Shown: positions 1 through 64,000, counted from the first letter of the stretch. The stretch is DNA of 64,000 bases from Candidatus Fervidifonticultor secundus (GCA_031459385.1 JAVKIP010000005.1:32001-96000), one strand, 5' to 3'. Translations and numbers: made by a program. The notes: generated from the sequence alone by a model not told the origin.

Positions 1-152
1 GCCCACCCCGACGCCTTCATCCACACGCCGCGCCCGCCCGGATCCCGCAGCGACACGTGGCCCCAGATCAGGTCCCCGTGATCCTCCAGGGCGAGGATGC
101 GGGACGCCAGGGCCACGCGCTCGCGCATCTCGTCGTCGCGAATGCGACTCAC
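1..152 (-). CDS. Class II aldolase/adducin family protein, 5' part only (runs off window start)
   Basis: Not in ORF track. Minus-strand translation gives (M)[55 protein letters not shown]...WMKASG is the class II aldolase N-terminal pattern. AGGAGG at 152-157; start is GTG 152 or ATG 128. Confidence 0.7.
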
Positions 153-183
153 CTCCTGTGGACGCGGGCCCTGCCGGCCCGCA

Positions 184-882
184 TCATCGCCCGCCTCCGA
201 CCAGCAGCAGTCCCGCGGCCAGGCTCGCCGCGCCCGCCGCCTGCTGCACGAGCCGCCGCGCGCCGGCCGCGCGCGACGAGGCCCGGAGCGCCGGCCACAG
301 GGCCAGGGCACCGACCGCGACCATACCGGCCAGGCTCCCGGTCGCGAACAGCCCCAGGGATGCGGCGGCGCGCGGCGACGGCGCCGCCACGGCCACCGCC
401 GCCACCGCGGCCCCGCTGCCCGCCAGCCCGTGGAGGCTCCCCACCAGGTACGCGGCCAGCGGCGCGTGCATCCAGCGCGGCGCCGTCGGATGGGCGTGCC
501 CGGGGCCGTGGCGGTGCACGTGGAAGTGCGTGTGCACCATACCCGGGGCGTGCGCGTGCGTGTGCACGTGCAGGCGCTCGCGTCGCGCCCGCGCCAGGGT
601 GAGCGCGCCCAGCAGGATCATCACAGCACCGGCGGCAACGTCGGCGCGGGCCGCGAGCCAGCCGGGCAGGCTCCGGCCCGATGCCGCCAGGAGCACGCCG
701 GCTGCGGCCACCACCGTGGCATGCCCGGCGCCCCAGGCCACGGCCACACGCAGGACCTCGCCGCGGCTGCGGCCGTGGGCCGCCATCGTCGACACCGCGG
801 CGAGGTGGTCCGGCTCCAGCGCATGCCGGGCGCCCAGCAGCAGCCCGTACGTCAGCACCAGCACGTCGTCGACGGGCATCAC
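184..882 (-). CDS. UreH/SodT/NiCoT-like nickel/cobalt permease with His-rich loop
   Basis: [12 protein letters not shown] (variant of the NiCoT RHAxDADH signature), HGLAGS motif, about 6 hydrophobic helices, His-rich loop [27 protein letters not shown]. Confidence 0.8.
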
Positions 883-2102
883 GGGCGCCGTCCCTGGGGG
901 AGATCTGCGGGCACAGGCCGGCGGTAGAAGTCGTCGTCCATCCGGCTCGCCCCGCCCTCCTGGCGCAGCATCGCCTCCCAGTCCTGCCGGATGAACGGGT
1001 CCTCCTCCCAGTAGGGAATCGCGCTGCCGCCCTCATCGAGGTGCATCGCGTTCCTGTCGAGCACCTCTTCCCCGGGCCGGCCGGGCTCGCGGCCGGTGCC
1101 GCGGCCGAACGGCCCGAACCAGGCCATCAGGCGCAGCGGCTCCCGGCCGACGCCGAAGTGCTGGTGGAACCACTGGCCGCCCATAGGCGCTGCGCTCACC
1201 ATGCCCACAGGCTCGTAGTCCTGGCGCACTACGCGGCTGGCCTGCCCCGTGGTCCAGGGCCGCGGGCCCACCTCGCGGGGCCACGCGTACGTGTACCCTT
1301 TCCCCTTGATGCAGATCAGCACCGCCGCCGACTCGTGGGCGTGTGCCTTCGAGTACCGGCCGGTCTCGTGCTGGCCGATCCACAGGTAGAAGACGTTTCG
1401 GTCCAGGTGGGGCTCCAGGCGTCGGAACCCGGGCGAGCGGCGGTTGTCGAGCGGCAGCGGGCAGTTGACCGCATCGGGAACGATGTTGGTGCGCACCATG
1501 GCCAGCCCGCGGAACGGGTCGGGCTCGATCTCCTGGAGGTTCGCCCGGTAGTAACCAGCGCCGCCGTCGTAGCGGTCGCGGAACGCATACGGGCAGTTGA
1601 AGACGAAGTCGGCGTTGCCGAACAGGTTCATGACGGCCGGCGCAGTGGTGCCCACCAGCAGCAGCGCCGGTCCCGACGCCATGCTGTTGATCAGGCGATG
1701 CGAGGTGTTCAAGGGGATCGTGAACAGCGACCCGGGCTGCCACTCGACGACCTCGCGGCTGCCGCCGTCGTCGGTCCACACCTCGGCGGCGCCGCGGCCC
1801 TCGACGACGAAGATCACTTCCTCATAGAGGTGGCGCTCGGGCTGCAGGGCCTCCGCGGGCGGGATCTCCACCACGTAGCATCCCCACAGGCCCTCGGTGC
1901 CGTAGAGCTGGATGAACGCGCCCCGTCCGCCCAGGCGGCGCCAGGCCCCCAGCGGCAGCTCCTGCACCCGCCGCACGCCGATGCCGCGGTGCACCGGGAT
2001 GCCTTCGGCTTCCATGAACAGGTCGTAGGGCGCGGGCGGGCGCTTCCATCGCCCCCAGCCGGCCCGCTGGTCTCCTGAGGGCTCCCGCCAGGGTCCGGTC
2101 AT
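879..2102 (-). CDS. Bicupin protein A (gentisate-dioxygenase-like cupin superfamily)
   Basis: Two cupin domains: ERHLYEEVIFVVEG...SHRLIN and KAHAHESAAVL...WFHQHF. ATG at 2102 with GGAG upstream. Confidence 0.8.
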   Translation of the reverse strand: MTGPWREPSGDQRAGWGRWKRPPAPYDLFMEAEGIPVHRGIGVRRVQELPLGAWRRLGGRGAFIQLYGTEGLWGCYVVEIPPAEALQPERHLYEEVIFVVEGRGAAEVWTDDGGSREVVEWQPGSLFTIPLNTSHRLINSMASGPALLLVGTTAPAVMNLFGNADFVFNCPYAFRDRYDGGAGYYRANLQEIEPDPFRGLAMVRTNIVPDAVNCPLPLDNRRSPGFRRLEPHLDRNVFYLWIGQHETGRYSKAHAHESAAVLICIKGKGYTYAWPREVGPRPWTTGQASRVVRQDYEPVGMVSAAPMGGQWFHQHFGVGREPLRLMAWFGPFGRGTGREPGRPGEEVLDRNAMHLDEGGSAIPYWEEDPFIRQDWEAMLRQEGGASRMDDDFYRRPVPADLPQGRRP

Positions 2103-2173
2103 CGGTCTCCTCGCCACGTCAGCGCGTCAGAGGATCGCCGCAGCATCGCGATGCTTCGACCCCCTGTGCCCGC

Positions 2174-2653
2174 TTACCGGAGCAGCGCCCCCCACAGCCA
2201 TCCGTCGGCGAACGGCAGGTGGAGCAGCCGCACGAACAGCAACCAGAACCCCAGCCAGGCCAGGACCGGCATCGCCAGCGAAACCGCCCACCCTTCCCGG
2301 GCCTGGCCGCGCAGGTAGGCGAAGACGAACAGCGGCACCGCCCGCGGGAACCCCACCAGCGCGATGGCCAGGAAGAACCCGCCCATCCAGGCCACCATGG
2401 TCAGGGTGCGGCGCAGTGCCACCGCTGGAGGCACATCTCGAGAGAGCTCGACGTCCATCGCCTCCCGTGGATGGGCGTCGTCCTGGCGGCGCAGGCACAG
2501 CACGGCCTCGGCGGCGGCCAGCGCCAGGAGGGGGACGCCGATGACGCGCGGGTACAGCGCGGTCTTGATGGGCCACGACGCCGTCTCCGCCAGCGCCCAG
2601 GCCGCCAGCAGCGCCACCGCCGTGGCGAAGACCGCGTGGCCGCTAGGTCGCAT
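2174..2653 (-). CDS. tctB: Tripartite tricarboxylate transporter small subunit TctB
   Basis: About 160 aa, 4 TM helices, YPRVIG and LFVRLLHLPF motifs, overlaps tctA stop. Confidence 0.85.
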   Translation of the reverse strand: MRPSGHAVFATAVALLAAWALAETASWPIKTALYPRVIGVPLLALAAAEAVLCLRRQDDAHPREAMDVELSRDVPPAVALRRTLTMVAWMGGFFLAIALVGFPRAVPLFVFAYLRGQAREGWAVSLAMPVLAWLGFWLLFVRLLHLPFADGWLWGALLR

Positions 2654-4163
2654 GGACGGCCTCCGCCGCGGTCCGGCGGTGCCCCCGGCGCTGCTGGAGC
2701 AACGTGGACAGCACGACGCCCGCCACCAGCACCATCAGCGCCACGACGACCGGGCGTCCCAGCCACGCCGCGCCATAGCGCGCCACCGAGATCCACAGGT
2801 AGCGCTCCGCCACGTCGCCCAGCACGAGACCCAGCACCAGCGGCGCCCGGGGCCACTGGTAGCGGACCATCAGGTACCCGAGCGCTCCGAAGGCGAGCAT
2901 CACGACCACATCGCCCAGGCTGTTGTTGGCCGTGTAGGCGCCGACGAACGTCAGCAGCACCAGCACCGGGATCAGCAGCGTCCCGCGGATGGTCGTCAGA
3001 CGGGCCAGGTGATGCAGGAACACCAGGCAGACGGCGACGGTGACGATGTTGGCCAGCACGATCGTCCAGACCATCGAGAGGGTGACGTTGAGGTGCCGGG
3101 TGAGCATATCGGGCCCCGGCGTCAGGCCCACCAGGAAGAACCCGCCGAGCAGGATGGCCATCGCCGAGCTGCCCGGCACTCCGAACGCCACCGTCGGGAT
3201 CAGCGCGCCGCCCTCCTTGGAGTTGTTGGCGGCGCCAGGCCCCAGCACGCCGCGCACGTCGCCCGTGCCGAAGGCCGCCCGCTCGTGTGGCGAGCGGACG
3301 CTCTGGGCGGCGTGCGCGTAGGCCAGCCACTGGGCGACACCGCCGCCCAGCCCCGGGATGATGCCGATGTACGTGCCGATCAGGCTGCAGCGGATGGTGA
3401 GCCAGAAGTGCCGGAACACATCGCGCACTCCGGCGGCCACGCCCGCCAGCCGTCCGGCCGGTGCCTGGCCGGCGATCGCCGTGCCCCGCACGGCCAGGTC
3501 GATGATCTCGGGGATCGCAAAGAAACCCACCAGCACTGGCACCAGGTCCAGGCCGTCCCACAGGTAGAGCGTGCCCAGCGTGTACCGGTGGTTGCCCGCC
3601 TGGGGATCCGAGCCGACGGCGGCGATCATCAGCCCCAGCGCGCCTGCCAGGAACCCCCGCAGCATCGCCCGGGGGCTGCGGCCGCTGAGGGACGCGATGA
3701 ACGCGATCCCCAGCACCGCCAGCATGAACAGTTCGGGCGAGCCGAACGTCAGCACCAGGGGCCGCACCACCGGGATCGCCGCCGCCAGCGCCGCGGCGCC
3801 GACCACCGCACCCACCAGCGAGGATCCCAGCGCGGCGCCCAGCGCGCGGCCCGCCTCGCCCCGCTTGGCCATGGCGTGGCCGTCGAGGACCGTGGCGGCC
3901 GTGGTCCCCTCGCCGGGGATGCCGAAGAGGATCGAGGTGATGTCCCCGGTGGTGGCCACCACGGCGTGCATTCCCAGCAGGAACGCGAAGGCCGCCACCG
4001 GCTCCATGCGGTAGACGAAGGGCAGCATCAGGGCCAGCGTGGTGCCCCCGCCCAGGCCAGGGAGGAGCCCGACCCAGAAGCCCACGGCGATGCCGATGAG
4101 CATGAAGCGCAGGGCCTGCCACTGGAGGACCTCGACGAGCGCCTGCAGCAGGGCTTCAAGCAT
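2643..4163 (-). CDS. tctA: Tripartite tricarboxylate transporter permease TctA
   Basis: GLLPGLGG, ILFGIPGEGTTAATVLDG, GPGAANNSKEGGALIPTVAFGVPGS motifs; start moved to MLEALLQ (4163). Confidence 0.93.
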   Translation of the reverse strand: MLEALLQALVEVLQWQALRFMLIGIAVGFWVGLLPGLGGGTTLALMLPFVYRMEPVAAFAFLLGMHAVVATTGDITSILFGIPGEGTTAATVLDGHAMAKRGEAGRALGAALGSSLVGAVVGAAALAAAIPVVRPLVLTFGSPELFMLAVLGIAFIASLSGRSPRAMLRGFLAGALGLMIAAVGSDPQAGNHRYTLGTLYLWDGLDLVPVLVGFFAIPEIIDLAVRGTAIAGQAPAGRLAGVAAGVRDVFRHFWLTIRCSLIGTYIGIIPGLGGGVAQWLAYAHAAQSVRSPHERAAFGTGDVRGVLGPGAANNSKEGGALIPTVAFGVPGSSAMAILLGGFFLVGLTPGPDMLTRHLNVTLSMVWTIVLANIVTVAVCLVFLHHLARLTTIRGTLLIPVLVLLTFVGAYTANNSLGDVVVMLAFGALGYLMVRYQWPRAPLVLGLVLGDVAERYLWISVARYGAAWLGRPVVVALMVLVAGVVLSTLLQQRRGHRRTAAEAVHAT

Positions 4164-4188
4164 GCCCGGTGCGCGCCCCGACGCGCGC

Positions 4189-5190
4189 CTACTCGAACCG
4201 GAAGAACTGGCTGAAGATCCGCACCACGTCGGCCGGCGCGCCCAGGACCTCCCGGATGACCCGCAGCGCCTGGTCACCGGGCACGAAGTCGATCTCGAAA
4301 CCCGCCCGCTCAGCTTCGGCCAGGAAGTCGCGGTCTTCGCTCACCCGCTTGAACGCCTCGCGGAAGAGCCTGACGCTCTCCTCCGGCGTGCCGGGCGGCA
4401 TGACGAAGGGACGCCCGATCTCCTCGGGCGTCGAGCGCAGGCGCATCACCGCCTTGGCCCGGGGCTCGGTCACCAGGTCCTCGTCCACCGGCAGCGCCCG
4501 GATAGCCGGGACCGTGGCCCGGGCGCGCACCACGGCCCGCACGAGCCCGCGGTCGATGAACGGCTTCAGCGACGAGTACGAGCCGGCGCGCCCGTCCACT
4601 TCCCGGCGTTCCACCGCCAGCATGATGTCCGCGCTCGAGGGGTACCCGCTGATGATCCGGAGGTTGAACCCTGCCAGGGCCTTGAGGAGCAGTGGGAAGT
4701 CGTAGGTGTTGGCGCCCGGGCCGGTGGCGCCGATGATGACGGCGGGGTCGGCCCGCCGGAGGTCGATCGCCTGCCGGTACGGCAGGTCGGCACGGATGGC
4801 CAGCACCGTGGTCTCGCTGGCGATGCTGCCCACCCACCCGAACCGCAGCATGTCGAACCGCATCCCTTCCACCTTCATGAGCTGGCCCACGACCAGGTTG
4901 CGGTTGAACAGCCCCAGCGTCAGCCCGTCGGGCCGGGCCACGGAGTAGACGTGATTGGCCGCCACGATGCTGTTGGCGCCGGGCATGTTCTGCACGATGG
5001 TCGTGGGGTTGCCCGGGAGGTACTTGGGCAGGTGGCGCGCCACCATGCGCGCGATGCGATCGTACCCTCCGCCGGCGGCGTAGCCGACGACGATCGTCAC
5101 GGTCTTGCCCGCCAGGCTGGGCTGTGGCTGCGCACCCGCCGTCGCGCTTGCCAGGAGCACGAGCACCGCCAGGACCGCGATGACCCTCAT
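4189..5190 (-). CDS. tctC: Tripartite tricarboxylate transporter substrate-binding protein TctC (Bug family)
   Basis: Signal peptide MRVIAVLAVLVLLASATAGAQP, IVVGYAAGGGYDRIAR, NMPGANSIVAAN, PDGLTL motifs. Confidence 0.9.
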   Translation of the reverse strand: MRVIAVLAVLVLLASATAGAQPQPSLAGKTVTIVVGYAAGGGYDRIARMVARHLPKYLPGNPTTIVQNMPGANSIVAANHVYSVARPDGLTLGLFNRNLVVGQLMKVEGMRFDMLRFGWVGSIASETTVLAIRADLPYRQAIDLRRADPAVIIGATGPGANTYDFPLLLKALAGFNLRIISGYPSSADIMLAVERREVDGRAGSYSSLKPFIDRGLVRAVVRARATVPAIRALPVDEDLVTEPRAKAVMRLRSTPEEIGRPFVMPPGTPEESVRLFREAFKRVSEDRDFLAEAERAGFEIDFVPGDQALRVIREVLGAPADVVRIFSQFFRFE

Positions 5191-5410
5191 CTCGATCCCC
5201 CCTGCCGCCGTCACGGCATCCCGCGTGGACCACCTCGGGGCCCTCCTCTTCCACCTCCGGCGCTGTGGCTCCTGCGCTGGGACCGTGTCCGCAGCGCGGC
5301 GCCCGGCGGCGCCCGGGGGCCGCCACAAGGGCTCGGCCCCGCGGCCCGCGTATTACCTCGGTGGGCCGCCCGAGGGCAGGCGGCGAAGGGGGCGTTTTAT
5401 GGAGCGGATG

Positions 5411-6505
5411 ATGACACGGCTTCCCGACGACTGGGGACAGATGGCATACCGCCGGTTCCTCGAGGCCGAGGGCATTCCCCTCGTCACAGGGCTGGCCGTG
5501 GACGACCTGCACGCCGTGGAGGTGGCGCCCTGGCCGCGCCTGGACGCCCGCGGCGCTTACATCCAGCTGACCGGCGCCGAGGACACCGACAGCGGCCACA
5601 TCCTCGAGATCCCGCCAGGACGGTCCACGGCCCCCGACCGACACCTCTACGAGGAAGTGTTCCTGGCCCTGGCCGGGCGCGGGACGTGCGAGGTCTGGAA
5701 CCAGGCCGGCGCGCACCAGACGTTCGAATGGCAGCGGGGCAGCGTGTTCGCCATCCCCCTCAACACGTCCCACCGCCTGCACAACGGCTCGGGCCGGGAG
5801 CCGGCCCGCCTGCTGGGCGTCACCACCGCCCCGTTGATGATCAACCTGCTGCGCAACCTCGACTTCATCTTCCGCTGCCCGTTCGACTTCACCGACCGCT
5901 TCCAGGGCCAGGCCGACTACTTCACCGGCGAGGGCACCCTCTACACCCGCCCGGATACTACCCAGAAGATCTGGGAGACCAACTTCGTGGCCGACGTCTA
6001 CCGGCTGGGGCTCTACGACTGGGTCGAGCGTGGGGCCGGCGGCAAGCACGTGAAGTTCGAGCTGGCCAACAACGCGCTGATCGCCCACGTCTCCGAGTTC
6101 CCGGTGGGCACCTACAAGAAGGCGCACCGGCATGGGCCCGGCGCCCACGTGGTGATCCTGGAGGGCGAGGGCTTCAGCCTGATGTGGACTGACCAGCACG
6201 AGACGTTCGAGGACATCCGGTGGAAGCCCGGGGCGATGTTCGTGCCGCCGGGGATGTGGTGGCACCAGCACTTCAACACCGGGCGGACGCCGGCGCGCTA
6301 CCTGGCCATCCGGTGGGGCAGCACGCGGTGGAAGATCACTCGCTACCTCGACTACCAGGGCGTGGACAAGAGCGCGAAGGCCGGCGGCAATCAGATCGAG
6401 TACGCCGACCAGGACCCGCGCGTCCACCAGCTCTTCGTCGAGCGCTGCCGGGCCAACGGCGTTGAAGTCAGGATGGACCAGTTCTTTGCGCCCGCGGCGC
6501 GCTAG
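5411..6505 (+). CDS. Bicupin protein B, paralog of bicupin A
   Basis: DRHLYEEVFLALAG...SHRLHN and KAHRHGPGAHVVILEG...WWHQHFN; shares EAEGIP, FEWQxGSxFxIPLNTSHRL and TTAP motifs with A. Start 5399, 5408 or 5411 (GGAG at 5401). Confidence 0.8.
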   Translation: MTRLPDDWGQMAYRRFLEAEGIPLVTGLAVDDLHAVEVAPWPRLDARGAYIQLTGAEDTDSGHILEIPPGRSTAPDRHLYEEVFLALAGRGTCEVWNQAGAHQTFEWQRGSVFAIPLNTSHRLHNGSGREPARLLGVTTAPLMINLLRNLDFIFRCPFDFTDRFQGQADYFTGEGTLYTRPDTTQKIWETNFVADVYRLGLYDWVERGAGGKHVKFELANNALIAHVSEFPVGTYKKAHRHGPGAHVVILEGEGFSLMWTDQHETFEDIRWKPGAMFVPPGMWWHQHFNTGRTPARYLAIRWGSTRWKITRYLDYQGVDKSAKAGGNQIEYADQDPRVHQLFVERCRANGVEVRMDQFFAPAAR

Positions 6506-6509
6506 CGCG

Positions 6510-7979
6510 ATGCACGAGTTCGACGAGGACCACATCCACCTCGCCGGCGACGACGGCGCGGCCGTCTACGTCGGCGACCGCGTGGTCCTGCGCAGCGTGG
6601 GCGTCGATATCGGCTCGTCGACCTCGCACATGATCTTCTCGCGGCTCACCCTCGAGCGGCAGGGCCAGCGGCTCTCCAGCCGCTTCGTCGTCACCGCGCG
6701 GGAGGTTCTGTTCCGCTCGCCGGTGATCTTCACGCCCTTCGAGCCCTCAGGCCGGCTCGATGCCCCGGCGCTGGCCCGCTTCATCAACGCCGCCTACAAC
6801 GACGCCGGCGCCCTGCCCGAGCAGGTCGATGCGGGTGCGGTCATCACCACGGGCGAGGCGGCGCGCCGCGAGAACGCCCGGGCCGTGGGCGAGCTCTTTG
6901 CCCGGCACGCCGGCAGGTTCGTCACCGCCACCGCCGGCCCCAACCTCGAGAGCCTGCTGGCCGCGCACGGGTCGGGCGCCGTGGAGTTCTCGAAGAATAC
7001 CACCGACCCGCTGCTCAACGTGGACATCGGCGGCGGCACCACCAAGTTCGCGATCTGCCAGGCCGGGCGCGCAGAGCACACCGGCGCCATCCACCTGGGC
7101 GCACGCCTGCTGGCCTGGGACCCGGCGGGCACCCTGGTCCGGGTCGAGGCCGCCGGCCAGCGGCTCGCGGCGGCCGCGGGCCTGGCCCGGCTCCCCGCAG
7201 TGGGCGACCGGCCCGCGCCCGAGGCGCTGGACCGGCTGGCCGACCACATGGCCGAGGTCGTGCTGCGCATCGTTCAGGGCGCCCGCGACACCGACCTCTG
7301 GATCACCGACCCGCTGCCGCCGGCACCCGCGTGCCGGCACGTCGTCGTCTCGGGCGGGGTGGCCGAGTACGTCTACGGTCGCGAGGCGCGCGAGTTCGGC
7401 GACCTGGGCCCGCGGCTCGCCGCTGCCGTGCGACGCCGCGCCGCGGCGGCGGGCCTGGCACTCTTGGACCCGCGGGAGGGCATCCGCGCCACCTGCATCG
7501 GAGCGTCGCAGTACACGGTGCAGCTGAGCGGCGACACGATCTTCCTCACCGATCCCGGGGTGCTGCCGCTGCACAGCGTGCCGGTGGTGCGCCTGCGGCG
7601 CGCCGGGCCGTCGGCAGACGTGGTGGCCGAGGCGCTGCGCCAGGGCATGGCCCGCCTCGACCTCACGCCCGACGACGCGCCGTTCGCGGTCGCGGTGCAC
7701 TGGCACCACGGCGCCGACTACGCGTCGCTCAGGGAACTGTGCGCCGGCATCACCGCCGCCCTGCCGCGCGGGGGGAACGGCCATCCCCTGCTGGTGGTCA
7801 TCGACGCCGACGTGGCCGGCCTGGTGGGGGCCCTGCTGCGGCAGGAGTTCGGGGTGCCGGGCGAGATCGTCTGCATCGACCAGGTGCTCCTGCGCGAGTT
7901 CGACTACATCGACGTGGGCCGGCCGCTCCCCGACCAGGGCGTGGTGCCGGTAGTGGTCAAGAGCCTGGTCTTCCGCTGA
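6510..7979 (+). CDS. eutA: EutA-family ASKHA ATPase (ethanolamine ammonia-lyase reactivase-like)
   Basis: SVGVDIGSSTSH, AVITTGEAARRENA, FVTATAGPNLESLLAAHGSGA, NVDIGGGTTK, SGGVAE, C-terminal VPVVVKSLVF; 4 bp after bicupin B stop. Confidence 0.9.
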   Translation: MHEFDEDHIHLAGDDGAAVYVGDRVVLRSVGVDIGSSTSHMIFSRLTLERQGQRLSSRFVVTAREVLFRSPVIFTPFEPSGRLDAPALARFINAAYNDAGALPEQVDAGAVITTGEAARRENARAVGELFARHAGRFVTATAGPNLESLLAAHGSGAVEFSKNTTDPLLNVDIGGGTTKFAICQAGRAEHTGAIHLGARLLAWDPAGTLVRVEAAGQRLAAAAGLARLPAVGDRPAPEALDRLADHMAEVVLRIVQGARDTDLWITDPLPPAPACRHVVVSGGVAEYVYGREAREFGDLGPRLAAAVRRRAAAAGLALLDPREGIRATCIGASQYTVQLSGDTIFLTDPGVLPLHSVPVVRLRRAGPSADVVAEALRQGMARLDLTPDDAPFAVAVHWHHGADYASLRELCAGITAALPRGGNGHPLLVVIDADVAGLVGALLRQEFGVPGEIVCIDQVLLREFDYIDVGRPLPDQGVVPVVVKSLVFR

Positions 7980-8177
7980 GCTCGGTCCACGTCAGAGTGG
8001 TCGCGCAGGCTTGTGCGCCCCGACGCCGGATCTCCACGCGTGGGAAGCCTGGGGCGGCGCGGTTCGTCGGCGTCCACCGATGCACAGGATGTTGCGATCC
8101 TGACTGCCCTGCGCCGAGCAGTAGACGACGTGGAACATCAGTTCCGGGAGCGCGAGGAAGCCGGAGGCGACTTGACG

Positions 8178-9449
8178 CTATGAGCCCGCCCGGCGGTACG
8201 CCGCCCGGGCTCCTCCCGCGCCATTCGGCCGGCACAGGTCGGGCACCGCCGCCACCGCCGCGTTGGCCACCAGCACGGTCGCCGCGATGGCGTAGAAGAC
8301 GGAGGGGAGCCCGTACCGGTCGGCGATGACCCCGCCGGCCAGCGGCGCGAGCGTCGCGCAGGCTGCCTGCGCCGTGAACAGCGCGCCCACGGTGGTCCCC
8401 TCGTACGCCCGCGGCACCACCCCCAGCGCCCAGCGGAAGATCGCCGGCCGCATCGAGTAGACGAAGAACCCCAGCAGCGCCAGCACGGCCACGAACAGCG
8501 GGCCCGAGCCCAGGGCCGCCACCGCCAGCACCACCAGGCTCGTGGTGAGCATCCCCGCCGTGGCCACGCGCTTGGGGCCGAGGCGGTCGGCAAGCGTCCC
8601 CGCCAGCGGGGTGGCCACCATGCCGGAGACCTGCACGAGGGTCATGTACAGGCCCAGCAGCGCCGCAGGCACGTGCAGCGTGTACACCAGGTACAGCGGC
8701 AGGAAGGTGCTCAGGCCCTGCTGGGTCAGAGACCGGATGCCCGAGATGCCGGCCAGGGCCATGAAGCGGGCGTTGCGCACCAGCGCCGCCAGCCCGCCGG
8801 CGTACTCCCGCGCCGTGCGGGCCGGACGGTCGCCGGAGGCACCCACCTGCGTCCGACGCAGCACCTCCAGCAGGGCCAGCGCCAGCGGCAGCCCGAGCGC
8901 CACCGTTGCCGAGAGCACGCCGCGCCACGCCAGCATGCCGACCAGCAGCCCGGCGGCCAGCGGCGCCACCACTTCGCCCACGTTGGCCCCGAGCTCGTGC
9001 AGGGCCAACCCGTAGCCGCGGCGGTCCGGATAGCGCGCCGACAGCGCCGTGATGGCGGCGGGGTGCCAGAGGAACATCGCCACGCCGACCACCGCCATGG
9101 CCGCGACCATCACGGGGAAGCTGCGGCTGAACACGATCGCCAGGTACGGCACCAACGTCAGTAGCAGCGATGCGGTCATGAGGAGGTCGCGCCGCCCCAG
9201 GACGTCTGCGACCGCGCCGGCCGGCAGGTTGACCACGATGCTCATCACCTGGCGCGCGCTGAGCAGCAGCCCCACCTGGCTGAACGACAGGCCCAGGTCG
9301 CGGGCGATGTAGGGCAGCAGCAGTCCGAAGCTGGCGGTCGCGGCGTGGTTCAGGGCGTGGCCGGCCGCGACCGCCCAGAGACCGACATTGCTGCGGTCCG
9401 GCCGCGGCAGCGCAGAGCGCAGGAGGTGCGGCGCAGTGCGCAGCGCCAC
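8178..9449 (-). CDS. MFS transporter (Fsr-like)
   Basis: C-terminal 423 aa of the 8178..11060 ORF; 12-TM pattern, GAVADVLGRR and GTLADRLGPKR motif-A loops; GTG 2 bp below the ThDP enzyme stop. Confidence 0.85.
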   Translation of the reverse strand: MALRTAPHLLRSALPRPDRSNVGLWAVAAGHALNHAATASFGLLLPYIARDLGLSFSQVGLLLSARQVMSIVVNLPAGAVADVLGRRDLLMTASLLLTLVPYLAIVFSRSFPVMVAAMAVVGVAMFLWHPAAITALSARYPDRRGYGLALHELGANVGEVVAPLAAGLLVGMLAWRGVLSATVALGLPLALALLEVLRRTQVGASGDRPARTAREYAGGLAALVRNARFMALAGISGIRSLTQQGLSTFLPLYLVYTLHVPAALLGLYMTLVQVSGMVATPLAGTLADRLGPKRVATAGMLTTSLVVLAVAALGSGPLFVAVLALLGFFVYSMRPAIFRWALGVVPRAYEGTTVGALFTAQAACATLAPLAGGVIADRYGLPSVFYAIAATVLVANAAVAAVPDLCRPNGAGGARAAYRRAGS

Positions 9450-9451
9450 GC

Positions 9452-11296
9452 TCAGCGGTTCTGCATGACGACGTCGACCAGGGCGGGCCGCCGCTCGCGC
9501 GCCACCACCCGGGCCGCGCGCGCGAGCGTCGCGCGCAGCTGGCCGGGGTCCTCGACCGGCCCCCAGGCCTCGATGCCGAAGCTGCGGGCCAGGGCCGCGA
9601 AGTCCACCGGCGGGTCCTTCATCGCCTGCCCGATGTGCGCACGCTCCACCGGGCGGCCGCGCGCCCGCGCCATCAGGACCTGGTGCTCTTCGTCGTTGTA
9701 GTAGGTCCGGTTGTTGAACATCACCACGAGCAGGGGAATCCGGTGGTGGGCCGCGGTCCACAGGGCGCTGGGCGTGTACAGCAGGTCGCCGTCGGGCTGG
9801 ATGTCGATGCACAGGCGCTGCCCGCCGTACGCCAGCGCGGCCCCCACCGCGTGCCCGAGGCCGTAGCCGACGCCGCCACCTTTGTGCGCGCCCACGTACG
9901 GCACGCGGCCTGGCCGCAACGGCCAGTCCCACAGGCGGCGCGTCCAGCCGCGCAGGGTGCGGTTGACCAGCACCCAGTCCTCGCCCCCGACAACGTCGCC
10001 CAGGTCGAGCGCCAGCCGCGGCAGCGCGATCGGCCGCGCCTCGCGCGCGCGCTCGGCCGCGGCGCGCCACCGGGCGCGCAGCGCGTGATGGAGGCGCGCC
10101 AGGCGCGCCCGGCGCCGGTCCAGGCGGGCCCGCAGGGCGCTCTGCCCCCGCACCAGCCGCGCGCACCGCGCAGCGAGCGCCGGCAGCGCCAGCGCCGTGT
10201 CGGCGGTGATGGGCAGGTCCACCGGCTGCAGCCGCCCGTGCTCCTGGATCCAGCTGCGCACCACCAGGTCGTTGAGCGAGATGTGAATCACCCGGGCGCC
10301 GGCGCGCAGCCGCGTCCGGGCCCGGCGCGCGGTCCGGTCGGTGGTCGAGGTGGCCATCTCGAGGTCGAAGACGTCGAGCGCCAGGACCACGTCGGCCTGC
10401 GGCAGCAGGTCGTCCTCGGCCCCGGTCAGGTCCAGCGGGTGGGTGTTGGGGAAGTTGAAGCGGCTGCCCAGGTCGATCACCGGGAGCGCCATCGTCTCGG
10501 CCAGCCGGACCAGCGCGGCCACCGCGTCCGGCGTGCGCCCCACGTAGTCGGCCAGCACGACCGGCCGCGCGGCCCCGGCGAGCCAGCGCGCCGCGACCTC
10601 CAGGGCGGCAGGATCGGCCTGCGCGCGGGCGGGCGGGGCGTACCGGCGCAGGTCCGGCAGCGCTACGGGCCCATCCAGCGCCTGTTCCTGCAGGCCCGCG
10701 TCGAAGCACAGGTAGACGGGGCCCTGCGGCTCGGTGGTGGCGATGCGGTAGCCGCGGACGAACGACTCCACGAACCCCGTCAGGCTGGCCGGCTGGTCGT
10801 CCCACTTCACGTAGTCGCGCACGGCGTTGCCCTGCACCAGGGCGGTGTGGATCCAGTCGATCCAGGGCCGGCGGGTCTCCACGGGCATGGGCCCGGTCCC
10901 GCCCAGCACCAGCACCGGCGTGCGGTCGAGCCAGGCGGTGTAGATGGCCATGGCTGCGTGCAGCAGGCCCACGACGTCGTGGACGATCGCCGCCATCGGG
11001 CGCCCGCGGGCTTTGGCGTAGCCCTGGGCCACGGCCACCGCGATCTCCTCGTGGTTGCACAGGACGATCTGCGGGGCGCGGTTGCCCCCGTAGTTCACGA
11101 TGGAGTCGTGCAGCCCCCGGAAGGTGGCACCGGGATTCAGCGCGGCGTACTCGATCCCGTACGCCCGCATGAGGTCCACCAGGAGATCCGAGCCGTACGC
11201 CGCGCGCTGCGTCCCCCGCGCGCGCCGGCGCGGCCGGCCCCCTGCTGCGGCCTCCGGCGCGCCGGGCTCAGGGGCAGGTGCCGGCGAAGCGCGCAT
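9452..11296 (-). CDS. ThDP-dependent enzyme (acetolactate synthase / benzoylformate decarboxylase-like)
   Basis: NPGATFRGLHDS, CNHEEIAVAVAQGYA, ThDP motif variant PDGD...NNRTY; GAGGAG upstream of ATG 11296. Confidence 0.9.
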   Translation of the reverse strand: MRASPAPAPEPGAPEAAAGGRPRRRARGTQRAAYGSDLLVDLMRAYGIEYAALNPGATFRGLHDSIVNYGGNRAPQIVLCNHEEIAVAVAQGYAKARGRPMAAIVHDVVGLLHAAMAIYTAWLDRTPVLVLGGTGPMPVETRRPWIDWIHTALVQGNAVRDYVKWDDQPASLTGFVESFVRGYRIATTEPQGPVYLCFDAGLQEQALDGPVALPDLRRYAPPARAQADPAALEVAARWLAGAARPVVLADYVGRTPDAVAALVRLAETMALPVIDLGSRFNFPNTHPLDLTGAEDDLLPQADVVLALDVFDLEMATSTTDRTARRARTRLRAGARVIHISLNDLVVRSWIQEHGRLQPVDLPITADTALALPALAARCARLVRGQSALRARLDRRRARLARLHHALRARWRAAAERAREARPIALPRLALDLGDVVGGEDWVLVNRTLRGWTRRLWDWPLRPGRVPYVGAHKGGGVGYGLGHAVGAALAYGGQRLCIDIQPDGDLLYTPSALWTAAHHRIPLLVVMFNNRTYYNDEEHQVLMARARGRPVERAHIGQAMKDPPVDFAALARSFGIEAWGPVEDPGQLRATLARAARVVARERRPALVDVVMQNR

Positions 11297-12311
11297 CCGC
11301 GAACTCCTCGAAGGTAATCGCCTGCCGGACGAGCTGGAACTCCACGGCCACGTCCATCTCCGCCTGGAAGCCCCGCCGGCTGAGGCACCCGTCTCCGAAC
11401 CCGCCCTTGATCCGTTCCACCATCTTGAGGATCAGCGCCGGATCGACGCCCTTGTACTGCTCGGCGCCCCGCGGCGTGGCCAGCACGGCCTCGACGACCT
11501 CGCGGCTCGGGCGCGCGCGGATGAAGGCCAGGGCCTTCCGGTGGGCGGCGACGACCCGCCGCACCAGGCCCGGGTTGCGGGCGATCACGTCCTCCCGCGT
11601 GACCAGCACGTTGGCCAGCGCCTTCTCCCCGAACCACTTGCGGTGCTCCGCGGGCTCCCAGATCGGCACCAGCGGCACCGCCACACCGTCTTCCAGCACG
11701 CGCGTCGTCGTGGGCTCCCAGGTGGGGAAGGCGTCCACGCGGCCGGTCCGCAGCGCCGTGTAGATCACCCCGGCGTCGGCGCCCAGGGGCAGGAACTGCA
11801 CATCCCGCTGGGGATCGAGGCCGCTCTTCTTCAAGTAGAGGCTGGCCGCGGCCCAGGCGCCGGCCCCGGGCGCAGAGAACCCGACCCGCCGGCCCCGGAG
11901 GTCGGCCACGGTGCGGACGCTGTCGCGCAGCTCGGACCGGACCACCAGGCTGAAGATCTCGCGGTCGTGCAGCGCTGTCACCGCGCGCCAGGGCGACCCC
12001 GCGATGCGCGCGATGGGCACGTGCACGAAGGCGAAGAGGCCGAAGTCGAACTCGCGGGCGATCATGGCGGCCCGGAGCGTGCCGCCCGAGCCCAGCACGA
12101 ACTCGGCCAGCTCTATGCCCTCCTCCTGGAAGAACCCCCGCGCGTCCGCGACCAGCGCGGGCAGGTTCTGCTCGGCCGACAACGCGCCGGGCAAGCGCAG
12201 CCGGTAGAGGACGCCGGGTCCGGCCGCAGCGGTGGCGGTCACCGCCAGCAGCAGCGCGCCCTGCAGCGCCAGGCCCCACCACGCGTGCGCGACGCGTGCG
12301 GACGATCTCAT
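11268..12311 (-). CDS. ABC transporter substrate-binding protein, NitT/TauT (SsuA/NMT1-like)
   Basis: Signal peptide, GFFQEEGIE, VADLRGRRVGFSAPG, ALRTGRVDA...WEP. Confidence 0.85.
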   Translation of the reverse strand: MRSSARVAHAWWGLALQGALLLAVTATAAAGPGVLYRLRLPGALSAEQNLPALVADARGFFQEEGIELAEFVLGSGGTLRAAMIAREFDFGLFAFVHVPIARIAGSPWRAVTALHDREIFSLVVRSELRDSVRTVADLRGRRVGFSAPGAGAWAAASLYLKKSGLDPQRDVQFLPLGADAGVIYTALRTGRVDAFPTWEPTTTRVLEDGVAVPLVPIWEPAEHRKWFGEKALANVLVTREDVIARNPGLVRRVVAAHRKALAFIRARPSREVVEAVLATPRGAEQYKGVDPALILKMVERIKGGFGDGCLSRRGFQAEMDVAVEFQLVRQAITFEEFADARFAGTCP

Positions 12312-12321
12312 CGGCCACCCC

Positions 12322-13173
12322 CTATCCCATGTCGACGGCGCCGGGCCGCCACCGGAGCATGTAGACCTCTACCCGACGGGAAAGCTCCACCAGCGCTACG
12401 GCCACGACCATGAGGAAGATCATGATGGCGAAGACGCGCTCGGTGTGCAGCAACCCGGCGGCCAGGAGCATCCGGTAGCCGAGGCCGCCGGTCGCGCCGA
12501 CGAACTCCCCGACCACCGCGCCGGAGAGCGCGAAGCTCACGCTGGTTCGGAGCGCCGCGAAGACCCAGCTGGCGACGGTAGGGACGACCACCATCCGCAC
12601 CACGTGGCGCGGCCCCCCGCCCATGACGCGCACAGCCTTCACCAGCTCCGGGTCCACGGTGCGGACGCCCAGGAACGTGTTGAAGAAGACGACGAAGAAG
12701 ACCGTGAACAGACTCAGGGCCACCTTGGACGTCAGGCCGAGGCCGAACCACAGGATCAGAATCGGCGCCACCGTAATGCGCGGAAGGGAGTTCAGGGCCA
12801 CCATGATGGGCTCGAAGACCGCCGCGAGCGTCCGCTGGTAGCCGAACAGCAGCCCCACAGCGATCCCCCCGGCCGTGCCCAGCGCGAGCCCCAGGAACGC
12901 TTCCCCCAGCGTCGTCTGGAGGTCGCGCCCCAGCAGCCCCGAGCGCGCGTAGTCCACGATGTCGGCAGCGATCCGCGAGGGCCGGGCCAGGATGGCGGTC
13001 TCGAACGCCCTCCACCCCAGGCCCAGGCCGCCCGTGGCCGCTTCCCACGCCAGCACGACGGCCACCACAAGCAGCAGGCGCAGGCCGACGATCGCGGCGC
13101 CGCTGCCGGCCCCCGCGCGCGGGCGGTGTCGCCGGACCCGCATCGCCCCCACCTGCTGTGCGCTCGCGCCCAT
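12322..13173 (-). CDS. ABC transporter permease, NitT/TauT family
   Basis: LPRITVAPILILWFGLG, GAVVGEFVGATGGLGY. Confidence 0.9.
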   Translation of the reverse strand: MGASAQQVGAMRVRRHRPRAGAGSGAAIVGLRLLLVVAVVLAWEAATGGLGLGWRAFETAILARPSRIAADIVDYARSGLLGRDLQTTLGEAFLGLALGTAGGIAVGLLFGYQRTLAAVFEPIMVALNSLPRITVAPILILWFGLGLTSKVALSLFTVFFVVFFNTFLGVRTVDPELVKAVRVMGGGPRHVVRMVVVPTVASWVFAALRTSVSFALSGAVVGEFVGATGGLGYRMLLAAGLLHTERVFAIMIFLMVVAVALVELSRRVEVYMLRWRPGAVDMG

Positions 13174-13178
13174 CGGGC

Positions 13179-13991
13179 CTACACCGCGTCCGCGGCCGCC
13201 GGCTCAGGCGCCAGGGCGGTGCGGAACTCCTCGGCCAGCGTGCGCCAGATGTACGCGTGGAGCTCGGCGAACTCGGTGGCGCCGCGCAGGGCGATCGGGT
13301 CCCGCGGCTGCGGGAACGGCACGTCGTAGATCTGCGCCACCCTGCCCGGCCGCCGCGAGAACAAGATCACCCGCTCGCCCAGCGTGATCGCCTCGGCCAG
13401 GTCGTGCGTCACGAAGACGACGGTCGTGCCGCTGCCGAACCAGATACGCAGCAGCTCCCCCTGCAGGAGCATCCGGGTCTGAGCATCCAGGGCTCCAAAC
13501 GGCTCGTCCATCAGGATAAGCCGGGGGCCGTACGCCAGCGTGCGGATCAGGGCTGCGCGCTGCCGCATGCCGCCCGAGATCTGGTGCGGGTAGTAGTGCT
13601 CGAACCCGTCGAGCCCGACCAGCGCCACCAGCGCCCGCGCCCGCCGCTCCCGCTCCTGCCGGGGCACCCCTCGAATCTCAAGGCCGACCTCGACGTTCTG
13701 CAGCACGGTGCGCCAGGGGAAGAGCGCGTCGCGCTGGAAGACGTAGCCCAGCCCTGCTGGCGGCCGGTCGCCGGGACGCACGGGTGTGCCCGCGATGACG
13801 ATCTCGCCCCGCACCTCGGCTTCCTCGGGCGGGATCAGCGCCGCGATGGCGCTGAGCATCGTGGACTTCCCGCAGCCGCTGGGGCCCACGACCGCCACCA
13901 GCTCGCCCGGGCGCACCGAAAAGCTCACGTCCCGCAGGGCTTCCGCGCCCCGGTGGAAGCGCACTCCCAACCCTGTCACGGTGAGCTCCAA
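13179..13991 (-). CDS. ABC transporter ATP-binding protein, NitT/TauT family
   Basis: Walker A GPSGCGKST, ISGGMRQR, MDEPFGALDAQTR, FVTHD. Confidence 0.93.
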   Translation of the reverse strand: MELTVTGLGVRFHRGAEALRDVSFSVRPGELVAVVGPSGCGKSTMLSAIAALIPPEEAEVRGEIVIAGTPVRPGDRPPAGLGYVFQRDALFPWRTVLQNVEVGLEIRGVPRQERERRARALVALVGLDGFEHYYPHQISGGMRQRAALIRTLAYGPRLILMDEPFGALDAQTRMLLQGELLRIWFGSGTTVVFVTHDLAEAITLGERVILFSRRPGRVAQIYDVPFPQPRDPIALRGATEFAELHAYIWRTLAEEFRTALAPEPAAADAV

Positions 13992-14085
13992 CGCGGTCCA
14001 CCTCGGTCAGCACCCCCGCGACCGGCGCCGTGCGGAATCATCTACCACGGCGGCCGGCACCGCCCCTGCTCGGGCGCGCCCGCCG

Positions 14086-15183
<1,098 letters not shown>

Positions 15184-15230
15184 CGTCGGCCCTCCACCGC
15201 GAGCGCCATCAGCGTTTTCCCCCAGCGCCG

Positions 15231-16973
15231 TCAGCGCTCCAGCAGCGCGCGGCGGTGGCTGAGGCGCCGCGAGACCACGGCCAGCACGAACAGCCCGGCC
15301 ACCAGCATCAGGCCCAGCGCCGACAGCTCCTGGGGGTGGCCCGTGTTCCAGAGGTCGAAGATGTAGACCGACAGCACCTCCGACCCCGGCCCCCACAGCA
15401 GGATGCTGCTGGAGAGCTCGCGGATGGAGACGATCACCACGTAGATCCACCCCGCCAGCAGCCCCGGCCGCAGCAGTGGCGCCACCACGGCGGTGAAGGT
15501 GCGCCACCACGACGCGCCGCTGGTCTCGGCGGCTTCCTCCAGCTCGCGGTGGATCTGCAACAGCGCCGCAGACGACGCGCGCATCCCGTAGGGCAGGTAG
15601 CGGGTGACGTAGGCGATCAGCAGGATCCAGACCGTGCCGTAGATCGGCACCGGCAGCGTCAGGTAGACCCAGATCAGCGCCACGCCCATGACCACGCCTG
15701 GGAAGATCAGCGGCAGGGAGGCCATCTGGTCCAGCAGCCAGCGTCCCGGCACCCGCGACCGGACCACGAGCCAGGCGACCACGGCGGTCAGCACCGTCAC
15801 GATCGTCGCGCTGCCCAGCGAGAGCCCGACGCTGTTGGTCAAGGCGCGGGCGGTCTTGGGCAGGCGCAGCACAAACGCGTAGTTCTCGGCGGTGAGCATC
15901 GAAAGGGCCGCACCCGACGGCTTCATGTAGAACGGCAGCAGCGAGTTCCACAGCAGCACGAAGAGCGGCAGGCCCACCATCACCACCAGGTAGCCGAGCA
16001 TCAGCGCGGCCGTCGCGTAGCGCCACCGTCCCAGGTCGATGACCCGCGGGCGAAACCCCTTGCCCGTGACGGTGGCGAACCGCGTCGTCTCCCGAGTGAT
16101 GCGCGCGTACCCGTAGGTACCCGCCAGGGTCAGCAGCAGCAGGATCGTGGAGTAGGCGCCCGCCAGCCCGAAGTCGGACGGGTAGCGCTTGATGGCCAGG
16201 TAGATCTGCGAGGTGAAGACGTGGATGCCGGCGGGCAGGCCGATGATCGCCGGCACCTCGAACGTCTCCAGCCCGCGCAGGAACAGCACCAGCCAGACCC
16301 CGAGGACGGTGGGGAGGTTCAATCGGAGGGTGATCTGGGCGAAGGTGCGCCCCAGGCTGGCCCCCGCCGTCAGCGCCGCCTCTTCCAGCGCGGGATCCAT
16401 GGAGCGAAAGGCCGCGGACATCATCAGGTAGACGATCGGGGACCAGTGCAGGCCCTCGACCCAGATCATCCCGCCCATGGAATAGACGTCGAATGGGGCC
16501 GCCCGCAGCCCCAGCGCCCGCTGCAGCCAGTCGTTGACCAGCCCGATCCGCGGGCTCAGCAGGAAGATCCAGCTCAGGGTGAACAGGATGCCCGGGATGA
16601 TCAGCGGGATCAGGCTCACGGCGAAGAACAGGCCGCGCAGCGGCGTGTTGGTGCGCTCGGTGATCCAGGCCAGCCCGGTGCCGATGACGAACGCCACCAG
16701 CATCGTGCCCGCCGAGAACACCACCGAGTTGCGGAGGATCGCCAGTGACGCGCGGTCGGTGTAGGCGCGGACGTAGTTCTGCAGGGTGAACTGTCCCACC
16801 TCGCCCGCGCCGGTGGGCGTGAAGAAGCTGCCGTAGAGGAGGAAGGCCAGCGGCAGGACCGTCAGGTAGGCCAGGACCGCCGCGGCCCCCAGCGGTAGCA
16901 GCCACTGGGTCCACGCCCGGCCCCGCCACCACGTGGAAACCAGCGCCGTCCCCGCCGGTACCGCCCCCGCCAT
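15231..16973 (-). CDS. Fe3+/thiamine-family ABC transporter permease (two fused TM domains)
   Basis: Two EAA loops (DPALEEAA, HRELEEAA), ERTNTP. Confidence 0.9.
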   Translation of the reverse strand: MAGAVPAGTALVSTWWRGRAWTQWLLPLGAAAVLAYLTVLPLAFLLYGSFFTPTGAGEVGQFTLQNYVRAYTDRASLAILRNSVVFSAGTMLVAFVIGTGLAWITERTNTPLRGLFFAVSLIPLIIPGILFTLSWIFLLSPRIGLVNDWLQRALGLRAAPFDVYSMGGMIWVEGLHWSPIVYLMMSAAFRSMDPALEEAALTAGASLGRTFAQITLRLNLPTVLGVWLVLFLRGLETFEVPAIIGLPAGIHVFTSQIYLAIKRYPSDFGLAGAYSTILLLLTLAGTYGYARITRETTRFATVTGKGFRPRVIDLGRWRYATAALMLGYLVVMVGLPLFVLLWNSLLPFYMKPSGAALSMLTAENYAFVLRLPKTARALTNSVGLSLGSATIVTVLTAVVAWLVVRSRVPGRWLLDQMASLPLIFPGVVMGVALIWVYLTLPVPIYGTVWILLIAYVTRYLPYGMRASSAALLQIHRELEEAAETSGASWWRTFTAVVAPLLRPGLLAGWIYVVIVSIRELSSSILLWGPGSEVLSVYIFDLWNTGHPQELSALGLMLVAGLFVLAVVSRRLSHRRALLER

Positions 16974-17006
16974 GGCGCCTGCTCCCGCGCGACGCGCCAG
17001 AGGCCG

Positions 17007-18092
17007 CTACCGGCGCCGGATGAACAGCTCCTGCCAGAGCTGGTCGTACCGCGCGTACCGCTCCAGGAACAGGCCCGGGTCCATGGCCCGGTACACGAAG
17101 CCCTGGTTCAGCGTCGGCGGGTTGGCCTGCACGAACGGGTGCGCCGGGATGCGCCCCACCTTGACCAGTTCCTGCTGTCCCTCGGGCGACAGGAAGAAGT
17201 CGATGAACAGCAGTGCCGCGTGGGGGTGCGGGGCGTACTTGGGGAGGGAGATGACGTGGGGCACGGCCACCACCGGCTCCAGCGGCCGCCACTCGATCGG
17301 CGCGCGGCGCCGCTTCAGGCGCTCGGGCCGGTGGTTGTAGATCGTCGGCGACATGTGCACCTCGCCGGCCACGATCAGCTCGGCCAGGAGGGTGTGTCCC
17401 TTCCGGATCAGGGGCTGCTGCTCGCTGAGCCGGCGGAAGAACTCGAGCCCCCTGGCCTCGCCCCAGTGCTCCAGCAGGGTCGCGAGCCACACCTGGTCTT
17501 CGGCCTCGATCCCGATCCGGCCGCGCCACCGAGGGTCCAGGAGGTCCTCGTAGCGCCGCGGTGCGGTGGCGTCGGCCACCAGGGTGGTGTTCCACGCCGC
17601 CACCAGCATGTTGTAGCGCGTGGCCACCCAGTAGCCCCTGGCGTCCTTGGCCTGGCGGGGGAACCCGCCGGCGCGGGGGGTGAAGAACGGCTGGCCGTAG
17701 CCGTCCTTGAGCATCTTGGCCACGTCGATGCCCGTACCCTCGAAGAGGTCGGCGACGTACTTGCGGCCCCGATACTCGGTGATGATCTTCTGCGCCACGT
17801 CCTCGCCCGAGGCGCGGTAGATCTCGCCGCGGATGAACGGGTACTTCCGCATGAACGCCTCCAGGACGGGCTGGGACTCGTCCAGGTCCATGGACGTGTA
17901 GATCATCAGGGCGCCCTCGGCCCGGGCGCCGGCTTCGAGCCGCGCCTGGCGGTCGGGGCCGCGGTAGTTCGCGACCTCCGCCACCGTGCCCGATCCCGCG
18001 CCCGACGGAGCGGCCGCCACCATCCCCGAGGACGCCAGGGAACCCAGCAGTACCGCGATCGATCCCCACCACCAGGTGCGCCGCGCGATCAT
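17007..18092 (-). CDS. Fe3+/AfuA-family ABC substrate-binding protein
   Basis: Signal peptide, EGALMIYTS, YEDLLDPRWRG, APHPHAALLFIDFFLSPEGQ. Confidence 0.88.
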   Translation of the reverse strand: MIARRTWWWGSIAVLLGSLASSGMVAAAPSGAGSGTVAEVANYRGPDRQARLEAGARAEGALMIYTSMDLDESQPVLEAFMRKYPFIRGEIYRASGEDVAQKIITEYRGRKYVADLFEGTGIDVAKMLKDGYGQPFFTPRAGGFPRQAKDARGYWVATRYNMLVAAWNTTLVADATAPRRYEDLLDPRWRGRIGIEAEDQVWLATLLEHWGEARGLEFFRRLSEQQPLIRKGHTLLAELIVAGEVHMSPTIYNHRPERLKRRRAPIEWRPLEPVVAVPHVISLPKYAPHPHAALLFIDFFLSPEGQQELVKVGRIPAHPFVQANPPTLNQGFVYRAMDPGLFLERYARYDQLWQELFIRRR

Positions 18093-18300
18093 CGTCCTCC
18101 ACCCCCGATGGACAGCCCGTGCGTCCGCGGCGCCGCCGCGCCGCGGCGTGCGGTCGCGCCCTGTCTACTCCAGCCGCTCCTCGGGCACCTGCTGTGGCAG
18201 CGCCGCGGCCGGGGCAGCCGCCCGGAGGGATGCTCGCGCGCCGCGCCGTAGTCTCAGGGCAGCCGCGCGCGCCGACAGGCGGCGTGGCCGGGAGGTGCTC

Positions 18301-19335
18301 GTGGTGGGCAGCGACGGCGAGGGACGCGTCTTCCTGCGGGGCATCACGTCGGAGAGCTACGGCCTGGGCGAGCTGCGGCGGCGGCAGCGCGAGGCGCCGC
18401 GGGTGCGGCCGGCGGGCACGGTCGTGGACGACGCGTCGGTGGGCCACTCGGGCGACTCCAGCCAGTCGCGCACCTGGTGGATCCTGGGCCCGGGTGACGA
18501 CCCGTTCCTGACCCAGACGATCCAGATGCACTTCGTCGAGCTCTTCCCCGGCGGCGCCAACCGCGGCCACGGCCACCAGAACGAGGCGACCTTCTACATC
18601 CTGGAAGGCCGCGGCTACGAGATCCACGACGGCCAGCGGTACGACTGGGAGGAGGGCGACTTCGTCGTGGTGCACAACGACTCCGTGCACCGCCACTTCA
18701 ACGCCGACCCTGCGCGCCGCGCGGTCGCCATCGTCATCAAGGCCAAGGCGGCCTGGATGTACCTGGGCCTCTGGCAGCAGGGCCGCGGCGGGCCGGTCGT
18801 GGACGGCGACCGGTACGGGCCCCCCGAGGACTGGTCGCGGCTGTGGACCCCGGGAGTGACCGCCCGCAAGAAGGTCGTCAAGCCGTCGGATGCGCCCTGG
18901 GAGGTGACGCGGGACGGCCGGGTCCGGGTGCTGTGCTCGCCCGCGCGCACCGACGTCCGCGTTTTCAGCGTCGACGTCTACCAGCAGGAGATCCCTGGCG
19001 GGAGCCGCTCGGCCAGGCACTGGCACATGGCGGACGAGGCGCTGTACGTGATGGCCGGGCGGGGTTACAGCCTCCACTGGGACGTCGAAGCCGAGATCGC
19101 CGACCGCTACTACGCGCGCGTCGCGCGGGAGCCGTCGCGCTGGGAGTTCGGGCCGGGCGACCTGCTCTACGTGCCCCACAACACCGTGCACCAGCACGTC
19201 AACGCCGACCCGCACGACTCGCTGGTGCTGCTGTCGGCGCAGAACCGGCTGTTCAAGCTCCTGGGCTACGATGCGGTGATCTACCTGGAGGACGCGCCCG
19301 AGTACGCCCGGGCCCAGGCCGCGCCGGCGCGCTGA
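18301..19335 (+). CDS. Bicupin protein C with two complete metal-binding motifs
   Basis: GHGHQNEATFYILEG...VHRHFN and RHWHMADEALYVMAG...VHQHVN; GGAGG at 18291. Confidence 0.82.
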   Translation: MVGSDGEGRVFLRGITSESYGLGELRRRQREAPRVRPAGTVVDDASVGHSGDSSQSRTWWILGPGDDPFLTQTIQMHFVELFPGGANRGHGHQNEATFYILEGRGYEIHDGQRYDWEEGDFVVVHNDSVHRHFNADPARRAVAIVIKAKAAWMYLGLWQQGRGGPVVDGDRYGPPEDWSRLWTPGVTARKKVVKPSDAPWEVTRDGRVRVLCSPARTDVRVFSVDVYQQEIPGGSRSARHWHMADEALYVMAGRGYSLHWDVEAEIADRYYARVAREPSRWEFGPGDLLYVPHNTVHQHVNADPHDSLVLLSAQNRLFKLLGYDAVIYLEDAPEYARAQAAPAR

Positions 19336-20587
19336 CCCGCTCCAGCGTCTCGCGCGCCCCGAACGCCAACGCCAGCGCCGTCCCCGTCAGCAGCGGCACG
19401 TAGGCCAGGAACGCGCACTGCGCGCCGCAGGCGTGGACCAGCAGGCCGCCGCTCACCGGTCCGGCCAGGCTCCCCAGGTCGCCCACGATGCGCCGCTGGG
19501 CCTGCAGCGTGCCCCGCGCGTGCGCCGGGATGACATCATAGCTGTACGTCGACAGCGAGCCCAGCGAGACCCCGTTGGCCACGCCGAGCGCCACCGCCAG
19601 CAGCGAGAGCTGCGGGCCGCTGCGCGCCAGCGGCATGAGGGTGAACGCCAGCGCGGGCAGCGCCGCGGCCGGCACCGCAGCCCACTTGCGGCCCAGCCGG
19701 TCCAGCACGAGCCCTGCGGGTACGATCATCACCAGCACGCCCAGGCTCATCAGGCCGAAGAGCGCGCCGACCTGCGCCGCCGAGAATCCCAGCCCCGCGC
19801 CCGCGTAGAGCGGCAGCAGCGTGTTGAGGCTCGACCGGTAGAGGCTCATCGTCCACGTGGTCGCGACGATGATCGCGAACGTGGTCAGGTACCCCGGCGC
19901 GATCGCCCGCCAGCCGCCCAGGCCCCACGCCGGCGCGCGTAGGGCCACCCCCACGCCGGAGGGCCCGGCGCGCGTGCGGTCGGATGGCCCGGCGGGAAGG
20001 TGGTCGGACGGGGGGGCGGGAGCGGATGCGGCCTGCGCGGCGGGGACCGCCGCAGGCAGCGCGAGCAGCAGTGTCATCGCCAGCACCAGGCCGCCCAGCG
20101 CGCCCAGGGCGGCGAAGAGCGCAACGAGGCCGGCGGCGTCCACGAGGAGCCCGCCGCCGACCGGCCCCGCCGCCTGCCCTACCATCTGGAGCCCGAAGAA
20201 CCCGCTCATCAGGCGGCCGCGCTGGTCCGCGCGGACCAGATGCAAGCCGCTCAACTCCCGCCCGGCGACCCACAGGCCGGCGCCGGCACCCATCACGAAC
20301 TGGCCGGCCACGACCGCCCAGAACGCGGGCAGGAGCATGAGCACCGGCCCCGCCAGCGCGCACGCCGAACCGACGAGGAGCACCGCCTGCGGCCCGCGGC
20401 GGTCGGCCAGCACCCCTGCGGGCAGCATGGCCACCATGCGGCCCGCGAACTGCGCGCTCACCACCTGCGCGGCGAGGCCCGGCGAGACGTGGAAGCGCGC
20501 GGCCAGGGCCACCACCGCGGGAAAGATCATGCCCTGCCCAAAGCTGAGCACCAGCGTCGGCAGGTACAACCCGAGGAGCCCGTGCAT
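19253..20587 (-). CDS. MFS transporter
   Basis: GVLADRRG and GLVLDRLGRK motif-A loops; start MHGLLGL; 3' end overlaps bicupin C convergently. Confidence 0.85.
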   Translation of the reverse strand: MHGLLGLYLPTLVLSFGQGMIFPAVVALAARFHVSPGLAAQVVSAQFAGRMVAMLPAGVLADRRGPQAVLLVGSACALAGPVLMLLPAFWAVVAGQFVMGAGAGLWVAGRELSGLHLVRADQRGRLMSGFFGLQMVGQAAGPVGGGLLVDAAGLVALFAALGALGGLVLAMTLLLALPAAVPAAQAASAPAPPSDHLPAGPSDRTRAGPSGVGVALRAPAWGLGGWRAIAPGYLTTFAIIVATTWTMSLYRSSLNTLLPLYAGAGLGFSAAQVGALFGLMSLGVLVMIVPAGLVLDRLGRKWAAVPAAALPALAFTLMPLARSGPQLSLLAVALGVANGVSLGSLSTYSYDVIPAHARGTLQAQRRIVGDLGSLAGPVSGGLLVHACGAQCAFLAYVPLLTGTALALAFGARETLERVSAPARPGPGRTRARPPGRSPHRSPGA

Positions 20588-20606
20588 CCGCCGCCCCGCC
20601 CGCCGG

Positions 20607-21719
20607 TCAGGGCGTGAGGGCGATGTGGATCGCCGAGGGATCGACGCGCTCGCCGAGCACGCGGAGGGCCTGGTCCGCCTCGGCGAGCGCAAACGCATGG
20701 GTGCGCAGCCGCTCCAGCGGGTAGCGCCGCGAGGCAATGATGCGCAGCGCCTCCTCCGCCGACGCGAAGTCGCGGCCGCGCACGCCCTTGACGGTCAGCG
20801 CGTGCCGCACAACCAAGTCGTGCGGGAAGTCGCCCGCCCGCCCGTGCTTGGCGGCCGCCAGGATCACCGTCCCGCCCGTGCGCGCCATCCGCACCGCCGC
20901 CGCCGTCGTCTCCGCGGCGTCGGGCGCCAGGTCGACGACCACGTCGGCCATGGCGCCGCCGGTGATCTCCCGCACCGCCTCCACCGGATCGGTGGTGGCT
21001 GCCTCGACCGCCACCGCGCCCAGGGCCTCTGCAGCCTGCAGCCGTGCCCCGCGCGTGCGGCCCACAGCGACCACGCACGCTGCGCCGCCGTCGCGGGCCG
21101 CCACCACGCACCCCAGCCCGTGGGCACCCGGGCCGATGACGACCGCCACGCCGCCGCGCGGCATCTGCCCCTCCTTGAGCACCCACCGGATGCCGTTGGA
21201 GACCGGCACGAAGAGCGTCGCCAGGTCGGCCGGCAGGTCCGGCGGCACCCGGTGCACCAGGGCGCGGGGATGCAGGTAGAGGAGCTCGCTGAAGCCGCCC
21301 CACAGCGCCGGCGGCACGTCTACCGACGTCGCGCCGTAGCGCAAAAACGGCCGCTCGGACCGCGAGTCGGTGGCGTCGCACAGCGCCGGCCGGCCGGTGA
21401 AGCAGAACTGGCAGTGCCCGCACGGCAGGAACTCCTCTACGGCGACGCGGTCGCCGGCGGCCACGCGCCAGCGCGCGGCCGCGCGCGCGCCCACCGCCAC
21501 CACGCGGCCCACGATCTCGTGCCCGAGGATCAGCGGCCCCAGGTGCGCGCCCCGCCGGCGGATGTAGAACTCCCAATCGGTCCCGCACAGGCCGCACGCC
21601 TCCACGGCCAGCACCCCGTCGTCGGGTCCGACGGCGGGCGCGGGGAACGTGCGCAGTTCGGTGACGCCCGGGGCCGGCGTCACCGCAGCGCGGACGGGCG
21701 CGCGAGGGTCCATGGCCAC
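20607..21719 (-). CDS. Zn-dependent medium-chain alcohol dehydrogenase
   Basis: CGLCGTD, GHE, CGHCQFCFTGRPALC, GPGAHG. Confidence 0.92.
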   Translation of the reverse strand: MAMDPRAPVRAAVTPAPGVTELRTFPAPAVGPDDGVLAVEACGLCGTDWEFYIRRRGAHLGPLILGHEIVGRVVAVGARAAARWRVAAGDRVAVEEFLPCGHCQFCFTGRPALCDATDSRSERPFLRYGATSVDVPPALWGGFSELLYLHPRALVHRVPPDLPADLATLFVPVSNGIRWVLKEGQMPRGGVAVVIGPGAHGLGCVVAARDGGAACVVAVGRTRGARLQAAEALGAVAVEAATTDPVEAVREITGGAMADVVVDLAPDAAETTAAAVRMARTGGTVILAAAKHGRAGDFPHDLVVRHALTVKGVRGRDFASAEEALRIIASRRYPLERLRTHAFALAEADQALRVLGERVDPSAIHIALTP

Positions 21720-21722
21720 GGA

Positions 21723-22199
21723 TCAGCCCTCGTCGATGTCGGGCTCGGGGAGCGCCACCAGGTCGCTGGTGTCCACCAGGGGCGCGAAGTCCATGTGGCG
21801 CGCGCGCAGCAGCGCCTCCAGCTCCTGCGCGCTCAGCAGGATCCCGAGCCCCGCGTTCATGTCCCGCACGAACAGGGCCTCCGCGGCCTCCGCGCGCGCT
21901 ATGGCCACGCCCACCAGCGCGAACTCGTTCTGCAGGCGCTCCAGCGGCGCGCCCGCCGCCGCGCGCAGGAGGGCCTCGTCGGGCGGCGCGTGCGGGCCCG
22001 GCAGCAGCGCCCAGGGCAGATGACGGGCGCGCGTCAACCCCTCCAGCTCGAGGGGGTCAAGCCAGGCCTCGGCAGGCTCGCGGGTCAGCCGGCGCAGGCG
22101 CAGCCGGGGCCCGGTGGGCGTTTCGAACCGGCTGACCTCGACGTCGCCCAGCCGGGCCAGGGTGACGTCGCGCACGTCGAAGCCCCGGGAAGATGGCAT
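21723..22199 (-). CDS. Small hypothetical protein, tandem duplication of a domain seen in Rieske-oxygenase (pht-type) operons
   Basis: ATG 2 bp below beta-subunit stop; two related halves (DVEVSRFETPTGPRLRL...WLDPLELEGLT and NEFALVGV...LSAQELEALL). Confidence 0.7.
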   Translation of the reverse strand: MPSSRGFDVRDVTLARLGDVEVSRFETPTGPRLRLRRLTREPAEAWLDPLELEGLTRARHLPWALLPGPHAPPDEALLRAAAGAPLERLQNEFALVGVAIARAEAAEALFVRDMNAGLGILLSAQELEALLRARHMDFAPLVDTSDLVALPEPDIDEG

Positions 22200-22201
22200 C
22201 G

Positions 22202-22738
22202 CTACGGGATGAACGAGAGGTTGTACTGCGGCTGGTCGGACGTCAGCAGCACAACCTTTTTGAGCGCGATCTTCCACGCGCCGTCCACCGGCCGCAGCCG
22301 GTACTCGCAGCGCGCCGCAAACAGCCGCGGGGCGTTGAGCCCCTCCTGGCCGGGCCCACCCGGCCGGATCTCCGCGATCAGCTGGCGGCAGTGGACGACC
22401 GCCTCGCCGCTGCTGCCGTCGGCGCGGACCTCGACGTTCGAGACGAACCGCAGCGTGCGCGACGGGGGGTTCTGGTCCAGCACCGGCGTGCGCGTCAGCC
22501 GGTAGACCCGTTCGTGCAGCCGCCGCCGGTCGTCGTAGATGATGGCCACTGCCGCGGCCGGCTCCTTCTCGGGGTCGATCGGCAGCCAGTACACCGCATC
22601 GTCCGTGAAGAGCGCCTCCCACTCCTCGAACCGCCGCTCGTCCAGCAGCCGGGCCTCGGCGAACAGGAACCGCTCGGCCTCCGGGACCGTAAGCGCGGGG
22701 GCCACCGGTGCTACCTCCGGGCCATCAGACGCTGCCAC
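22202..22738 (-). CDS. Aromatic ring-hydroxylating dioxygenase beta subunit
   Basis: FLFAEARLLDERRFEEWEALFTDDAVYWLP, PPSRTLRFVSNV, WKIALKKVVL. Confidence 0.93.
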   Translation of the reverse strand: MAASDGPEVAPVAPALTVPEAERFLFAEARLLDERRFEEWEALFTDDAVYWLPIDPEKEPAAAVAIIYDDRRRLHERVYRLTRTPVLDQNPPSRTLRFVSNVEVRADGSSGEAVVHCRQLIAEIRPGGPGQEGLNAPRLFAARCEYRLRPVDGAWKIALKKVVLLTSDQPQYNLSFIP

Positions 22739-23985
22739 TGGCGGTAGAGCGCGCGCTGGGGCGCCTCATCGGTCGTGTGCCCGATCCACTCGCCCGCGTC
22801 GTACCGCTCGCGGTGCTGGCCGCGGTTGAGCAGGTTCCACGGCTCGCCCCGCGCCCGGACGCCGCTCTGCACCTCGGTGAACACCTCGATGTCATCGGGT
22901 GAGCCGAACCCGGCCGGGCCGAAGAAGCGCTCGTGGCCGCGGAACCGGCCCTGGTTGATGGCGTCGGGCACGCCCTCCAGGGCGTAGACGTAGAGCTGGA
23001 CCTCGGTCCGGTCCACGGCCTTGGGAACGATCACCCGCAGGTGCGTCTCGAACAGATAGAGGTTGGGGAAGACGAAGATGTTCCGGCGCGCCGAGATCTC
23101 CAGCAGCTGATCGTCGCCGTAGCGGGCGCGCATCGCCTCTGCGTACTCCGGGTACCGGTGCATCATGCGCGCGGTCCAGCTCGAGTTGGGGTTCAGGCTG
23201 CCGGGCCGCTCCAGCACGCCATGGCCGCCCGCCAGGCCCCGGGTGCAGCCGGCCTGCCGGTACTGCTGGGTCTCCTCCACCGACGACTCCTTCGAGAGGG
23301 CCAGCACGCGCTGCCAGGAGAGGTGCACGTAGTTGCCGTGGTAGCCATCGGCGCCGTTCTCGGCCTGCAGCTTCCAGTTGCCCGGGTACTCGTAGCGGTG
23401 CGGCGGCAACGAAACGACGATCGCCTCGACCGGCGAGCGGCCGAACCACCAGTCGATGTAGCGCCGCACCGGGGCCAGGTGCTCGGCCAGGCTGGCGCCC
23501 TCACTGGAGAGGTTCACGAAGAGCAGCCCGCGGTAGCTCTCCAGCCGGCCGACGGGGACGAGCCCGTAGCGGCTGCGGTCGAAGTCGTCAGGGTACCCGG
23601 TGCTCTGCGCCATGCCGATCAGCGCGCCGTTGTTGGCGTAGACCCAGTTGTGGTAGCGGCAGCGGAAGAAGTTGGAGTGGCCCCGCTCCTGGCGGCAGAC
23701 GACCGCGCCCCGGTGCCGGCAGCGGTTGTAGAGAGCGTAGATCCGGCCGTCCTCGTGGCGGGAGAGGATCACGGGCTGGGTGCCGACGACCACGGTCTTG
23801 TAGTCGCCCGGCGCCGCCAGCTCCGAGGAGTGCCCGACGTAGACCCAGCTGCGCTCGAAGATGCGGTCCATCTCCGCCGCGAACACGTCGGGATCGGTGA
23901 AGACGGCGCCGTGGACCCGGAACGCGCCAGGATCGTCCCGTACCAGGTCCGCGTACGCCCCTACCCGGTCTTCCGTCACCGCCAT
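22711..23985 (-). CDS. Aromatic ring-hydroxylating (Rieske) dioxygenase alpha subunit, benzoate/phthalate-like class
   Basis: Rieske CRH...CRYH; mononuclear Fe site NWKLQAENGADGYHGNYVH and PDDIE. Confidence 0.94.
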   Translation of the reverse strand: MAVTEDRVGAYADLVRDDPGAFRVHGAVFTDPDVFAAEMDRIFERSWVYVGHSSELAAPGDYKTVVVGTQPVILSRHEDGRIYALYNRCRHRGAVVCRQERGHSNFFRCRYHNWVYANNGALIGMAQSTGYPDDFDRSRYGLVPVGRLESYRGLLFVNLSSEGASLAEHLAPVRRYIDWWFGRSPVEAIVVSLPPHRYEYPGNWKLQAENGADGYHGNYVHLSWQRVLALSKESSVEETQQYRQAGCTRGLAGGHGVLERPGSLNPNSSWTARMMHRYPEYAEAMRARYGDDQLLEISARRNIFVFPNLYLFETHLRVIVPKAVDRTEVQLYVYALEGVPDAINQGRFRGHERFFGPAGFGSPDDIEVFTEVQSGVRARGEPWNLLNRGQHRERYDAGEWIGHTTDEAPQRALYRQWQRLMARR

Positions 23986-24057
23986 CGCCGCGCGCGCCCC
24001 CCGGCGCCACCTGCAGCGGCAACGCCCTCCTGCCCGCTGCGCTGCGGCGGCGCCGGC

Positions 24058-24070
24058 ACGAGTATAGCAT
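24058..24070. promoter_or_regulatory. Overlapping divergent -10 elements (extended -10 TGcTATACT on minus; TAGCAT on plus)
   Basis: AGTATAGCAT at 24061-24070 is an AT-rich patch in the gap between the divergent Rieske and ABC operons. Confidence 0.5.
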
Positions 24071-24131
24071 GCAGGAAGCGCTGTCCCCTCCACGAACCCA
24101 GGCCAGAAAGCGGTCCCGGGGGGGTCCTGAG

Positions 24132-25157
24132 ATGCGGGGTGCAGGTGTTCTCCGGGCAGTTCTGGGTGGCCTGCTGCTCGGTGTGCTCGTGGGGGCGGCC
24201 GGGATGCCGGCGCCGGCCCAGGCCGACCTGGCGGGGGCAGCGCGGCGCGAGGGCAGGGTCGTCGTCTACGGCTCGATGGAGACCGACGTCTTCGAGGTGA
24301 TCAGGAAGATCTACGAGGGCCGCTACGGCGTCCAGGTGGACTACTGGCGGGCCGCCAGCAACCGCGTCATGGACCGCGTGCTCACCGAGACCCGCGCTGG
24401 CCGGCCGCTGTTCGACGTGGTGCTCACCAACCGGAGCCCCATGCTGATCCTCAAGCGCGCGGGCGCCTTCGCGCGGTTTGCGGCGCCGTCGTACGAGGCG
24501 TTCCCCGCCCCGACGCACGACCGCGACGGGATCCTGTCGCCGTCGTACCGCGTGGTCGTCGTCAGCGCCCTGTTCAACACGCGGCTGCTCCGGCCCGAGG
24601 ACGCGCCGCGGACGCTGCCCGACCTGCTCGACCCGAAGTGGAAGGGCCGGCTGGTCATGCCCGATCCCACCCAGCACACCACGACCGCGGTCTGGCTCGC
24701 CAACCTCCAGAAGATCCTGGGCGCGCAGCACAGGAGCTTCATCGAACGCCTGGCGGGCCAAGTGGGGCTGGTGGAGTCGTTCATCCCCGCGGTGCAGAAG
24801 GTCATCGCGGGCGAGTACCCGGTGGGCATCTCCTACGTGAAGTACGTCCACGTCTTCGGCCAGGACGGCGCGCCGCTGGACTACGCCCGGCTGAACCCCG
24901 TGCTGGCCGAGGCCCACCACGTGGCGCTGGGCGCCAGGGCGGCGCACCCGAACGCGGGCAAGCTGCTCATCGACACGCTCACCTCTCGGGCCGGGCTGCT
25001 GGCCCTGGCGCGGGCCGGCGAGTTCGTACTGGTCCCCGGCGTCTACCCGCCCATCAAGGACGCGGAGAAGCTGCGCGTCGTCCCTATGGACGACCTGGAC
25101 GAGGACGAGCTCAAGCAGTTCCGCGAGGAGTTCGGCCGCCTCTTCGTCAGGCGCTGA
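24132..25157 (+). CDS. Fe3+/AfuA-family ABC substrate-binding protein
   Basis: Signal peptide, EGRVVVYGS, DLLDPKWKG, AAHPNAGKLLID. Confidence 0.88.
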   Translation: MRGAGVLRAVLGGLLLGVLVGAAGMPAPAQADLAGAARREGRVVVYGSMETDVFEVIRKIYEGRYGVQVDYWRAASNRVMDRVLTETRAGRPLFDVVLTNRSPMLILKRAGAFARFAAPSYEAFPAPTHDRDGILSPSYRVVVVSALFNTRLLRPEDAPRTLPDLLDPKWKGRLVMPDPTQHTTTAVWLANLQKILGAQHRSFIERLAGQVGLVESFIPAVQKVIAGEYPVGISYVKYVHVFGQDGAPLDYARLNPVLAEAHHVALGARAAHPNAGKLLIDTLTSRAGLLALARAGEFVLVPGVYPPIKDAEKLRVVPMDDLDEDELKQFREEFGRLFVRR

Positions 25158-25161
25158 CCCC

Positions 25162-26886
25162 GTGGCCACCGGCGTCGCAGGGGGCCAGCGCCGCGCGGCG
25201 CCGGCCGCTTCCCTGGACCCCATCACGGGCCTCACCCTGGCGGTCGGGGTGGTGCTGGGGTTCCTGGCGCTCTACCCGACCGTCATGCTGTTCGTCGGCA
25301 GCTTCAGTGACGCGCCCCTGGGCGAGCCCGGCCGGTTCACCCTGGCCCACTACGCCCGGGCCTACGGCGACCCCGCCACCTACCGCCTGATCGGCACCTC
25401 GATCGTCTTCGCCGCCGGCTCCGCGGCGCTGTCGCTACTCCTGGCCGGGCCGCTGGCGTGGATCACCGTGCGGACCAACGCGCCCGGCCGGGCCCTCTTC
25501 GAGCTGGTCGCCCTGGCCCCCAACGTCCTCCCGCCGCTGCTGATCGCGACGGCGTGGGTCCTGCTGCTGAGCCCGCGCATCGGCCTGCTCAACCTGGCCA
25601 TCGCGCGTCCGCTGGGGCTGCCGCCGTTCAACGTCTACTCGATGCCCGGCATGATCCTCGTCGAAGGCCTCATCCTCGCGCCGCTGGCGTTCCTCATCAT
25701 GGCCGCGGCGCTGCGCTCGATGGATCCGGCCCTGGAGGACGCCGCGCGCGTCGTCGGCGCAGGCACCCTGCAGGTGGCCAGGCGCGTCTCGGTGCCCCTC
25801 GTCCTGCCGGCTCTGCTGGCTGCGGGCATTCTGAACTTCGTGCGCGCCATCGAGAGCTTCGACACGCCCGCCATCATCGCGCTGCCCGCCCGGATCGAGG
25901 TGTTGACCACCAAGATCTTCCGGGAGGCCCTGGCCGACTATCCCCCTAACCACAACCTGGCGGCTACCTACGCCATGAGCCTGCTGGCCATCACCCTGGG
26001 GTTCGTCTACCTCTACCGGCGCCTGACGGGTCGCACGGAGCGGTTCGCCACCGTCACCGGCCGCGGCTACCGGCCCCAGCCCATCGACCTGGGTCCCTGG
26101 CGGTATGCGGCCTCCACGGCGGCGCTGCTGCTGCTGGCCCTGATGGTGCTGTTGCCGTTCGCGGTCCTGGCGTTCACCTCGCTGATGCCGTTCTACGAGG
26201 TGCCCACGCGCGCCACCCTGCGCCTCGTAACGCTGAAGCACTACGCCTACCTGCTGGACAGCCAGCGGGTGGCGCGCGCGCTGCAGATCAGCGTCACCCT
26301 GGCCGTGGTGGGCGCCACGCTGGCGATGCTCCTGGCGGCGGTCGTCGCCTACCTGACCGTCCGCGCCCGGGTTCCCGGGCGTGGCCTGCTGGAGGTACTG
26401 GCGTTCATCCCCTGGGCGTTCCCGGGCGGCGCGCTGGCCATCGGGCTGCTGTGGGGCTACGTGCGGTTCCCCGTCGCCATCTACGCCACCATCTGGATCC
26501 TGTTGATCGCCTACGTGACCCGCTTCCTCCCCTACGGCCTGCGGGCCATGACCAGCACCATCGTCCAGGTGCACGGCGAGCTGGAGGAGATCTCGCGGGT
26601 CTGCGGCGCCGGGCTCGCCTATACCTTCCGGCGCATCCTCCTGCCGCTGCTGGGCCCAGGCTTCCTCGCGGGGTGGGTGATCCTGGCCACGATCTTCATG
26701 CGCGAGTTCAGCACCTCGCTGTTCCTCTACACGCCGCGCTCCGAGCCGCTGGGCCCGCTCCTCTACCACCTGTGGATCGACGGCCAGCAGGGCCGCATGG
26801 CGGCCCTGGGCGTGGTGGTCAGCCTGATCTCCCTGGCGCTGGTGGCGGTGGTGCGGCGGGTGACGCGGACGGCGCAGGCGGGCTGA
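25162..26886 (+). CDS. Fe3+-family ABC permease (paralog of 15231..16973)
   Basis: DPALEDAA and GELEEIS loops; shared FATVTGRG and IAYVTRFLPYG motifs. Confidence 0.9.
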   Translation: MATGVAGGQRRAAPAASLDPITGLTLAVGVVLGFLALYPTVMLFVGSFSDAPLGEPGRFTLAHYARAYGDPATYRLIGTSIVFAAGSAALSLLLAGPLAWITVRTNAPGRALFELVALAPNVLPPLLIATAWVLLLSPRIGLLNLAIARPLGLPPFNVYSMPGMILVEGLILAPLAFLIMAAALRSMDPALEDAARVVGAGTLQVARRVSVPLVLPALLAAGILNFVRAIESFDTPAIIALPARIEVLTTKIFREALADYPPNHNLAATYAMSLLAITLGFVYLYRRLTGRTERFATVTGRGYRPQPIDLGPWRYAASTAALLLLALMVLLPFAVLAFTSLMPFYEVPTRATLRLVTLKHYAYLLDSQRVARALQISVTLAVVGATLAMLLAAVVAYLTVRARVPGRGLLEVLAFIPWAFPGGALAIGLLWGYVRFPVAIYATIWILLIAYVTRFLPYGLRAMTSTIVQVHGELEEISRVCGAGLAYTFRRILLPLLGPGFLAGWVILATIFMREFSTSLFLYTPRSEPLGPLLYHLWIDGQQGRMAALGVVVSLISLALVAVVRRVTRTAQAG

Positions 26887-27985
26887 CCTCCGACGGGAGC
26901 GCGGGGAGCACGATGAGCCGTGCGGGATCGATCAGGCCCCAGACGCGATCGCCGGGCGCGAATCCCACGGGCCCGTAGGCCAGCAGCGAGAGCGTCCCGG
27001 CAGCCAGACGGTACTTCACGCGGGTCCCCTCGAACAGCGCGGAGACCACCTCGCCTTCCACCGCGTTGGGTAGCCCGTCCGGCGGGCGCTGGCGGGCGAG
27101 GTGCACGTGTTCGGGCCGGACGCCCACCACCACCGGGATCCCGGGTGCCACGCGGCCCGGGGCCGCGCACCGCAACGGCCCCGCAGCCGTGAGCACCGCC
27201 ACGTCGTCGGCGCCAGCGCCCACCACCCGGCCGCTGAGGTAGCTGATCTCCCCGAGGAAGGTGGCGGTGAACCGGTGCTGCGGGCGGGCGTAGAGCTCGT
27301 GGGGCGTCCCGACCTCCACCACCCGGCCGGCCTCCATCACGGCCACGACGTCGGAGAGGGCCAGGGCCTCCAGCTGGTCGTGGGTGACGTAGATGGTGGT
27401 AATACCGAGCCGTCGCTGGAGCGCGCGGAGGTCCTCCCGCACCACTTCGCGGATCTTGGCGTCCAGGTTGGACAGCGGCTCGTCCAGCAGCAGGACCTCC
27501 GGCTCGTACACCAGCGCCCGCGCCAGCGCCACGCGCTGCTGCTGGCCGCCGCTCAAAAACGGCGCCGGCCGCTCCTCCAGCCCCTCCAGCCCTACCAGCG
27601 CCAGGACCGCGCGGACGCGCTCGGCCACCTGGCGGCGCGGCAGCCGGCGCACCTCCATGGGGTAGGCGACGTTCTCGAAGACCGACAGGTGCGGCCAGAT
27701 CGCGTACGACTGGAAGACCATCCCGACGTTGCGGCGCTCCGGCGGGGTGAAGATGCGCCGGGCGCGGCTGAAGATGACGCGGTCGTCGAAGAGGATCTCG
27801 CCCTCGTCGGGCCGCTCCAGCCCGGCGATGCAACGCAGCGTGGTCGACTTCCCGCATCCGCTGGGACCCAGGAGCGTCAGGATCTGCCCCTGGGGTGCCT
27901 CGAGCGAGACGCCGTCCACCGCCCGCACGACCTGCCGGGCGAGCCGGTGGAGCTTCACCAGGTCGATCAGGCGGACCGCGGGCAT
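26819..27985 (-). CDS. ABC ATP-binding protein (FbpC-like), convergent on its permease
   Basis: GPSGCGKST, LSGGQQQR, LDEPLSNLDAK. Confidence 0.92.
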   Translation of the reverse strand: MPAVRLIDLVKLHRLARQVVRAVDGVSLEAPQGQILTLLGPSGCGKSTTLRCIAGLERPDEGEILFDDRVIFSRARRIFTPPERRNVGMVFQSYAIWPHLSVFENVAYPMEVRRLPRRQVAERVRAVLALVGLEGLEERPAPFLSGGQQQRVALARALVYEPEVLLLDEPLSNLDAKIREVVREDLRALQRRLGITTIYVTHDQLEALALSDVVAVMEAGRVVEVGTPHELYARPQHRFTATFLGEISYLSGRVVGAGADDVAVLTAAGPLRCAAPGRVAPGIPVVVGVRPEHVHLARQRPPDGLPNAVEGEVVSALFEGTRVKYRLAAGTLSLLAYGPVGFAPGDRVWGLIDPARLIVLPALPSEVSPPAPSASPAAPPPPAPGRSG

Positions 27986-28002
27986 GCGATAATGCCCCTG
28001 GT

Positions 28003-28470
28003 ATGAGCCCGGACCTGCGCGCGCAGGTGCTGCGCTACCTGGAGACCCACAACACCCTCACCCTGGCCACGGTGGGCCCGCAGGGCCCCTGGGCGGCCGC
28101 GCTCTTCTACGTCAACGACGGCCTGGTGCTCTACTGGCTCTCCGATCCCCACGCCCGCCACTCGCAAAACCTCGCCTCCTGCCCGCAGGTGGCCGTCGCC
28201 ATCCACGAGGACTACCGGGACTGGCAGCGCATTCAGGGCCTGCAAATGGAAGGAACCGCTACGCCGGTCGGCCGGCCGACCGACGCCGAGGGCCCCATGC
28301 GCCGGTACGCCGCCAAGTACCCCTTCCTCGGCGACTGGCGCGCGCCCCCCGCCGCGCTGGCCCGGGCCCTCGAGATCGTGCACGTCTACCGGTTCGTCCC
28401 CGCGCGGGTGCTGTTCATCGACAACACCCGCGGATTCGGGCACCGCGAGGAGCTCCAGCCCCTGGCCTAG
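28003..28470 (+). CDS. Pyridoxamine 5'-phosphate oxidase-like FMN split-barrel protein (YhbP-like)
   Basis: TLTLAT, PWAAALFY, HSQNL, WQRIQGLQMEG, FIDNTRGFGHREEL. Confidence 0.85.
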   Translation: MSPDLRAQVLRYLETHNTLTLATVGPQGPWAAALFYVNDGLVLYWLSDPHARHSQNLASCPQVAVAIHEDYRDWQRIQGLQMEGTATPVGRPTDAEGPMRRYAAKYPFLGDWRAPPAALARALEIVHVYRFVPARVLFIDNTRGFGHREELQPLA

Positions 28471-28501
28471 CGGTCCCGCCCCGGCACCGCGCGCGGCCTC
28501 C

Positions 28502-30064
28502 TCACCGGCCCGTCCGCGCCAGCAGCTCCACCCATCCGCGCATCAGGGACTTCCCCTTGGCGATCTGGTCCGGCGCGAAGAACCGCTCCAGCGCCACCCG
28601 CTGGATGGGGTACACCGGCCGCTGGAAGTCCTTTTCGTACCCGAACGGCACCGTGGCGTCGATAGCCATCCCGCCCTCGAACCGGGTGTTCATCGCCGTC
28701 CACTGGCGGTCGCCGGCCGTCAGCCGCTCCTCCGGGATGAACGTCTGGCCCGCGCCGCCCGGTACCGGGTTCAGGATGTCGGTGCGCGGGTTCACGCGGG
28801 TCGTGAGGCACCAGATGATCTCGTCCATGTTGTAGATGTCCACGTCGTGGTCCACCGCGATGGCCAGGCGCATCCCCTGGCTGCACGCCATGGCCGCCAC
28901 CAGGAAGTTGCGCACGTGGCCGTCGTCGGTCTTCAGCCGCTTCTTGACCTGGATGATGCACCCGCCCCAGTCGGTCATGGGAAAGGGAATGTTCACGTCC
29001 TGCACAATCCCGGGCTGGAGCCGCTCGCACAGCTCGTAGATGGCCGACTCGCGCACCGTGGTGTCGATGTTGTGGCAGTCCAGCATGTGGACACCCAAAA
29101 CGTAGAAGATCAGCCGGGGATCGGGTCGGCGCATGGTGATCCCGGTGACGTGGAAGGTGGGCGCCCGGTACGCCTTGCCCATGTACCCTGCCCACTCGGG
29201 ATGGAAGGGGAACTTGCCCTGCAGGCCGGCCGCCTCGGCTTCGGCGGTCTCGTAGCGCTTGTCGCGCGGGTAGAGGTGCCCTTCCAGCACCAGGTCGCAG
29301 TCGGCCACCGCCCACGCGTCCACGGTGCGGGCCTTGACGATCCGGATGGGGAACCCCTGGACCGCGCCGGCGGCACCCAGCTCATCGGAGCCCCGCGGCA
29401 GCACCACGTAGTCGAAGCCGCTGCCGGCGATCAGGGTCGCGGCCGGCGGGAGGCCGAAGCACATGGTGAGCGGGATGGGCCGGTCGTCGTGGTAGTGCTC
29501 CGAGATGACCTGCCACATGTGGGACCCCGGCGCCGACTGGAACGTGCAGACGTTGCCCCACCGGGCGTTCATCCGGTTGTAGCCGATGTGGCTCCCCCCG
29601 TGGAAGTACGGGCCCACCACCACGCTGTTGCCGCTGCCGATGGTCCGCTCCGATTCCAGCTCGGTGTGCCGAACCGCCACCACCCACTTGTTGACCTCCA
29701 GATCGTCGGTGATGACCACCTGCTGGCAGGGCGCCTCGTCCTGGGGCACCTCCACCGGCGGAATGGGATGGGTAATGGCGTAGGCGAGCTTGCGGGTGCG
29801 GGCGACCGGGCTCTCCCAGCCGAACATCCGGTCCACGATCCCCATGTTGGCGAACAGGTTGGTCACGACCTGCGCGTGGGGGTAGCCCTTGACGTTCTTG
29901 AACAGAATGGGATAGCTGCCGTCCAGATGCTTCTGGACGCCCATGATCTCCAGGTCAGGGTCCACCGGCACCTCGGTCTCCAGGAGCAGACCCTCCTCCC
30001 GGAGCCAGTCCACTGTCCCCTCCAGCGTGGCAATCTTGCTCGCGACCTGCACGGGTACTGCCAT
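28502..30064 (-). CDS. ubiD: UbiD-family prFMN decarboxylase, phthaloyl-CoA decarboxylase (PhtDa/Pcd)-like
   Basis: PDLEI, GGSHIGYNRM, HPEWAGYMGKAY, MTDWGGCIIQVKKR, WCLTTRVNP, IDATVP, C-terminal LARTGR; these match my recollection of the Pcd clade (not aligned). Confidence 0.88.
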   Translation of the reverse strand: MAVPVQVASKIATLEGTVDWLREEGLLLETEVPVDPDLEIMGVQKHLDGSYPILFKNVKGYPHAQVVTNLFANMGIVDRMFGWESPVARTRKLAYAITHPIPPVEVPQDEAPCQQVVITDDLEVNKWVVAVRHTELESERTIGSGNSVVVGPYFHGGSHIGYNRMNARWGNVCTFQSAPGSHMWQVISEHYHDDRPIPLTMCFGLPPAATLIAGSGFDYVVLPRGSDELGAAGAVQGFPIRIVKARTVDAWAVADCDLVLEGHLYPRDKRYETAEAEAAGLQGKFPFHPEWAGYMGKAYRAPTFHVTGITMRRPDPRLIFYVLGVHMLDCHNIDTTVRESAIYELCERLQPGIVQDVNIPFPMTDWGGCIIQVKKRLKTDDGHVRNFLVAAMACSQGMRLAIAVDHDVDIYNMDEIIWCLTTRVNPRTDILNPVPGGAGQTFIPEERLTAGDRQWTAMNTRFEGGMAIDATVPFGYEKDFQRPVYPIQRVALERFFAPDQIAKGKSLMRGWVELLARTGR

Positions 30065-30173
30065 GCCACTGTCCCTCCTCCCTTTGGGTGCAGCGGGCCG
30101 GCGCGACCGACGCGGGGCGGCATCACGGTCCCGCCGGGCTCGCCCCGCACCTGCGCCCTGTGCCGTCCTACGG

Positions 30174-31451
30174 CTACTCGATCACCCCTTCCGCCGCCAG
30201 CCGCGCGAACTCCTGCGCCGACAGCCCCAAAATCTCGCGGTAGACCAGCGCGTTGTGCTCCCCCAACAGCGGGCTGGGACGCAGCACCGCCGGGGTCGCC
30301 GACAGCGCGAACGGCGGCCCTTCGTAGTGGAACCGCTCCAGCACGGCGTGGGACAGTTCCCGCCAGATGTGCCGGTGCGCGAGCTGGGGATCGCTGAACA
30401 GATCAGAGAGCCGGTTGACGACGCCGGCCCGGACGCCCGCCGCCTGCAGGACCGCCACCACCTCTTCCGGCGTGCGCTCAGCGGTCCACCCGGCCACCAG
30501 CGCGTCCAGGTCGTCCTCGTGCGCCTTGCGGGCTGCCAGGGTGGCAAAGCGCGCATCGTTGGCCCAGGCCGGATGCCCCACCGCCCGGCAGAACGCCTGC
30601 CACTCGTCGTCGCTGCACACGGCCACGACACACCAGCGGTCCTCGCCCCGGCAGGGGTAGGCGCCGTGCGGCGCGGCCTCAGGGCTGCGGTTGCCCATCC
30701 GGGTGGGGACGCGCCCGTTGACCCCGTACTCCAGTAGCGCCGGTGCCACGAACTGCAGGCCCGCCTCGTACTGCGCCAGGTCGATGTAGAGGCCCCGGCC
30801 GGTCCGCGCGCGGTGGTCCAACGCCGCCAGCACCGCGATCAGCCCGAAGCCCACGGCGACGAAGTCGATGTAGGGACCGAACAGCAGCATGGGCTCGCCG
30901 CCGGGATAGCCCGTCAGGTGCGTGAAGCCGGCCTGAGAGGTCAGCTGCGACCCAAAGCCGCGCTGTGACGCCTTGGGGCCGCTCTGGCCCATGTTGCACG
31001 TGCTCAGGTAGACGATCTGCGGGTTGATGTGGCTCACAGCAGCGTAGTCCAGGCCGTGGCGCGCCATCACGCCCGGCACGAAGTTCTCGATGAGGACATC
31101 CGCCCACGCCACGAGGCGCCGGGCCAGGGCCACCCCCTCCGGGTGCTTGAGGTTGAGCGTGACGCCCAGCTTGCTGTCGTTGAAGAGGGCGAACGATCCG
31201 GTCCGGTCGAGTCCGGGCCGGTTGTCCTTGTAGGGCGGATAGTGGACGCGGAACCCGTCGGGCCGGCTGCGCGACTCGACGTGGATCACCGTGGCTCCGT
31301 GCTCGCCCAGGTGCTTGCCCACCATGGGGCCCGCTGCGAACATGGCGAACTCGACGACCTTGAGCCCCTCCAGGGCTGCAGGGGCTGCACCGCCCGCCGC
31401 CGCGTCCGCCCTGGTGCCCCCGCGCAGGGGCCCGCCGTCCGGGATGGCCAC
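30174..31451 (-). CDS. Class III (CaiB/BaiF) CoA-transferase, catalytic-Asp-bearing subunit
   Basis: ALEGLKVVEF, AGP, ENFVPGVM, GPYIDF (Asp), PLLGEHN. Confidence 0.92.
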   Translation of the reverse strand: MAIPDGGPLRGGTRADAAAGGAAPAALEGLKVVEFAMFAAGPMVGKHLGEHGATVIHVESRSRPDGFRVHYPPYKDNRPGLDRTGSFALFNDSKLGVTLNLKHPEGVALARRLVAWADVLIENFVPGVMARHGLDYAAVSHINPQIVYLSTCNMGQSGPKASQRGFGSQLTSQAGFTHLTGYPGGEPMLLFGPYIDFVAVGFGLIAVLAALDHRARTGRGLYIDLAQYEAGLQFVAPALLEYGVNGRVPTRMGNRSPEAAPHGAYPCRGEDRWCVVAVCSDDEWQAFCRAVGHPAWANDARFATLAARKAHEDDLDALVAGWTAERTPEEVVAVLQAAGVRAGVVNRLSDLFSDPQLAHRHIWRELSHAVLERFHYEGPPFALSATPAVLRPSPLLGEHNALVYREILGLSAQEFARLAAEGVIE

Positions 31452-31453
31452 GC

Positions 31454-32689
31454 TCAGATGACCCCTTCCTCGCGCAGGAGGCGCAGGTCGTCCCGTCCCA
31501 ACCCCAGCTCGGCGTAGATCTCGTCGTTGTGCTCGCCGATCCCCGGCGCGCGCCGCCGGATGCGGCACGATCCTCCAGAGAACCTGGCGAACGGTCCCGG
31601 GTAGGTCACGGCGACGCCCAGCTCGGGATGGTCCACGGCCTGCCAGAACGCCCGCGCCGCCAGCTGCGGGTCCTCATGGATGTCCCGAGCATCGGCCACG
31701 GGATACCCGAGGATGCCGCGCCGGAGGGATTCCACCGCGAACTCCGCCTTCGTGCGCGTGGCCAGGAAGGCCGCGATGGGTTCCTCGATGGCGTCGATCT
31801 CCGCCTGGGTACTGGTCGCCACGTTGAACGCCGTCCAGTCCAGACGCTGGAGCCAGTCGGGTGCGGCGCCTGCGTCGGCCATCCACTGCACCATCGCCTC
31901 GTTGGACCGGCGCCCCGCGTCGCCGCCGTACAGGATGAAGTTGATGTGCCCGTCCCGGCACGGGTAGAGAGCCCGCATGCGGGCGCCGGTGACGCTACGG
32001 CCCACCAGGAAGTTGCCGCCCCGGTGCAGGTCCTCTCGCAGCAGGCTCCAGTGTGCCGGCGCGTTCGCCAGGGCCCAGAGCAGGCTGGCCTGCGTCGAGA
32101 CGTCCACGTGCTGGCCGCGCCCGGTGCGCTGGCGGTAGAGGTGGGCCACCAGCGTACCGGCGGCCGCGTACATCCCCGCCCACATGGCTGCCTGGGGCAG
32201 CGAGACCCGCAGGGGCGGCCGCCCGGGCTCGCCCACCAGGGACATGAACCCGCTGGTGGCCATGGCGACGAGGTCCGATCCGCGGTGATGGGCCCGGGGC
32301 CCGGTCTGGCCGAAGGGCGTGATGGACGTCACGATCAGGCGCGGGTTGGCCTCGGCCAGCGCCCGGTACCCCACTCCACGGGCGTCCAGGTAGCCAGGCG
32401 GGAACGACTCGACGAGGAAGTCGGCTCGCTGCGCCAGTTGCCGCAGCAGCGCCCCTCCCCGGGCGGTCTCCAGGTGAAGGGTGATGCCGCGCTTGCTGGC
32501 GTTGTACGCCCACCAGCGCAGGCTCCGGTCAGGGCCGGCGACGTCGTGGCAGAACGGCCCGCGCAGGCGCCCGGGCTCCCCGCCTGGCGGCTCGACCTTG
32601 ACCACGTCCGCGCCCAGGTCGCCCAGAATCCGGCCGCACAGCCAGCCAGCCTCGTCGGTCAGGTCCAGCACGCGGTAGCGCGACAGCAC
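31454..32689 (-). CDS. Class III CoA-transferase, partner subunit apparently lacking the catalytic Asp
   Basis: YRVLDLT, GADVVKVEPPGG, NASKRGITL, ITPFGQTGP, APGIGEHN; SLPQAAMWAG at the Asp position. Confidence 0.9.
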   Translation of the reverse strand: MLSRYRVLDLTDEAGWLCGRILGDLGADVVKVEPPGGEPGRLRGPFCHDVAGPDRSLRWWAYNASKRGITLHLETARGGALLRQLAQRADFLVESFPPGYLDARGVGYRALAEANPRLIVTSITPFGQTGPRAHHRGSDLVAMATSGFMSLVGEPGRPPLRVSLPQAAMWAGMYAAAGTLVAHLYRQRTGRGQHVDVSTQASLLWALANAPAHWSLLREDLHRGGNFLVGRSVTGARMRALYPCRDGHINFILYGGDAGRRSNEAMVQWMADAGAAPDWLQRLDWTAFNVATSTQAEIDAIEEPIAAFLATRTKAEFAVESLRRGILGYPVADARDIHEDPQLAARAFWQAVDHPELGVAVTYPGPFARFSGGSCRIRRRAPGIGEHNDEIYAELGLGRDDLRLLREEGVI

Positions 32690-32730
32690 CCCGTCCTCTT
32701 CGCCGCCGGATGGCCGGGGACCGGTTCCCC

Positions 32731-33525
32731 CTAGTGCGGCGGCCGGGTTCGCCACCGGGTCGGTCTCCCTCGGCGCGCGCGCATCGTGCGCACCCGCCGG
32801 GCGAAGTAGCGCAGGTGCTCGTGCATCAGGCGACGGGCCCGCTCTGAGTCGCGTGCGGCGACGGCAGTCAGGATCTCCTGGTGGTCGACGACGGCGCGCT
32901 CGGCCATCTCGTCGTCAGGCAGCAGGCGCGCCACCGCCTCGTGGAACAGCGCGCGGAACGAGTTCACGGTGGAGAGCAGCACGGGATTCTTGGCGGCCTC
33001 GGCCAGGGCCAGGTGGAACGCCACGCTGTGCGGGATGAAGTCGGCCTGGCGGGCGGCCAGGCCTGCACGAGCCCGCGCGATCGCTCCGGCCATCGCCCGC
33101 AGGTCCGCGGCGGTGGCCCGCCGCGCCGCGAGTGCCGCCACCTCAGGCTCCACCAGCAACCGGGCCTCCACCAGTTGCGCCACCGTCGTCCGCCGCAGGC
33201 GCAGCAGGTTCGTCAGCGCCTCGCTCACCGGCCGCGTGCTGGGCCGGGCCACGAAGACGCCGCCGCGGGCACCGACCCGGATCTCGACCAGGCCCTGCGA
33301 CTCCAGCACTCGCAACGCGTCGCGGACCGTGGCCCGGCTCAGGCGGAACTGTCGGGCCAGCGCCTTCTCGGGGGCCAGCTGGTCTCCCGGGGCCAGCTGC
33401 CCGTCGAAGATCAGCGCCTTCACCTGCCGGACGACGGCGTCGGAGGCGCGGGCGAAGCGTACGGGCCGAAACGTCGCGCGCAGCGGCGCGCCCGCCCTCG
33501 GGGCCTGCGGCTGTGCGGAGCCCAT
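32731..33525 (-). CDS. GntR/FadR-family transcriptional regulator
   Basis: LAPEKALARQFRLSRATVRDALRVLESQGLV HTH; FCD domain FHLALAEAAKNP, HQEIL, MHEHL. Confidence 0.92.
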   Translation of the reverse strand: MGSAQPQAPRAGAPLRATFRPVRFARASDAVVRQVKALIFDGQLAPGDQLAPEKALARQFRLSRATVRDALRVLESQGLVEIRVGARGGVFVARPSTRPVSEALTNLLRLRRTTVAQLVEARLLVEPEVAALAARRATAADLRAMAGAIARARAGLAARQADFIPHSVAFHLALAEAAKNPVLLSTVNSFRALFHEAVARLLPDDEMAERAVVDHQEILTAVAARDSERARRLMHEHLRYFARRVRTMRARRGRPTRWRTRPPH

Positions 33526-33537
33526 CGCGAAAGATCG

Positions 33538-33552
33538 AATGGTCAGACCTTT
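33538..33552. promoter_or_regulatory. Putative FadR-subfamily operator aatGGTCaGACCttt
   Basis: Near-palindrome fitting the TGGT-N3-ACCA type FadR-subfamily box, 12 bp upstream of the gntR start in the gntR/ubiX divergent gap. Confidence 0.65.
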
Positions 33553-33752
33553 TTCCCCGGCCATGATTCGAGTCGGCGTCCCCCGTCTCCTGCCGGTCCG
33601 CCCCCGGGGCACAATGCGCGACACGGCGCATCCGCCGGCGTGATGCCCGACGGGTGCATCGCGTGCGCCGCCCGGTGCCGCGCCGCGCAGGAGTCGCCCC
33701 TGCCAGGGCGGAATTTCGGCCTGGCAATGACGACGCGCGGGGGCTCCCGGGC

Positions 33753-34349
33753 ATGCGGCTCGTGGTAGGGATCTCAGGCTCCTCGAGCCCTATCTACGGC
33801 ATCCGCACGCTGGAAGCCCTGAAGGCTGCCGGCGTGGAGACGCACCTGGTGGTCTCGGCAGGTGCCCGGCGCACCATCGCCCTGGAGACCACCTGGACCC
33901 TCGAGCAGGTGTGCGGCCTGGCCTCGGTGGTCCACGACGAGCGCGACATGGCCGCAGCCATCTCCAGCGGCTCGTTTCGCACCGGCGGCATGGTGGTCGT
34001 GCCCTGCTCCATGAAGACGGTGGCCGCCATCGCCCACTCGCTGGTCACCGACCTCCTCGTCCGCGCCGCCGACGTCACGCTCAAGGAGCGCCGCAAGCTG
34101 GTGCTGGTGCCCCGCGAGACGCCCCTCCACCTGGGTCACCTCCGCAACCTGGTGCGCGCGGCGGAGATCGGCGCCGTCATCCTGCCGCCGGTCCCGGCCT
34201 TCTACCACGCCCCCAAGACCATCGACGACCTCATCAACCAGACCGTCGGCAAGATCCTCGACCAGTTCGACGTGCCGCATGCGCTCTTCCGTCGGTGGAG
34301 CGGTGCGCCGGCCCGGGCCGGCGAGCTGCCCGCGCCCGACGACGACTGA
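33753..34349 (+). CDS. ubiX: Flavin prenyltransferase UbiX
   Basis: RLVVGISGSS, ISSGSF, PCSMKT, RAADVTLKERRKLVLVPRETP, PAFYHAP. Confidence 0.96.
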   Translation: MRLVVGISGSSSPIYGIRTLEALKAAGVETHLVVSAGARRTIALETTWTLEQVCGLASVVHDERDMAAAISSGSFRTGGMVVVPCSMKTVAAIAHSLVTDLLVRAADVTLKERRKLVLVPRETPLHLGHLRNLVRAAEIGAVILPPVPAFYHAPKTIDDLINQTVGKILDQFDVPHALFRRWSGAPARAGELPAPDDD

Positions 34350-34352
34350 CGA

Positions 34353-35843
34353 TCACCGCGACCCGCTCCCGAACGGGCCGGCGACGGGGGACCCGGCTGC
34401 CACGGGAACGTGCCCCTGCTCCCCAGGAAACAGGATGTGCCCCCACCGGCGCAGCGCCTCGGCGCGGTGCGTGGGGCTCGCCTGGGCCACCGGCGGGAAC
34501 CGGTCCCGCCATTCGAAGGGCCGGGTGGCATCGATGATGGCCCGGGAGTTGAACCCCTTGCGCTCGGGCGGGATGATGGGATCCAGCGGCCCGCTCCAGC
34601 ACCGGCGCAGGATCTCGATGTCCTGCGCGGGGTCGCAGCGGGTGCACACTGCCCACAAGACGTCTTCCAGGTTCATCACGTCCACGTCCTCGTCCACGAC
34701 GACGGTGAACCGCCCCAGGTACGCCGCAGCGTGACACTGCGTGGCCACCAGGGCCGCCTGGCGGGCATGCCCCGGGAAGCGCTGCCTGATGGCCACGACG
34801 TTCAGCAGGCGCGACCCGCCGACCTCGTGGCACCAGACGGCCTGCACGTCCGGAACGCCCGCCGCCGCCAGCTGCTCTTCGATGGCGGCGGCCCGCAGGA
34901 AGGCCCGGAAGTAGGCCAGTTCCGACGGCGGCTTGGTGGGCGGGCTGCCCAGGATGATGGGGTCGTCGCGGTGGTAGAGGGCCACCACGCGCACTACGGG
35001 CTCGGCGCGCATCTCGCTGGCGTAGTACCCCGTCCACTCGCCGAACGGCCCCTCCGGCGCGCGCTCATCGGGGTCGACGAACCCCTCGATGGCGATCTCC
35101 GCGTGCGCGGGAATGGGGAGCCCGGTCACCGGGCCCTCGATCACCTCCACGGGCGCACCCTGCACGGCGCCGCACCACTCGTACTCCGAGAGGCCCCACG
35201 GGATCTCGATGCCGCCGGCGAGGAAGATCAGCGGGGCGTGGCCGAACGACATGGCCACGGGCATCGGCTCCCGTCGGGCGAACCACTTGTCGCGGTGGAT
35301 CCGGCCGTGCTTGCCGGGCGAGATGTAGAAGCCGACCCGGTGGCGGTCGTGGAGCATGACCCGGTAGCAGCCCAGGTTGACCCAGCCCTGGTCGGGGTCA
35401 CGGGTGATGTCCACGCTCCCCGTGCCGATGTACCGCCCACCGTCCAGCTCGTGCCAGCGCGGCGTGGGGAACGTCAGGAGGTCCACCGCGTCGTCGCGGT
35501 AGACGTGTGCCATGACCGGTCCGTCGGCGACGACCCTGGGCGGGACGGGCCGAAGCGTGCGCTGCTTCTGCTGCCACAGCCGCAGCAGATCGCGCACGTC
35601 GCGATCCACGGGCAGCCCCAGCGTCAGGGCCAGGCGCCGGGGCCCCCCCAGGGCGTTGGTGACCACGCGGTGCCCGGACGGGTAGCCCGGGATATTGTCG
35701 AAGAGCAGCGCCGGCCCGTGGCGGTTCATCACGAGCTCGGTGATCGTGCCGATCTCCAGGTCCCAGTGTGCGCCGCGGACCGTCGTCAGTTCCCCGAGGG
35801 CTTCCACGTCTCGCAGCCAGCCGCGAAGATCGCTCCCGTTCAT
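34353..35843 (-). CDS. ubiD: Second UbiD-family decarboxylase (different clade)
   Basis: PALLFDNIPGY, DGGRYIGT, NLGCYRV, EGPFGEWTGYY, VLWAVCTRCDP, IDATRP. Confidence 0.92.
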   Translation of the reverse strand: MNGSDLRGWLRDVEALGELTTVRGAHWDLEIGTITELVMNRHGPALLFDNIPGYPSGHRVVTNALGGPRRLALTLGLPVDRDVRDLLRLWQQKQRTLRPVPPRVVADGPVMAHVYRDDAVDLLTFPTPRWHELDGGRYIGTGSVDITRDPDQGWVNLGCYRVMLHDRHRVGFYISPGKHGRIHRDKWFARREPMPVAMSFGHAPLIFLAGGIEIPWGLSEYEWCGAVQGAPVEVIEGPVTGLPIPAHAEIAIEGFVDPDERAPEGPFGEWTGYYASEMRAEPVVRVVALYHRDDPIILGSPPTKPPSELAYFRAFLRAAAIEEQLAAAGVPDVQAVWCHEVGGSRLLNVVAIRQRFPGHARQAALVATQCHAAAYLGRFTVVVDEDVDVMNLEDVLWAVCTRCDPAQDIEILRRCWSGPLDPIIPPERKGFNSRAIIDATRPFEWRDRFPPVAQASPTHRAEALRRWGHILFPGEQGHVPVAAGSPVAGPFGSGSR

Positions 35844-35912
35844 ACCCCTCAACCCCTCTGCCCGTCGTGGCGTCGGCCCGCACTGGCGTGCGGCAACGCG
35901 AGACGTCCCGTG

Positions 35913-36881
35913 CTAGCCATCCAGCCGCAGGAGGCTGACCGCCGTGCGCCCCAGCATGGCGTCCCGCGCGGGAGCCGGGAGGTCCAGCGTCTGCACGAGG
36001 CCGATGTAGCCGCGGATGTCTTCCACCCGCTTGCCCGTCTGGGTCGTGGCGCCGGTGAAGTCCTGCGGGTAGTCGGTGGCAAAGACCAGGCGGTCGGGCT
36101 CGATGCCTGTCAGCGCGCACGCCAGCGCGCCGGGGCCGCCCTCGAAGCCCGCCATGTCGAAGTAGAGCCGCCGGAAGTACTCGTCGAAGGGCCGCACCAG
36201 CGTGCCGAACCGTCCGGCTTTGGCCGCCAGGCGTTCCTTCACCGCGGCGATGCCCCCGCCGAAGTGGGCGATCACGAACGTCACGCCGGGGAAGGCCTCC
36301 AGCACGCCGCCGGCGATCAGGCGCGCCACCGCCAGCTGCAGGTCCAGCTCGCGGCCTAGGATCCGCGCCAGGTCATAGTCGCCCAGCAGTGCATAGCCAC
36401 GCGGGGCCATGGCCGGGTGGACGAAGATGGGGACCTCACGCGCCTGCGCCAGGGCGTAGAAGGCCGACAGGCGCGGGCTGTCCAGCGGCAGGCCCTCGAC
36501 CTGGGAGGCGATCGCCACCCCCCGCAGGCCCAGGTCGTCCAGCGCCCGCTGGATCTCCCGCAGACCCACAGACTCCAGCACGGGCGCATGCGCCAGCCCT
36601 ACGAAGCGTCCGGGGTACCGGTGCTGCAGGGCGGCCAGGTGGTCATTGATGAGCCGGCAGTCGTCCAGGGGCGCGTCCCAGCCCAGGTTGCACGACAGCA
36701 CCGCGGTGTCCACGCCGCCGGCGTCCATGTCGCGCAGCTGGACCGCCGGATCGTAGAGCCGGTCGTGCAGCGTGAACGTGGGCACCCCACCGTCGGCCAG
36801 GTCGCGGCGCTCCCCCCGACGCGCGCCGCGGCGCTCGGCCAGCTCCCACGGCACGAAGTGGTGCTGAAAGTCTACGACCAT
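35913..36881 (-). CDS. Amidohydrolase_2 family protein (ACMSD/LigW-like decarboxylase or hydratase)
   Basis: VDFQHH, IFVHP, AHFGGG, LYFD, FATDYP. Confidence 0.85.
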   Translation of the reverse strand: MVVDFQHHFVPWELAERRGARRGERRDLADGGVPTFTLHDRLYDPAVQLRDMDAGGVDTAVLSCNLGWDAPLDDCRLINDHLAALQHRYPGRFVGLAHAPVLESVGLREIQRALDDLGLRGVAIASQVEGLPLDSPRLSAFYALAQAREVPIFVHPAMAPRGYALLGDYDLARILGRELDLQLAVARLIAGGVLEAFPGVTFVIAHFGGGIAAVKERLAAKAGRFGTLVRPFDEYFRRLYFDMAGFEGGPGALACALTGIEPDRLVFATDYPQDFTGATTQTGKRVEDIRGYIGLVQTLDLPAPARDAMLGRTAVSLLRLDG

Positions 36882-37004
36882 GCACGGCTCCCTTCCCGCC
36901 TGCCGCGGCACGGCCCGTGCACGCAGCGGCCCCGCGGAGGAAAATACGCCCGCCCACCCGCGCCCCCTGCAGGCACGCGTGTGGCTCGCCTGGTGCTGGC
37001 GGGG

Positions 37005-37053
37005 TAGCCGATCCGGCCGGCGCCGGCCGGCGGGGCTCCGGCCGGATCGGCTA
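37005..37053. repeat. Perfect 16-bp inverted repeat with 17-nt loop
   Basis: TAGCCGATCCGGCCGG (37005-37020) and CCGGCCGGATCGGCTA (37038-37053). Confidence 0.85.
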
Positions 37054-37119
37054 AACGCCGCGCAGGGCCTCGGCCGTCACAAGGAGTGGAATGCAGCGCG
37101 CGCACACGGGAGGACGGAG

Positions 37120-37620
37120 ATGCGAGGGAATGCAGTGTGGATGGCGAGCGTCGTTGTGGTGGCCCTGGTGGCCGGCGGCCTGACCGCCGCCGCAGCCGCC
37201 GGGCCCTGGGATGACGAAGGCCCGATCGGTGCAGACGACGTTGCGCCGTTCCTGGCGCAGGCGGCGCCAGCAGCACCGGCGCCCCCGGGTGCCGGGCCCG
37301 CCCTGCGCCGGCGGCTCAACCTCACCGACGAGCAGGCGCGGCGGGTGGAGCAGATCGCGATCGCCTTCCGCAGCCGCACGGCCCGCCTGCGCATCGACCT
37401 GGCCCGGGCGCGGCTCGATGCCCGCGAGGCGCTGCTGGAGAGCACGCCGGACCGCGCGCGCCTGGAGGCCATCGCGCGGCGCATCGGCGAGCTCCACGGG
37501 CAGCTGGCGCGGGCCCGGTTCGAGATGCTCGTCGAACTCAAGGCCGTGCTGACGCCCGAGCAGTGGATGCGGCTCCAGACGCTACGCTGGGGCCGCGGGG
37601 TGCGCGGGCTCAGACGCTAG
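37120..37620 (+). CDS. Spy/CpxP/ZraP-like periplasmic helical chaperone or metal sensor
   Basis: Signal peptide, two LTxxQ motifs (LNLTDEQ, VLTPEQ). Confidence 0.85.
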   Translation: MRGNAVWMASVVVVALVAGGLTAAAAAGPWDDEGPIGADDVAPFLAQAAPAAPAPPGAGPALRRRLNLTDEQARRVEQIAIAFRSRTARLRIDLARARLDAREALLESTPDRARLEAIARRIGELHGQLARARFEMLVELKAVLTPEQWMRLQTLRWGRGVRGLRR

Positions 37621-37636
37621 ACGCGCCGCCGGCGGC

Positions 37637-38641
37637 TCACTGGACGACGATCGTGCCCTTCATGCCCCACGGCGCGTGGATCACGCAGTAGTACTCGTAG
37701 CGCCCGGCACGGGTGAACGTCAGGCTGTAGCTCGACGGGAGTTTCATCGGGTTCCCCTCGGGGAACAGAATCCCGGAGTTCGCGTACCCCTTGCCGTCGT
37801 AGGTCTGGGTGCCGGCCGGCGCGCCCACCTTGGGGTTGAGGAGCAGCTTCGGCGGTCCCTGTGCCTGGGACTCCACGACGATGAACTCCGGCACCTTGCC
37901 GCCGGAGGTGAACGTCACCGTGTGGATCTCCAGCGGGTCGCGTACAACCCACGTCACGGTGGTCCCGCGCGCCACGACGACCGGCTCGCGCGAGAACCGG
38001 AAGTGCGACCACCGCTCCTTCACGTTGCCGAGCATCGGCAGCATCACCGTCGTGTCCTGGCGCTGCGGTCGCCACCCGGCAAACGCGGCCCGGCCGGCCT
38101 TCAGCACCGCGGCCAGCTCGCTCCTGCCCCGGGCGGCCGCCTGCGCCGGTGAGCCGGCCGCGCGGTCCCTCACGACGATGCGGCCGGCCTGCCCGGGGTG
38201 CAGCGCGCAGACGTAGTCGTAGGTCCCGGCCCGGGTGAACGTCAGCGAGTAGGAGAAGCGCGTCTTGGGGTCCTCCGGCGCCGGCGGAATGCCCGAGTTG
38301 CGGTAGCCGCTCCCGTCGTGGGTCTTGTCGCCCTTCGGGAAGAAGACATCTGGGTTGAAGTAGGTCTTGGAGCCCTCCTGCACCGTCAGCGGCGGTACCG
38401 GCTGCCCGCTGGTGAAGGTGACCGTGTGGAGTGGCCAGGGCTGCTGGAACTGCCACGTGACCGTGTCGCCCACCGCGACCTCGACTGACCGGGGCTGGAA
38501 CGCGTTGGATACCACCGCGGTCCCGGCGACGCCGCCGCCGACCAGCACCGTCCACGGGCGCGGGGCGCCCTGGGCCTGCGGGACCAGGACCACAGACAGC
38601 ACGACCAGTACGCCGAGCAGCATTGCTGTGCGAAGCCGCAT
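37637..38641 (-). CDS. Secreted two-domain cupredoxin (plastocyanin/azurin-like)
   Basis: Signal peptide; domain 1 HTVTF...YVCALHPGQ; domain 2 HTVTF...YYCVIHAPWGM. Confidence 0.85.
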   Translation of the reverse strand: MRLRTAMLLGVLVVLSVVLVPQAQGAPRPWTVLVGGGVAGTAVVSNAFQPRSVEVAVGDTVTWQFQQPWPLHTVTFTSGQPVPPLTVQEGSKTYFNPDVFFPKGDKTHDGSGYRNSGIPPAPEDPKTRFSYSLTFTRAGTYDYVCALHPGQAGRIVVRDRAAGSPAQAAARGRSELAAVLKAGRAAFAGWRPQRQDTTVMLPMLGNVKERWSHFRFSREPVVVARGTTVTWVVRDPLEIHTVTFTSGGKVPEFIVVESQAQGPPKLLLNPKVGAPAGTQTYDGKGYANSGILFPEGNPMKLPSSYSLTFTRAGRYEYYCVIHAPWGMKGTIVVQ

Positions 38642-38746
38642 CTTCCCCCCACCTCCTCGACGCCGCAGTGGCCGCCGTCGTGCAGTTGTCGGATGCTGTT
38701 CGGATGCTGTGGAGTTGCGAGGCACGTAGCCTCGCGCAGTTCGCTT

Positions 38747-38775
38747 ACCATAGCACCGACACAGGTGGCGGTCAA
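38747..38775 (-). promoter_or_regulatory. Sigma70-type promoter of the cupredoxin gene
   Basis: TTGACC-17 bp-TATGGT with TG extended -10. Confidence 0.7.
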
Positions 38776-38860
38776 GGCCCGACGGAATCCCGCGGACTCG
38801 TCGCCCCGCCGGGGCGAGACGTCAAGGCGTGGCGTAAACAGTGCTGCCCCACGCGGGCCA

Positions 38861-39946
38861 TCAGCGCGCCGTCAGGGGCAGGTCCACCCTGAGCACGTAG
38901 GTCTGCTCGCCGACCCGTATGTCGGGAAGCACCAGCGCCATCGCGATGACCGCGGGGGGCGGCGGCACCGGCTCGAAGACCAGCCGCGCGCGCGCCCGCG
39001 CCGCCGCCGGCAGGCGATCCGGAAACGTGCTGCGCAGGAGCCGTACGGCGAAGACGCGGCCCGTCCCCTCGGCCAGGGTGGCCCCGGCGACGGCGCTGAA
39101 GAGGTCGATCTCTGCGTCTCCCTCATTGGCCAGCGTCAGGCTGACCGTTGTGGCGTCGCGCGCGAACTCCACGGCCGCGACCGTGGCCCAAAGCGGGCCG
39201 GCGTTCGCCTGCGCACGCAGCGTGACGACCTTCGCCTCGGGCGAGGGCACCGCGCACCCGTGGGTGCGCTCCAGGCGCGCGATGCGCTCCTGCATCGACG
39301 GATGGTCGTCGAAGAGGTCGCCGGTGTTGGCGCGGCCGCGCGGGGCCAGCCTGACCATGAGCCGCACCCCGGCACAGGGGTCGAACCCGGCGTCCTGCGC
39401 CATGGAGGCACCGAGCCCGTCGGCCTCGATCTCCTGAGCCCGCCCGTACGACGCCAGGATGACGGCGGCTATGAGCGTGATGGCCGGGTCGAGCGCGCGG
39501 TCCCCGAAGAGGATATTCAGCAGCCGGATGGCCTGGGCGGTCTGCAGCCGGCTGATCTTCTGCCGGACGTGATTCAGCCGCATGTGCGCCAACTCGTGCG
39601 CCACGACGAAGGCCAGCTCGTCGGTGGCGAGATCCATCTCCATCAGGCCGGCGGTCACGCCCATGACGTGGATGATAGCCACCGCATTGGGGTCTTTGAG
39701 CTTCAGGCCGATGAGGTGTACGTGGTCGAGCCCGGCGCGGGCGCGCAGGGGCTCCGCGATCGGCTCCAGCCGTGCCCGCCAGGTCGCAAACGTCGGGTCC
39801 TCCGGGCGATAGCAGCGATTCCGCGCGCACAGCGCGTCGAGGATCACGCGCTCCCAGGGGTCCGTGATCTCGGCGCGGGCAGGCGCCGCGCTGCCGGCCA
39901 GGACAGCCACGAGCGCCAGCACCGCGAGCACCCGCATCTCACGCAT
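38861..39946 (-). CDS. M48 family Zn metallopeptidase (BepA/YfgC-like) with C-terminal beta-rich domain
   Basis: Signal peptide, PNA, ELAFVVAHELAH (HExxH), QEIEADGLG, HPSMQERI. Confidence 0.88.
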   Translation of the reverse strand: MREMRVLAVLALVAVLAGSAAPARAEITDPWERVILDALCARNRCYRPEDPTFATWRARLEPIAEPLRARAGLDHVHLIGLKLKDPNAVAIIHVMGVTAGLMEMDLATDELAFVVAHELAHMRLNHVRQKISRLQTAQAIRLLNILFGDRALDPAITLIAAVILASYGRAQEIEADGLGASMAQDAGFDPCAGVRLMVRLAPRGRANTGDLFDDHPSMQERIARLERTHGCAVPSPEAKVVTLRAQANAGPLWATVAAVEFARDATTVSLTLANEGDAEIDLFSAVAGATLAEGTGRVFAVRLLRSTFPDRLPAAARARARLVFEPVPPPPAVIAMALVLPDIRVGEQTYVLRVDLPLTAR

Positions 39947-39982
39947 CGCCTCAGCCCCCGCGGCCTCTCGGGATCAAGCGCC

Positions 39983-39990
39983 ATTATACT
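39983..39990. promoter_or_regulatory. -10 elements TATAAT (minus) and TATACT (plus) in divergent gap
   Basis: ATTATACT at 39983-39990 in an otherwise GC-rich region. Confidence 0.5.
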
Positions 39991-40219
39991 CTTTTCCCCG
40001 TGCGCCGAGGCTTCCCCGGCAGGCTATGCGCGCCGTCCGCTCGGTGCTGGCCGCCGCAGGGGTCGGCGGAGGCGCGTCATTCGACGGTTCCTGAAAATCC
40101 GTCGAACGATAGGCACGAACCGGCGGCAGCCGCCGGTATCCTGAAAGACGGGACCCCGACACTCCAGACAGTTCGCCGCGGCCCCCTCGGGGGAGACGTA
40201 TCGCCACGTCTCGGAGGAG

Positions 40220-41824
40220 GTGGCACGACGGGTGCGATATGCTGTCAGTGCCGCAGTGCGGGAGGTCCGCGCGGGCCTGGGGCTTGCGGCGTTGCTACGC
40301 CAGCCCCCAGCCCCCATGGCGGGGCCCGAGGAAGAGATGCGCGCGCGGGTCGCCAGACGCGCGGAGAACTTCCTCTGGTCCGTCGAGCATCTAATCTTCG
40401 CCTACCCCGACAGCCCGTACCGGCCGTTGCTGGAGGTCGCCGGCTACGACCTGCCGCGGGTCCGGCACCTGGTGATGACGCTTGGCCTGGACGCGGCCCT
40501 CGACCGCCTCTGGCAGGACGGCGTGTACGTGCGCATCCAGGAGTTCAAGGGCCGCGAGCCCGTCACCCGTCACGGTCGCACGTTCCGGTTCCACGAGCGC
40601 GCCTTCGCCAACCCCGCGGCCCCCGGCGTGCTCCGCGGACGCAGCAGCGGCTCGCGCAGCGGCGGGACGCAGACAGAGGTGTCGACCGACGACCTCATCT
40701 ACCACGCGCGCCTGCTCTCCTGGCTGCTGGACGAGTACGGGCTGCGGGAGCGGGACGTGGTGGTGTGGTTGACGCCCGGGGCAGGGCTCGAGCGCATCGT
40801 CCGCTTTTCGCTGGCGGGCCACCGTCCGCTCCAGTGGTTCTCGCCCGTAGGGTTCATCGGGCGGGCAACCCCCCTGATGCTGGCGGTCGCGCGCGCGGCC
40901 GGCAGCGGGTACCTCCCGCGCCTGCGCGTCGTCCCGCCGGAGCGGGTGCTGGAGGTCGCCCGGTACATCGCCAGGGTGAACACGCGTCGCGGCCTCCTGG
41001 TGGCCGCGTTCGTCAACTCGGCGCTGCGCCTGGTGCTCACCGCCGAGGAGGCGGGGGTGGCCCTGGGCGACGTCGCCTTCCTGCTCCTGGGCGAGCCGGT
41101 GACGCCCGTCAAGCGGCGCCAGATCGAGGCGCGCGGGTTCACGGTCGTCCCGCGGTTCGGGTTCTTCGAGCTGGGCGAACCGGCGTGGGCCTGCCCCTCC
41201 CCCCGGGAGTCTGACGACCTCCACGTCCTGACCGACATGGTGGTGCTGCGGCAGTACCCGCGTGTGGTGGACCGCGATGGTACCACCGTGCCGGCGTACC
41301 TCTTCACCACCCTGCTGCCGCACGCCCGCCACGTCATGCTGAACCTGGAGACGGGCGACTACGGCGGCCTGGAGGAGCGGTCGTGCGGCTGCTTCCTGGA
41401 GCGCGCAGGGCTGCGGCTCCACATGCACACCATCAGGAGCTTCGAGAAGCTCACCGCCGAGGGCATCACCTTCCTGGGACCGGGCATCATCGACCTCCTC
41501 GAAGAGGTCCTGCCCAGGACGTTTGGCGGGGACAGCCGGCACTACCAGCTGGTGGAAGGCGAAGATGCCCGCGGCTTCACGAAGCTGTATCTCCTGGCCA
41601 GCCCGTGCCTCGGGCCTTTGGACGAGGCCGCGCTGCGCCGTACGCTCCTGGAGGAGCTCGGGGAGCGTCATCTCCACCCCGCCTACGGCCGCAGCGCCGC
41701 CACCGTCTGGCGTCAGGCCGACACCGTCCGGGTCCTACGCCGGGACCCGCTGCCCACGGCGGCGGGGAAGGTCCTGCACCTCCATCGCGTCAGCGGGGCG
41801 GTGATCGAGGCGGGCGGAGGTTAG
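40220..41824 (+). CDS. Adenylate-forming (PaaK/CapK-like, ANL superfamily) ligase 1
   Basis: P-loop-like RSSGSRSG, FGFFELG, ETGD, CGC, IRSFEKL, C-terminal TAAGK; GGAGGA upstream of GTG. Confidence 0.72.
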   Translation: MARRVRYAVSAAVREVRAGLGLAALLRQPPAPMAGPEEEMRARVARRAENFLWSVEHLIFAYPDSPYRPLLEVAGYDLPRVRHLVMTLGLDAALDRLWQDGVYVRIQEFKGREPVTRHGRTFRFHERAFANPAAPGVLRGRSSGSRSGGTQTEVSTDDLIYHARLLSWLLDEYGLRERDVVVWLTPGAGLERIVRFSLAGHRPLQWFSPVGFIGRATPLMLAVARAAGSGYLPRLRVVPPERVLEVARYIARVNTRRGLLVAAFVNSALRLVLTAEEAGVALGDVAFLLLGEPVTPVKRRQIEARGFTVVPRFGFFELGEPAWACPSPRESDDLHVLTDMVVLRQYPRVVDRDGTTVPAYLFTTLLPHARHVMLNLETGDYGGLEERSCGCFLERAGLRLHMHTIRSFEKLTAEGITFLGPGIIDLLEEVLPRTFGGDSRHYQLVEGEDARGFTKLYLLASPCLGPLDEAALRRTLLEELGERHLHPAYGRSAATVWRQADTVRVLRRDPLPTAAGKVLHLHRVSGAVIEAGGG

Positions 41825-41825
41825 T

Positions 41826-43382
41826 GTGGCCCACGCACACGCCAATGAGACTGCCGACAGCGGCGTCGACCGTCTGAGCGAGCTCGTGCGGCGCGGGGCG
41901 CTGTGGACCCTCCTCTACCAGATCTACACATGGGGCGTGGGGTTCGGCAGCCGCATCGTGCTGGCCCGGCTGCTGGCGCCGCACGACTTCGGCCTGGTGG
42001 CCCTCGTCACCCTGGTGCAGGGAGCCGTGCTGCTGTTCGGCCTGCGCGGCGTCTCTGCGGCGCTCATCCAGCGGCCCGACGACCTGGACGAACACGCCAA
42101 CGCCAGCTTCTGGCTGAATCCCCTGATCGGTGGCGCCATCGGCGTGCTGGTGGTGGTCATGGCGCCGCAGGTGGCGCAGGCGTTTGCCGAACCCCTCCTC
42201 GCCCCGCTGCTCCAGGTGGCGGCACTGAGCTTCTTCATCGTCCCGTGGGGCGCCACCCATGCGGCGCTCCTGGCGAAAACCCTCGACGTGCCGCGGATCA
42301 CGATGGCGCAGGCGCTCCTGGGCACGGCGACCAGCGCCGGCATGGTGGGCATGGCGCTCCTGGGCTACGGTGCCTGGAGCTTCATCGTGCCGGGCGTACT
42401 GGCCGACCCGTTCCGGGTCTACCTGCACTGGCGGTTGTGCTCGTGGCGCCCCCGCCTGGCCGTGACGCTTTGCCGGTGGCGCGAGCTCGTGAGGTACGCG
42501 CGGCACATCTGGGCAGCCGACGCGCTGCGTTACTGCGTGGACAACACCGACTACCTGCTGGTGGGCCGGCTGCTCGGCGCCAGCTCCCTGGGGCTGTACT
42601 CCTTCGCCTTCAGGCAGTCGATGTTCGCCGTGCACAACGCCACGCCCATCGCGGCCAGGATTGCCTTTCCGACGTTTGCCCTGCTGCAGACCCGGCAGGA
42701 GCTGCTGCGGCGCCACGCGGCCAGGAGCCTGCTGCTGCTGATGAGCGTCACGCTCCCGCTGCAGCTGGGGCAACTGGCCCTGGCCCCGGAGTACATCGCG
42801 GTCGTCTACAGCGCCAAGTGGCTGCCGGCCGTCGGCGCCTTCCGGGTGCTGCTCCTCTACGGTATCTCGGTGGCCGCCGCGATGCTGGTGCGCCAGGTGC
42901 TGACCGCGGTCGGGCACCCCCAGGTGGTGTGGAAGTTCCATGCGCTGGTCTGGCCCGCCCTCGGCGCCGGCGCGCTGGTCGGGGTACGGGCCGGCATCGC
43001 CGGGGTCGCGCTGGCCGTGGGCGTGAGCCTGGGGCTGGGCTCCTGGCTCTTCATCTTCTACGGGCTGCGCCTGCTGCGGTGGCCGGCCGGGGACCTGCTC
43101 GCCCCGCTGGTCGCGCCTGCCGTCGCCTCCGCCGCCATGTACGCCACGGTCGCGCTGCTGCGGCACCTCCTGCTGGCCGCAGGCGCCTCGCCGGCCACCG
43201 TGCTGGCGGTGTGCATTCCGGCCGGTGCCGCCGTGTACGCCCTGACCCTGGCCTGGCGCTTCCCGCAGGCCTGGGCCGACGTGACGGGCTTCGCGGCACG
43301 CTCCGTGGCCGAGTTCCGCAGGGACGCCGGCGAGGCGATGCGGTACCTCCGGCGCAGGCTCTCCCTCGGGGCTGCCGCGTGA
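41826..43382 (+). CDS. wzx: Wzx/PST-family flippase (WzxC-like)
   Basis: IVLARLLAPHDFGLVA, AALIQR, NTDYLLVGRLLGASSLGLYSFA, FPTFA, KWLPAV. Confidence 0.88.
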   Translation: MAHAHANETADSGVDRLSELVRRGALWTLLYQIYTWGVGFGSRIVLARLLAPHDFGLVALVTLVQGAVLLFGLRGVSAALIQRPDDLDEHANASFWLNPLIGGAIGVLVVVMAPQVAQAFAEPLLAPLLQVAALSFFIVPWGATHAALLAKTLDVPRITMAQALLGTATSAGMVGMALLGYGAWSFIVPGVLADPFRVYLHWRLCSWRPRLAVTLCRWRELVRYARHIWAADALRYCVDNTDYLLVGRLLGASSLGLYSFAFRQSMFAVHNATPIAARIAFPTFALLQTRQELLRRHAARSLLLLMSVTLPLQLGQLALAPEYIAVVYSAKWLPAVGAFRVLLLYGISVAAAMLVRQVLTAVGHPQVVWKFHALVWPALGAGALVGVRAGIAGVALAVGVSLGLGSWLFIFYGLRLLRWPAGDLLAPLVAPAVASAAMYATVALLRHLLLAAGASPATVLAVCIPAGAAVYALTLAWRFPQAWADVTGFAARSVAEFRRDAGEAMRYLRRRLSLGAAA

Positions 43383-44200
43383 TGCCGTCGACCCGCGCCG
43401 CCGCTGCCGACGCTCGCCAGTCCGTCGAGGCGGTACCCGCGCCCCCGCGCACCGCGTGGTCCGTGGGCTACTGGCTCTGGCTCGCGTACCGGGTCTCCGC
43501 CGTCTGCGTGCCGGCGTGCGCGCGCCTGGGCGTGCACCCCAACCAGGTCACGGCGGTGGCGTTCCTCGCGGGCCTGACCGGCACGGCGCTGCTGGCGAGC
43601 GGCACCGCCGCGGGCGCCCTGGGCGGCGCGCTGCTGGTGAACCTCTACTATCTGCTGGATGCGCTCGACGGCGATCTCGCGCGCGCGACGCACCGCACCT
43701 CGGTGTACGGCAGCTACCTCGACGACCTGAACGGCCATCTGATGCCGGCGCTGCTGTTCGTCGCGCTCGGAGTCCACGTCTACCGGGCCGTCGAGGCGCC
43801 CCTGTGGGCCGTCGGGCCCGACGACGGGCGCACGGCGTTCCTGATCCTCGGCGGCGCCGGCGCGCTGGCTGCGGCCCAGCGCGCGCTGGGGGAGATGCGG
43901 ATGCGGGAAGGCGTGCGGAAGCTCGTGCGTCGCGGCCCGCCTGCGCGTCTCCTGACCGCCTCGCCGACGCCGTTCGCCGGCGCGCTGGGCCAAAGCGAGG
44001 CGTTCCTGCGCCACGTGGTCGGCAGTCACCTCATCGGGATGGACGGCAGCTTCCTTCCAGCGCTCGTGGTGGCAGCGCTGTGGAGGCGGGTGGACCTCCT
44101 GCTCATCGTCACGGCGCCCCTCTCGCTCCTGAGCCTCCTCTGGTACCTGGCCCGCACCACGGTGGCGCTCCAACGGGCAGACCGGCGCGAGGACCCCTAA
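43382..44200 (+). CDS. CDP-alcohol phosphotransferase family protein
   Basis: HPNQVT and DALDGDLARATHRTSVYGSYLDD motif; ATG overlaps wzx stop. Confidence 0.88.
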   Translation: MPSTRAAAADARQSVEAVPAPPRTAWSVGYWLWLAYRVSAVCVPACARLGVHPNQVTAVAFLAGLTGTALLASGTAAGALGGALLVNLYYLLDALDGDLARATHRTSVYGSYLDDLNGHLMPALLFVALGVHVYRAVEAPLWAVGPDDGRTAFLILGGAGALAAAQRALGEMRMREGVRKLVRRGPPARLLTASPTPFAGALGQSEAFLRHVVGSHLIGMDGSFLPALVVAALWRRVDLLLIVTAPLSLLSLLWYLARTTVALQRADRREDP

Positions 44201-44955
44201 TGCGGGCCATCGTGCTGGCGGCAGGACGCGGCACCCGACTGCACCCGGTCTGGGCGCACCCCAAGTGCCTGCTACCGGTCGCGGGCCGACCGCTGCTGGC
44301 GCGCTACATCGACGCGCTGCAGCGGCTGGGGGTGGACGAACTGGTGGTCGTCACCGGCTTCGAGCACGAGCGCGTGGCCGCTCTGGCAGCTGCGACGACG
44401 TCTGCGGCGTTCCCGGTCCGGACCATCTTCAATCCCTGCACGGGGGGCAGCGTGTGCTCGCTGGACGCCGCCCGGACCTGCATGACCGGCGAGGTCCTGC
44501 TCATGGACGGAGACGTCTTTTGCGAGGACGAGGTCCTCGCGCGGGCATGCGACGGGCGGGGGGAAGCCCTGGTCGTCGACCCGTCCCGGCCGTACGACAG
44601 CGAGAAGTACCGGGCCGCAATGGCCGGGGGGCAGGCGGTCGGCATGGCGCGGGGGCTCCGGGGCGCGCCCGCGGCGGAATGGGTGGGGTTCGCCCGCCTC
44701 GCCCCGCCTCGCACCGCGCGGCTCGCGGCGCTGGCGCGCGACCGGGTGCGCCGGGGTGATGTCACCGCCGCCTACGAGGACCTGCTCAGCGCCACGATCG
44801 CGGAGGCGCCGATGCCATGGGTCTCGGTCGCAGGGCTGCGGTGGGCGGAGATCGACACGCCCGGTGACTACGTCCACGCAGAGGCGCTGGCGCGGCAGGT
44901 GGCCGGCCTGAGGCGACCCCGCCGGCTCCTGGCGCGCGCGAAGCGCCGACCATGA
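44200..44955 (+). CDS. LicC/IPCT-like NTP transferase (phospho-alcohol cytidylyltransferase)
   Basis: MRAIVLAAGRGTRL, PKCLL, MDGD, WAEIDTPGD; TAATG coupling. Confidence 0.88.
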   Translation: MRAIVLAAGRGTRLHPVWAHPKCLLPVAGRPLLARYIDALQRLGVDELVVVTGFEHERVAALAAATTSAAFPVRTIFNPCTGGSVCSLDAARTCMTGEVLLMDGDVFCEDEVLARACDGRGEALVVDPSRPYDSEKYRAAMAGGQAVGMARGLRGAPAAEWVGFARLAPPRTARLAALARDRVRRGDVTAAYEDLLSATIAEAPMPWVSVAGLRWAEIDTPGDYVHAEALARQVAGLRRPRRLLARAKRRP

Positions 44956-46565
44956 GCGCCGCGCGACGTCCGGGCGATGCGGCACGTCGGCTCATCTGGT
45001 CTGTCCGGGCCGGCGTGCGGGTCGGCCGGTTGCTGCGCCAGCCGGCGGTGAGCGCCGACGGGGTCGAAGACCGCCTGCGCGACGGCGTGGCCCGACGGGC
45101 CGAGCACTTCCTCGCCTGCGCCGAACGGCTCATCTTCGCCCACCCCCACAGCCCCTATCGGCCACTGCTCGAGGTGGCGGGCTACGACCTCCCGGCACTG
45201 ACCCGGCTCGTACGTACCCAGGGGCTCGACGCCGCGCTCGACCAGCTCCGGGCCGACGGTGTCTACGTCACGATCCAGGAGTTCAAGGGAATCGCGCCTG
45301 CGATCCGTCGCGGGCAGACCTTTCGCTTCCACCCGCGGGATTTCGCCAACCCCTCCGTCGTCGGGGCGCTCCAGACGACGAGCAGCGGATCTCGCGGCCA
45401 GCGGACCCCGAGTGCGATCTCGACCGACGAGCTGGCGGGCCGCGCCCGCCTCAAACGGTGGCTCGAAGCACACTACGGGCTGGCCGGGCGCGACACGCTC
45501 CTGTGGCGCAGCACCGGGACGGGCCTGAACTGGACGCTCGCCGCCACCCTGGCAGGCCAGCGCCCGATCCGGTGGTGTTCGCAGGTCCGGGACGCCGGGC
45601 TGAGCATCCGGATCCTCCAGGCGGTCGCGCGGGCGACCAGCCGCGTGCCGCTGCCGCGCATGGAGTTCCTGCCGGCGGAGCGGGCCGTGGACCTGGCCCG
45701 CTACATTGGACGGGTCAACACGCCCCGCGGCATGGTCGTGGAGACCTTCGTCAGTTCCGCGCTGCGGCTCGTCCTGGCCGCCGAAGAAGCCGTCATCGCC
45801 ATGGGCGACGTCGTCTTCATCGTCGGCGGCGAGCCGCTCACGCCGGTGAAGCGGCGGGAGATCGAGGCGCGGGGGTTCCGCGCTATCTCCCGCTTCGCGT
45901 TCGCCGAGTTCGGCGACTGTGCCTGGGCCTGCCCGGCCGGCAGGGAGGCAGACGATCTCCACGTCCTGACCGACCGCGTGGCCGTGCGGCAGCACGTGCG
46001 GTCGGTGGCGCCGGACGGCGCCCGGGTCGCCGCGTTCCTGTTCACCAGCCTGCTCCCACACGCCCGCAACGTCCTGCTCAACGTCGAGACGGGCGACAGC
46101 GGCGGCCTGGAGGAACGGTCGTGCGGCTGCTTCCTCGAGCGCGCCGGGCTGCGGCTCCACATGCACACTATCCGCAGCTTCGAGAAGCTCACCGCCGAGG
46201 GCATCACCTACCTCGGCCCCGACCTCGTCGACCTGCTGGACGAGCACCTGCCCCGTCTGTTCGGCGGCGACAGCCGTCACTACCAGCTCGTCGAGGGGGA
46301 GGACCGCAGAGGCTTCACCCGTCTCTTCCTGCTGGTCAGCCCTGCGCTGGGCGCGCTGGACGAGGAGGCCCTCAGGCGCACGGTGCTGACCGAGATGGCC
46401 CGCCGCCACCTGGTGCGGGCCTACGGGCGCGTCGTCGAGCGCGTCTGGGAGGACGCCGGGACGCTCCGGGTGCTCCGGCGCGATCCCCTGCCCACGGTCT
46501 CGGGGAAGATCCTGCCCATGCACCGACACCCGGGCAGGCTCGAGGAGGACGGTGAGGGCCCGTGA
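44952..46565 (+). CDS. Adenylate-forming (PaaK/CapK-like) ligase 2, paralog of ligase 1
   Basis: TTSSGSRG, FAFAEFG, ETGD, identical GGLEERSCGCFLERAGLRLHMHTIRSFEKLTAEGIT, TVSGK. Confidence 0.72.
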   Translation: MSAARRPGDAARRLIWSVRAGVRVGRLLRQPAVSADGVEDRLRDGVARRAEHFLACAERLIFAHPHSPYRPLLEVAGYDLPALTRLVRTQGLDAALDQLRADGVYVTIQEFKGIAPAIRRGQTFRFHPRDFANPSVVGALQTTSSGSRGQRTPSAISTDELAGRARLKRWLEAHYGLAGRDTLLWRSTGTGLNWTLAATLAGQRPIRWCSQVRDAGLSIRILQAVARATSRVPLPRMEFLPAERAVDLARYIGRVNTPRGMVVETFVSSALRLVLAAEEAVIAMGDVVFIVGGEPLTPVKRREIEARGFRAISRFAFAEFGDCAWACPAGREADDLHVLTDRVAVRQHVRSVAPDGARVAAFLFTSLLPHARNVLLNVETGDSGGLEERSCGCFLERAGLRLHMHTIRSFEKLTAEGITYLGPDLVDLLDEHLPRLFGGDSRHYQLVEGEDRRGFTRLFLLVSPALGALDEEALRRTVLTEMARRHLVRAYGRVVERVWEDAGTLRVLRRDPLPTVSGKILPMHRHPGRLEEDGEGP

Positions 46566-46678
46566 CCCCGTCCTCGGCCAGCGGATCTGCCGTGGGGACC
46601 GCAGACGCGCGAACCATGGCCGGGCGCTTGCCCGGTCGCACGCAGGCCTGGTGGCGTCACCGCGGGATGCGCCTGGGG

Positions 46679-47533
46679 TCAGCGCTTCACGAGGGCGGCG
46701 TACTCCAGTTCGCCGTAGACCGGCTTCCCGCCCACGATCGTCAGCACCGACCGGAGGTCTCTGATCCGGTCGACCGGGGCCGTCAGGTAGTCCGCGGTGA
46801 GCACGATCATGTCGGCGAGCTTCCCGGGCTCGATGGAGCCCAGCTTGTGGTCCGGCCACGTCAGGCCACCGCCGGCCGTGTCACCCACCGTGGTGAGGCC
46901 CAGACGGTTCAGCTCACGGAAGAAGCTCGCGGTGCTCTCCAGTTCCTGCTCGAAGGTCGGCTGCGGCAGCTTCAGCCACCAGTTGAGGATCCCGAAGAAA
47001 CCCAGCACCCCGATCGGCCTGCCGCTCGGATCGCGGAGCACGCGGCCCAGCGGCGGATCCGGCACGTCGGTCGTGATCCCCAGCGCCCTGAGCCCTGCGG
47101 TATTGAGAATCGCCCGCTCGTAGAGCCACTGGAACCAGACCGGGTGGTCGGGCGCGATCTAATCCAGTTCCTCGACGGTCGGCATCCGCCGCTCGCCGGT
47201 GAACTGCGTCTCGTGCCAGCCGCCCACGACCCGGATCCACGTCCCGGGCGGCGTCCGACGGGCCGCGTCCGCGATCATTCGGAGCCCGTCGGCCAGGGAT
47301 TGGACGTTCACCCAGTTCAGTTCCTGATTCCACGTGCGAGCCGCCCGGATAGCGTGGATGTGCGAGTCGATGAGCCGCGGCACCACGGTGCGCCCTTTGA
47401 GATCGACGACCCGCGTGCCGGCACCGGCCAGCCGACCGATCTCCTGATCGCTCCCGACGGCCAGGATCCGGCCACCCCCGATGTTCACCGCCTGGCGGAT
47501 CGAGAAGGCTCTATCCATCGTGACGACCTTGCC
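46679..47533 (-). pseudogene. YtcJ-like amidohydrolase_3 pseudogene
   Basis: GKVVTMD...IDSHIH N-terminus, in-frame TAG at 47159-47161, then a jump near 46850 from TTVGDTAGGGLTWPD straight to the C-terminal HKLGSIEPGKLAD; about half the normal length. Confidence 0.85.
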
Positions 47534-47644
47534 GCTTCTTTCTGCCCTTGCTCTCCGGGCGGGCTGGTGTACGCCACGAACACGCCGCCAGTCTTCGTCT
47601 TCCCTGCGTCGCCCTCCCTGTGGACGGCCGGCGTCGCCTGTGGA

Positions 47645-48322
47645 TCACCCGCGCGGCGGCGGCGCGGCGTCCTCGGGCGGACAGGGCGCGTTGCTGTACC
47701 CCGACCGGAAGGGCGCCACGGTGCCGGCCGCCGGGTCGAACCGGTGCCGCCACACGCAGGCCGTGTCGTTGGCGAGCAGGTGGATGGAGATCGACGGGCG
47801 ATCCGACAGGGTCGCGACGTAGTGAATGTCGTCGCGAGGCGGCACGATGGCGTAGAACTCGCCGGTGCTCACCACGATCCGGCGTGAGATCTCCAGCACC
47901 GCCCGGCCCTTAACGTTCCCGTTGTCCAGCCGTCGGTAGAAGGTCTCCTCCTGCTGGCCCCGGTAGACGCCGACCAGGCCCCACGCCAGGTGATCGTGGA
48001 CCGGCGTCGCGGCGCCGGGCGAAACGACCAGGGCGAACAGGCACAAGGACCCGTGCAGCGCGCGGTAGAGCGCGTCCTGGCCGATGCCGCCACCCATGCG
48101 GCTATGCGCATCGGGCTGCGCGCAGAACGCGGGCAGCCACCCCTCCGCTGCCAGCAGCCGGGCAAACGCCGGCCGCAGGGCATCGACGCGCGCCGCGTCA
48201 TCTCCGATCGATTGCCGGAGCCGCCGCCCGGCCTCCGCGATGAGCGCGCGGACCTCCGGCGCATCGACGATGAACCCGTAGTGCGAGCTTCCGTGCGCGT
48301 GCGGCTGTCCCAAGTCGCACAT
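47645..48322 (-). CDS. Cysteine dioxygenase / 3-mercaptopropionate dioxygenase-like cupin
   Basis: TPVHDHLAWG, DDIHYV, SIHLL motifs; start uncertain (48322 or 48361). Confidence 0.8.
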   Translation of the reverse strand: MCDLGQPHAHGSSHYGFIVDAPEVRALIAEAGRRLRQSIGDDAARVDALRPAFARLLAAEGWLPAFCAQPDAHSRMGGGIGQDALYRALHGSLCLFALVVSPGAATPVHDHLAWGLVGVYRGQQEETFYRRLDNGNVKGRAVLEISRRIVVSTGEFYAIVPPRDDIHYVATLSDRPSISIHLLANDTACVWRHRFDPAAGTVAPFRSGYSNAPCPPEDAAPPPRG

Positions 48323-48423
48323 CGCCAGCCTCCCTGTCTCCGGAACACCGTGCCGGCTCACCGCGTGTCCGCACCACGATGTTCCAGCGAGTTCTCAGCG
48401 GCATGCCGGGGGGAGGCCGGGCC

Positions 48424-49447
48424 TCACCGCCCCGGGAGGATCAGCCGCACCGCCCGCTCGTAGAACACGTAGTCCCACGCCCAGTTGATGAGGACCAGGA
48501 GCCGGTTGCGAAAGCCGATGAGGTCGACGATGTGCACGCCGAGCCAGAGCACCCACGCGGCGAATCCCGTGAACGTCCGCCCCCAGACGTGGGCCACGGC
48601 CGCGTTCCTGCCGATCGTCACCAGCGTCCCGGGATCCCGGTAGCGGAAAGGACGCGGCGCAGCGCCCCCGACCTGCAGCAGGACGTTCTGTCCCGCGGCC
48701 CTCCCCTGCTTGATGGCCACCGGCGCCACCATCGGCAACGGTCGGCCCCCATCCTGGACCCCTGCCAGGTCGCCGACCACGTAGACCTCCGGCCGGCCCG
48801 GAACCTGCAGCGTGGGCAGCACGTCCACCCGGCCGGCCCGGGTCACCGGCAGCCCCCACGTCCATCTCCAGCTCGGGGAAGTCCCGGGCCAGCGGGCCGC
48901 GCACCAGCTCCGCCAGCGCGCCGGCGAACTCCACGCCGGTGGGGCCGCCGCCGACGATCGCGAAGGTGAGCAGCCGCTGCCGGTTCGCGCGGTCTGCCTC
49001 GCACGTGGCCCGCTCGAAGCACGCCAGGACGTGGTTGCGCAGGCGGACGGCCTCCTCCAGGGTCTTGAGCGGGAACGCGTGCGCCGCGGCTCCTGGCAGT
49101 CCGAAGAAGTGCGACTCGCTGCCGGCAGCGACGATCAGGACGTCGTACGGCACCGTCCGGTTGGTGGTGCGCACCGTGCGGGCCTCCAGGTCGATCTGCT
49201 CCACTGCGCCCATCTCGAAGCGGGTGTGCGGCCACCCGCGCAGCACGCTCCGGACCGGATACGCGATCGCCTCCGGCTCGAGCTCGGCCGCCGCGACCTG
49301 GTAGAGCAGGGGCAGGAACGTATGGTAGTTCTGCCGGTCGATGAGCGTCACGCGCACCGGCGCCCGCGCCAGCGTCCGCGCAGCCCACAGGCCTCCAAAG
49401 CCTGCGCCCACGATCACCACATGGGGGTACGCAGTGGGGCGTGCCAC
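48424..49447 (-). pseudogene. ndh: Type II NADH dehydrogenase pseudogene (internal deletion plus frameshift)
   Basis: [32 protein letters not shown] in one frame to about 48860; C-terminal [35 protein letters not shown] in another frame; the middle of the NADH domain is absent. Confidence 0.85.
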
Positions 49448-49601
49448 GGGCTGGCTCGTTCGTGGAGCGCGGAGGGGACTCCTGTGCGCGGCGCCGCCTG
49501 TGGTATGTGCGTTCGCGCGGCGTGGGCTGCGGCATCGGACGGGCTGCAGTGGAGGAAGGCGAAAGCCGCGCGCCGAAGCGCGCCGGGACCACGCCAGGGG
49601 C

Positions 49602-49704
49602 GGAGCGCTGCTCGCACGTTGCCTGAGGTGGAGCGCCGTCCGCACGTTGCCTGAGGCGGAGCGCTGCGGCACGTTGCCTGCGGCTGAGCGCTGCCCGCAC
49701 GTTG
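49602..49704 (+). repeat. Tandem repeat, about 3.7 copies of a 27-28 bp unit (GGAGCGCTGCNCGCACGTTGCCTGAGGC)
   Basis: Units start at 49602, 49630, 49658 and 49685; no spacers. Confidence 0.9.
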
Positions 49705-49718
49705 GGAGGGCCGGCAGC

Positions 49719-51692
49719 ATGGTACAGACGGCGGACGTGGGGCGCTATCGCCTGCTCACGGGCCGCCCGCGCCGGGTCCAGCAGCTCCTGCTGGTGTTGC
49801 TCCCCGTGGCCGGCATCCTGCAGGCCGTCAATGCGCCCGCCGCCCTGGGCATCGCGATCTTCCGCGAGCAGTACCTGGGGCTCTTCATGGGGCTCGCGCT
49901 GCCTGTCACCTTCCTGAGCGTCCCGGCCACCGCCCGCGCCTCACGCACGTCCGCTCCCTGGTACGACTGGCTCCTGGCCGTAGCCGGGGCGGCGGCGGGT
50001 GGCTACGTGGCCGTGTTCTTTCCGGCCATCGCCCACGCCCTGGCGGTGCTCACGCCGGACAAGTGGGGGCTGGGGGCCGTGGCGGTCGTGCTCTTCCTGG
50101 AGGCGGCGCGCCGCGTGGCCGGGCGCGCCGTGGCCGGCCTGGTGCTGGCGTTCATCCTCTACGCGAAGTTCGCCTGGCTGTTCCCCGGCCTGCTGCAGGG
50201 CCCGCGGGTCGGCTGGGAGCGCCTGGCCGTCTACCTCTACCTGGACAGCAGTGGCCTGATGGGGCTCCCGCTCTCGGTGGCGGGCACCGTGGTGCTGGCG
50301 TTCATCGTCTTCGGGCAGGTGCTCTACGCCACCGGCGCGGCTGAGTTCCTCGTGGAGTTCGCGCGCGCGACGATGGGCCGCTTCCGGGGCGGGCCGGCGA
50401 AGATGTCCATCGTCTCGTCCAGCCTCTTCGGCACCATCTCCGGCAGCGCTGTCGCCAACGTGGCGGTCGATGGCCCGGTGACGATCCCGCTCATGAAGCG
50501 CGCCGGCTACCCGCCGCACCTGGCGGCGGCCATCGAGGCCGTGGCGTCCACGGGCGGACAGCTCATGCCCCCGGTCATGGGCGTCGCGGCCTTCATCATG
50601 GCCGAATTCCTCAACATGCCGTACGCGCAGGTCGCCGCCGCGGCGCTGCTGCCCGCAGCGCTCTACTACGTCTGCCTGTTCTTCCAGGTGGACTTCGAGG
50701 CGGCAAAGGCCGGCCTCCGCGGCCTCGCACGCGAGGACCTCCCGCGCACGCACGAGGTCCTGCGGCGGGGACTGGTGTTCGGGGTGGCCATCGCCGCCGT
50801 ACTGTACGGCCTCTACCTGGCGCGGTGGCGCGCGGAGAAGGCCGGCGTGGCCGCGGCGGCCCTCACCCTCGTGGCGGCAGTGCTCAGGCCGTCGACGCGC
50901 CCGGGCGGGCGGCAGCTGCTGCAGGCCCTGGAGGGCTCGGGCAAGGCGCTGCTGGACATCGCCGCTGTCACGGGCGTGGCGAGCTTCATGATCGCCGTCC
51001 TGAACTTCACCGGCCTGGGTTTCAAGCTGGCGCTGGTGCTGACGCGTATCGCAGGCGACAGCCTCGTCCTGCTGCTGGGCCTGACGGCGGCGGCGGCGAT
51101 GGTCCTGGGCATGGGGATGCCGACGGCGGCCGTGTACATCCTCCTGGCGGTGCTGGTGGCGCCGGCGCTGGTGCAGGCCGGCGTGCTGCCCCTGGCCGCG
51201 CACCTGTTCGTCTTCTACTTCGGCATGCTGTCCATGGTCACGCCGCCGGTCTGCCTGGCCACGTACACGGCCGCGTCGCTGGCCGGCGCCGACTTCTGGC
51301 GCGCGGGGTGGACCGGCATGCGTCTGGCCGGGGTCGCGTACGTGGTCCCCTTCCTCTTCGCGCTGTCGCCGGAACTGATCGGGCGTGGATCGGCCGGCGC
51401 CGTCACGGTCGCTGCCGCCACCGCCGTGACGGGCGCGGCCGTGCTGGCGGCGGCGCTCACCGGATACCTCCTGGGCCGCCTGGGCTGGGTCGAGCGCCTG
51501 CTGCTGGCCGTGGCGAGCCTGGGCCTCCTGACGCCCGCGAGCGGGCGCGGGCTGGCGTTCTCGTGGGGCGTCGAGGTCGCGGGCGCGGTCCTGGCCGCGG
51601 CCGTCCTGGTCGCACGCTGGTACCGGCAGCGCGCGTGGAGCCCGACGCCGCAGGCCGCAGCGGCGAGCCTCCGGGGCAGGGCGGTGAAGTAG
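49719..51692 (+). CDS. TRAP transporter 4TM/12TM fused permease (TAXI-type)
   Basis: [59 protein letters not shown]. Confidence 0.93.
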
Positions 51693-51708
51693 GTACCCAC
51701 GTGCGCCC

Positions 51709-52695
51709 ATGATCGTCGACGTCCACACACACTTCTACCCGCGCGAGTATCTGGCGCTGCTGGAAGCCCACGCCGAGGGGATCGCCATCAAGGTCGATGC
51801 GGTCGGGCGTCGGTACCTCGAAGCAGACGGCGCCCGGCTGGCCACCCTCACGGGCCCGATGCTCGACCTGGCAGACCGCCTCGCCGCCGTGGACGCCCAG
51901 GGCGTGGCGGTGCAGGTGCTCTCCCTCACGAGCCCCAACGTCTATGTGTTTCCCGATCACGTGGCCATCCAGGCCGCGCGGCTCGTCAACCGTGCCTACG
52001 CCCGGATCAAGGCCGAGTATCCCGGCCGGTTCTGCTGCCTGGCCAGCGTGCCCCTGGGAACCGGCGCCGAGGCCGACGAGCTGACCCGCGCCATCCAGGC
52101 CGACGGGCTGGACGGTGTCATTGTCGGCACCAACGTGCGTGGCCGGCCCATCGACGACCCGGCGTTCGCAGCGTTCTGGCGACGCGCCGACGAGCTAGCC
52201 CTGCCCGTCCTCCTCCACCCGATGGCGCCACCGCCGGCGTTGCCGCTCCGCGAGTTCAGCCTGGTGCCCCTCGTGGGGTTTCCACTGGACACGACGGTGG
52301 CGCTGGCGCGGCTGCTCTACGCCGGGTTCGTCGAGCAGTACCCCAGGGTCAAGGTGATCGCGACGCACGCGGGCGGAGCGCTGCCGTACCTCTTGGGGCG
52401 GCTCGACATCGGCTACAGCGCATATCCCGAGTGCCAGATCGCCGCCGCCCCGCCCAGCGCCTGCGCCCGGCGGCTGTACTACGACACGATCAGCTACCAC
52501 CCGCCCGCGCTGGCATGTCTGGTCGCCTCGGTCGGCGCCGACCGGCTGCTCTTCGGCTCGGACTTCCCGCACGTGATCGGGAGCGTGCCCAAGGTGGTCG
52601 AGTCACTGCGCCGCACCGGCCTCGAGTCGGACGCCCTGGACGCCATCTGCTGGCGCAACGCCAGAGACGGGTTGGGGCTGGCCATCGACGCATGA
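51709..52695 (+). CDS. Amidohydrolase_2 family protein (ACMSD-like decarboxylase)
   Basis: IVDVHTH, LLHP, THAGGALPY, LYYDT, FGSDFPH. Confidence 0.88.
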   Translation: MIVDVHTHFYPREYLALLEAHAEGIAIKVDAVGRRYLEADGARLATLTGPMLDLADRLAAVDAQGVAVQVLSLTSPNVYVFPDHVAIQAARLVNRAYARIKAEYPGRFCCLASVPLGTGAEADELTRAIQADGLDGVIVGTNVRGRPIDDPAFAAFWRRADELALPVLLHPMAPPPALPLREFSLVPLVGFPLDTTVALARLLYAGFVEQYPRVKVIATHAGGALPYLLGRLDIGYSAYPECQIAAAPPSACARRLYYDTISYHPPALACLVASVGADRLLFGSDFPHVIGSVPKVVESLRRTGLESDALDAICWRNARDGLGLAIDA

Positions 52696-54362
52696 GCCGC
52701 AGAGCCGCCGACCTGCTGGTCGAGGTGCTGCGGGCCCGCGGCGTGCGCTACGTCTTCGGCCTCCCCGGGACCACGGAAGCGGCGCTGCTGGACGCGCTCC
52801 GCGAGGCTGCCGAGGTGCGCTACGTCCTCACCCTGCAGGAGGGTGTGGCCGTGGCGATGGCCCACGGCTACGCGCTGGCCACCGGGCACCCCGCGGTGGC
52901 CAACCTGCACACCACGGTCGGGACGCTGGCGGGGCTCAGCCTGCTCTACGACGCCTGGCGCGATCGGGTGCCCGTCGTGGTCCTGGCCACCCACAAGCAC
53001 TCGCGCATCCTGGGGCGGGGCGGCTTCACCACCCTGCCGGACACGACGGCGCTCGCGCGTCCCCTGGTGAAGTGGGCCCACCAGACCCTGACGGCCGATC
53101 AGGTGGCGGAGGATGCGGAGCGCGCGTTCCAGCAGGCCGCAGCGCCCCCGCCGGGCCCCGCGTATCTGCTGGTGCCGGAAGACCTGCTGGCGAGCCTCGC
53201 CCCGGGACCACCACCCGTGCCGTCGCCGGTCCCGCTGCCGGCCCGGCCGCACCGGGACGCGGTCGTGGCCGCGCGCACGCGGCTGCTCGCTGCGGACCGT
53301 CCCGTGCTGCTCGCAGGGAGCACGCTCGCCCGCCCGGACGCAGTCGACGCCCTCGCCGACCTGGTGCGCCGCCTGACCCTCCCGATGCTGTGGGAACCTT
53401 GGCGTGCCCTGACGGCGGTGCCCTATCCGGCGGACGACCCGTACTTCGTGGGCACCTACGACGCAGGCCATCCGGCCGTGCAGCAGGCGGACCTGGTGCT
53501 GGCCCTGGGCGCGTCGCTGTTCGTGGAGTTTGCCCCGCCCCGCGCGCCGGAGGTGCCCCCGCACGCGGACCTGATCCACGTCCACGCGGAGGCCGGCGAG
53601 CTGGGACGGCTGTACCGGCCGGCGCTCGCCGTGCGGGCCGACCCGGCGCTGTTCGTGCGCGATCTGCTGGAGGATCCGCTGGTGGCCGTGCCCCACGGCG
53701 GGGACCACCGGGCGACGCAGCGCGCCGCCTGGATCGCGCGGCTGCGGCGCCTGCGAGACGAGCAGCGCGCCGCACGCCTGCGGACAGAGTGGCACGGCAC
53801 ACCGCTCTCGGCCCACCGGGTCGGCGCCGAGATGGCCCGCGTCCTGCCCGGGGATGCGGTGATCGTGGAGGAAGCCGTGCGTTCCTCCCCTGCCTTCCTG
53901 GACGGTTTCCCGCTGCGCCCCGGCCAGTTGTTCCGCACCGCAGGCGGCGCTCTGGGGTGGGGCGTGCCTGCGGCGCTCGGCGTGCAACTCGCCCGTCCCC
54001 ATCACGCTGTCGTCGCCGTGGTGGGCGACGGGAGCCTGCACTTCACACCGCAGGCGCTGTGGACCGGGGCCCGCGAGCGCCTGCCCGTGGTGGTGGTCGT
54101 GCTCAACAACCGCAAATACCTGGCCGTGGAAGCCGGCGTGCAGCGCCTGCGCGGCGCCGGGGAGACGCCCGCAGGCACCCCGGGCTTCGACCTCTCCGGG
54201 GTCGATCACGGTACGGTGGCGCGCGGCTACGGCGCGCTGGCCGCCGCCGTCGAGCACGCCGACCAGCTGGGCGACGTCCTGGCCGAGGCGCTGGCCCGCG
54301 CGCGCGCCGAGGCCCGGCCCTGCGTGGTGGACGTGCCCGTGCGCGACGAGCCGGGCGCCTGA
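52692..54362 (+). CDS. ThDP-dependent benzoylformate decarboxylase-like enzyme
   Basis: VFGLPGTTE, LQEGVAVAMAHGYA, NLHTTVG, GGALGWG, GDGS...NNRKY. Confidence 0.9.
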   Translation: MSRRAADLLVEVLRARGVRYVFGLPGTTEAALLDALREAAEVRYVLTLQEGVAVAMAHGYALATGHPAVANLHTTVGTLAGLSLLYDAWRDRVPVVVLATHKHSRILGRGGFTTLPDTTALARPLVKWAHQTLTADQVAEDAERAFQQAAAPPPGPAYLLVPEDLLASLAPGPPPVPSPVPLPARPHRDAVVAARTRLLAADRPVLLAGSTLARPDAVDALADLVRRLTLPMLWEPWRALTAVPYPADDPYFVGTYDAGHPAVQQADLVLALGASLFVEFAPPRAPEVPPHADLIHVHAEAGELGRLYRPALAVRADPALFVRDLLEDPLVAVPHGGDHRATQRAAWIARLRRLRDEQRAARLRTEWHGTPLSAHRVGAEMARVLPGDAVIVEEAVRSSPAFLDGFPLRPGQLFRTAGGALGWGVPAALGVQLARPHHAVVAVVGDGSLHFTPQALWTGARERLPVVVVVLNNRKYLAVEAGVQRLRGAGETPAGTPGFDLSGVDHGTVARGYGALAAAVEHADQLGDVLAEALARARAEARPCVVDVPVRDEPGA

Positions 54363-54439
54363 CCGGCCACCCGCGGCAGGGAGTGGGCCGGTGGCCCGAG
54401 AAGCAGGCTGCCGATCGCGCGGGCAAGGGGGGGTCGGCG

Positions 54440-55480
54440 ATGTCTCGCGTAGGGCTCGTGCTTGCAGTCGCCCTGCTGGCAGGTGTCATGAGTGGCCCGG
54501 TGGTCCCCGCCGGCGCCGGGCCAGCACCCGGCCCGCTGCTCATCGGCAGCAACCCGCCGGGAACGCTCTTCTATTCGGTGGCCAGCGGTGTCGCCAAGCT
54601 CGTCGCGGATCACGCCGGCATGCAGGCCGTGGTCCAGCCGTATGCCGGCTCCAGCACGTTCCTGCCGCTGCTGAACACCGGCGAGATCACCTTTGGCGTG
54701 GTGAACGCCGTGGACATGGCCATGGCGTACCGGGGGCCGGAGCGACTCAAGATCGGCGGGCGCAATCCGTTCCAGCTGACCCCGAACGTCCGCCTCGTCT
54801 GGCGCGGAGGGCCGCTCTACCTGGTGGAATGGGTGCGGCGCGACAGCCCCTTCCGAACCATCGCGGACCTGCGCGGGCGCCGCGTCACCGGCGTGTACTC
54901 GGCGCACCTGGCGGTGTGGTTCAATCAGTTCGGGCTGCTGGCCTCGTGCGGCCTCACGTGGGACGACGTCCGCGTGGTGCCCGTCTCGACGGTCACCGAA
55001 GGCATCGATGCGCTGCAGGAGGGCCGCGCCGATGCCGCGCCCTTCGCGCTGGGGGCGGCCAAGCTGCACGAGGTGAACGCCGCCATCGGCATCCGCGGGC
55101 TCTCCATCTGCGCCGACGACGAGGGGAAGCGCCGCCTGCAGCAGGCGGTGCCCGGCTACTACCCGGTGCTGCTCAAGGCCGGGCAGTCGGTCGGCATCGT
55201 GAACGAGACGTGGGCCGTGGCCTACGACATCTACCTCGCGACCCACAGGGACGCGCCGAACGACATGATCCAGCGCGTGACCCGCGTCCTGTGGGAACAC
55301 AACCGGAAGCTGTGGCCCCTCCACGCGGCCTTCGAGGAGTGGACGACCCGCCGGGCCGCGGACCCCGGCGTGACGATCCCCTACCACCCGGGAGCCATCG
55401 CACTCTTCAAAGAGAAAGGGGCCTGGCCGGCGAGGATGGACGAGGTGCAAACGCACCTCCTGCGCGAGGCCGGGCGGTAG
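54440..55480 (+). CDS. TAXI-family TRAP substrate-binding protein
   Basis: Signal peptide, IGSNPPGTLFY, TIADLRGRRV, IPYHPGAIALFKEKG. Confidence 0.9.
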   Translation: MSRVGLVLAVALLAGVMSGPVVPAGAGPAPGPLLIGSNPPGTLFYSVASGVAKLVADHAGMQAVVQPYAGSSTFLPLLNTGEITFGVVNAVDMAMAYRGPERLKIGGRNPFQLTPNVRLVWRGGPLYLVEWVRRDSPFRTIADLRGRRVTGVYSAHLAVWFNQFGLLASCGLTWDDVRVVPVSTVTEGIDALQEGRADAAPFALGAAKLHEVNAAIGIRGLSICADDEGKRRLQQAVPGYYPVLLKAGQSVGIVNETWAVAYDIYLATHRDAPNDMIQRVTRVLWEHNRKLWPLHAAFEEWTTRRAADPGVTIPYHPGAIALFKEKGAWPARMDEVQTHLLREAGR

Positions 55481-55544
55481 TGCTCGCGGAGACGGCAGGG
55501 ACCGGGCGTCGCCCGGGAAGCATCACCGCCCGGGCGCTCGGCGG

Positions 55545-56999
55545 CTAGCGTGCCGGGCGCCCGTCAGGGTCCCACACCGGGAACGAGAGCGGGGACAGGG
55601 CCTCATGGCTCCGCGCTGCCCAATCCCGCTCGGGCACCGTGGCCAGAGCCTGTTCGGCCGCGCGCTGGATGCGCTCGCCCAGTTCGATCTCGTCCACCCC
55701 TATGACCTTCCCGTCCCGGACCACCTGCCGCCCGTCCACGAACACCATTTCCACGCTGCGGCTCGCGCCATAGTACACGATGTTCTTGATCGGATCCCGG
55801 AGCGGCCGCATGGGCATGCTGCGGCCGTCCAGCACCACCAGGTCAGCCTTCGCCCCCACCGCCAGGCGGCCCAGGTCCTCGCGCCCCAGCGCCCGGGCGC
55901 CGCCCAGCGTCGCGGCCGTGAAGGTCTCCGCCGCGGTGGGGCACGCCGTGTCGTTGGTGGCGTTCTTGGACAGCACGGCCGCCCACCGCATCTCCTCCAT
56001 CATGTCCTGCGGGCAGGTGTCGGTGCCGAGGCCGACGTTGACGCCGCGCCGCAGGTACCCGCCGAACGACTCCATGTGCAGCCCCCGGCGGCCGAAGACC
56101 CAGGGGCAGTGGGCCACGTGGGTGCCGGTCGAGGCCAGCAGGCCCAGGTCGTCGTGATCCGGGTAGCGAATCATGCTGTGGTGCGCCAGGAAGATGCCGT
56201 GGCCGACGATGACCTGGGGCCCGACCACACCGTGGCGGGCCAGGAACTCGACCGGGGTCTGGCCCCAGCGGCGCATCATCTCCAGATGCTCGCTGACGCT
56301 CTGGGCGGCATGGATCTGCACGCGCGCCCCGAGCTGACGCGCCGCCGCCATGGTCTCTCGCAGCAGGTCGGGCGTGCAGGTGTCCGCCTGCGCGGGACAG
56401 AGGACGCCCACCAGCCGGCCGCTCCAGGCGCCGCTGTTGCGCTCGACGAACTCCACGGCCGCCTGGAAATCCCGCCAGCCCTTCTCGATGTCCCACTCGT
56501 AGAGGACCTCGTGGCCGTTCCTCGTGTACCAGCGCGCCGAGCGGTACAGGGGCCCGGTGAAGACACGGAGCCCCGAAGCCTCGAGCACCTCCAGTGTGTC
56601 CGCGCTGAGCCAGCCCATCTCGAAGACCGTCGTGCATCCGCTCTTGACCAGTTCCACCAGGGCGAACCGCAGGACATCCACCAGCGCCAGCGGATCGAAG
56701 GCGCTCATGGCGGGCAGGTACTCAAAGAGGCCGGACATCCACAGCTTCCGGCTCCCCTGATCCTCGAGGAACCCCTTGTTGCGGCCCTCGGTCATCAGGT
56801 GGGCGTGGATGTCGATCAGGCCCGGGATCACCACGCGGCCGCGACCGTCGATGACGACATCGGCGGGCCCGGGGTCGCCCTTCCCGACGTACGTGATCGT
56901 GTTGCCTCGAAACGCCACGCTCCCGCCACGCAGCAGGCGGTGGCCGGTGCCGTCGAAGGCGACGACCCAGTCGGCGTCCTTGATCACCGTCGTGAGCAC
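55545..56999 (-). CDS. Metal-dependent amidohydrolase, AtzA/TrzA/MTA-deaminase-like
   Basis: PGLIDIHAH, QIHAAQ, VAHCPW, LGTDT, ATLGGARALG, GAKADLVV. Confidence 0.88.
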   Translation of the reverse strand: MLTTVIKDADWVVAFDGTGHRLLRGGSVAFRGNTITYVGKGDPGPADVVIDGRGRVVIPGLIDIHAHLMTEGRNKGFLEDQGSRKLWMSGLFEYLPAMSAFDPLALVDVLRFALVELVKSGCTTVFEMGWLSADTLEVLEASGLRVFTGPLYRSARWYTRNGHEVLYEWDIEKGWRDFQAAVEFVERNSGAWSGRLVGVLCPAQADTCTPDLLRETMAAARQLGARVQIHAAQSVSEHLEMMRRWGQTPVEFLARHGVVGPQVIVGHGIFLAHHSMIRYPDHDDLGLLASTGTHVAHCPWVFGRRGLHMESFGGYLRRGVNVGLGTDTCPQDMMEEMRWAAVLSKNATNDTACPTAAETFTAATLGGARALGREDLGRLAVGAKADLVVLDGRSMPMRPLRDPIKNIVYYGASRSVEMVFVDGRQVVRDGKVIGVDEIELGERIQRAAEQALATVPERDWAARSHEALSPLSFPVWDPDGRPAR

Positions 57000-57027
57000 T
57001 CCCCGTGCCTCCCTTCCGGTCTGCCAC

Positions 57028-57867
57028 TCAGGTGCCCAGCGTACCCCGCAGCCGGGGGTCGAGGAGATCCCGGAGCCCGTCCCCCAGCAGGTTGAACGAC
57101 ATCACCACCACGAAGATCGCCAGGCTGGGAATCGTGCTGAGGAACGGCGCTTCGCGCAGGTACGCCCGGGCCCCGCTCACCATGGCGCCCCACTCCGCGG
57201 TGGGCGGTTGCACGCCGAGCCCCAGGAAGCTCAAGATCGAGGCCGCCAGGATCGACCCGGCCATGTGGAGGCTGGCGTAGACAAGCACGGGCGGCAGCGC
57301 ATTGCGCAGGATGTGGCGGCCGACGATGTGCAGGTCGGTCGCGCCGATCGCCCGCGCCGCCTGCACGAACTCCATCTCGCGCAGGCCGAGCACCGCCGCG
57401 CGCGTGAGGCGTGCGAACGCCGGCAGGGCGCCCACGCCCACCGCGATCATGACGTTGTACAGCCCCGGCCCCAGCGCAGTCACGATCGCCAGCGCCAGCA
57501 AGATGCTGGGGATGGCCATCAGGATCTCGACGAGCCGCATGAGGAGGTTGTCCGCGCGACGGAAGTAGCCGGCGCACACGCCGACGAGCACGCCCGACAT
57601 CAGGCCGATGCCGGTGGCGACCAGCCCCACGGTCATGGAGATCCGGGCCCCGTAGAGCAGACGGCTGAACACGTCGCGTCCCAGTTCGTCGGTCCCCAGC
57701 CAGTGGGCGCGGCTCGGTGGTTCGAGCCGTCGCGGAGGGTCCACGGCGTGGGGGTCGTATGGAGCCAGCAGCGGTGCCAGCGCCGCCGCGGCCGCGATGC
57801 CCGCAATGAGCACCAGCGCCGTCAGGGTCACGCGGTCGCGGGCGAGGCGTCGGCCCACGTCGCTCAA
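57028..57867 (-). CDS. dppC: Peptide/nickel ABC permease (DppC-like)
   Basis: HWLGTDELGRDVFSRL, EFVQAARAIGA, LSFLGLGVQPPTAEWG, GDGLRDLLDP. Confidence 0.92.
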   Translation of the reverse strand: MSDVGRRLARDRVTLTALVLIAGIAAAAALAPLLAPYDPHAVDPPRRLEPPSRAHWLGTDELGRDVFSRLLYGARISMTVGLVATGIGLMSGVLVGVCAGYFRRADNLLMRLVEILMAIPSILLALAIVTALGPGLYNVMIAVGVGALPAFARLTRAAVLGLREMEFVQAARAIGATDLHIVGRHILRNALPPVLVYASLHMAGSILAASILSFLGLGVQPPTAEWGAMVSGARAYLREAPFLSTIPSLAIFVVVMSFNLLGDGLRDLLDPRLRGTLGT

Positions 57868-58805
57868 TGGTAGCGAATACGCGGGTCGAGCGCGGCGTAG
57901 AGTAGATCGACCAGCAAATTGATGGTGACGAAGCTCAACGCCATGGTCAGCACAATGCCCTGCACCAGGGGGAAGTCCTTGGACAGGATGGCCCGCACCA
58001 CCGTCCGGCCCATTCCCGGCCAGCTGAAGATCGTCTCGGTCACCACGGCGCCACCGAGCAGGTAGCCGACCTGCAGCCCCACCAGCGTGATGATCGGCAA
58101 CGCGGCGTTGCGCAGCGCGTGCAGGTACACCACACGGCGCTCAGCCAGCCCCTTCGCCCGCGCCGTGCGGATGTAGTCCTGCCGCAGCACCTCCAGCACC
58201 GTCGCTCGCGTCATCCGGGCCAGTGCGCCCACCAGGTTCGCGCCGAGCGTGAGCGCCGGCAGGATCGTGTAGTACGCGCCCTGCGCCGTCCAGATCGGCC
58301 CGCCCCAGCCTGAGATGGGGAACACTCCCCACCGGAACCCCAGCCACCAGATGAGCATCAGGCCGATCCAGAAGATGGGCAAGGACAACCCCAACAGGCC
58401 CGTGACCATGACCACCTTGTCCACCCACGTTCCCGGGTGGACCGCAGACGTCACGCCCAGAACGACCGCCACACTCACGGCCCAGGCCATGGCGGCCACC
58501 ACGAGCTGCAACGTCGCCCCGAAGACGCGCCGGATCTCCTCGGCCACCGGCTTCTTGCTGACGATGGACTGCCCCAGGTTACCCGAGAGCACGTTGGTCA
58601 GGTAGGCCGCAAACTGCACGTACACGGGGCGGGTGAGGCCCAGTTCCTCGCGCAACGCCTCCACGGCGTCCCGCGGCGCGTCGGGGCCGGCGATGATGAC
58701 GGCGGGGTCGCCAGGAGTCAGGTGGAGCATCGAGAAGCTGAACACCATGACCCCCACCATGACCGGCCCCAGCATCAGGAGGCGTCGAACGACGTACTGC
58801 CGCAC
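57864..58805 (-). CDS. dppB: Peptide/nickel ABC permease (DppB-like)
   Basis: TPGDPA, DYIRTARAKGL, HALRNA, ETIFSWPGMG, DLLYAALDPRI; GTG start VRQYVVRR. Confidence 0.92.
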   Translation of the reverse strand: MRQYVVRRLLMLGPVMVGVMVFSFSMLHLTPGDPAVIIAGPDAPRDAVEALREELGLTRPVYVQFAAYLTNVLSGNLGQSIVSKKPVAEEIRRVFGATLQLVVAAMAWAVSVAVVLGVTSAVHPGTWVDKVVMVTGLLGLSLPIFWIGLMLIWWLGFRWGVFPISGWGGPIWTAQGAYYTILPALTLGANLVGALARMTRATVLEVLRQDYIRTARAKGLAERRVVYLHALRNAALPIITLVGLQVGYLLGGAVVTETIFSWPGMGRTVVRAILSKDFPLVQGIVLTMALSFVTINLLVDLLYAALDPRIRYH

Positions 58806-58831
58806 GCATCCCCCTGCAACTCGCCCCGCCG

Positions 58832-60463
58832 CTACCTGCGCTCGAGCCACACGTCGAGCAGCTTGTAGTACGCCTGTCCGTAGACGCCATGCGGCCGGAA
58901 CCCCCTCACCTCCACCCGCGTGGGGACCAGCAGCACGCGATGCCACAGGGGTACCCAGAGGTGGTTCTCGGCCACCACCTTCTGGAGGTCGTGCACCGCC
59001 CGCACGCGCTGCTCGTCGGTCCGCGCGCGGCGCGCGACGAGCAGCAAGCCATCGGTCCGGCGGTCGTCCCACATGACGCGGTTGGGCGACGGGATGTTAC
59101 CCGACCAGAAGTAGAGGTTGAGCATTTCCAGGATGCTGGCGTACGGGTAGTCCAGCGACCAGACGTCATAGTCCTGATTGCGCAGACCCGGAAAGTAGGC
59201 CGAGAGTGTGACTAACCGGATCTGCATGTCGATCCCGACGGCCTTCAGATGCGCCTGCAGCAGCGTGGCCAGCTCCTCTTGGCTCGCGGAGATCCCGAAG
59301 AACTGCAGCTGCAGACGCTGCCCGTCCCTGGTGCGGATACCGTCCGGCCCGGGCCGCCACCCGGCTTCCTCCAGCAGCGCCCGCGCCTGGCCGGGGTCGT
59401 ACCGTGGGAACACCTGTTCCTGCCCCGCCCAGTAGTCGAGGGTCGAGGGCTGCACGATGCCGTGTGCCACGGCCCCCTGACCCCGCTGTACGTCCTTCAC
59501 GAGCTCTGCCTTGTTGATCGCCGCGCTGATGGCCTTGCGCACCCTGACGTCGCCGAGGTTGGGGCGCGTGATCTTGAAGCTCAGGTACTGGATGTGCTGG
59601 TAGGGCTTGGCTTCGAGGATCTGCACGTCCCTGTTGCGCCGCAGCACGTCAATGTCGGGCGGGCGCACCCCGAAGCCACTGTGCACGTTGCCGCGTTCCA
59701 GCTCGAAAATGAGCGTCTGCGTCTCCGGAATCGTCCGGTAGACCACCTCGTCGACGTGGGCCGGCCCACGGTTGCGATAGTACTGCGGGCCCCACCGGTA
59801 CGCGTCGTTACGCCTGAGAACCGTACGGTCGTTGGGCACCCACTCGACGAACACGAAGGGCCCTGTCCCGCCGGCGCCGGCGCTCCCGTAGCGGTCGCCG
59901 AAGCGCTCGACGGCCTCGCGGTCGATGATGCCCAGGAACGGGATCGTGAGCTGCAACAGGAGGTCCGTCTGTGGCTCCCGGAGCCGCAGCACGACCGTCG
60001 TCTCGCTGGGCGTCTCGATGCGTTCCACGGCGCCGAGCCGGAAGCGGTGCGGCGAGGCGGTGCGCGGCTCGAGGAGTCGCTCGAACGTGTACTTCACGTC
60101 GGCAGAGGTGAACCGCCGGCCTGAGTGGAACCGGACATCGTTGCGTAACTCGAAAGTGTACGTCAGGCCGTCCCGCGACACGTCCCAGGACCGGGCCAGG
60201 CCCGGGGTGATGGTCTTCAGGTCATAGTCGAGGTGCAGCAGGGTGTCGTAGATGAGGCTGATGACGTACGCCGCGTTGATGGCCGTGACGCGGTGGGGAT
60301 CGTAGCCGTCCGGGTCGAGCGGTTTGCCGACGACCAGCCGGCCGCCGCGGACCGGGGCCCCCAGGGCCGGGGCGAGCGCGGGGGCTGAGAGCATGACCGC
60401 CGCCACGACCACCAGGACGGCGAGCAGGGACAGCCGGGCGTGACCGACTCGGGACGCTCGCAT
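58832..60463 (-). CDS. dppA: Peptide/nickel ABC substrate-binding protein (DppA-like)
   Basis: Signal peptide, PGLARSW, TFELRNDVRFHSG, GTGPF, YDPGQARALLEEAGW. Confidence 0.92.
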   Translation of the reverse strand: MRASRVGHARLSLLAVLVVVAAVMLSAPALAPALGAPVRGGRLVVGKPLDPDGYDPHRVTAINAAYVISLIYDTLLHLDYDLKTITPGLARSWDVSRDGLTYTFELRNDVRFHSGRRFTSADVKYTFERLLEPRTASPHRFRLGAVERIETPSETTVVLRLREPQTDLLLQLTIPFLGIIDREAVERFGDRYGSAGAGGTGPFVFVEWVPNDRTVLRRNDAYRWGPQYYRNRGPAHVDEVVYRTIPETQTLIFELERGNVHSGFGVRPPDIDVLRRNRDVQILEAKPYQHIQYLSFKITRPNLGDVRVRKAISAAINKAELVKDVQRGQGAVAHGIVQPSTLDYWAGQEQVFPRYDPGQARALLEEAGWRPGPDGIRTRDGQRLQLQFFGISASQEELATLLQAHLKAVGIDMQIRLVTLSAYFPGLRNQDYDVWSLDYPYASILEMLNLYFWSGNIPSPNRVMWDDRRTDGLLLVARRARTDEQRVRAVHDLQKVVAENHLWVPLWHRVLLVPTRVEVRGFRPHGVYGQAYYKLLDVWLERR

Positions 60464-60675
60464 GCAGCAGCCTCCTTCAACGCGGCAGCATGGCGTTCAG
60501 CGGTACCCGCCGCACGTACGATCGGATCATCTGCCGGAACGGTGGGGGGCGTTGGCCCACCGCTCCAGTGCCGCAACCCGTGCACCGGATGTTCGCCCAC
60601 AGGATGGGAAAGCCCTCCGCCGTGCGCGACGCGGGGAGCGTACCTCGTCCGAACCGTATCGCAGGAGGCGACGAC

Positions 60676-61203
60676 ATGGACGCGTATCTGGCAGTGATCG
60701 GGAAGCGGGAAGTCCGACGCTACGAGGACCGGCCCGTGCCGGAGGACGTCATGACCAGGATCCTCCAGGCAGGCCGCGCCACCGGGAGCAGCCGGAACCG
60801 GCAGCCCTGGCGGTTCATCGTCGTGACGGACCGGAGTCGCCTGCGAGACCTGAGCGGTCTGGTGTCCCGCCCGTCCAACCTGCAGGGGTGCCCGGTGGCC
60901 ATCGCTGTAGCCATGCTGGACCCTCGCGGCGCCTTCGACGCCGGCCGGGCCGCCCAGAGCATGATGGTCGCCGCGTGGGCGCTGGGGGTCGGGACGTGTC
61001 CCAACACTCCCACGGACGAAGCGGCGGTCAAGCGCCTGCTGGGGCTGCCCGACGAGGCGATCGTACCGACGATCCTGTCGCTGGGCTACCCGGCAGCCGG
61101 GGAGCCACGACCCCGGCCGGGCGCGGACCCTGCGCGTGTCCTGGCCCGCGTTCGCCGGTTACCGCTGGCCGAGATCGTAGGCCGGGAAGTGTACCGCCCG
61201 TAG
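60676..61203 (+). CDS. Nitroreductase family protein
   Basis: REVRRY, ILQAGR, SSRNRQPWRFIVV, AWALGVGTC, LSLGYP; AGGAGG upstream. Confidence 0.9.
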   Translation: MDAYLAVIGKREVRRYEDRPVPEDVMTRILQAGRATGSSRNRQPWRFIVVTDRSRLRDLSGLVSRPSNLQGCPVAIAVAMLDPRGAFDAGRAAQSMMVAAWALGVGTCPNTPTDEAAVKRLLGLPDEAIVPTILSLGYPAAGEPRPRPGADPARVLARVRRLPLAEIVGREVYRP

Positions 61204-61238
61204 GGCCGGCGGCGTCACACCTTGTCGAGGGTATATTG

Positions 61239-61283
61239 CTGACCCGCGATGGCGTGATGCAGGCGCCGAACGGCCCCGACGAA
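61239..61283 (+). pseudogene. Possible remnant of a RibD_C/DHFR-like gene N-terminus
   Basis: LTRDGVMQAPNGPDE resembles the LTLDGVMQAPGGPDED pattern of that family; no continuation downstream. Confidence 0.45.
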
Positions 61284-61367
61284 AACGCGACGAGAGCACT
61301 CCGCACGGGAGAACCGCCCCGCTGGTGTCGAAATCTCCCTGGCATGAATTCCAGAGAGCGAACCGCG

Positions 61368-62582
61368 ATGCCTTACGGCTGGGGACGCGTGCCGTACGCG
61401 CTGCAGGACCGCCTCCCCTGGATGGACCTGCCGTTCCCGATCGAGGAGTACCACGCGCGCCTGGACCGTCTCCGCGCCCGCATGCGCGCCGAGGGCGTGG
61501 ACTGCCTGGTCGTGCTGGGCAACCGGGGCGAGAGCGCGAACGTCCGGTACCTCTCCAACTTCGAGGACTTCTATGGTGGCGAGACCGTCGTCGTCGTCCC
61601 CGCCTCGGGCCCGCCCGGCTTCGCGACCAACGCGGTGATGCACGGGGAACCGATGCATTCCGGCATCCAGCACTGCTGGATCGAGGACGTGCGGTGCGCC
61701 GCTGCACCGCGCACCGTCACCGGCAGCGCCCGGGCGGCGACGCTGACCGACCACCTGGAGGACCTCGTGCGCGAGCGCGTGGGCGAGGCCGCCCGCATCG
61801 GTGTGGAGGGCGAGCTCGACGTCGCTCCCCTCGCTGCTGCCCTGCAGCGCGCGTTCCCGCGGGCGCACGTGACGGTCGGTGTGCGTCTGGTGCACGCGCA
61901 GCGGACGATCAAGAGTCCGCGCGAGGTGGAGGCACTGCGCCGCGCGGCGCAGGCGGCGGATGCGGCGATGCAGGCGGCGATGATGGCGGTGGGCCCCGGC
62001 GTCACGGAGCACGACCTCGCGGCCGAAGCCAACTACGCGATGTTCAAGGCCGGCGCCGAGCACCCGGCCTTCGCCATCGCGGTCGCGGCAGGCCCGCGCT
62101 CAGGCTTCAAGCACCTGCCGCCCACCGCGTACCGAATGCGGGAGGGAGACTTCGTCTTCATTGACGTGGGGGCGCGTGTGCAGGGCTATTGCAGCGACGG
62201 TTCGCGCCAGCGGGTCTGCGGTGAGCCCGACGCCGAGCAGCGGCGGTTCATGGAGACGCAGATCCGCATCGTGGAGGAGGTCATGGCGGCCGCGCGCCCG
62301 GGCGCGGTCATTGGCGATCTCGCGCGCATCGGGACCGCGATCGCCCAGGCGGCCGGGTACGGAGCGTACTTCTACTTTCGTGGCCACGGCATCGGCGTGA
62401 GCGTCCAGGACCTGCCTGCGTTCGCGCCGGGCAATCCTGCTGTGCTAGAGGAGAACATGGTCTTTGCCTTCGAACCCATGCTGGTGCGCTCTGGATTCGG
62501 GACGGCGTGCTGGGAGGACATCTGGCGCGTGACGGCGGACGGCGTCGAACGCCTGAACACGTGCCCGGTGCGCTGGTGGTAG
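61368..62582 (+). CDS. M24 family Xaa-Pro peptidase/creatinase-like hydrolase
   Basis: Creatinase_N (EYHARLDRLR, NVRYLS), IKSPREV, metal ligands IDVG, SDGSR, GHGIG, FEP, WED. Confidence 0.88.
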   Translation: MPYGWGRVPYALQDRLPWMDLPFPIEEYHARLDRLRARMRAEGVDCLVVLGNRGESANVRYLSNFEDFYGGETVVVVPASGPPGFATNAVMHGEPMHSGIQHCWIEDVRCAAAPRTVTGSARAATLTDHLEDLVRERVGEAARIGVEGELDVAPLAAALQRAFPRAHVTVGVRLVHAQRTIKSPREVEALRRAAQAADAAMQAAMMAVGPGVTEHDLAAEANYAMFKAGAEHPAFAIAVAAGPRSGFKHLPPTAYRMREGDFVFIDVGARVQGYCSDGSRQRVCGEPDAEQRRFMETQIRIVEEVMAAARPGAVIGDLARIGTAIAQAAGYGAYFYFRGHGIGVSVQDLPAFAPGNPAVLEENMVFAFEPMLVRSGFGTACWEDIWRVTADGVERLNTCPVRWW

Positions 62583-62638
62583 GCGGCCGCGGGAGGTACC
62601 GGGATGCCCTGTCATCCGGCCGTCGTCCGGCCCCTCCC

Positions 62639-62962
62639 TCAGGTCCAGTCCACGAGACGGTAGTGCTCGCGCACCCAGCGGTCGAGCTGAGCGCCCTGGC
62701 GCATCCGGATGCGGTGAAACACCGGGTCGCCTTCCTGCAACGCCCGGATCCGCTCCCGCTCGACCAGGTCCGGGTACGTGCACTCCCAGACGACGTCCGG
62801 AGCGTCCGCCACCGAGAGCGCCGGGTCATCGCGCACCGGCGTCCAGATGGAGCCGGCTGGCACACCGAGTGCCGCCAGCCGCCGCGACGCCTCCACGCGT
62901 GTCTCGATCACCCGCTCCCGGAGGCCGGGCTTCGCAAAGTACCGCTGATGGACGAGGATCAT
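62639..62962 (-). CDS. Small NIPSNAP/ABM-like dimeric alpha-beta barrel hypothetical protein
   Basis: MILVHQRYFAKPG, DVVWECTYPD, REHYR pattern; 107 aa. Confidence 0.55.
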   Translation of the reverse strand: MILVHQRYFAKPGLRERVIETRVEASRRLAALGVPAGSIWTPVRDDPALSVADAPDVVWECTYPDLVERERIRALQEGDPVFHRIRMRQGAQLDRWVREHYRLVDWT

Positions 62963-63182
62963 GGCGTCTGGTTCGGTGCTCCGCGATCTGTTCCCTGCGT
63001 GGAGTGACCGGCAGGCCGATCGGCGCCGCGCGTGACAGATCAGCGCGACACGCTGCATGACAGAACAGAGGAGGCCTCCCCGCAAGTCCCGAACTTCTTG
63101 CAGCACATCACGGCCCCGTATCTGGAACGCCGTTGCAGCAGGGTGTGTCGGATTCGGTCACGGTCGAAAGGGGAGTACCGCT

Positions 63183-63905
63183 GTGGCGATCTGGGACGAC
63201 GTGGTGCCGCCTGAGGAACGGGCGCTTTACGAAGGCGGCGGATGGGGCGGGATCATGGGTTTCGGGCGCCGGCCCGCGCTCCTGGTCGTGGACATGTACA
63301 CGGCCTTCGTGGACCCGGCGTTCCCGTTCTCGAGCCCGGACGCGCCCGCCGCCGTGGCGGCGATCCGCCAGGTGCTGCATCAGGCGCGGGCGTCAGGCGT
63401 GCCGGTCATCTTCTCAAAGGCCGATCGACCGCGCAACGTCGCGGAGCGCGGTCGCTGGAAAGGCACGACCCGCCTGCATCCCACCATGTCACGGCCCGAG
63501 GCGTACGAGATCGTGGCGGACCTGGCGCCGCTGCCGGGGGAAACGGTACTGATCAAGGCGGCCGCGAGCGCCTTCCACGGCACCAATCTGGCGAGCCTGC
63601 TCGTCGTCTATGGGGTCGACACGGTGATCGTGACCGGCACCGTGACCAGCGGCTGCGTACGTGCCACCGTAGTGGATGCGTCAGCGTACGGGTTCATCCC
63701 GGTCGTTCCGATAGAGTGCGTCTACGATCGGGGACGGACGAGTCACAAGGTCGCGCTCTGGGACATCCACACCCGGTACGGGGACGTGCTGCCGACCGCG
63801 GACGTGCTCGCCTATCTCAGGACGGTCCGGGACGGCACGGCGCCCGTACCCGTCGACCACGGCAGGCATCCGATCGGCGCCTCGCAACTCCCGGGAGCGC
63901 GGTAG
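63183..63905 (+). CDS. Isochorismatase-family cysteine hydrolase (N-carbamoylsarcosine amidase / NicF-like)
   Basis: MGFGRRPALLVVD, IKAAASAFHGT, TVTSGCVRATVVD catalytic D-K-C triad; AAGGGGAG upstream of GTG. Confidence 0.9.
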   Translation: MAIWDDVVPPEERALYEGGGWGGIMGFGRRPALLVVDMYTAFVDPAFPFSSPDAPAAVAAIRQVLHQARASGVPVIFSKADRPRNVAERGRWKGTTRLHPTMSRPEAYEIVADLAPLPGETVLIKAAASAFHGTNLASLLVVYGVDTVIVTGTVTSGCVRATVVDASAYGFIPVVPIECVYDRGRTSHKVALWDIHTRYGDVLPTADVLAYLRTVRDGTAPVPVDHGRHPIGASQLPGAR

Positions 63906-64000
63906 GCTCGCGGCCGCTGCCGCCACGGTACAGGGTTGCGCGTGCATCTCGGTCTCCGAACCCAGCGGGTTCCGCCGGACGAGCCGTTCCGCAGGGCCGT

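Follow-up and report, generated by a model that had tools for sequence, protein, structure and literature searches.

The window analyzed here, a 64,000-nt stretch of DNA from Candidatus Fervidifonticultor secundus (GCA_031459385.1 JAVKIP010000005.1:32001-96000), has a G+C content of 72%, so open reading frames (ORFs) were selected by their third-position G+C; the genome from which it derives is 97.6% complete. One end of this window contains a gene for a bicupin (cupB, bicupin B) followed on the same strand by one for an EutA-like ATPase of the ASKHA superfamily, plus a divergent operon that encodes all three components of a tripartite tricarboxylate transporter, a second bicupin (cupA, bicupin A), a permease and a member of the class II aldolase family (Table 1). 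A previous reading of the sequence alone placed the EutA-like gene 4 bp after cupB and described the divergent operon; both hold, as the cupB stop codon (TAG, 6503-6505) and the ATG at 6510 are separated by a 4-nt spacer, and the operon is borne out by gene coordinates and Pfam matches.

Table 1. Genes and other features at the cupB/EutA-like locus (positions in the window; E-values are for the Pfam families named).
Feature	Position	Strand	Remarks
Class II aldolase-family gene	3..190	-	start only, continues beyond the window; full length L082:17439-18200
NicO-family (Ni/Co-type) permease	184..882	-	232 aa, His-rich loop; PF03824, 1.7e-8
cupA (bicupin A)	879..2117	-	Cupin_2, 1.6e-10
TctB small membrane subunit	2174..2653	-	PF07331, 1.8e-11
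TctA large membrane subunit	2643..4277	-	longest ORF; PF01970, 2.9e-122
TctC-family periplasmic binding protein	4189..5328	-	PF03401, 1.2e-10
tctC-cupB divergent intergenic region	5329..5398		presumed promoter/operator; from gene coordinates
cupB (bicupin B)	5399..6505	+	~365-368 aa; Cupin_2, two stretches
EutA-like ASKHA ATPase	6510..7979	+	489 aa; PF06277, 3.5e-120
EutA-like N-terminal tail	6510..6587	+	residues 1-26, acidic and His-rich
MFS transporter	8178..9440	-	start approximate; convergent with the EutA-like gene; MFS_1, 1.7e-46
Thiamine-diphosphate enzyme	9452..11296	-	TPP_enzyme_N/M/C

The start of cupB was taken from its translation and a stored gene call (P0127), and it most likely lies at 5399 or 5408 rather than at the TTG of the ORF (5105). 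Intergenic gaps or overlaps in the minus-strand operon are no larger than ~70 nt, with the permease gene and the cupA stop overlapping by 4 nt, and the true start of TctA is probably below 4189. An ORF at 149-1036 on the minus strand was rejected as the permease gene because it is an out-of-frame artefact. A search of the tctC-cupB intergenic region found no sigma-70-like site, and no conserved operator was seen in an alignment of eight orthologous regions. TctC is conserved beside the cupB/EutA-like pair in close relatives; on the other flank, homologues of the MFS transporter (52-69% identity) adjoin the pair at loci L008, L011, L013, L014, L016, L024, L034 and L037, and those of the thiamine-diphosphate enzyme, which is PRK08327-like (277 bits against a cut-off of 456), recur at 11 related pair loci (61-81% identity).

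The full-length aldolase-family protein matches Aldolase_II (8.3e-41), and past the window its gene is followed by pcaC (162.9 bits, cut-off 155.7), pcaH/G (PcaG, 220 bits, cut-off 126) and a CoA-transferase gene. Since the operon continues into these genes, it is more likely that this protein is a decarboxylase yielding protocatechuate than an aldolase, and the suggestion that it cleaves the product of the cupins is not supported; the match to the model for the 3,4-dihydroxyphthalate decarboxylase PhtC (NF053537) reaches 80 bits, below the cut-off of 200. The permease matches PF03824 at 34.6 bits (cut-off 27.7; model positions 10-186 of 287) and falls below the cut-offs for the HoxN/NixA subfamily (TIGR00802, 19.2 bits versus 333) and for NicT (18.6 versus 450). 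It had been viewed as a regular part of the system, but of the 39 genomes in the phylum with a cupB-family gene, only 4 have it after cupA (the source genome plus G431, G432 and G433); it is missing from that place at L004, L006, L008 and L009, and Ni/Co-type permeases are found also in genomes without the pair.

The EutA-like protein spans positions 3-474 of the 475 in the Pfam model, and contains the phosphate 1, phosphate 2 and adenosine motifs of ASKHA nucleotide-binding sites, with D33-x-G35..T38, D172-x-GGGT and S281-G-G invariant or nearly so across a 66-row alignment. It does not reach any NCBIfam EutA equivalog: the best match is 311 bits (cut-off 598) and the remaining three are 210-299 bits (cut-offs 769-952). 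It is 26-36% identical to four further members of the EutA family, of which three are EutB-linked. A tree of the family, which the sequence-only reading had proposed as a check, separates 70 cupin-context proteins from the 4 others (SH-aLRT 95), so that the cupin-linked proteins form a clade apart from EutB-linked EutA, and the two groups are further distinguished by a GGGTTK motif in the former versus GGGT-x-N in the latter. The wider EutA-like family comprises 784 representatives at 50% identity (E up to 1e-30); no cupin-EutA fusion was present among the 3 longer EutA-like proteins checked.

The absence of B12-related partners that had been seen in the window extends to the whole genome for EutB, EutC and BMC shell genes, and a Pfam scan of the 46 ORF translations from the window found no EutB, EutC, BMC shell or B12-binding domain. 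EutB is also absent from 12 other genomes with the cupB/EutA-like pair, and none of the 79 EutA-like loci examined had an EutB match; in the control genomes G245, G291, G344, G507 and G647, EutB lies directly downstream of EutA.

Gene neighbourhoods were sampled for 80 EutA-like matches at 79 loci in Armatimonadota-like bacteria, Chloroflexota, Actinomycetota, Bacillota, Acidobacteriota, Rokubacteria, Myxococcota/Binatia and Pseudomonadota; 9 matches were unassessable. Among the 71 assessable genes, a cupB-family gene is directly upstream on the same strand in 53, directly downstream in 1 and 1.3-8 kb away in 10, and was not found in the available DNA around 7, so the cupin-eutA synteny of this locus is conserved, with adjacency kept across at least eight phyla amid otherwise differing neighbourhoods. 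In the organism's own phylum (94 genomes), 39 genomes contain the cupB family and 35 an EutA-like gene. Every one of the latter also has the cupB family, and in 33 of these 35 the two genes share a strand and are no more than 620 nt apart; 55 of the 94 genomes have neither gene. An EutA-family gene is present in 5 of 201 Actinomycetota genomes, of which 3 have the cupB family without EutB and 2 have EutB directly downstream without the cupB family, and the same split is found in the 3 of 301 Pseudomonadota genomes with a match. In these two samples, therefore, EutA-family genes have either EutB or a bicupin as a neighbour, never both. The source genome encodes one EutA-like protein and two cupB-family bicupins, and genome G006 has 5 EutA-like genes and 38 cupB-family matches (24 near full length); these unequal numbers are easier to reconcile with a helper than with a fixed subunit.

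The acidic, His-containing N-terminal extension noted earlier (MHEFDEDHIH) is also present as described, and begins a His/Asp/Glu-rich tail that is covered by neither the Pfam nor the NCBIfam models of EutA and is disordered in an AF2 model (pLDDT <50 for residues 1-21). H2, H8 and H10 are invariant in 15 of 15 close homologues, and 64 of the 70 cupin-context proteins, but 0 of the 4 others, have at least three His residues ahead of their first ATPase motif. When the 150 best representatives of the wider EutA-like family are considered, 66 of 140 assessable proteins have at least three His residues in the tail; in one subclade of 32 rows, 27 have two or fewer, and this subclade includes a G006 paralogue without a cupin within ~7 kb. 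Thus, the His-rich tail is common in cupin-linked members and is not universal in the wider family.

Bicupin B is modelled by AF2 as a bicupin fold (pLDDT 91) and has no visible signal peptide in its translation. Candidate metal ligands are H82, E85/E86 and H125 in the N-terminal cupin, where the second His position is Phe or Tyr, and H243, H245, H289 and H291 in the C-terminal cupin; they are conserved in 51-57 of 57 alignment rows. The best fold match is gentisate 1,2-dioxygenase (3bu7; Z 21.6, rmsd 4.8, 282 aligned), followed by salicylate 1,2-dioxygenase (2phd; Z 21.2-21.3), with MncA (Z 20.6) and oxalate decarboxylase (Z 20.4) ~1 Z below 3bu7 and other bicupins within 1-2 Z of the two dioxygenases; the top Foldseek match is MncA (2vqa; E 5.2e-17, TM 0.51). 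Among curated models for gentisate/salicylate-type dioxygenases, scores against TIGR02272 (21.7 bits, cut-off 442) and a 5-aminosalicylate dioxygenase model (32.4 bits, cut-off 650) are both under their cut-offs. Bicupin A is the second cupB-family profile match in the genome (7.6e-131), has no EutA-like gene of its own and retains the core of the predicted docking surface. Of the paralogous cupins proposed by the sequence-only reading, A and B share 130 of 368 positions (35% identity) and are indeed paralogous, but cupin C (17986-19335) belongs to another family, as it matches the A/B profile over only 76 positions (E 2.7e-6).

Predictions of a complex between bicupin B and the EutA-like protein scored 0.71, 0.72 and 0.68, and the best of three controls scored 0.00; of 157 solved complexes, 116 pass the mark used for such scores, as do 2 of 215 mismatched pairs, figures that apply only roughly here since our own alignments were used for the prediction. 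The runs have at least 84% of contacts in common, with partner pLDDT of at least 76. Conservation of the predicted interface is barely above that of the remainder in both partners (cupB, 0.73 versus 0.65 elsewhere, permutation p 0.048; EutA-like, 0.63 versus 0.61, p 0.40), and the sequence of the predicted docking region differs between cupin-linked proteins and EutB-linked EutA. The modelling supports binding of bicupin B by the EutA-like protein. The lack of eutBC, the cross-phylum synteny, the full co-occurrence in the sampled phylum and the complex score of 0.71 thus agree in supporting the earlier suggestion that this EutA homologue works with cupins and not with a B12 enzyme.

With no B12 enzyme to repair, and as the fixed partner of an unstudied bicupin in a cluster for aromatic-acid breakdown, the EutA-like protein suggests a kind of ATP-driven cupin helper not described before; no paper describing such a pair was found in literature searches. 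We propose, with confidence evenly divided, that this helper uses ATP, attaches to the bicupin and fills or mends its metal site. The two genes would then encode a two-protein unit in which bicupin B is a cytoplasmic metalloenzyme acting on an aromatic or hydroxy-aromatic carboxylate, and the partner, an ASKHA-fold ATPase devoted to this enzyme, binds its N-terminal cupin barrel. ATP binding and hydrolysis could open or remodel the bicupin so that its metal centre is loaded, exchanged or restored, the disordered tail could carry the metal ion on its way in or out, and the single helper probably also serves bicupin A. We infer the binding of the two proteins in the cell, the metal centre as the client site, the identity of the metal and the nature of the substrate from these comparisons and models. 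A more specific version, which we consider possible but doubtful on balance, would make the cupin-linked EutA-like proteins the first metallochaperones with an actin/Hsp70 fold, ATP machines that would pry open a folded bicupin and insert, proof-read or replace a kinetically trapped metal, which the His-rich tail would hand over.

The proposed mechanism is modelled on EutA itself, which requires ATP to remove damaged cofactor from EutBC (PMC5821096). The proteins are alike in full-length family membership, in their ASKHA motifs and in having genes beside those of a presumed client; they differ in the added His-rich tail, separate clade and GGGTTK motif of the EutA-like protein, the lack of EutBC in its genome, and its proposed client, a bicupin. 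The diol and glycerol dehydratase reactivases (DdrAB, PduGH, GdrAB) also release damaged cofactor from their clients in an ATP-dependent manner, and their large subunit has an ASKHA-type fold, but no small subunit gene is present here and the client is not a B12 enzyme. The AF2 model of the EutA-like protein (pLDDT 84.9) matches DdrA (2d0o) with a Z of 11.5 (rmsd 4.3, 250 aligned), which ranks 46th, under Ppx/GppA, FtsA, PilM and HgdC-type activators, and so indicates no special likeness.

HypB, UreE/UreG, CooJ/CooC and COG0523 proteins are nucleotide-dependent metallochaperones with His-rich segments, so the analogy lies in the proposed nucleotide-driven delivery or exchange of metal and in a disordered His/Asp/Glu-rich tail. 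However, these systems rely on P-loop GTPases or ATPases whereas the EutA-like protein has an actin/Hsp70-type fold, about half of the wider EutA-like family is tail-less, metal binding by the tail is putative, and the fold comparison gave no special likeness to any known metallochaperone. HgdC-type activators of 2-hydroxyacyl-CoA dehydratases and the ATPase subunits of benzoyl-CoA reductase show that an ASKHA ATPase can activate a partner metalloenzyme with ATP, and structures from this group (1hux, 4eht, 9gai) match the model with Z ~15. Its members hold a bridging [4Fe-4S] cluster through conserved cysteines and power the transfer of electrons; in contrast, the 66-row EutA-like alignment has no invariant cysteine and no conserved cysteine cluster.

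On the client side, bicupin B resembles gentisate and salicylate 1,2-dioxygenases in fold and in its setting in aromatic-acid catabolism, yet is only 13-16% identical to them. These dioxygenases have a three-His iron site in the N-terminal cupin, whereas bicupin B has His/Glu/His in that barrel and a full His set in the C-terminal one; we know of no helper ATPase for these enzymes. A metal ion can become locked into a cupin as the protein folds, and for MncA, the manganese bicupin of Synechocystis, a delivery system has been called hypothetical (PMC4192464). MncA is likewise a bicupin, with two metal sites that trap their metal during folding, but it is 12% identical to bicupin B, is Tat-exported and has no described ATPase partner.

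Other explanations for the pair were weighed against a helper function. In one of them, which is unlikely in our view, the pair would form a two-component enzyme with the EutA-like protein as its stoichiometric, ATP-using catalytic subunit; this subunit would activate the substrate by phosphorylation, adenylation or ATP-driven carboxylation or decarboxylation and leave the second half-reaction to the bicupin. Such a role would suit the tight translational coupling of the genes, the predicted complex, the many kinases in the ASKHA superfamily (ROK kinases, pantothenate kinases and Ppx/GppA match the model with Z 12-18) and the frequent use of phosphorylated substrates by the neighbouring class II aldolase family. 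Against it, the protein aligns over its full length and shares its architecture with EutB-linked EutA, which is described as a protein-remodelling factor and not a kinase (PMC5821096), the helper and bicupin numbers are unequal (1 to 2 here, 5 to ~24 in G006), and the disordered tail has no obvious kinase role. We give a rather small chance to a strict EutA-type reactivase that frees a dead-end species from the bicupin after turnover (an oxidized metal, inhibitor-like product or suicide adduct) and takes no part in metal delivery during maturation. In its favour, oxidation inactivates non-haem iron ring-cleaving dioxygenases, which have dedicated reactivating ferredoxins (XylT), and the tail-less half of the wider family implies that metal carriage is not the shared core function. 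The direct analogy to EutA also fits (PMC5821096), but the tail of most cupin-linked members suggests metal handling, and no redox cofactor motif for re-reduction was found in the EutA-like alignment.

It is improbable that adjacency reflects only a shared pathway or regulation, with the ATPase serving another client or acting as a scaffold or sensor. Weak interface conservation, the few family members without a nearby cupin and the fact that folding models can give high pair scores absent real binding speak for it, yet the co-occurrence in 35 of 35 genomes of the sampled phylum, the adjacency across at least eight phyla and the complex score of 0.71 against 0.00 for the three controls argue otherwise. 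The annotated function, an ordinary EutA for an adenosylcobalamin enzyme encoded elsewhere, draws on the strong Pfam match and is close to refuted by the missing EutB, EutC and BMC shell genes in this genome and the missing EutB in 12 others, the sub-threshold equivalog scores, the separate clade and the mutual exclusion of EutB-linked and cupin-linked genes.

To our knowledge, EutA-type reactivases are known solely as repair factors for B12 enzymes, so a large, phylum-spanning sister clade of EutA tied to bicupins would bring a very common metalloenzyme fold within the reach of ATP-driven repair or maturation. Cupin sites obey the Irving-Williams order and become fixed once the protein folds; the metallochaperone reading, if true, would answer how cytoplasmic cupins get the right metal. 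Such a clade would also provide a metal delivery system for cupins, still termed hypothetical in metalation reviews (PMC4192464). In addition, the name 'ethanolamine ammonia-lyase reactivating factor EutA' is probably wrong for thousands of database entries from genomes that lack the lyase, and bicupins from aromatic-acid pathways may require their EutA-like partner for activity in a foreign expression host.

The EutA-like ATPase encoded beside bicupin B matches the Pfam EutA family at 3.5e-120 and falls short of the cut-off in each of the EutA equivalog models of NCBIfam (311 bits vs 598), and its first 26 residues form an acidic, His-rich tail that lies outside the Pfam and NCBIfam EutA models. 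Genes for EutB, EutC or microcompartment shell proteins were not found in the genome (97.6% complete, 5.5% contamination), which extends to the whole genome what the sequence-only reading had reported for the window, and EutB is also absent from nine more genomes that carry the pair, that is, a gene of the bicupin B (cupB) family together with a gene for an EutA-like protein. Given the missing partner genes and the sub-cut-off equivalog scores, the reading of this protein as a canonical EutA was rejected.

The window has a G+C content of 72%, which produces many long spurious ORFs, and genes were chosen by third-position G+C (see table). The tctC, tctA and tctB genes of a tripartite tricarboxylate transporter (TTT) system and the gene for bicupin A, a paralogue of bicupin B, lie on the minus strand, divergent from bicupin B across a spacer of ~70 nt. 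No clear conserved operator was seen in this spacer in a poor alignment of 8 orthologous regions, nor was a sigma-70-like promoter, and a single terminator-like site is just what shuffled sequence would give. None of the 4 sequencing runs that contain this stretch of DNA is listed as RNA. A class II aldolase-family gene on the minus strand extends past the window edge, and in 18 kb of DNA upstream of the window the bicupin A operon includes pcaC (product at 162.9 bits vs a cut-off of 155.7), protocatechuate 3,4-dioxygenase (alpha subunit at 220 bits vs 126) and a CoA-transferase. Elsewhere in the window are a Rieske oxygenase, two UbiD-type decarboxylases with a UbiX-like flavoprotein, two family III CoA-transferases, amidohydrolase-type decarboxylases and several importers, so the region reads as an island for aromatic-acid catabolism and not for ethanolamine use.

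The module of UbiD and CoA-transferase genes has a make-up typical of CoA-dependent phthalate-type decarboxylation. At one other locus (L080) the EutA-like gene adjoins a UbiD gene and genes of the CoA_transf_3 and GntR families, and at another (L021) a GntR regulator gene and genes of the UbiD and CoA_transf_3 families lie at most 6 kb from it. A gene for a heavy-metal-resistance/LTXXQ periplasmic protein and a cupredoxin-domain gene adjoin the aromatic cluster, and three big ORFs with coding-type G+C bias, one of them in the DNA upstream of the window (L082), have no match in Pfam at 1e-4 or 1e-5.

Coordinates of the features discussed (window positions unless a locus is named)
Feature	Position	Strand	Remark
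NicO-family permease	184-882	-	232 aa, His-rich loop
Bicupin B (cupB)	5105-6505	+	ORF; likely start 5399 or 5408
EutA-family protein	6510-7979	+	489 aa; ATG 4 nt past the bicupin B TAG
MFS_1 transporter	8178-9440		
Cupin C	17986-19335	+	bicupin of a different family from A and B
Rieske ring-hydroxylating oxygenase, alpha and beta subunits	22202-24300	-	benzoate/anthranilate dioxygenase-like, 251 bits, under cut-off
UbiD/CoA module	28502-35912		
UbiD-like gene	28502-30181		
Two family III CoA-transferases	30174-32914		
GntR/FCD regulator	32731-33789		
UbiX-like flavoprotein	33567-34349		
Second UbiD	34353-35912		
LTXXQ protein and cupredoxin-domain genes	36868-38821		
Big ORF	40145-41824		559 aa
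Big ORF	44868-46565		565 aa
Big ORF upstream of the window	L082:12628-14505	+	625 aa
MFS_3 transporters, actinobacterial	L095:8653-9999; L096:2-2140		
His-poor EutA-like paralogue	L094:7199-8761 (G006:C4)		

The gene-neighbourhood survey of EutA homologues that the sequence-only reading had proposed was run as a pattern scan over genomes, one for each species, which gave 79 loci, and a tblastn search of these loci yielded 80 EutA-like matches. A cupB-family gene lies directly upstream on the same strand in 53 of the 80, directly downstream in 1 and at a distance of 1.3-8 kb in 10; 9 have less than 1 kb of upstream DNA and are not assessable, and for 7 no cupB-family gene was found. Among these seven, a different bicupin gene sits immediately upstream at L065 and L067, L071 has a partial match where a contig ends, L069, L075 and L078 have scant downstream DNA, and L077 has no cupB-family gene inside 10 kb. 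EutB was matched at none of the 79 loci, and Pfam scans of 119 neighbouring ORFs from 15 diverse loci detected many aromatic-catabolism genes and no EutB, EutC or shell protein. No fusion of a cupin to an EutA-like protein was found, which is weak evidence: three longer proteins (1142, 898 and 1001 aa), with MFS_3, a methyltransferase and an unassigned region as partners, all lack a cupin and thus give no Rosetta-stone support.

Other genes recur in these neighbourhoods. An MFS_3 transporter gene adjoins the pair in two genomes of actinobacteria, one metagenomic gene call (P0248) encodes a fusion of an MFS_3 (EntS-like) transporter with an EutA-like protein, and the MFS_1 transporter of the window occupies the same relative place. 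Homologues of cupin C (46-60% identity) lie a few kb from the pair at L005, L006, L016, L024, L033, L034, L057 and L072. At four loci of Myxococcota or Binatia type (L065, L068, L074 and L081) the EutA-like gene stands amid two or three haem-oxygenase-like genes (Haem_oxygenas_2 / TenA-PqqC) and genes for NMT1-type binding proteins; a cupB-like gene follows 1.6-2.8 kb downstream of the EutA-like gene in the last three, and in L065 another bicupin gene directly upstream takes its place.

At the level of genomes, the two families also travel together. Among 94 genomes of Sysuimicrobiota, the organism's own phylum, 35 encode an EutA-like protein and 39 a cupB-family protein; the bicupin is present in all 35 genomes with the EutA-like gene and 55 genomes have neither, counts from related genomes that are not independent and to which no statistic was attached. 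Two of the four bicupin-only genomes are 59% and 69% complete, and a contig end truncates the cupB match in each of the others. Both genes lie on one strand at most 620 nt apart in 33 of the 35 genomes and on different contigs in the other two. The patchy distribution of the pair (17 of 31 genera) indicates that its members have been gained and lost together. An either/or split between EutB and the bicupin was seen in two other phyla. Five of 201 Actinomycetota genomes have an EutA-family gene, of which three have a cupB-family gene and no EutB and the other two, with EutB immediately downstream, lack the cupB family. Matches came from three of 301 Pseudomonadota genomes, two of which have EutB next to the gene and lack the bicupin family. 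The third, an alphaproteobacterial genome (G006, the source of L067), encodes five EutA-like proteins and no EutB and has 38 cupB-family matches, 24 of them near full length, a striking expansion in which several copies are in tandem.

A phylogeny, also proposed in the earlier reading, places the cupin-context proteins on their own side: in a 74-row tree made by quick maximum likelihood, 70 of them are parted by one branch (SH-aLRT 95) from four others, of which three are verified EutB neighbours and the fourth (L093, G336) comes from a genome without EutB. The cupin-context clade retains the ASKHA nucleotide motifs, read as GGGTTK and TGEAAR vs GGGT-x-N and TGET-x-K in EutB-linked proteins. 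At least 3 His occur within the 35 residues ahead of the first ATPase motif in 64/70 clade members vs 0/4 of the others, and the tail is variable in sequence and recurrent in presence. Across the wider family, represented by the best 150 representatives at 50% identity (E at most 4e-82), at least 3 His were found in 66 of 140 assessable proteins. In a FastTree phylogeny of 166 rows, His-rich proteins are mixed with His-poor ones, and at most 2 His are found in 27 of the 32 rows of one well-supported subclade, so the tail is a frequent and not a defining feature. This subclade takes in a G006 paralogue that has no cupB-like gene within ~7 kb and is flanked by genes for response regulators and a methyltransferase and by two genes whose products match no Pfam family. 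Part of the wider family, including the His-poor subclade, may have another client.

The model of bicupin B (pLDDT 91) has a bicupin fold whose top structural matches are gentisate 1,2-dioxygenase (Z 21.6, rmsd 4.8, 282 aligned) and salicylate 1,2-dioxygenase (Z 21.2-21.3), effectively level with MncA (Z 20.6) and oxalate decarboxylase (Z 20.4). The protein falls far under the cut-off of gentisate dioxygenase sequence models, and a sequence search for solved relatives returned nothing beyond weak matches to auxin-binding protein and one oxalate decarboxylase. Its C-terminal barrel has four invariant His (243, 245, 289, 291) and its N-terminal barrel H82, E85/E86 and H125. For the EutA-like protein the same kind of search returned no solved relative, and its model (pLDDT 84.9), in which an ASKHA core lies between a disordered tail (residues 1-21) and a C-terminal alpha/beta domain, matches only generic ASKHA folds (Ppx/GppA at Z 17.8, FtsA, PilM and HgdC-type), with DdrA at a mere Z 11.5, under Ppx/GppA. 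The nearest named non-EutA clusters in a feature search were methanogenesis marker 14, at a score of 0.81 that one third of shuffled proteins also attain, which makes this match no more than a lead.

Complex prediction, another of the proposed analyses, gave 0.71, 0.72 and 0.68 for bicupin B with the EutA-like protein vs 0.00 for the best of three controls; the score mark is met by 116/157 solved complexes and 2/215 mismatched pairs, counts that are approximate here since custom alignments were used. At least 84% of contacts are common to the runs, which have a partner pLDDT of at least 76 and place the C-terminal domain of the EutA-like protein (401-408, 433-446, 457-458) against the bicupin N-terminal barrel (94-98, 108-115, 128-133). 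This predicted interface contains G95, E110 and N129, which are invariant in the bicupin, and its overall conservation is barely over background, with little or no enrichment. The core of the docking surface is kept in bicupin A, so one helper may serve both paralogues. Conserved synteny, co-occurrence, the absence of EutB and the predicted docking together uphold the proposal that this EutA homologue works with cupins and not with a B12 enzyme.

For EutA itself, removal of damaged cofactor from EutBC requires ATP (PMC5821096). Published work on cupins describes metal binding in Irving-Williams order, with the ion able to be locked in at folding, terms a delivery system for the bicupin MncA hypothetical, and notes Hsp70-type chaperones as untested (PMC4192464). 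The model we put forward, to which we give an even chance, is that the EutA-like ATPase is a dedicated helper that would dock on the bicupin, that its ATP cycle would open the bicupin so that the metal centre could be loaded, exchanged or restored, and that the His-rich tail, in members having one, would carry the metal ion. The sequence-only reading had also considered an ATP-using subunit of a cupin complex. The unequal gene numbers, one helper to two bicupins here and five to ~24 in G006, speak for a helper rather than for a catalytic subunit in fixed proportion.

The same reading had counted the Ni/Co permease into the system, and a regular role for it is not supported. A NicO-type permease comes directly after bicupin A here and, within the phylum, in three genomes from one other genus (G431:C38, G432:C3, G433:C123), is missing from this position in L004, L006, L008 and L009, and also occurs in genomes without the pair, so the nickel or cobalt hint is weak. 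The permeases of those three genomes are 57-58% identical to that of the window, whose nearest homologues are in that other family and not its own; this hints that the arrangement of bicupin A and permease was transferred. The bicupin system probably acts on an aromatic carboxylate that enters through the TTT system. The class II aldolase-family protein, earlier taken to cleave the product, is more likely a decarboxylase that converts a dihydroxy-dicarboxylate to protocatechuate than an enzyme of sugar phosphate cleavage, judging from a match of 80 bits to 3,4-dihydroxyphthalate decarboxylase (cut-off 200) and the pca genes that follow it.

No published description of the bicupin/EutA-like pair was found in a literature search that covered sources other than subscription journals. 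What is added here is a complete co-occurrence table of the EutA-like and cupB families inside one phylum, the EutB-or-bicupin split in two others, a docking prediction with controls, and the absence of the His tail in about half of the wider EutA-like family. The cupin-linked EutA-like protein is classed as a reactivase-type ATPase with a new class of client.
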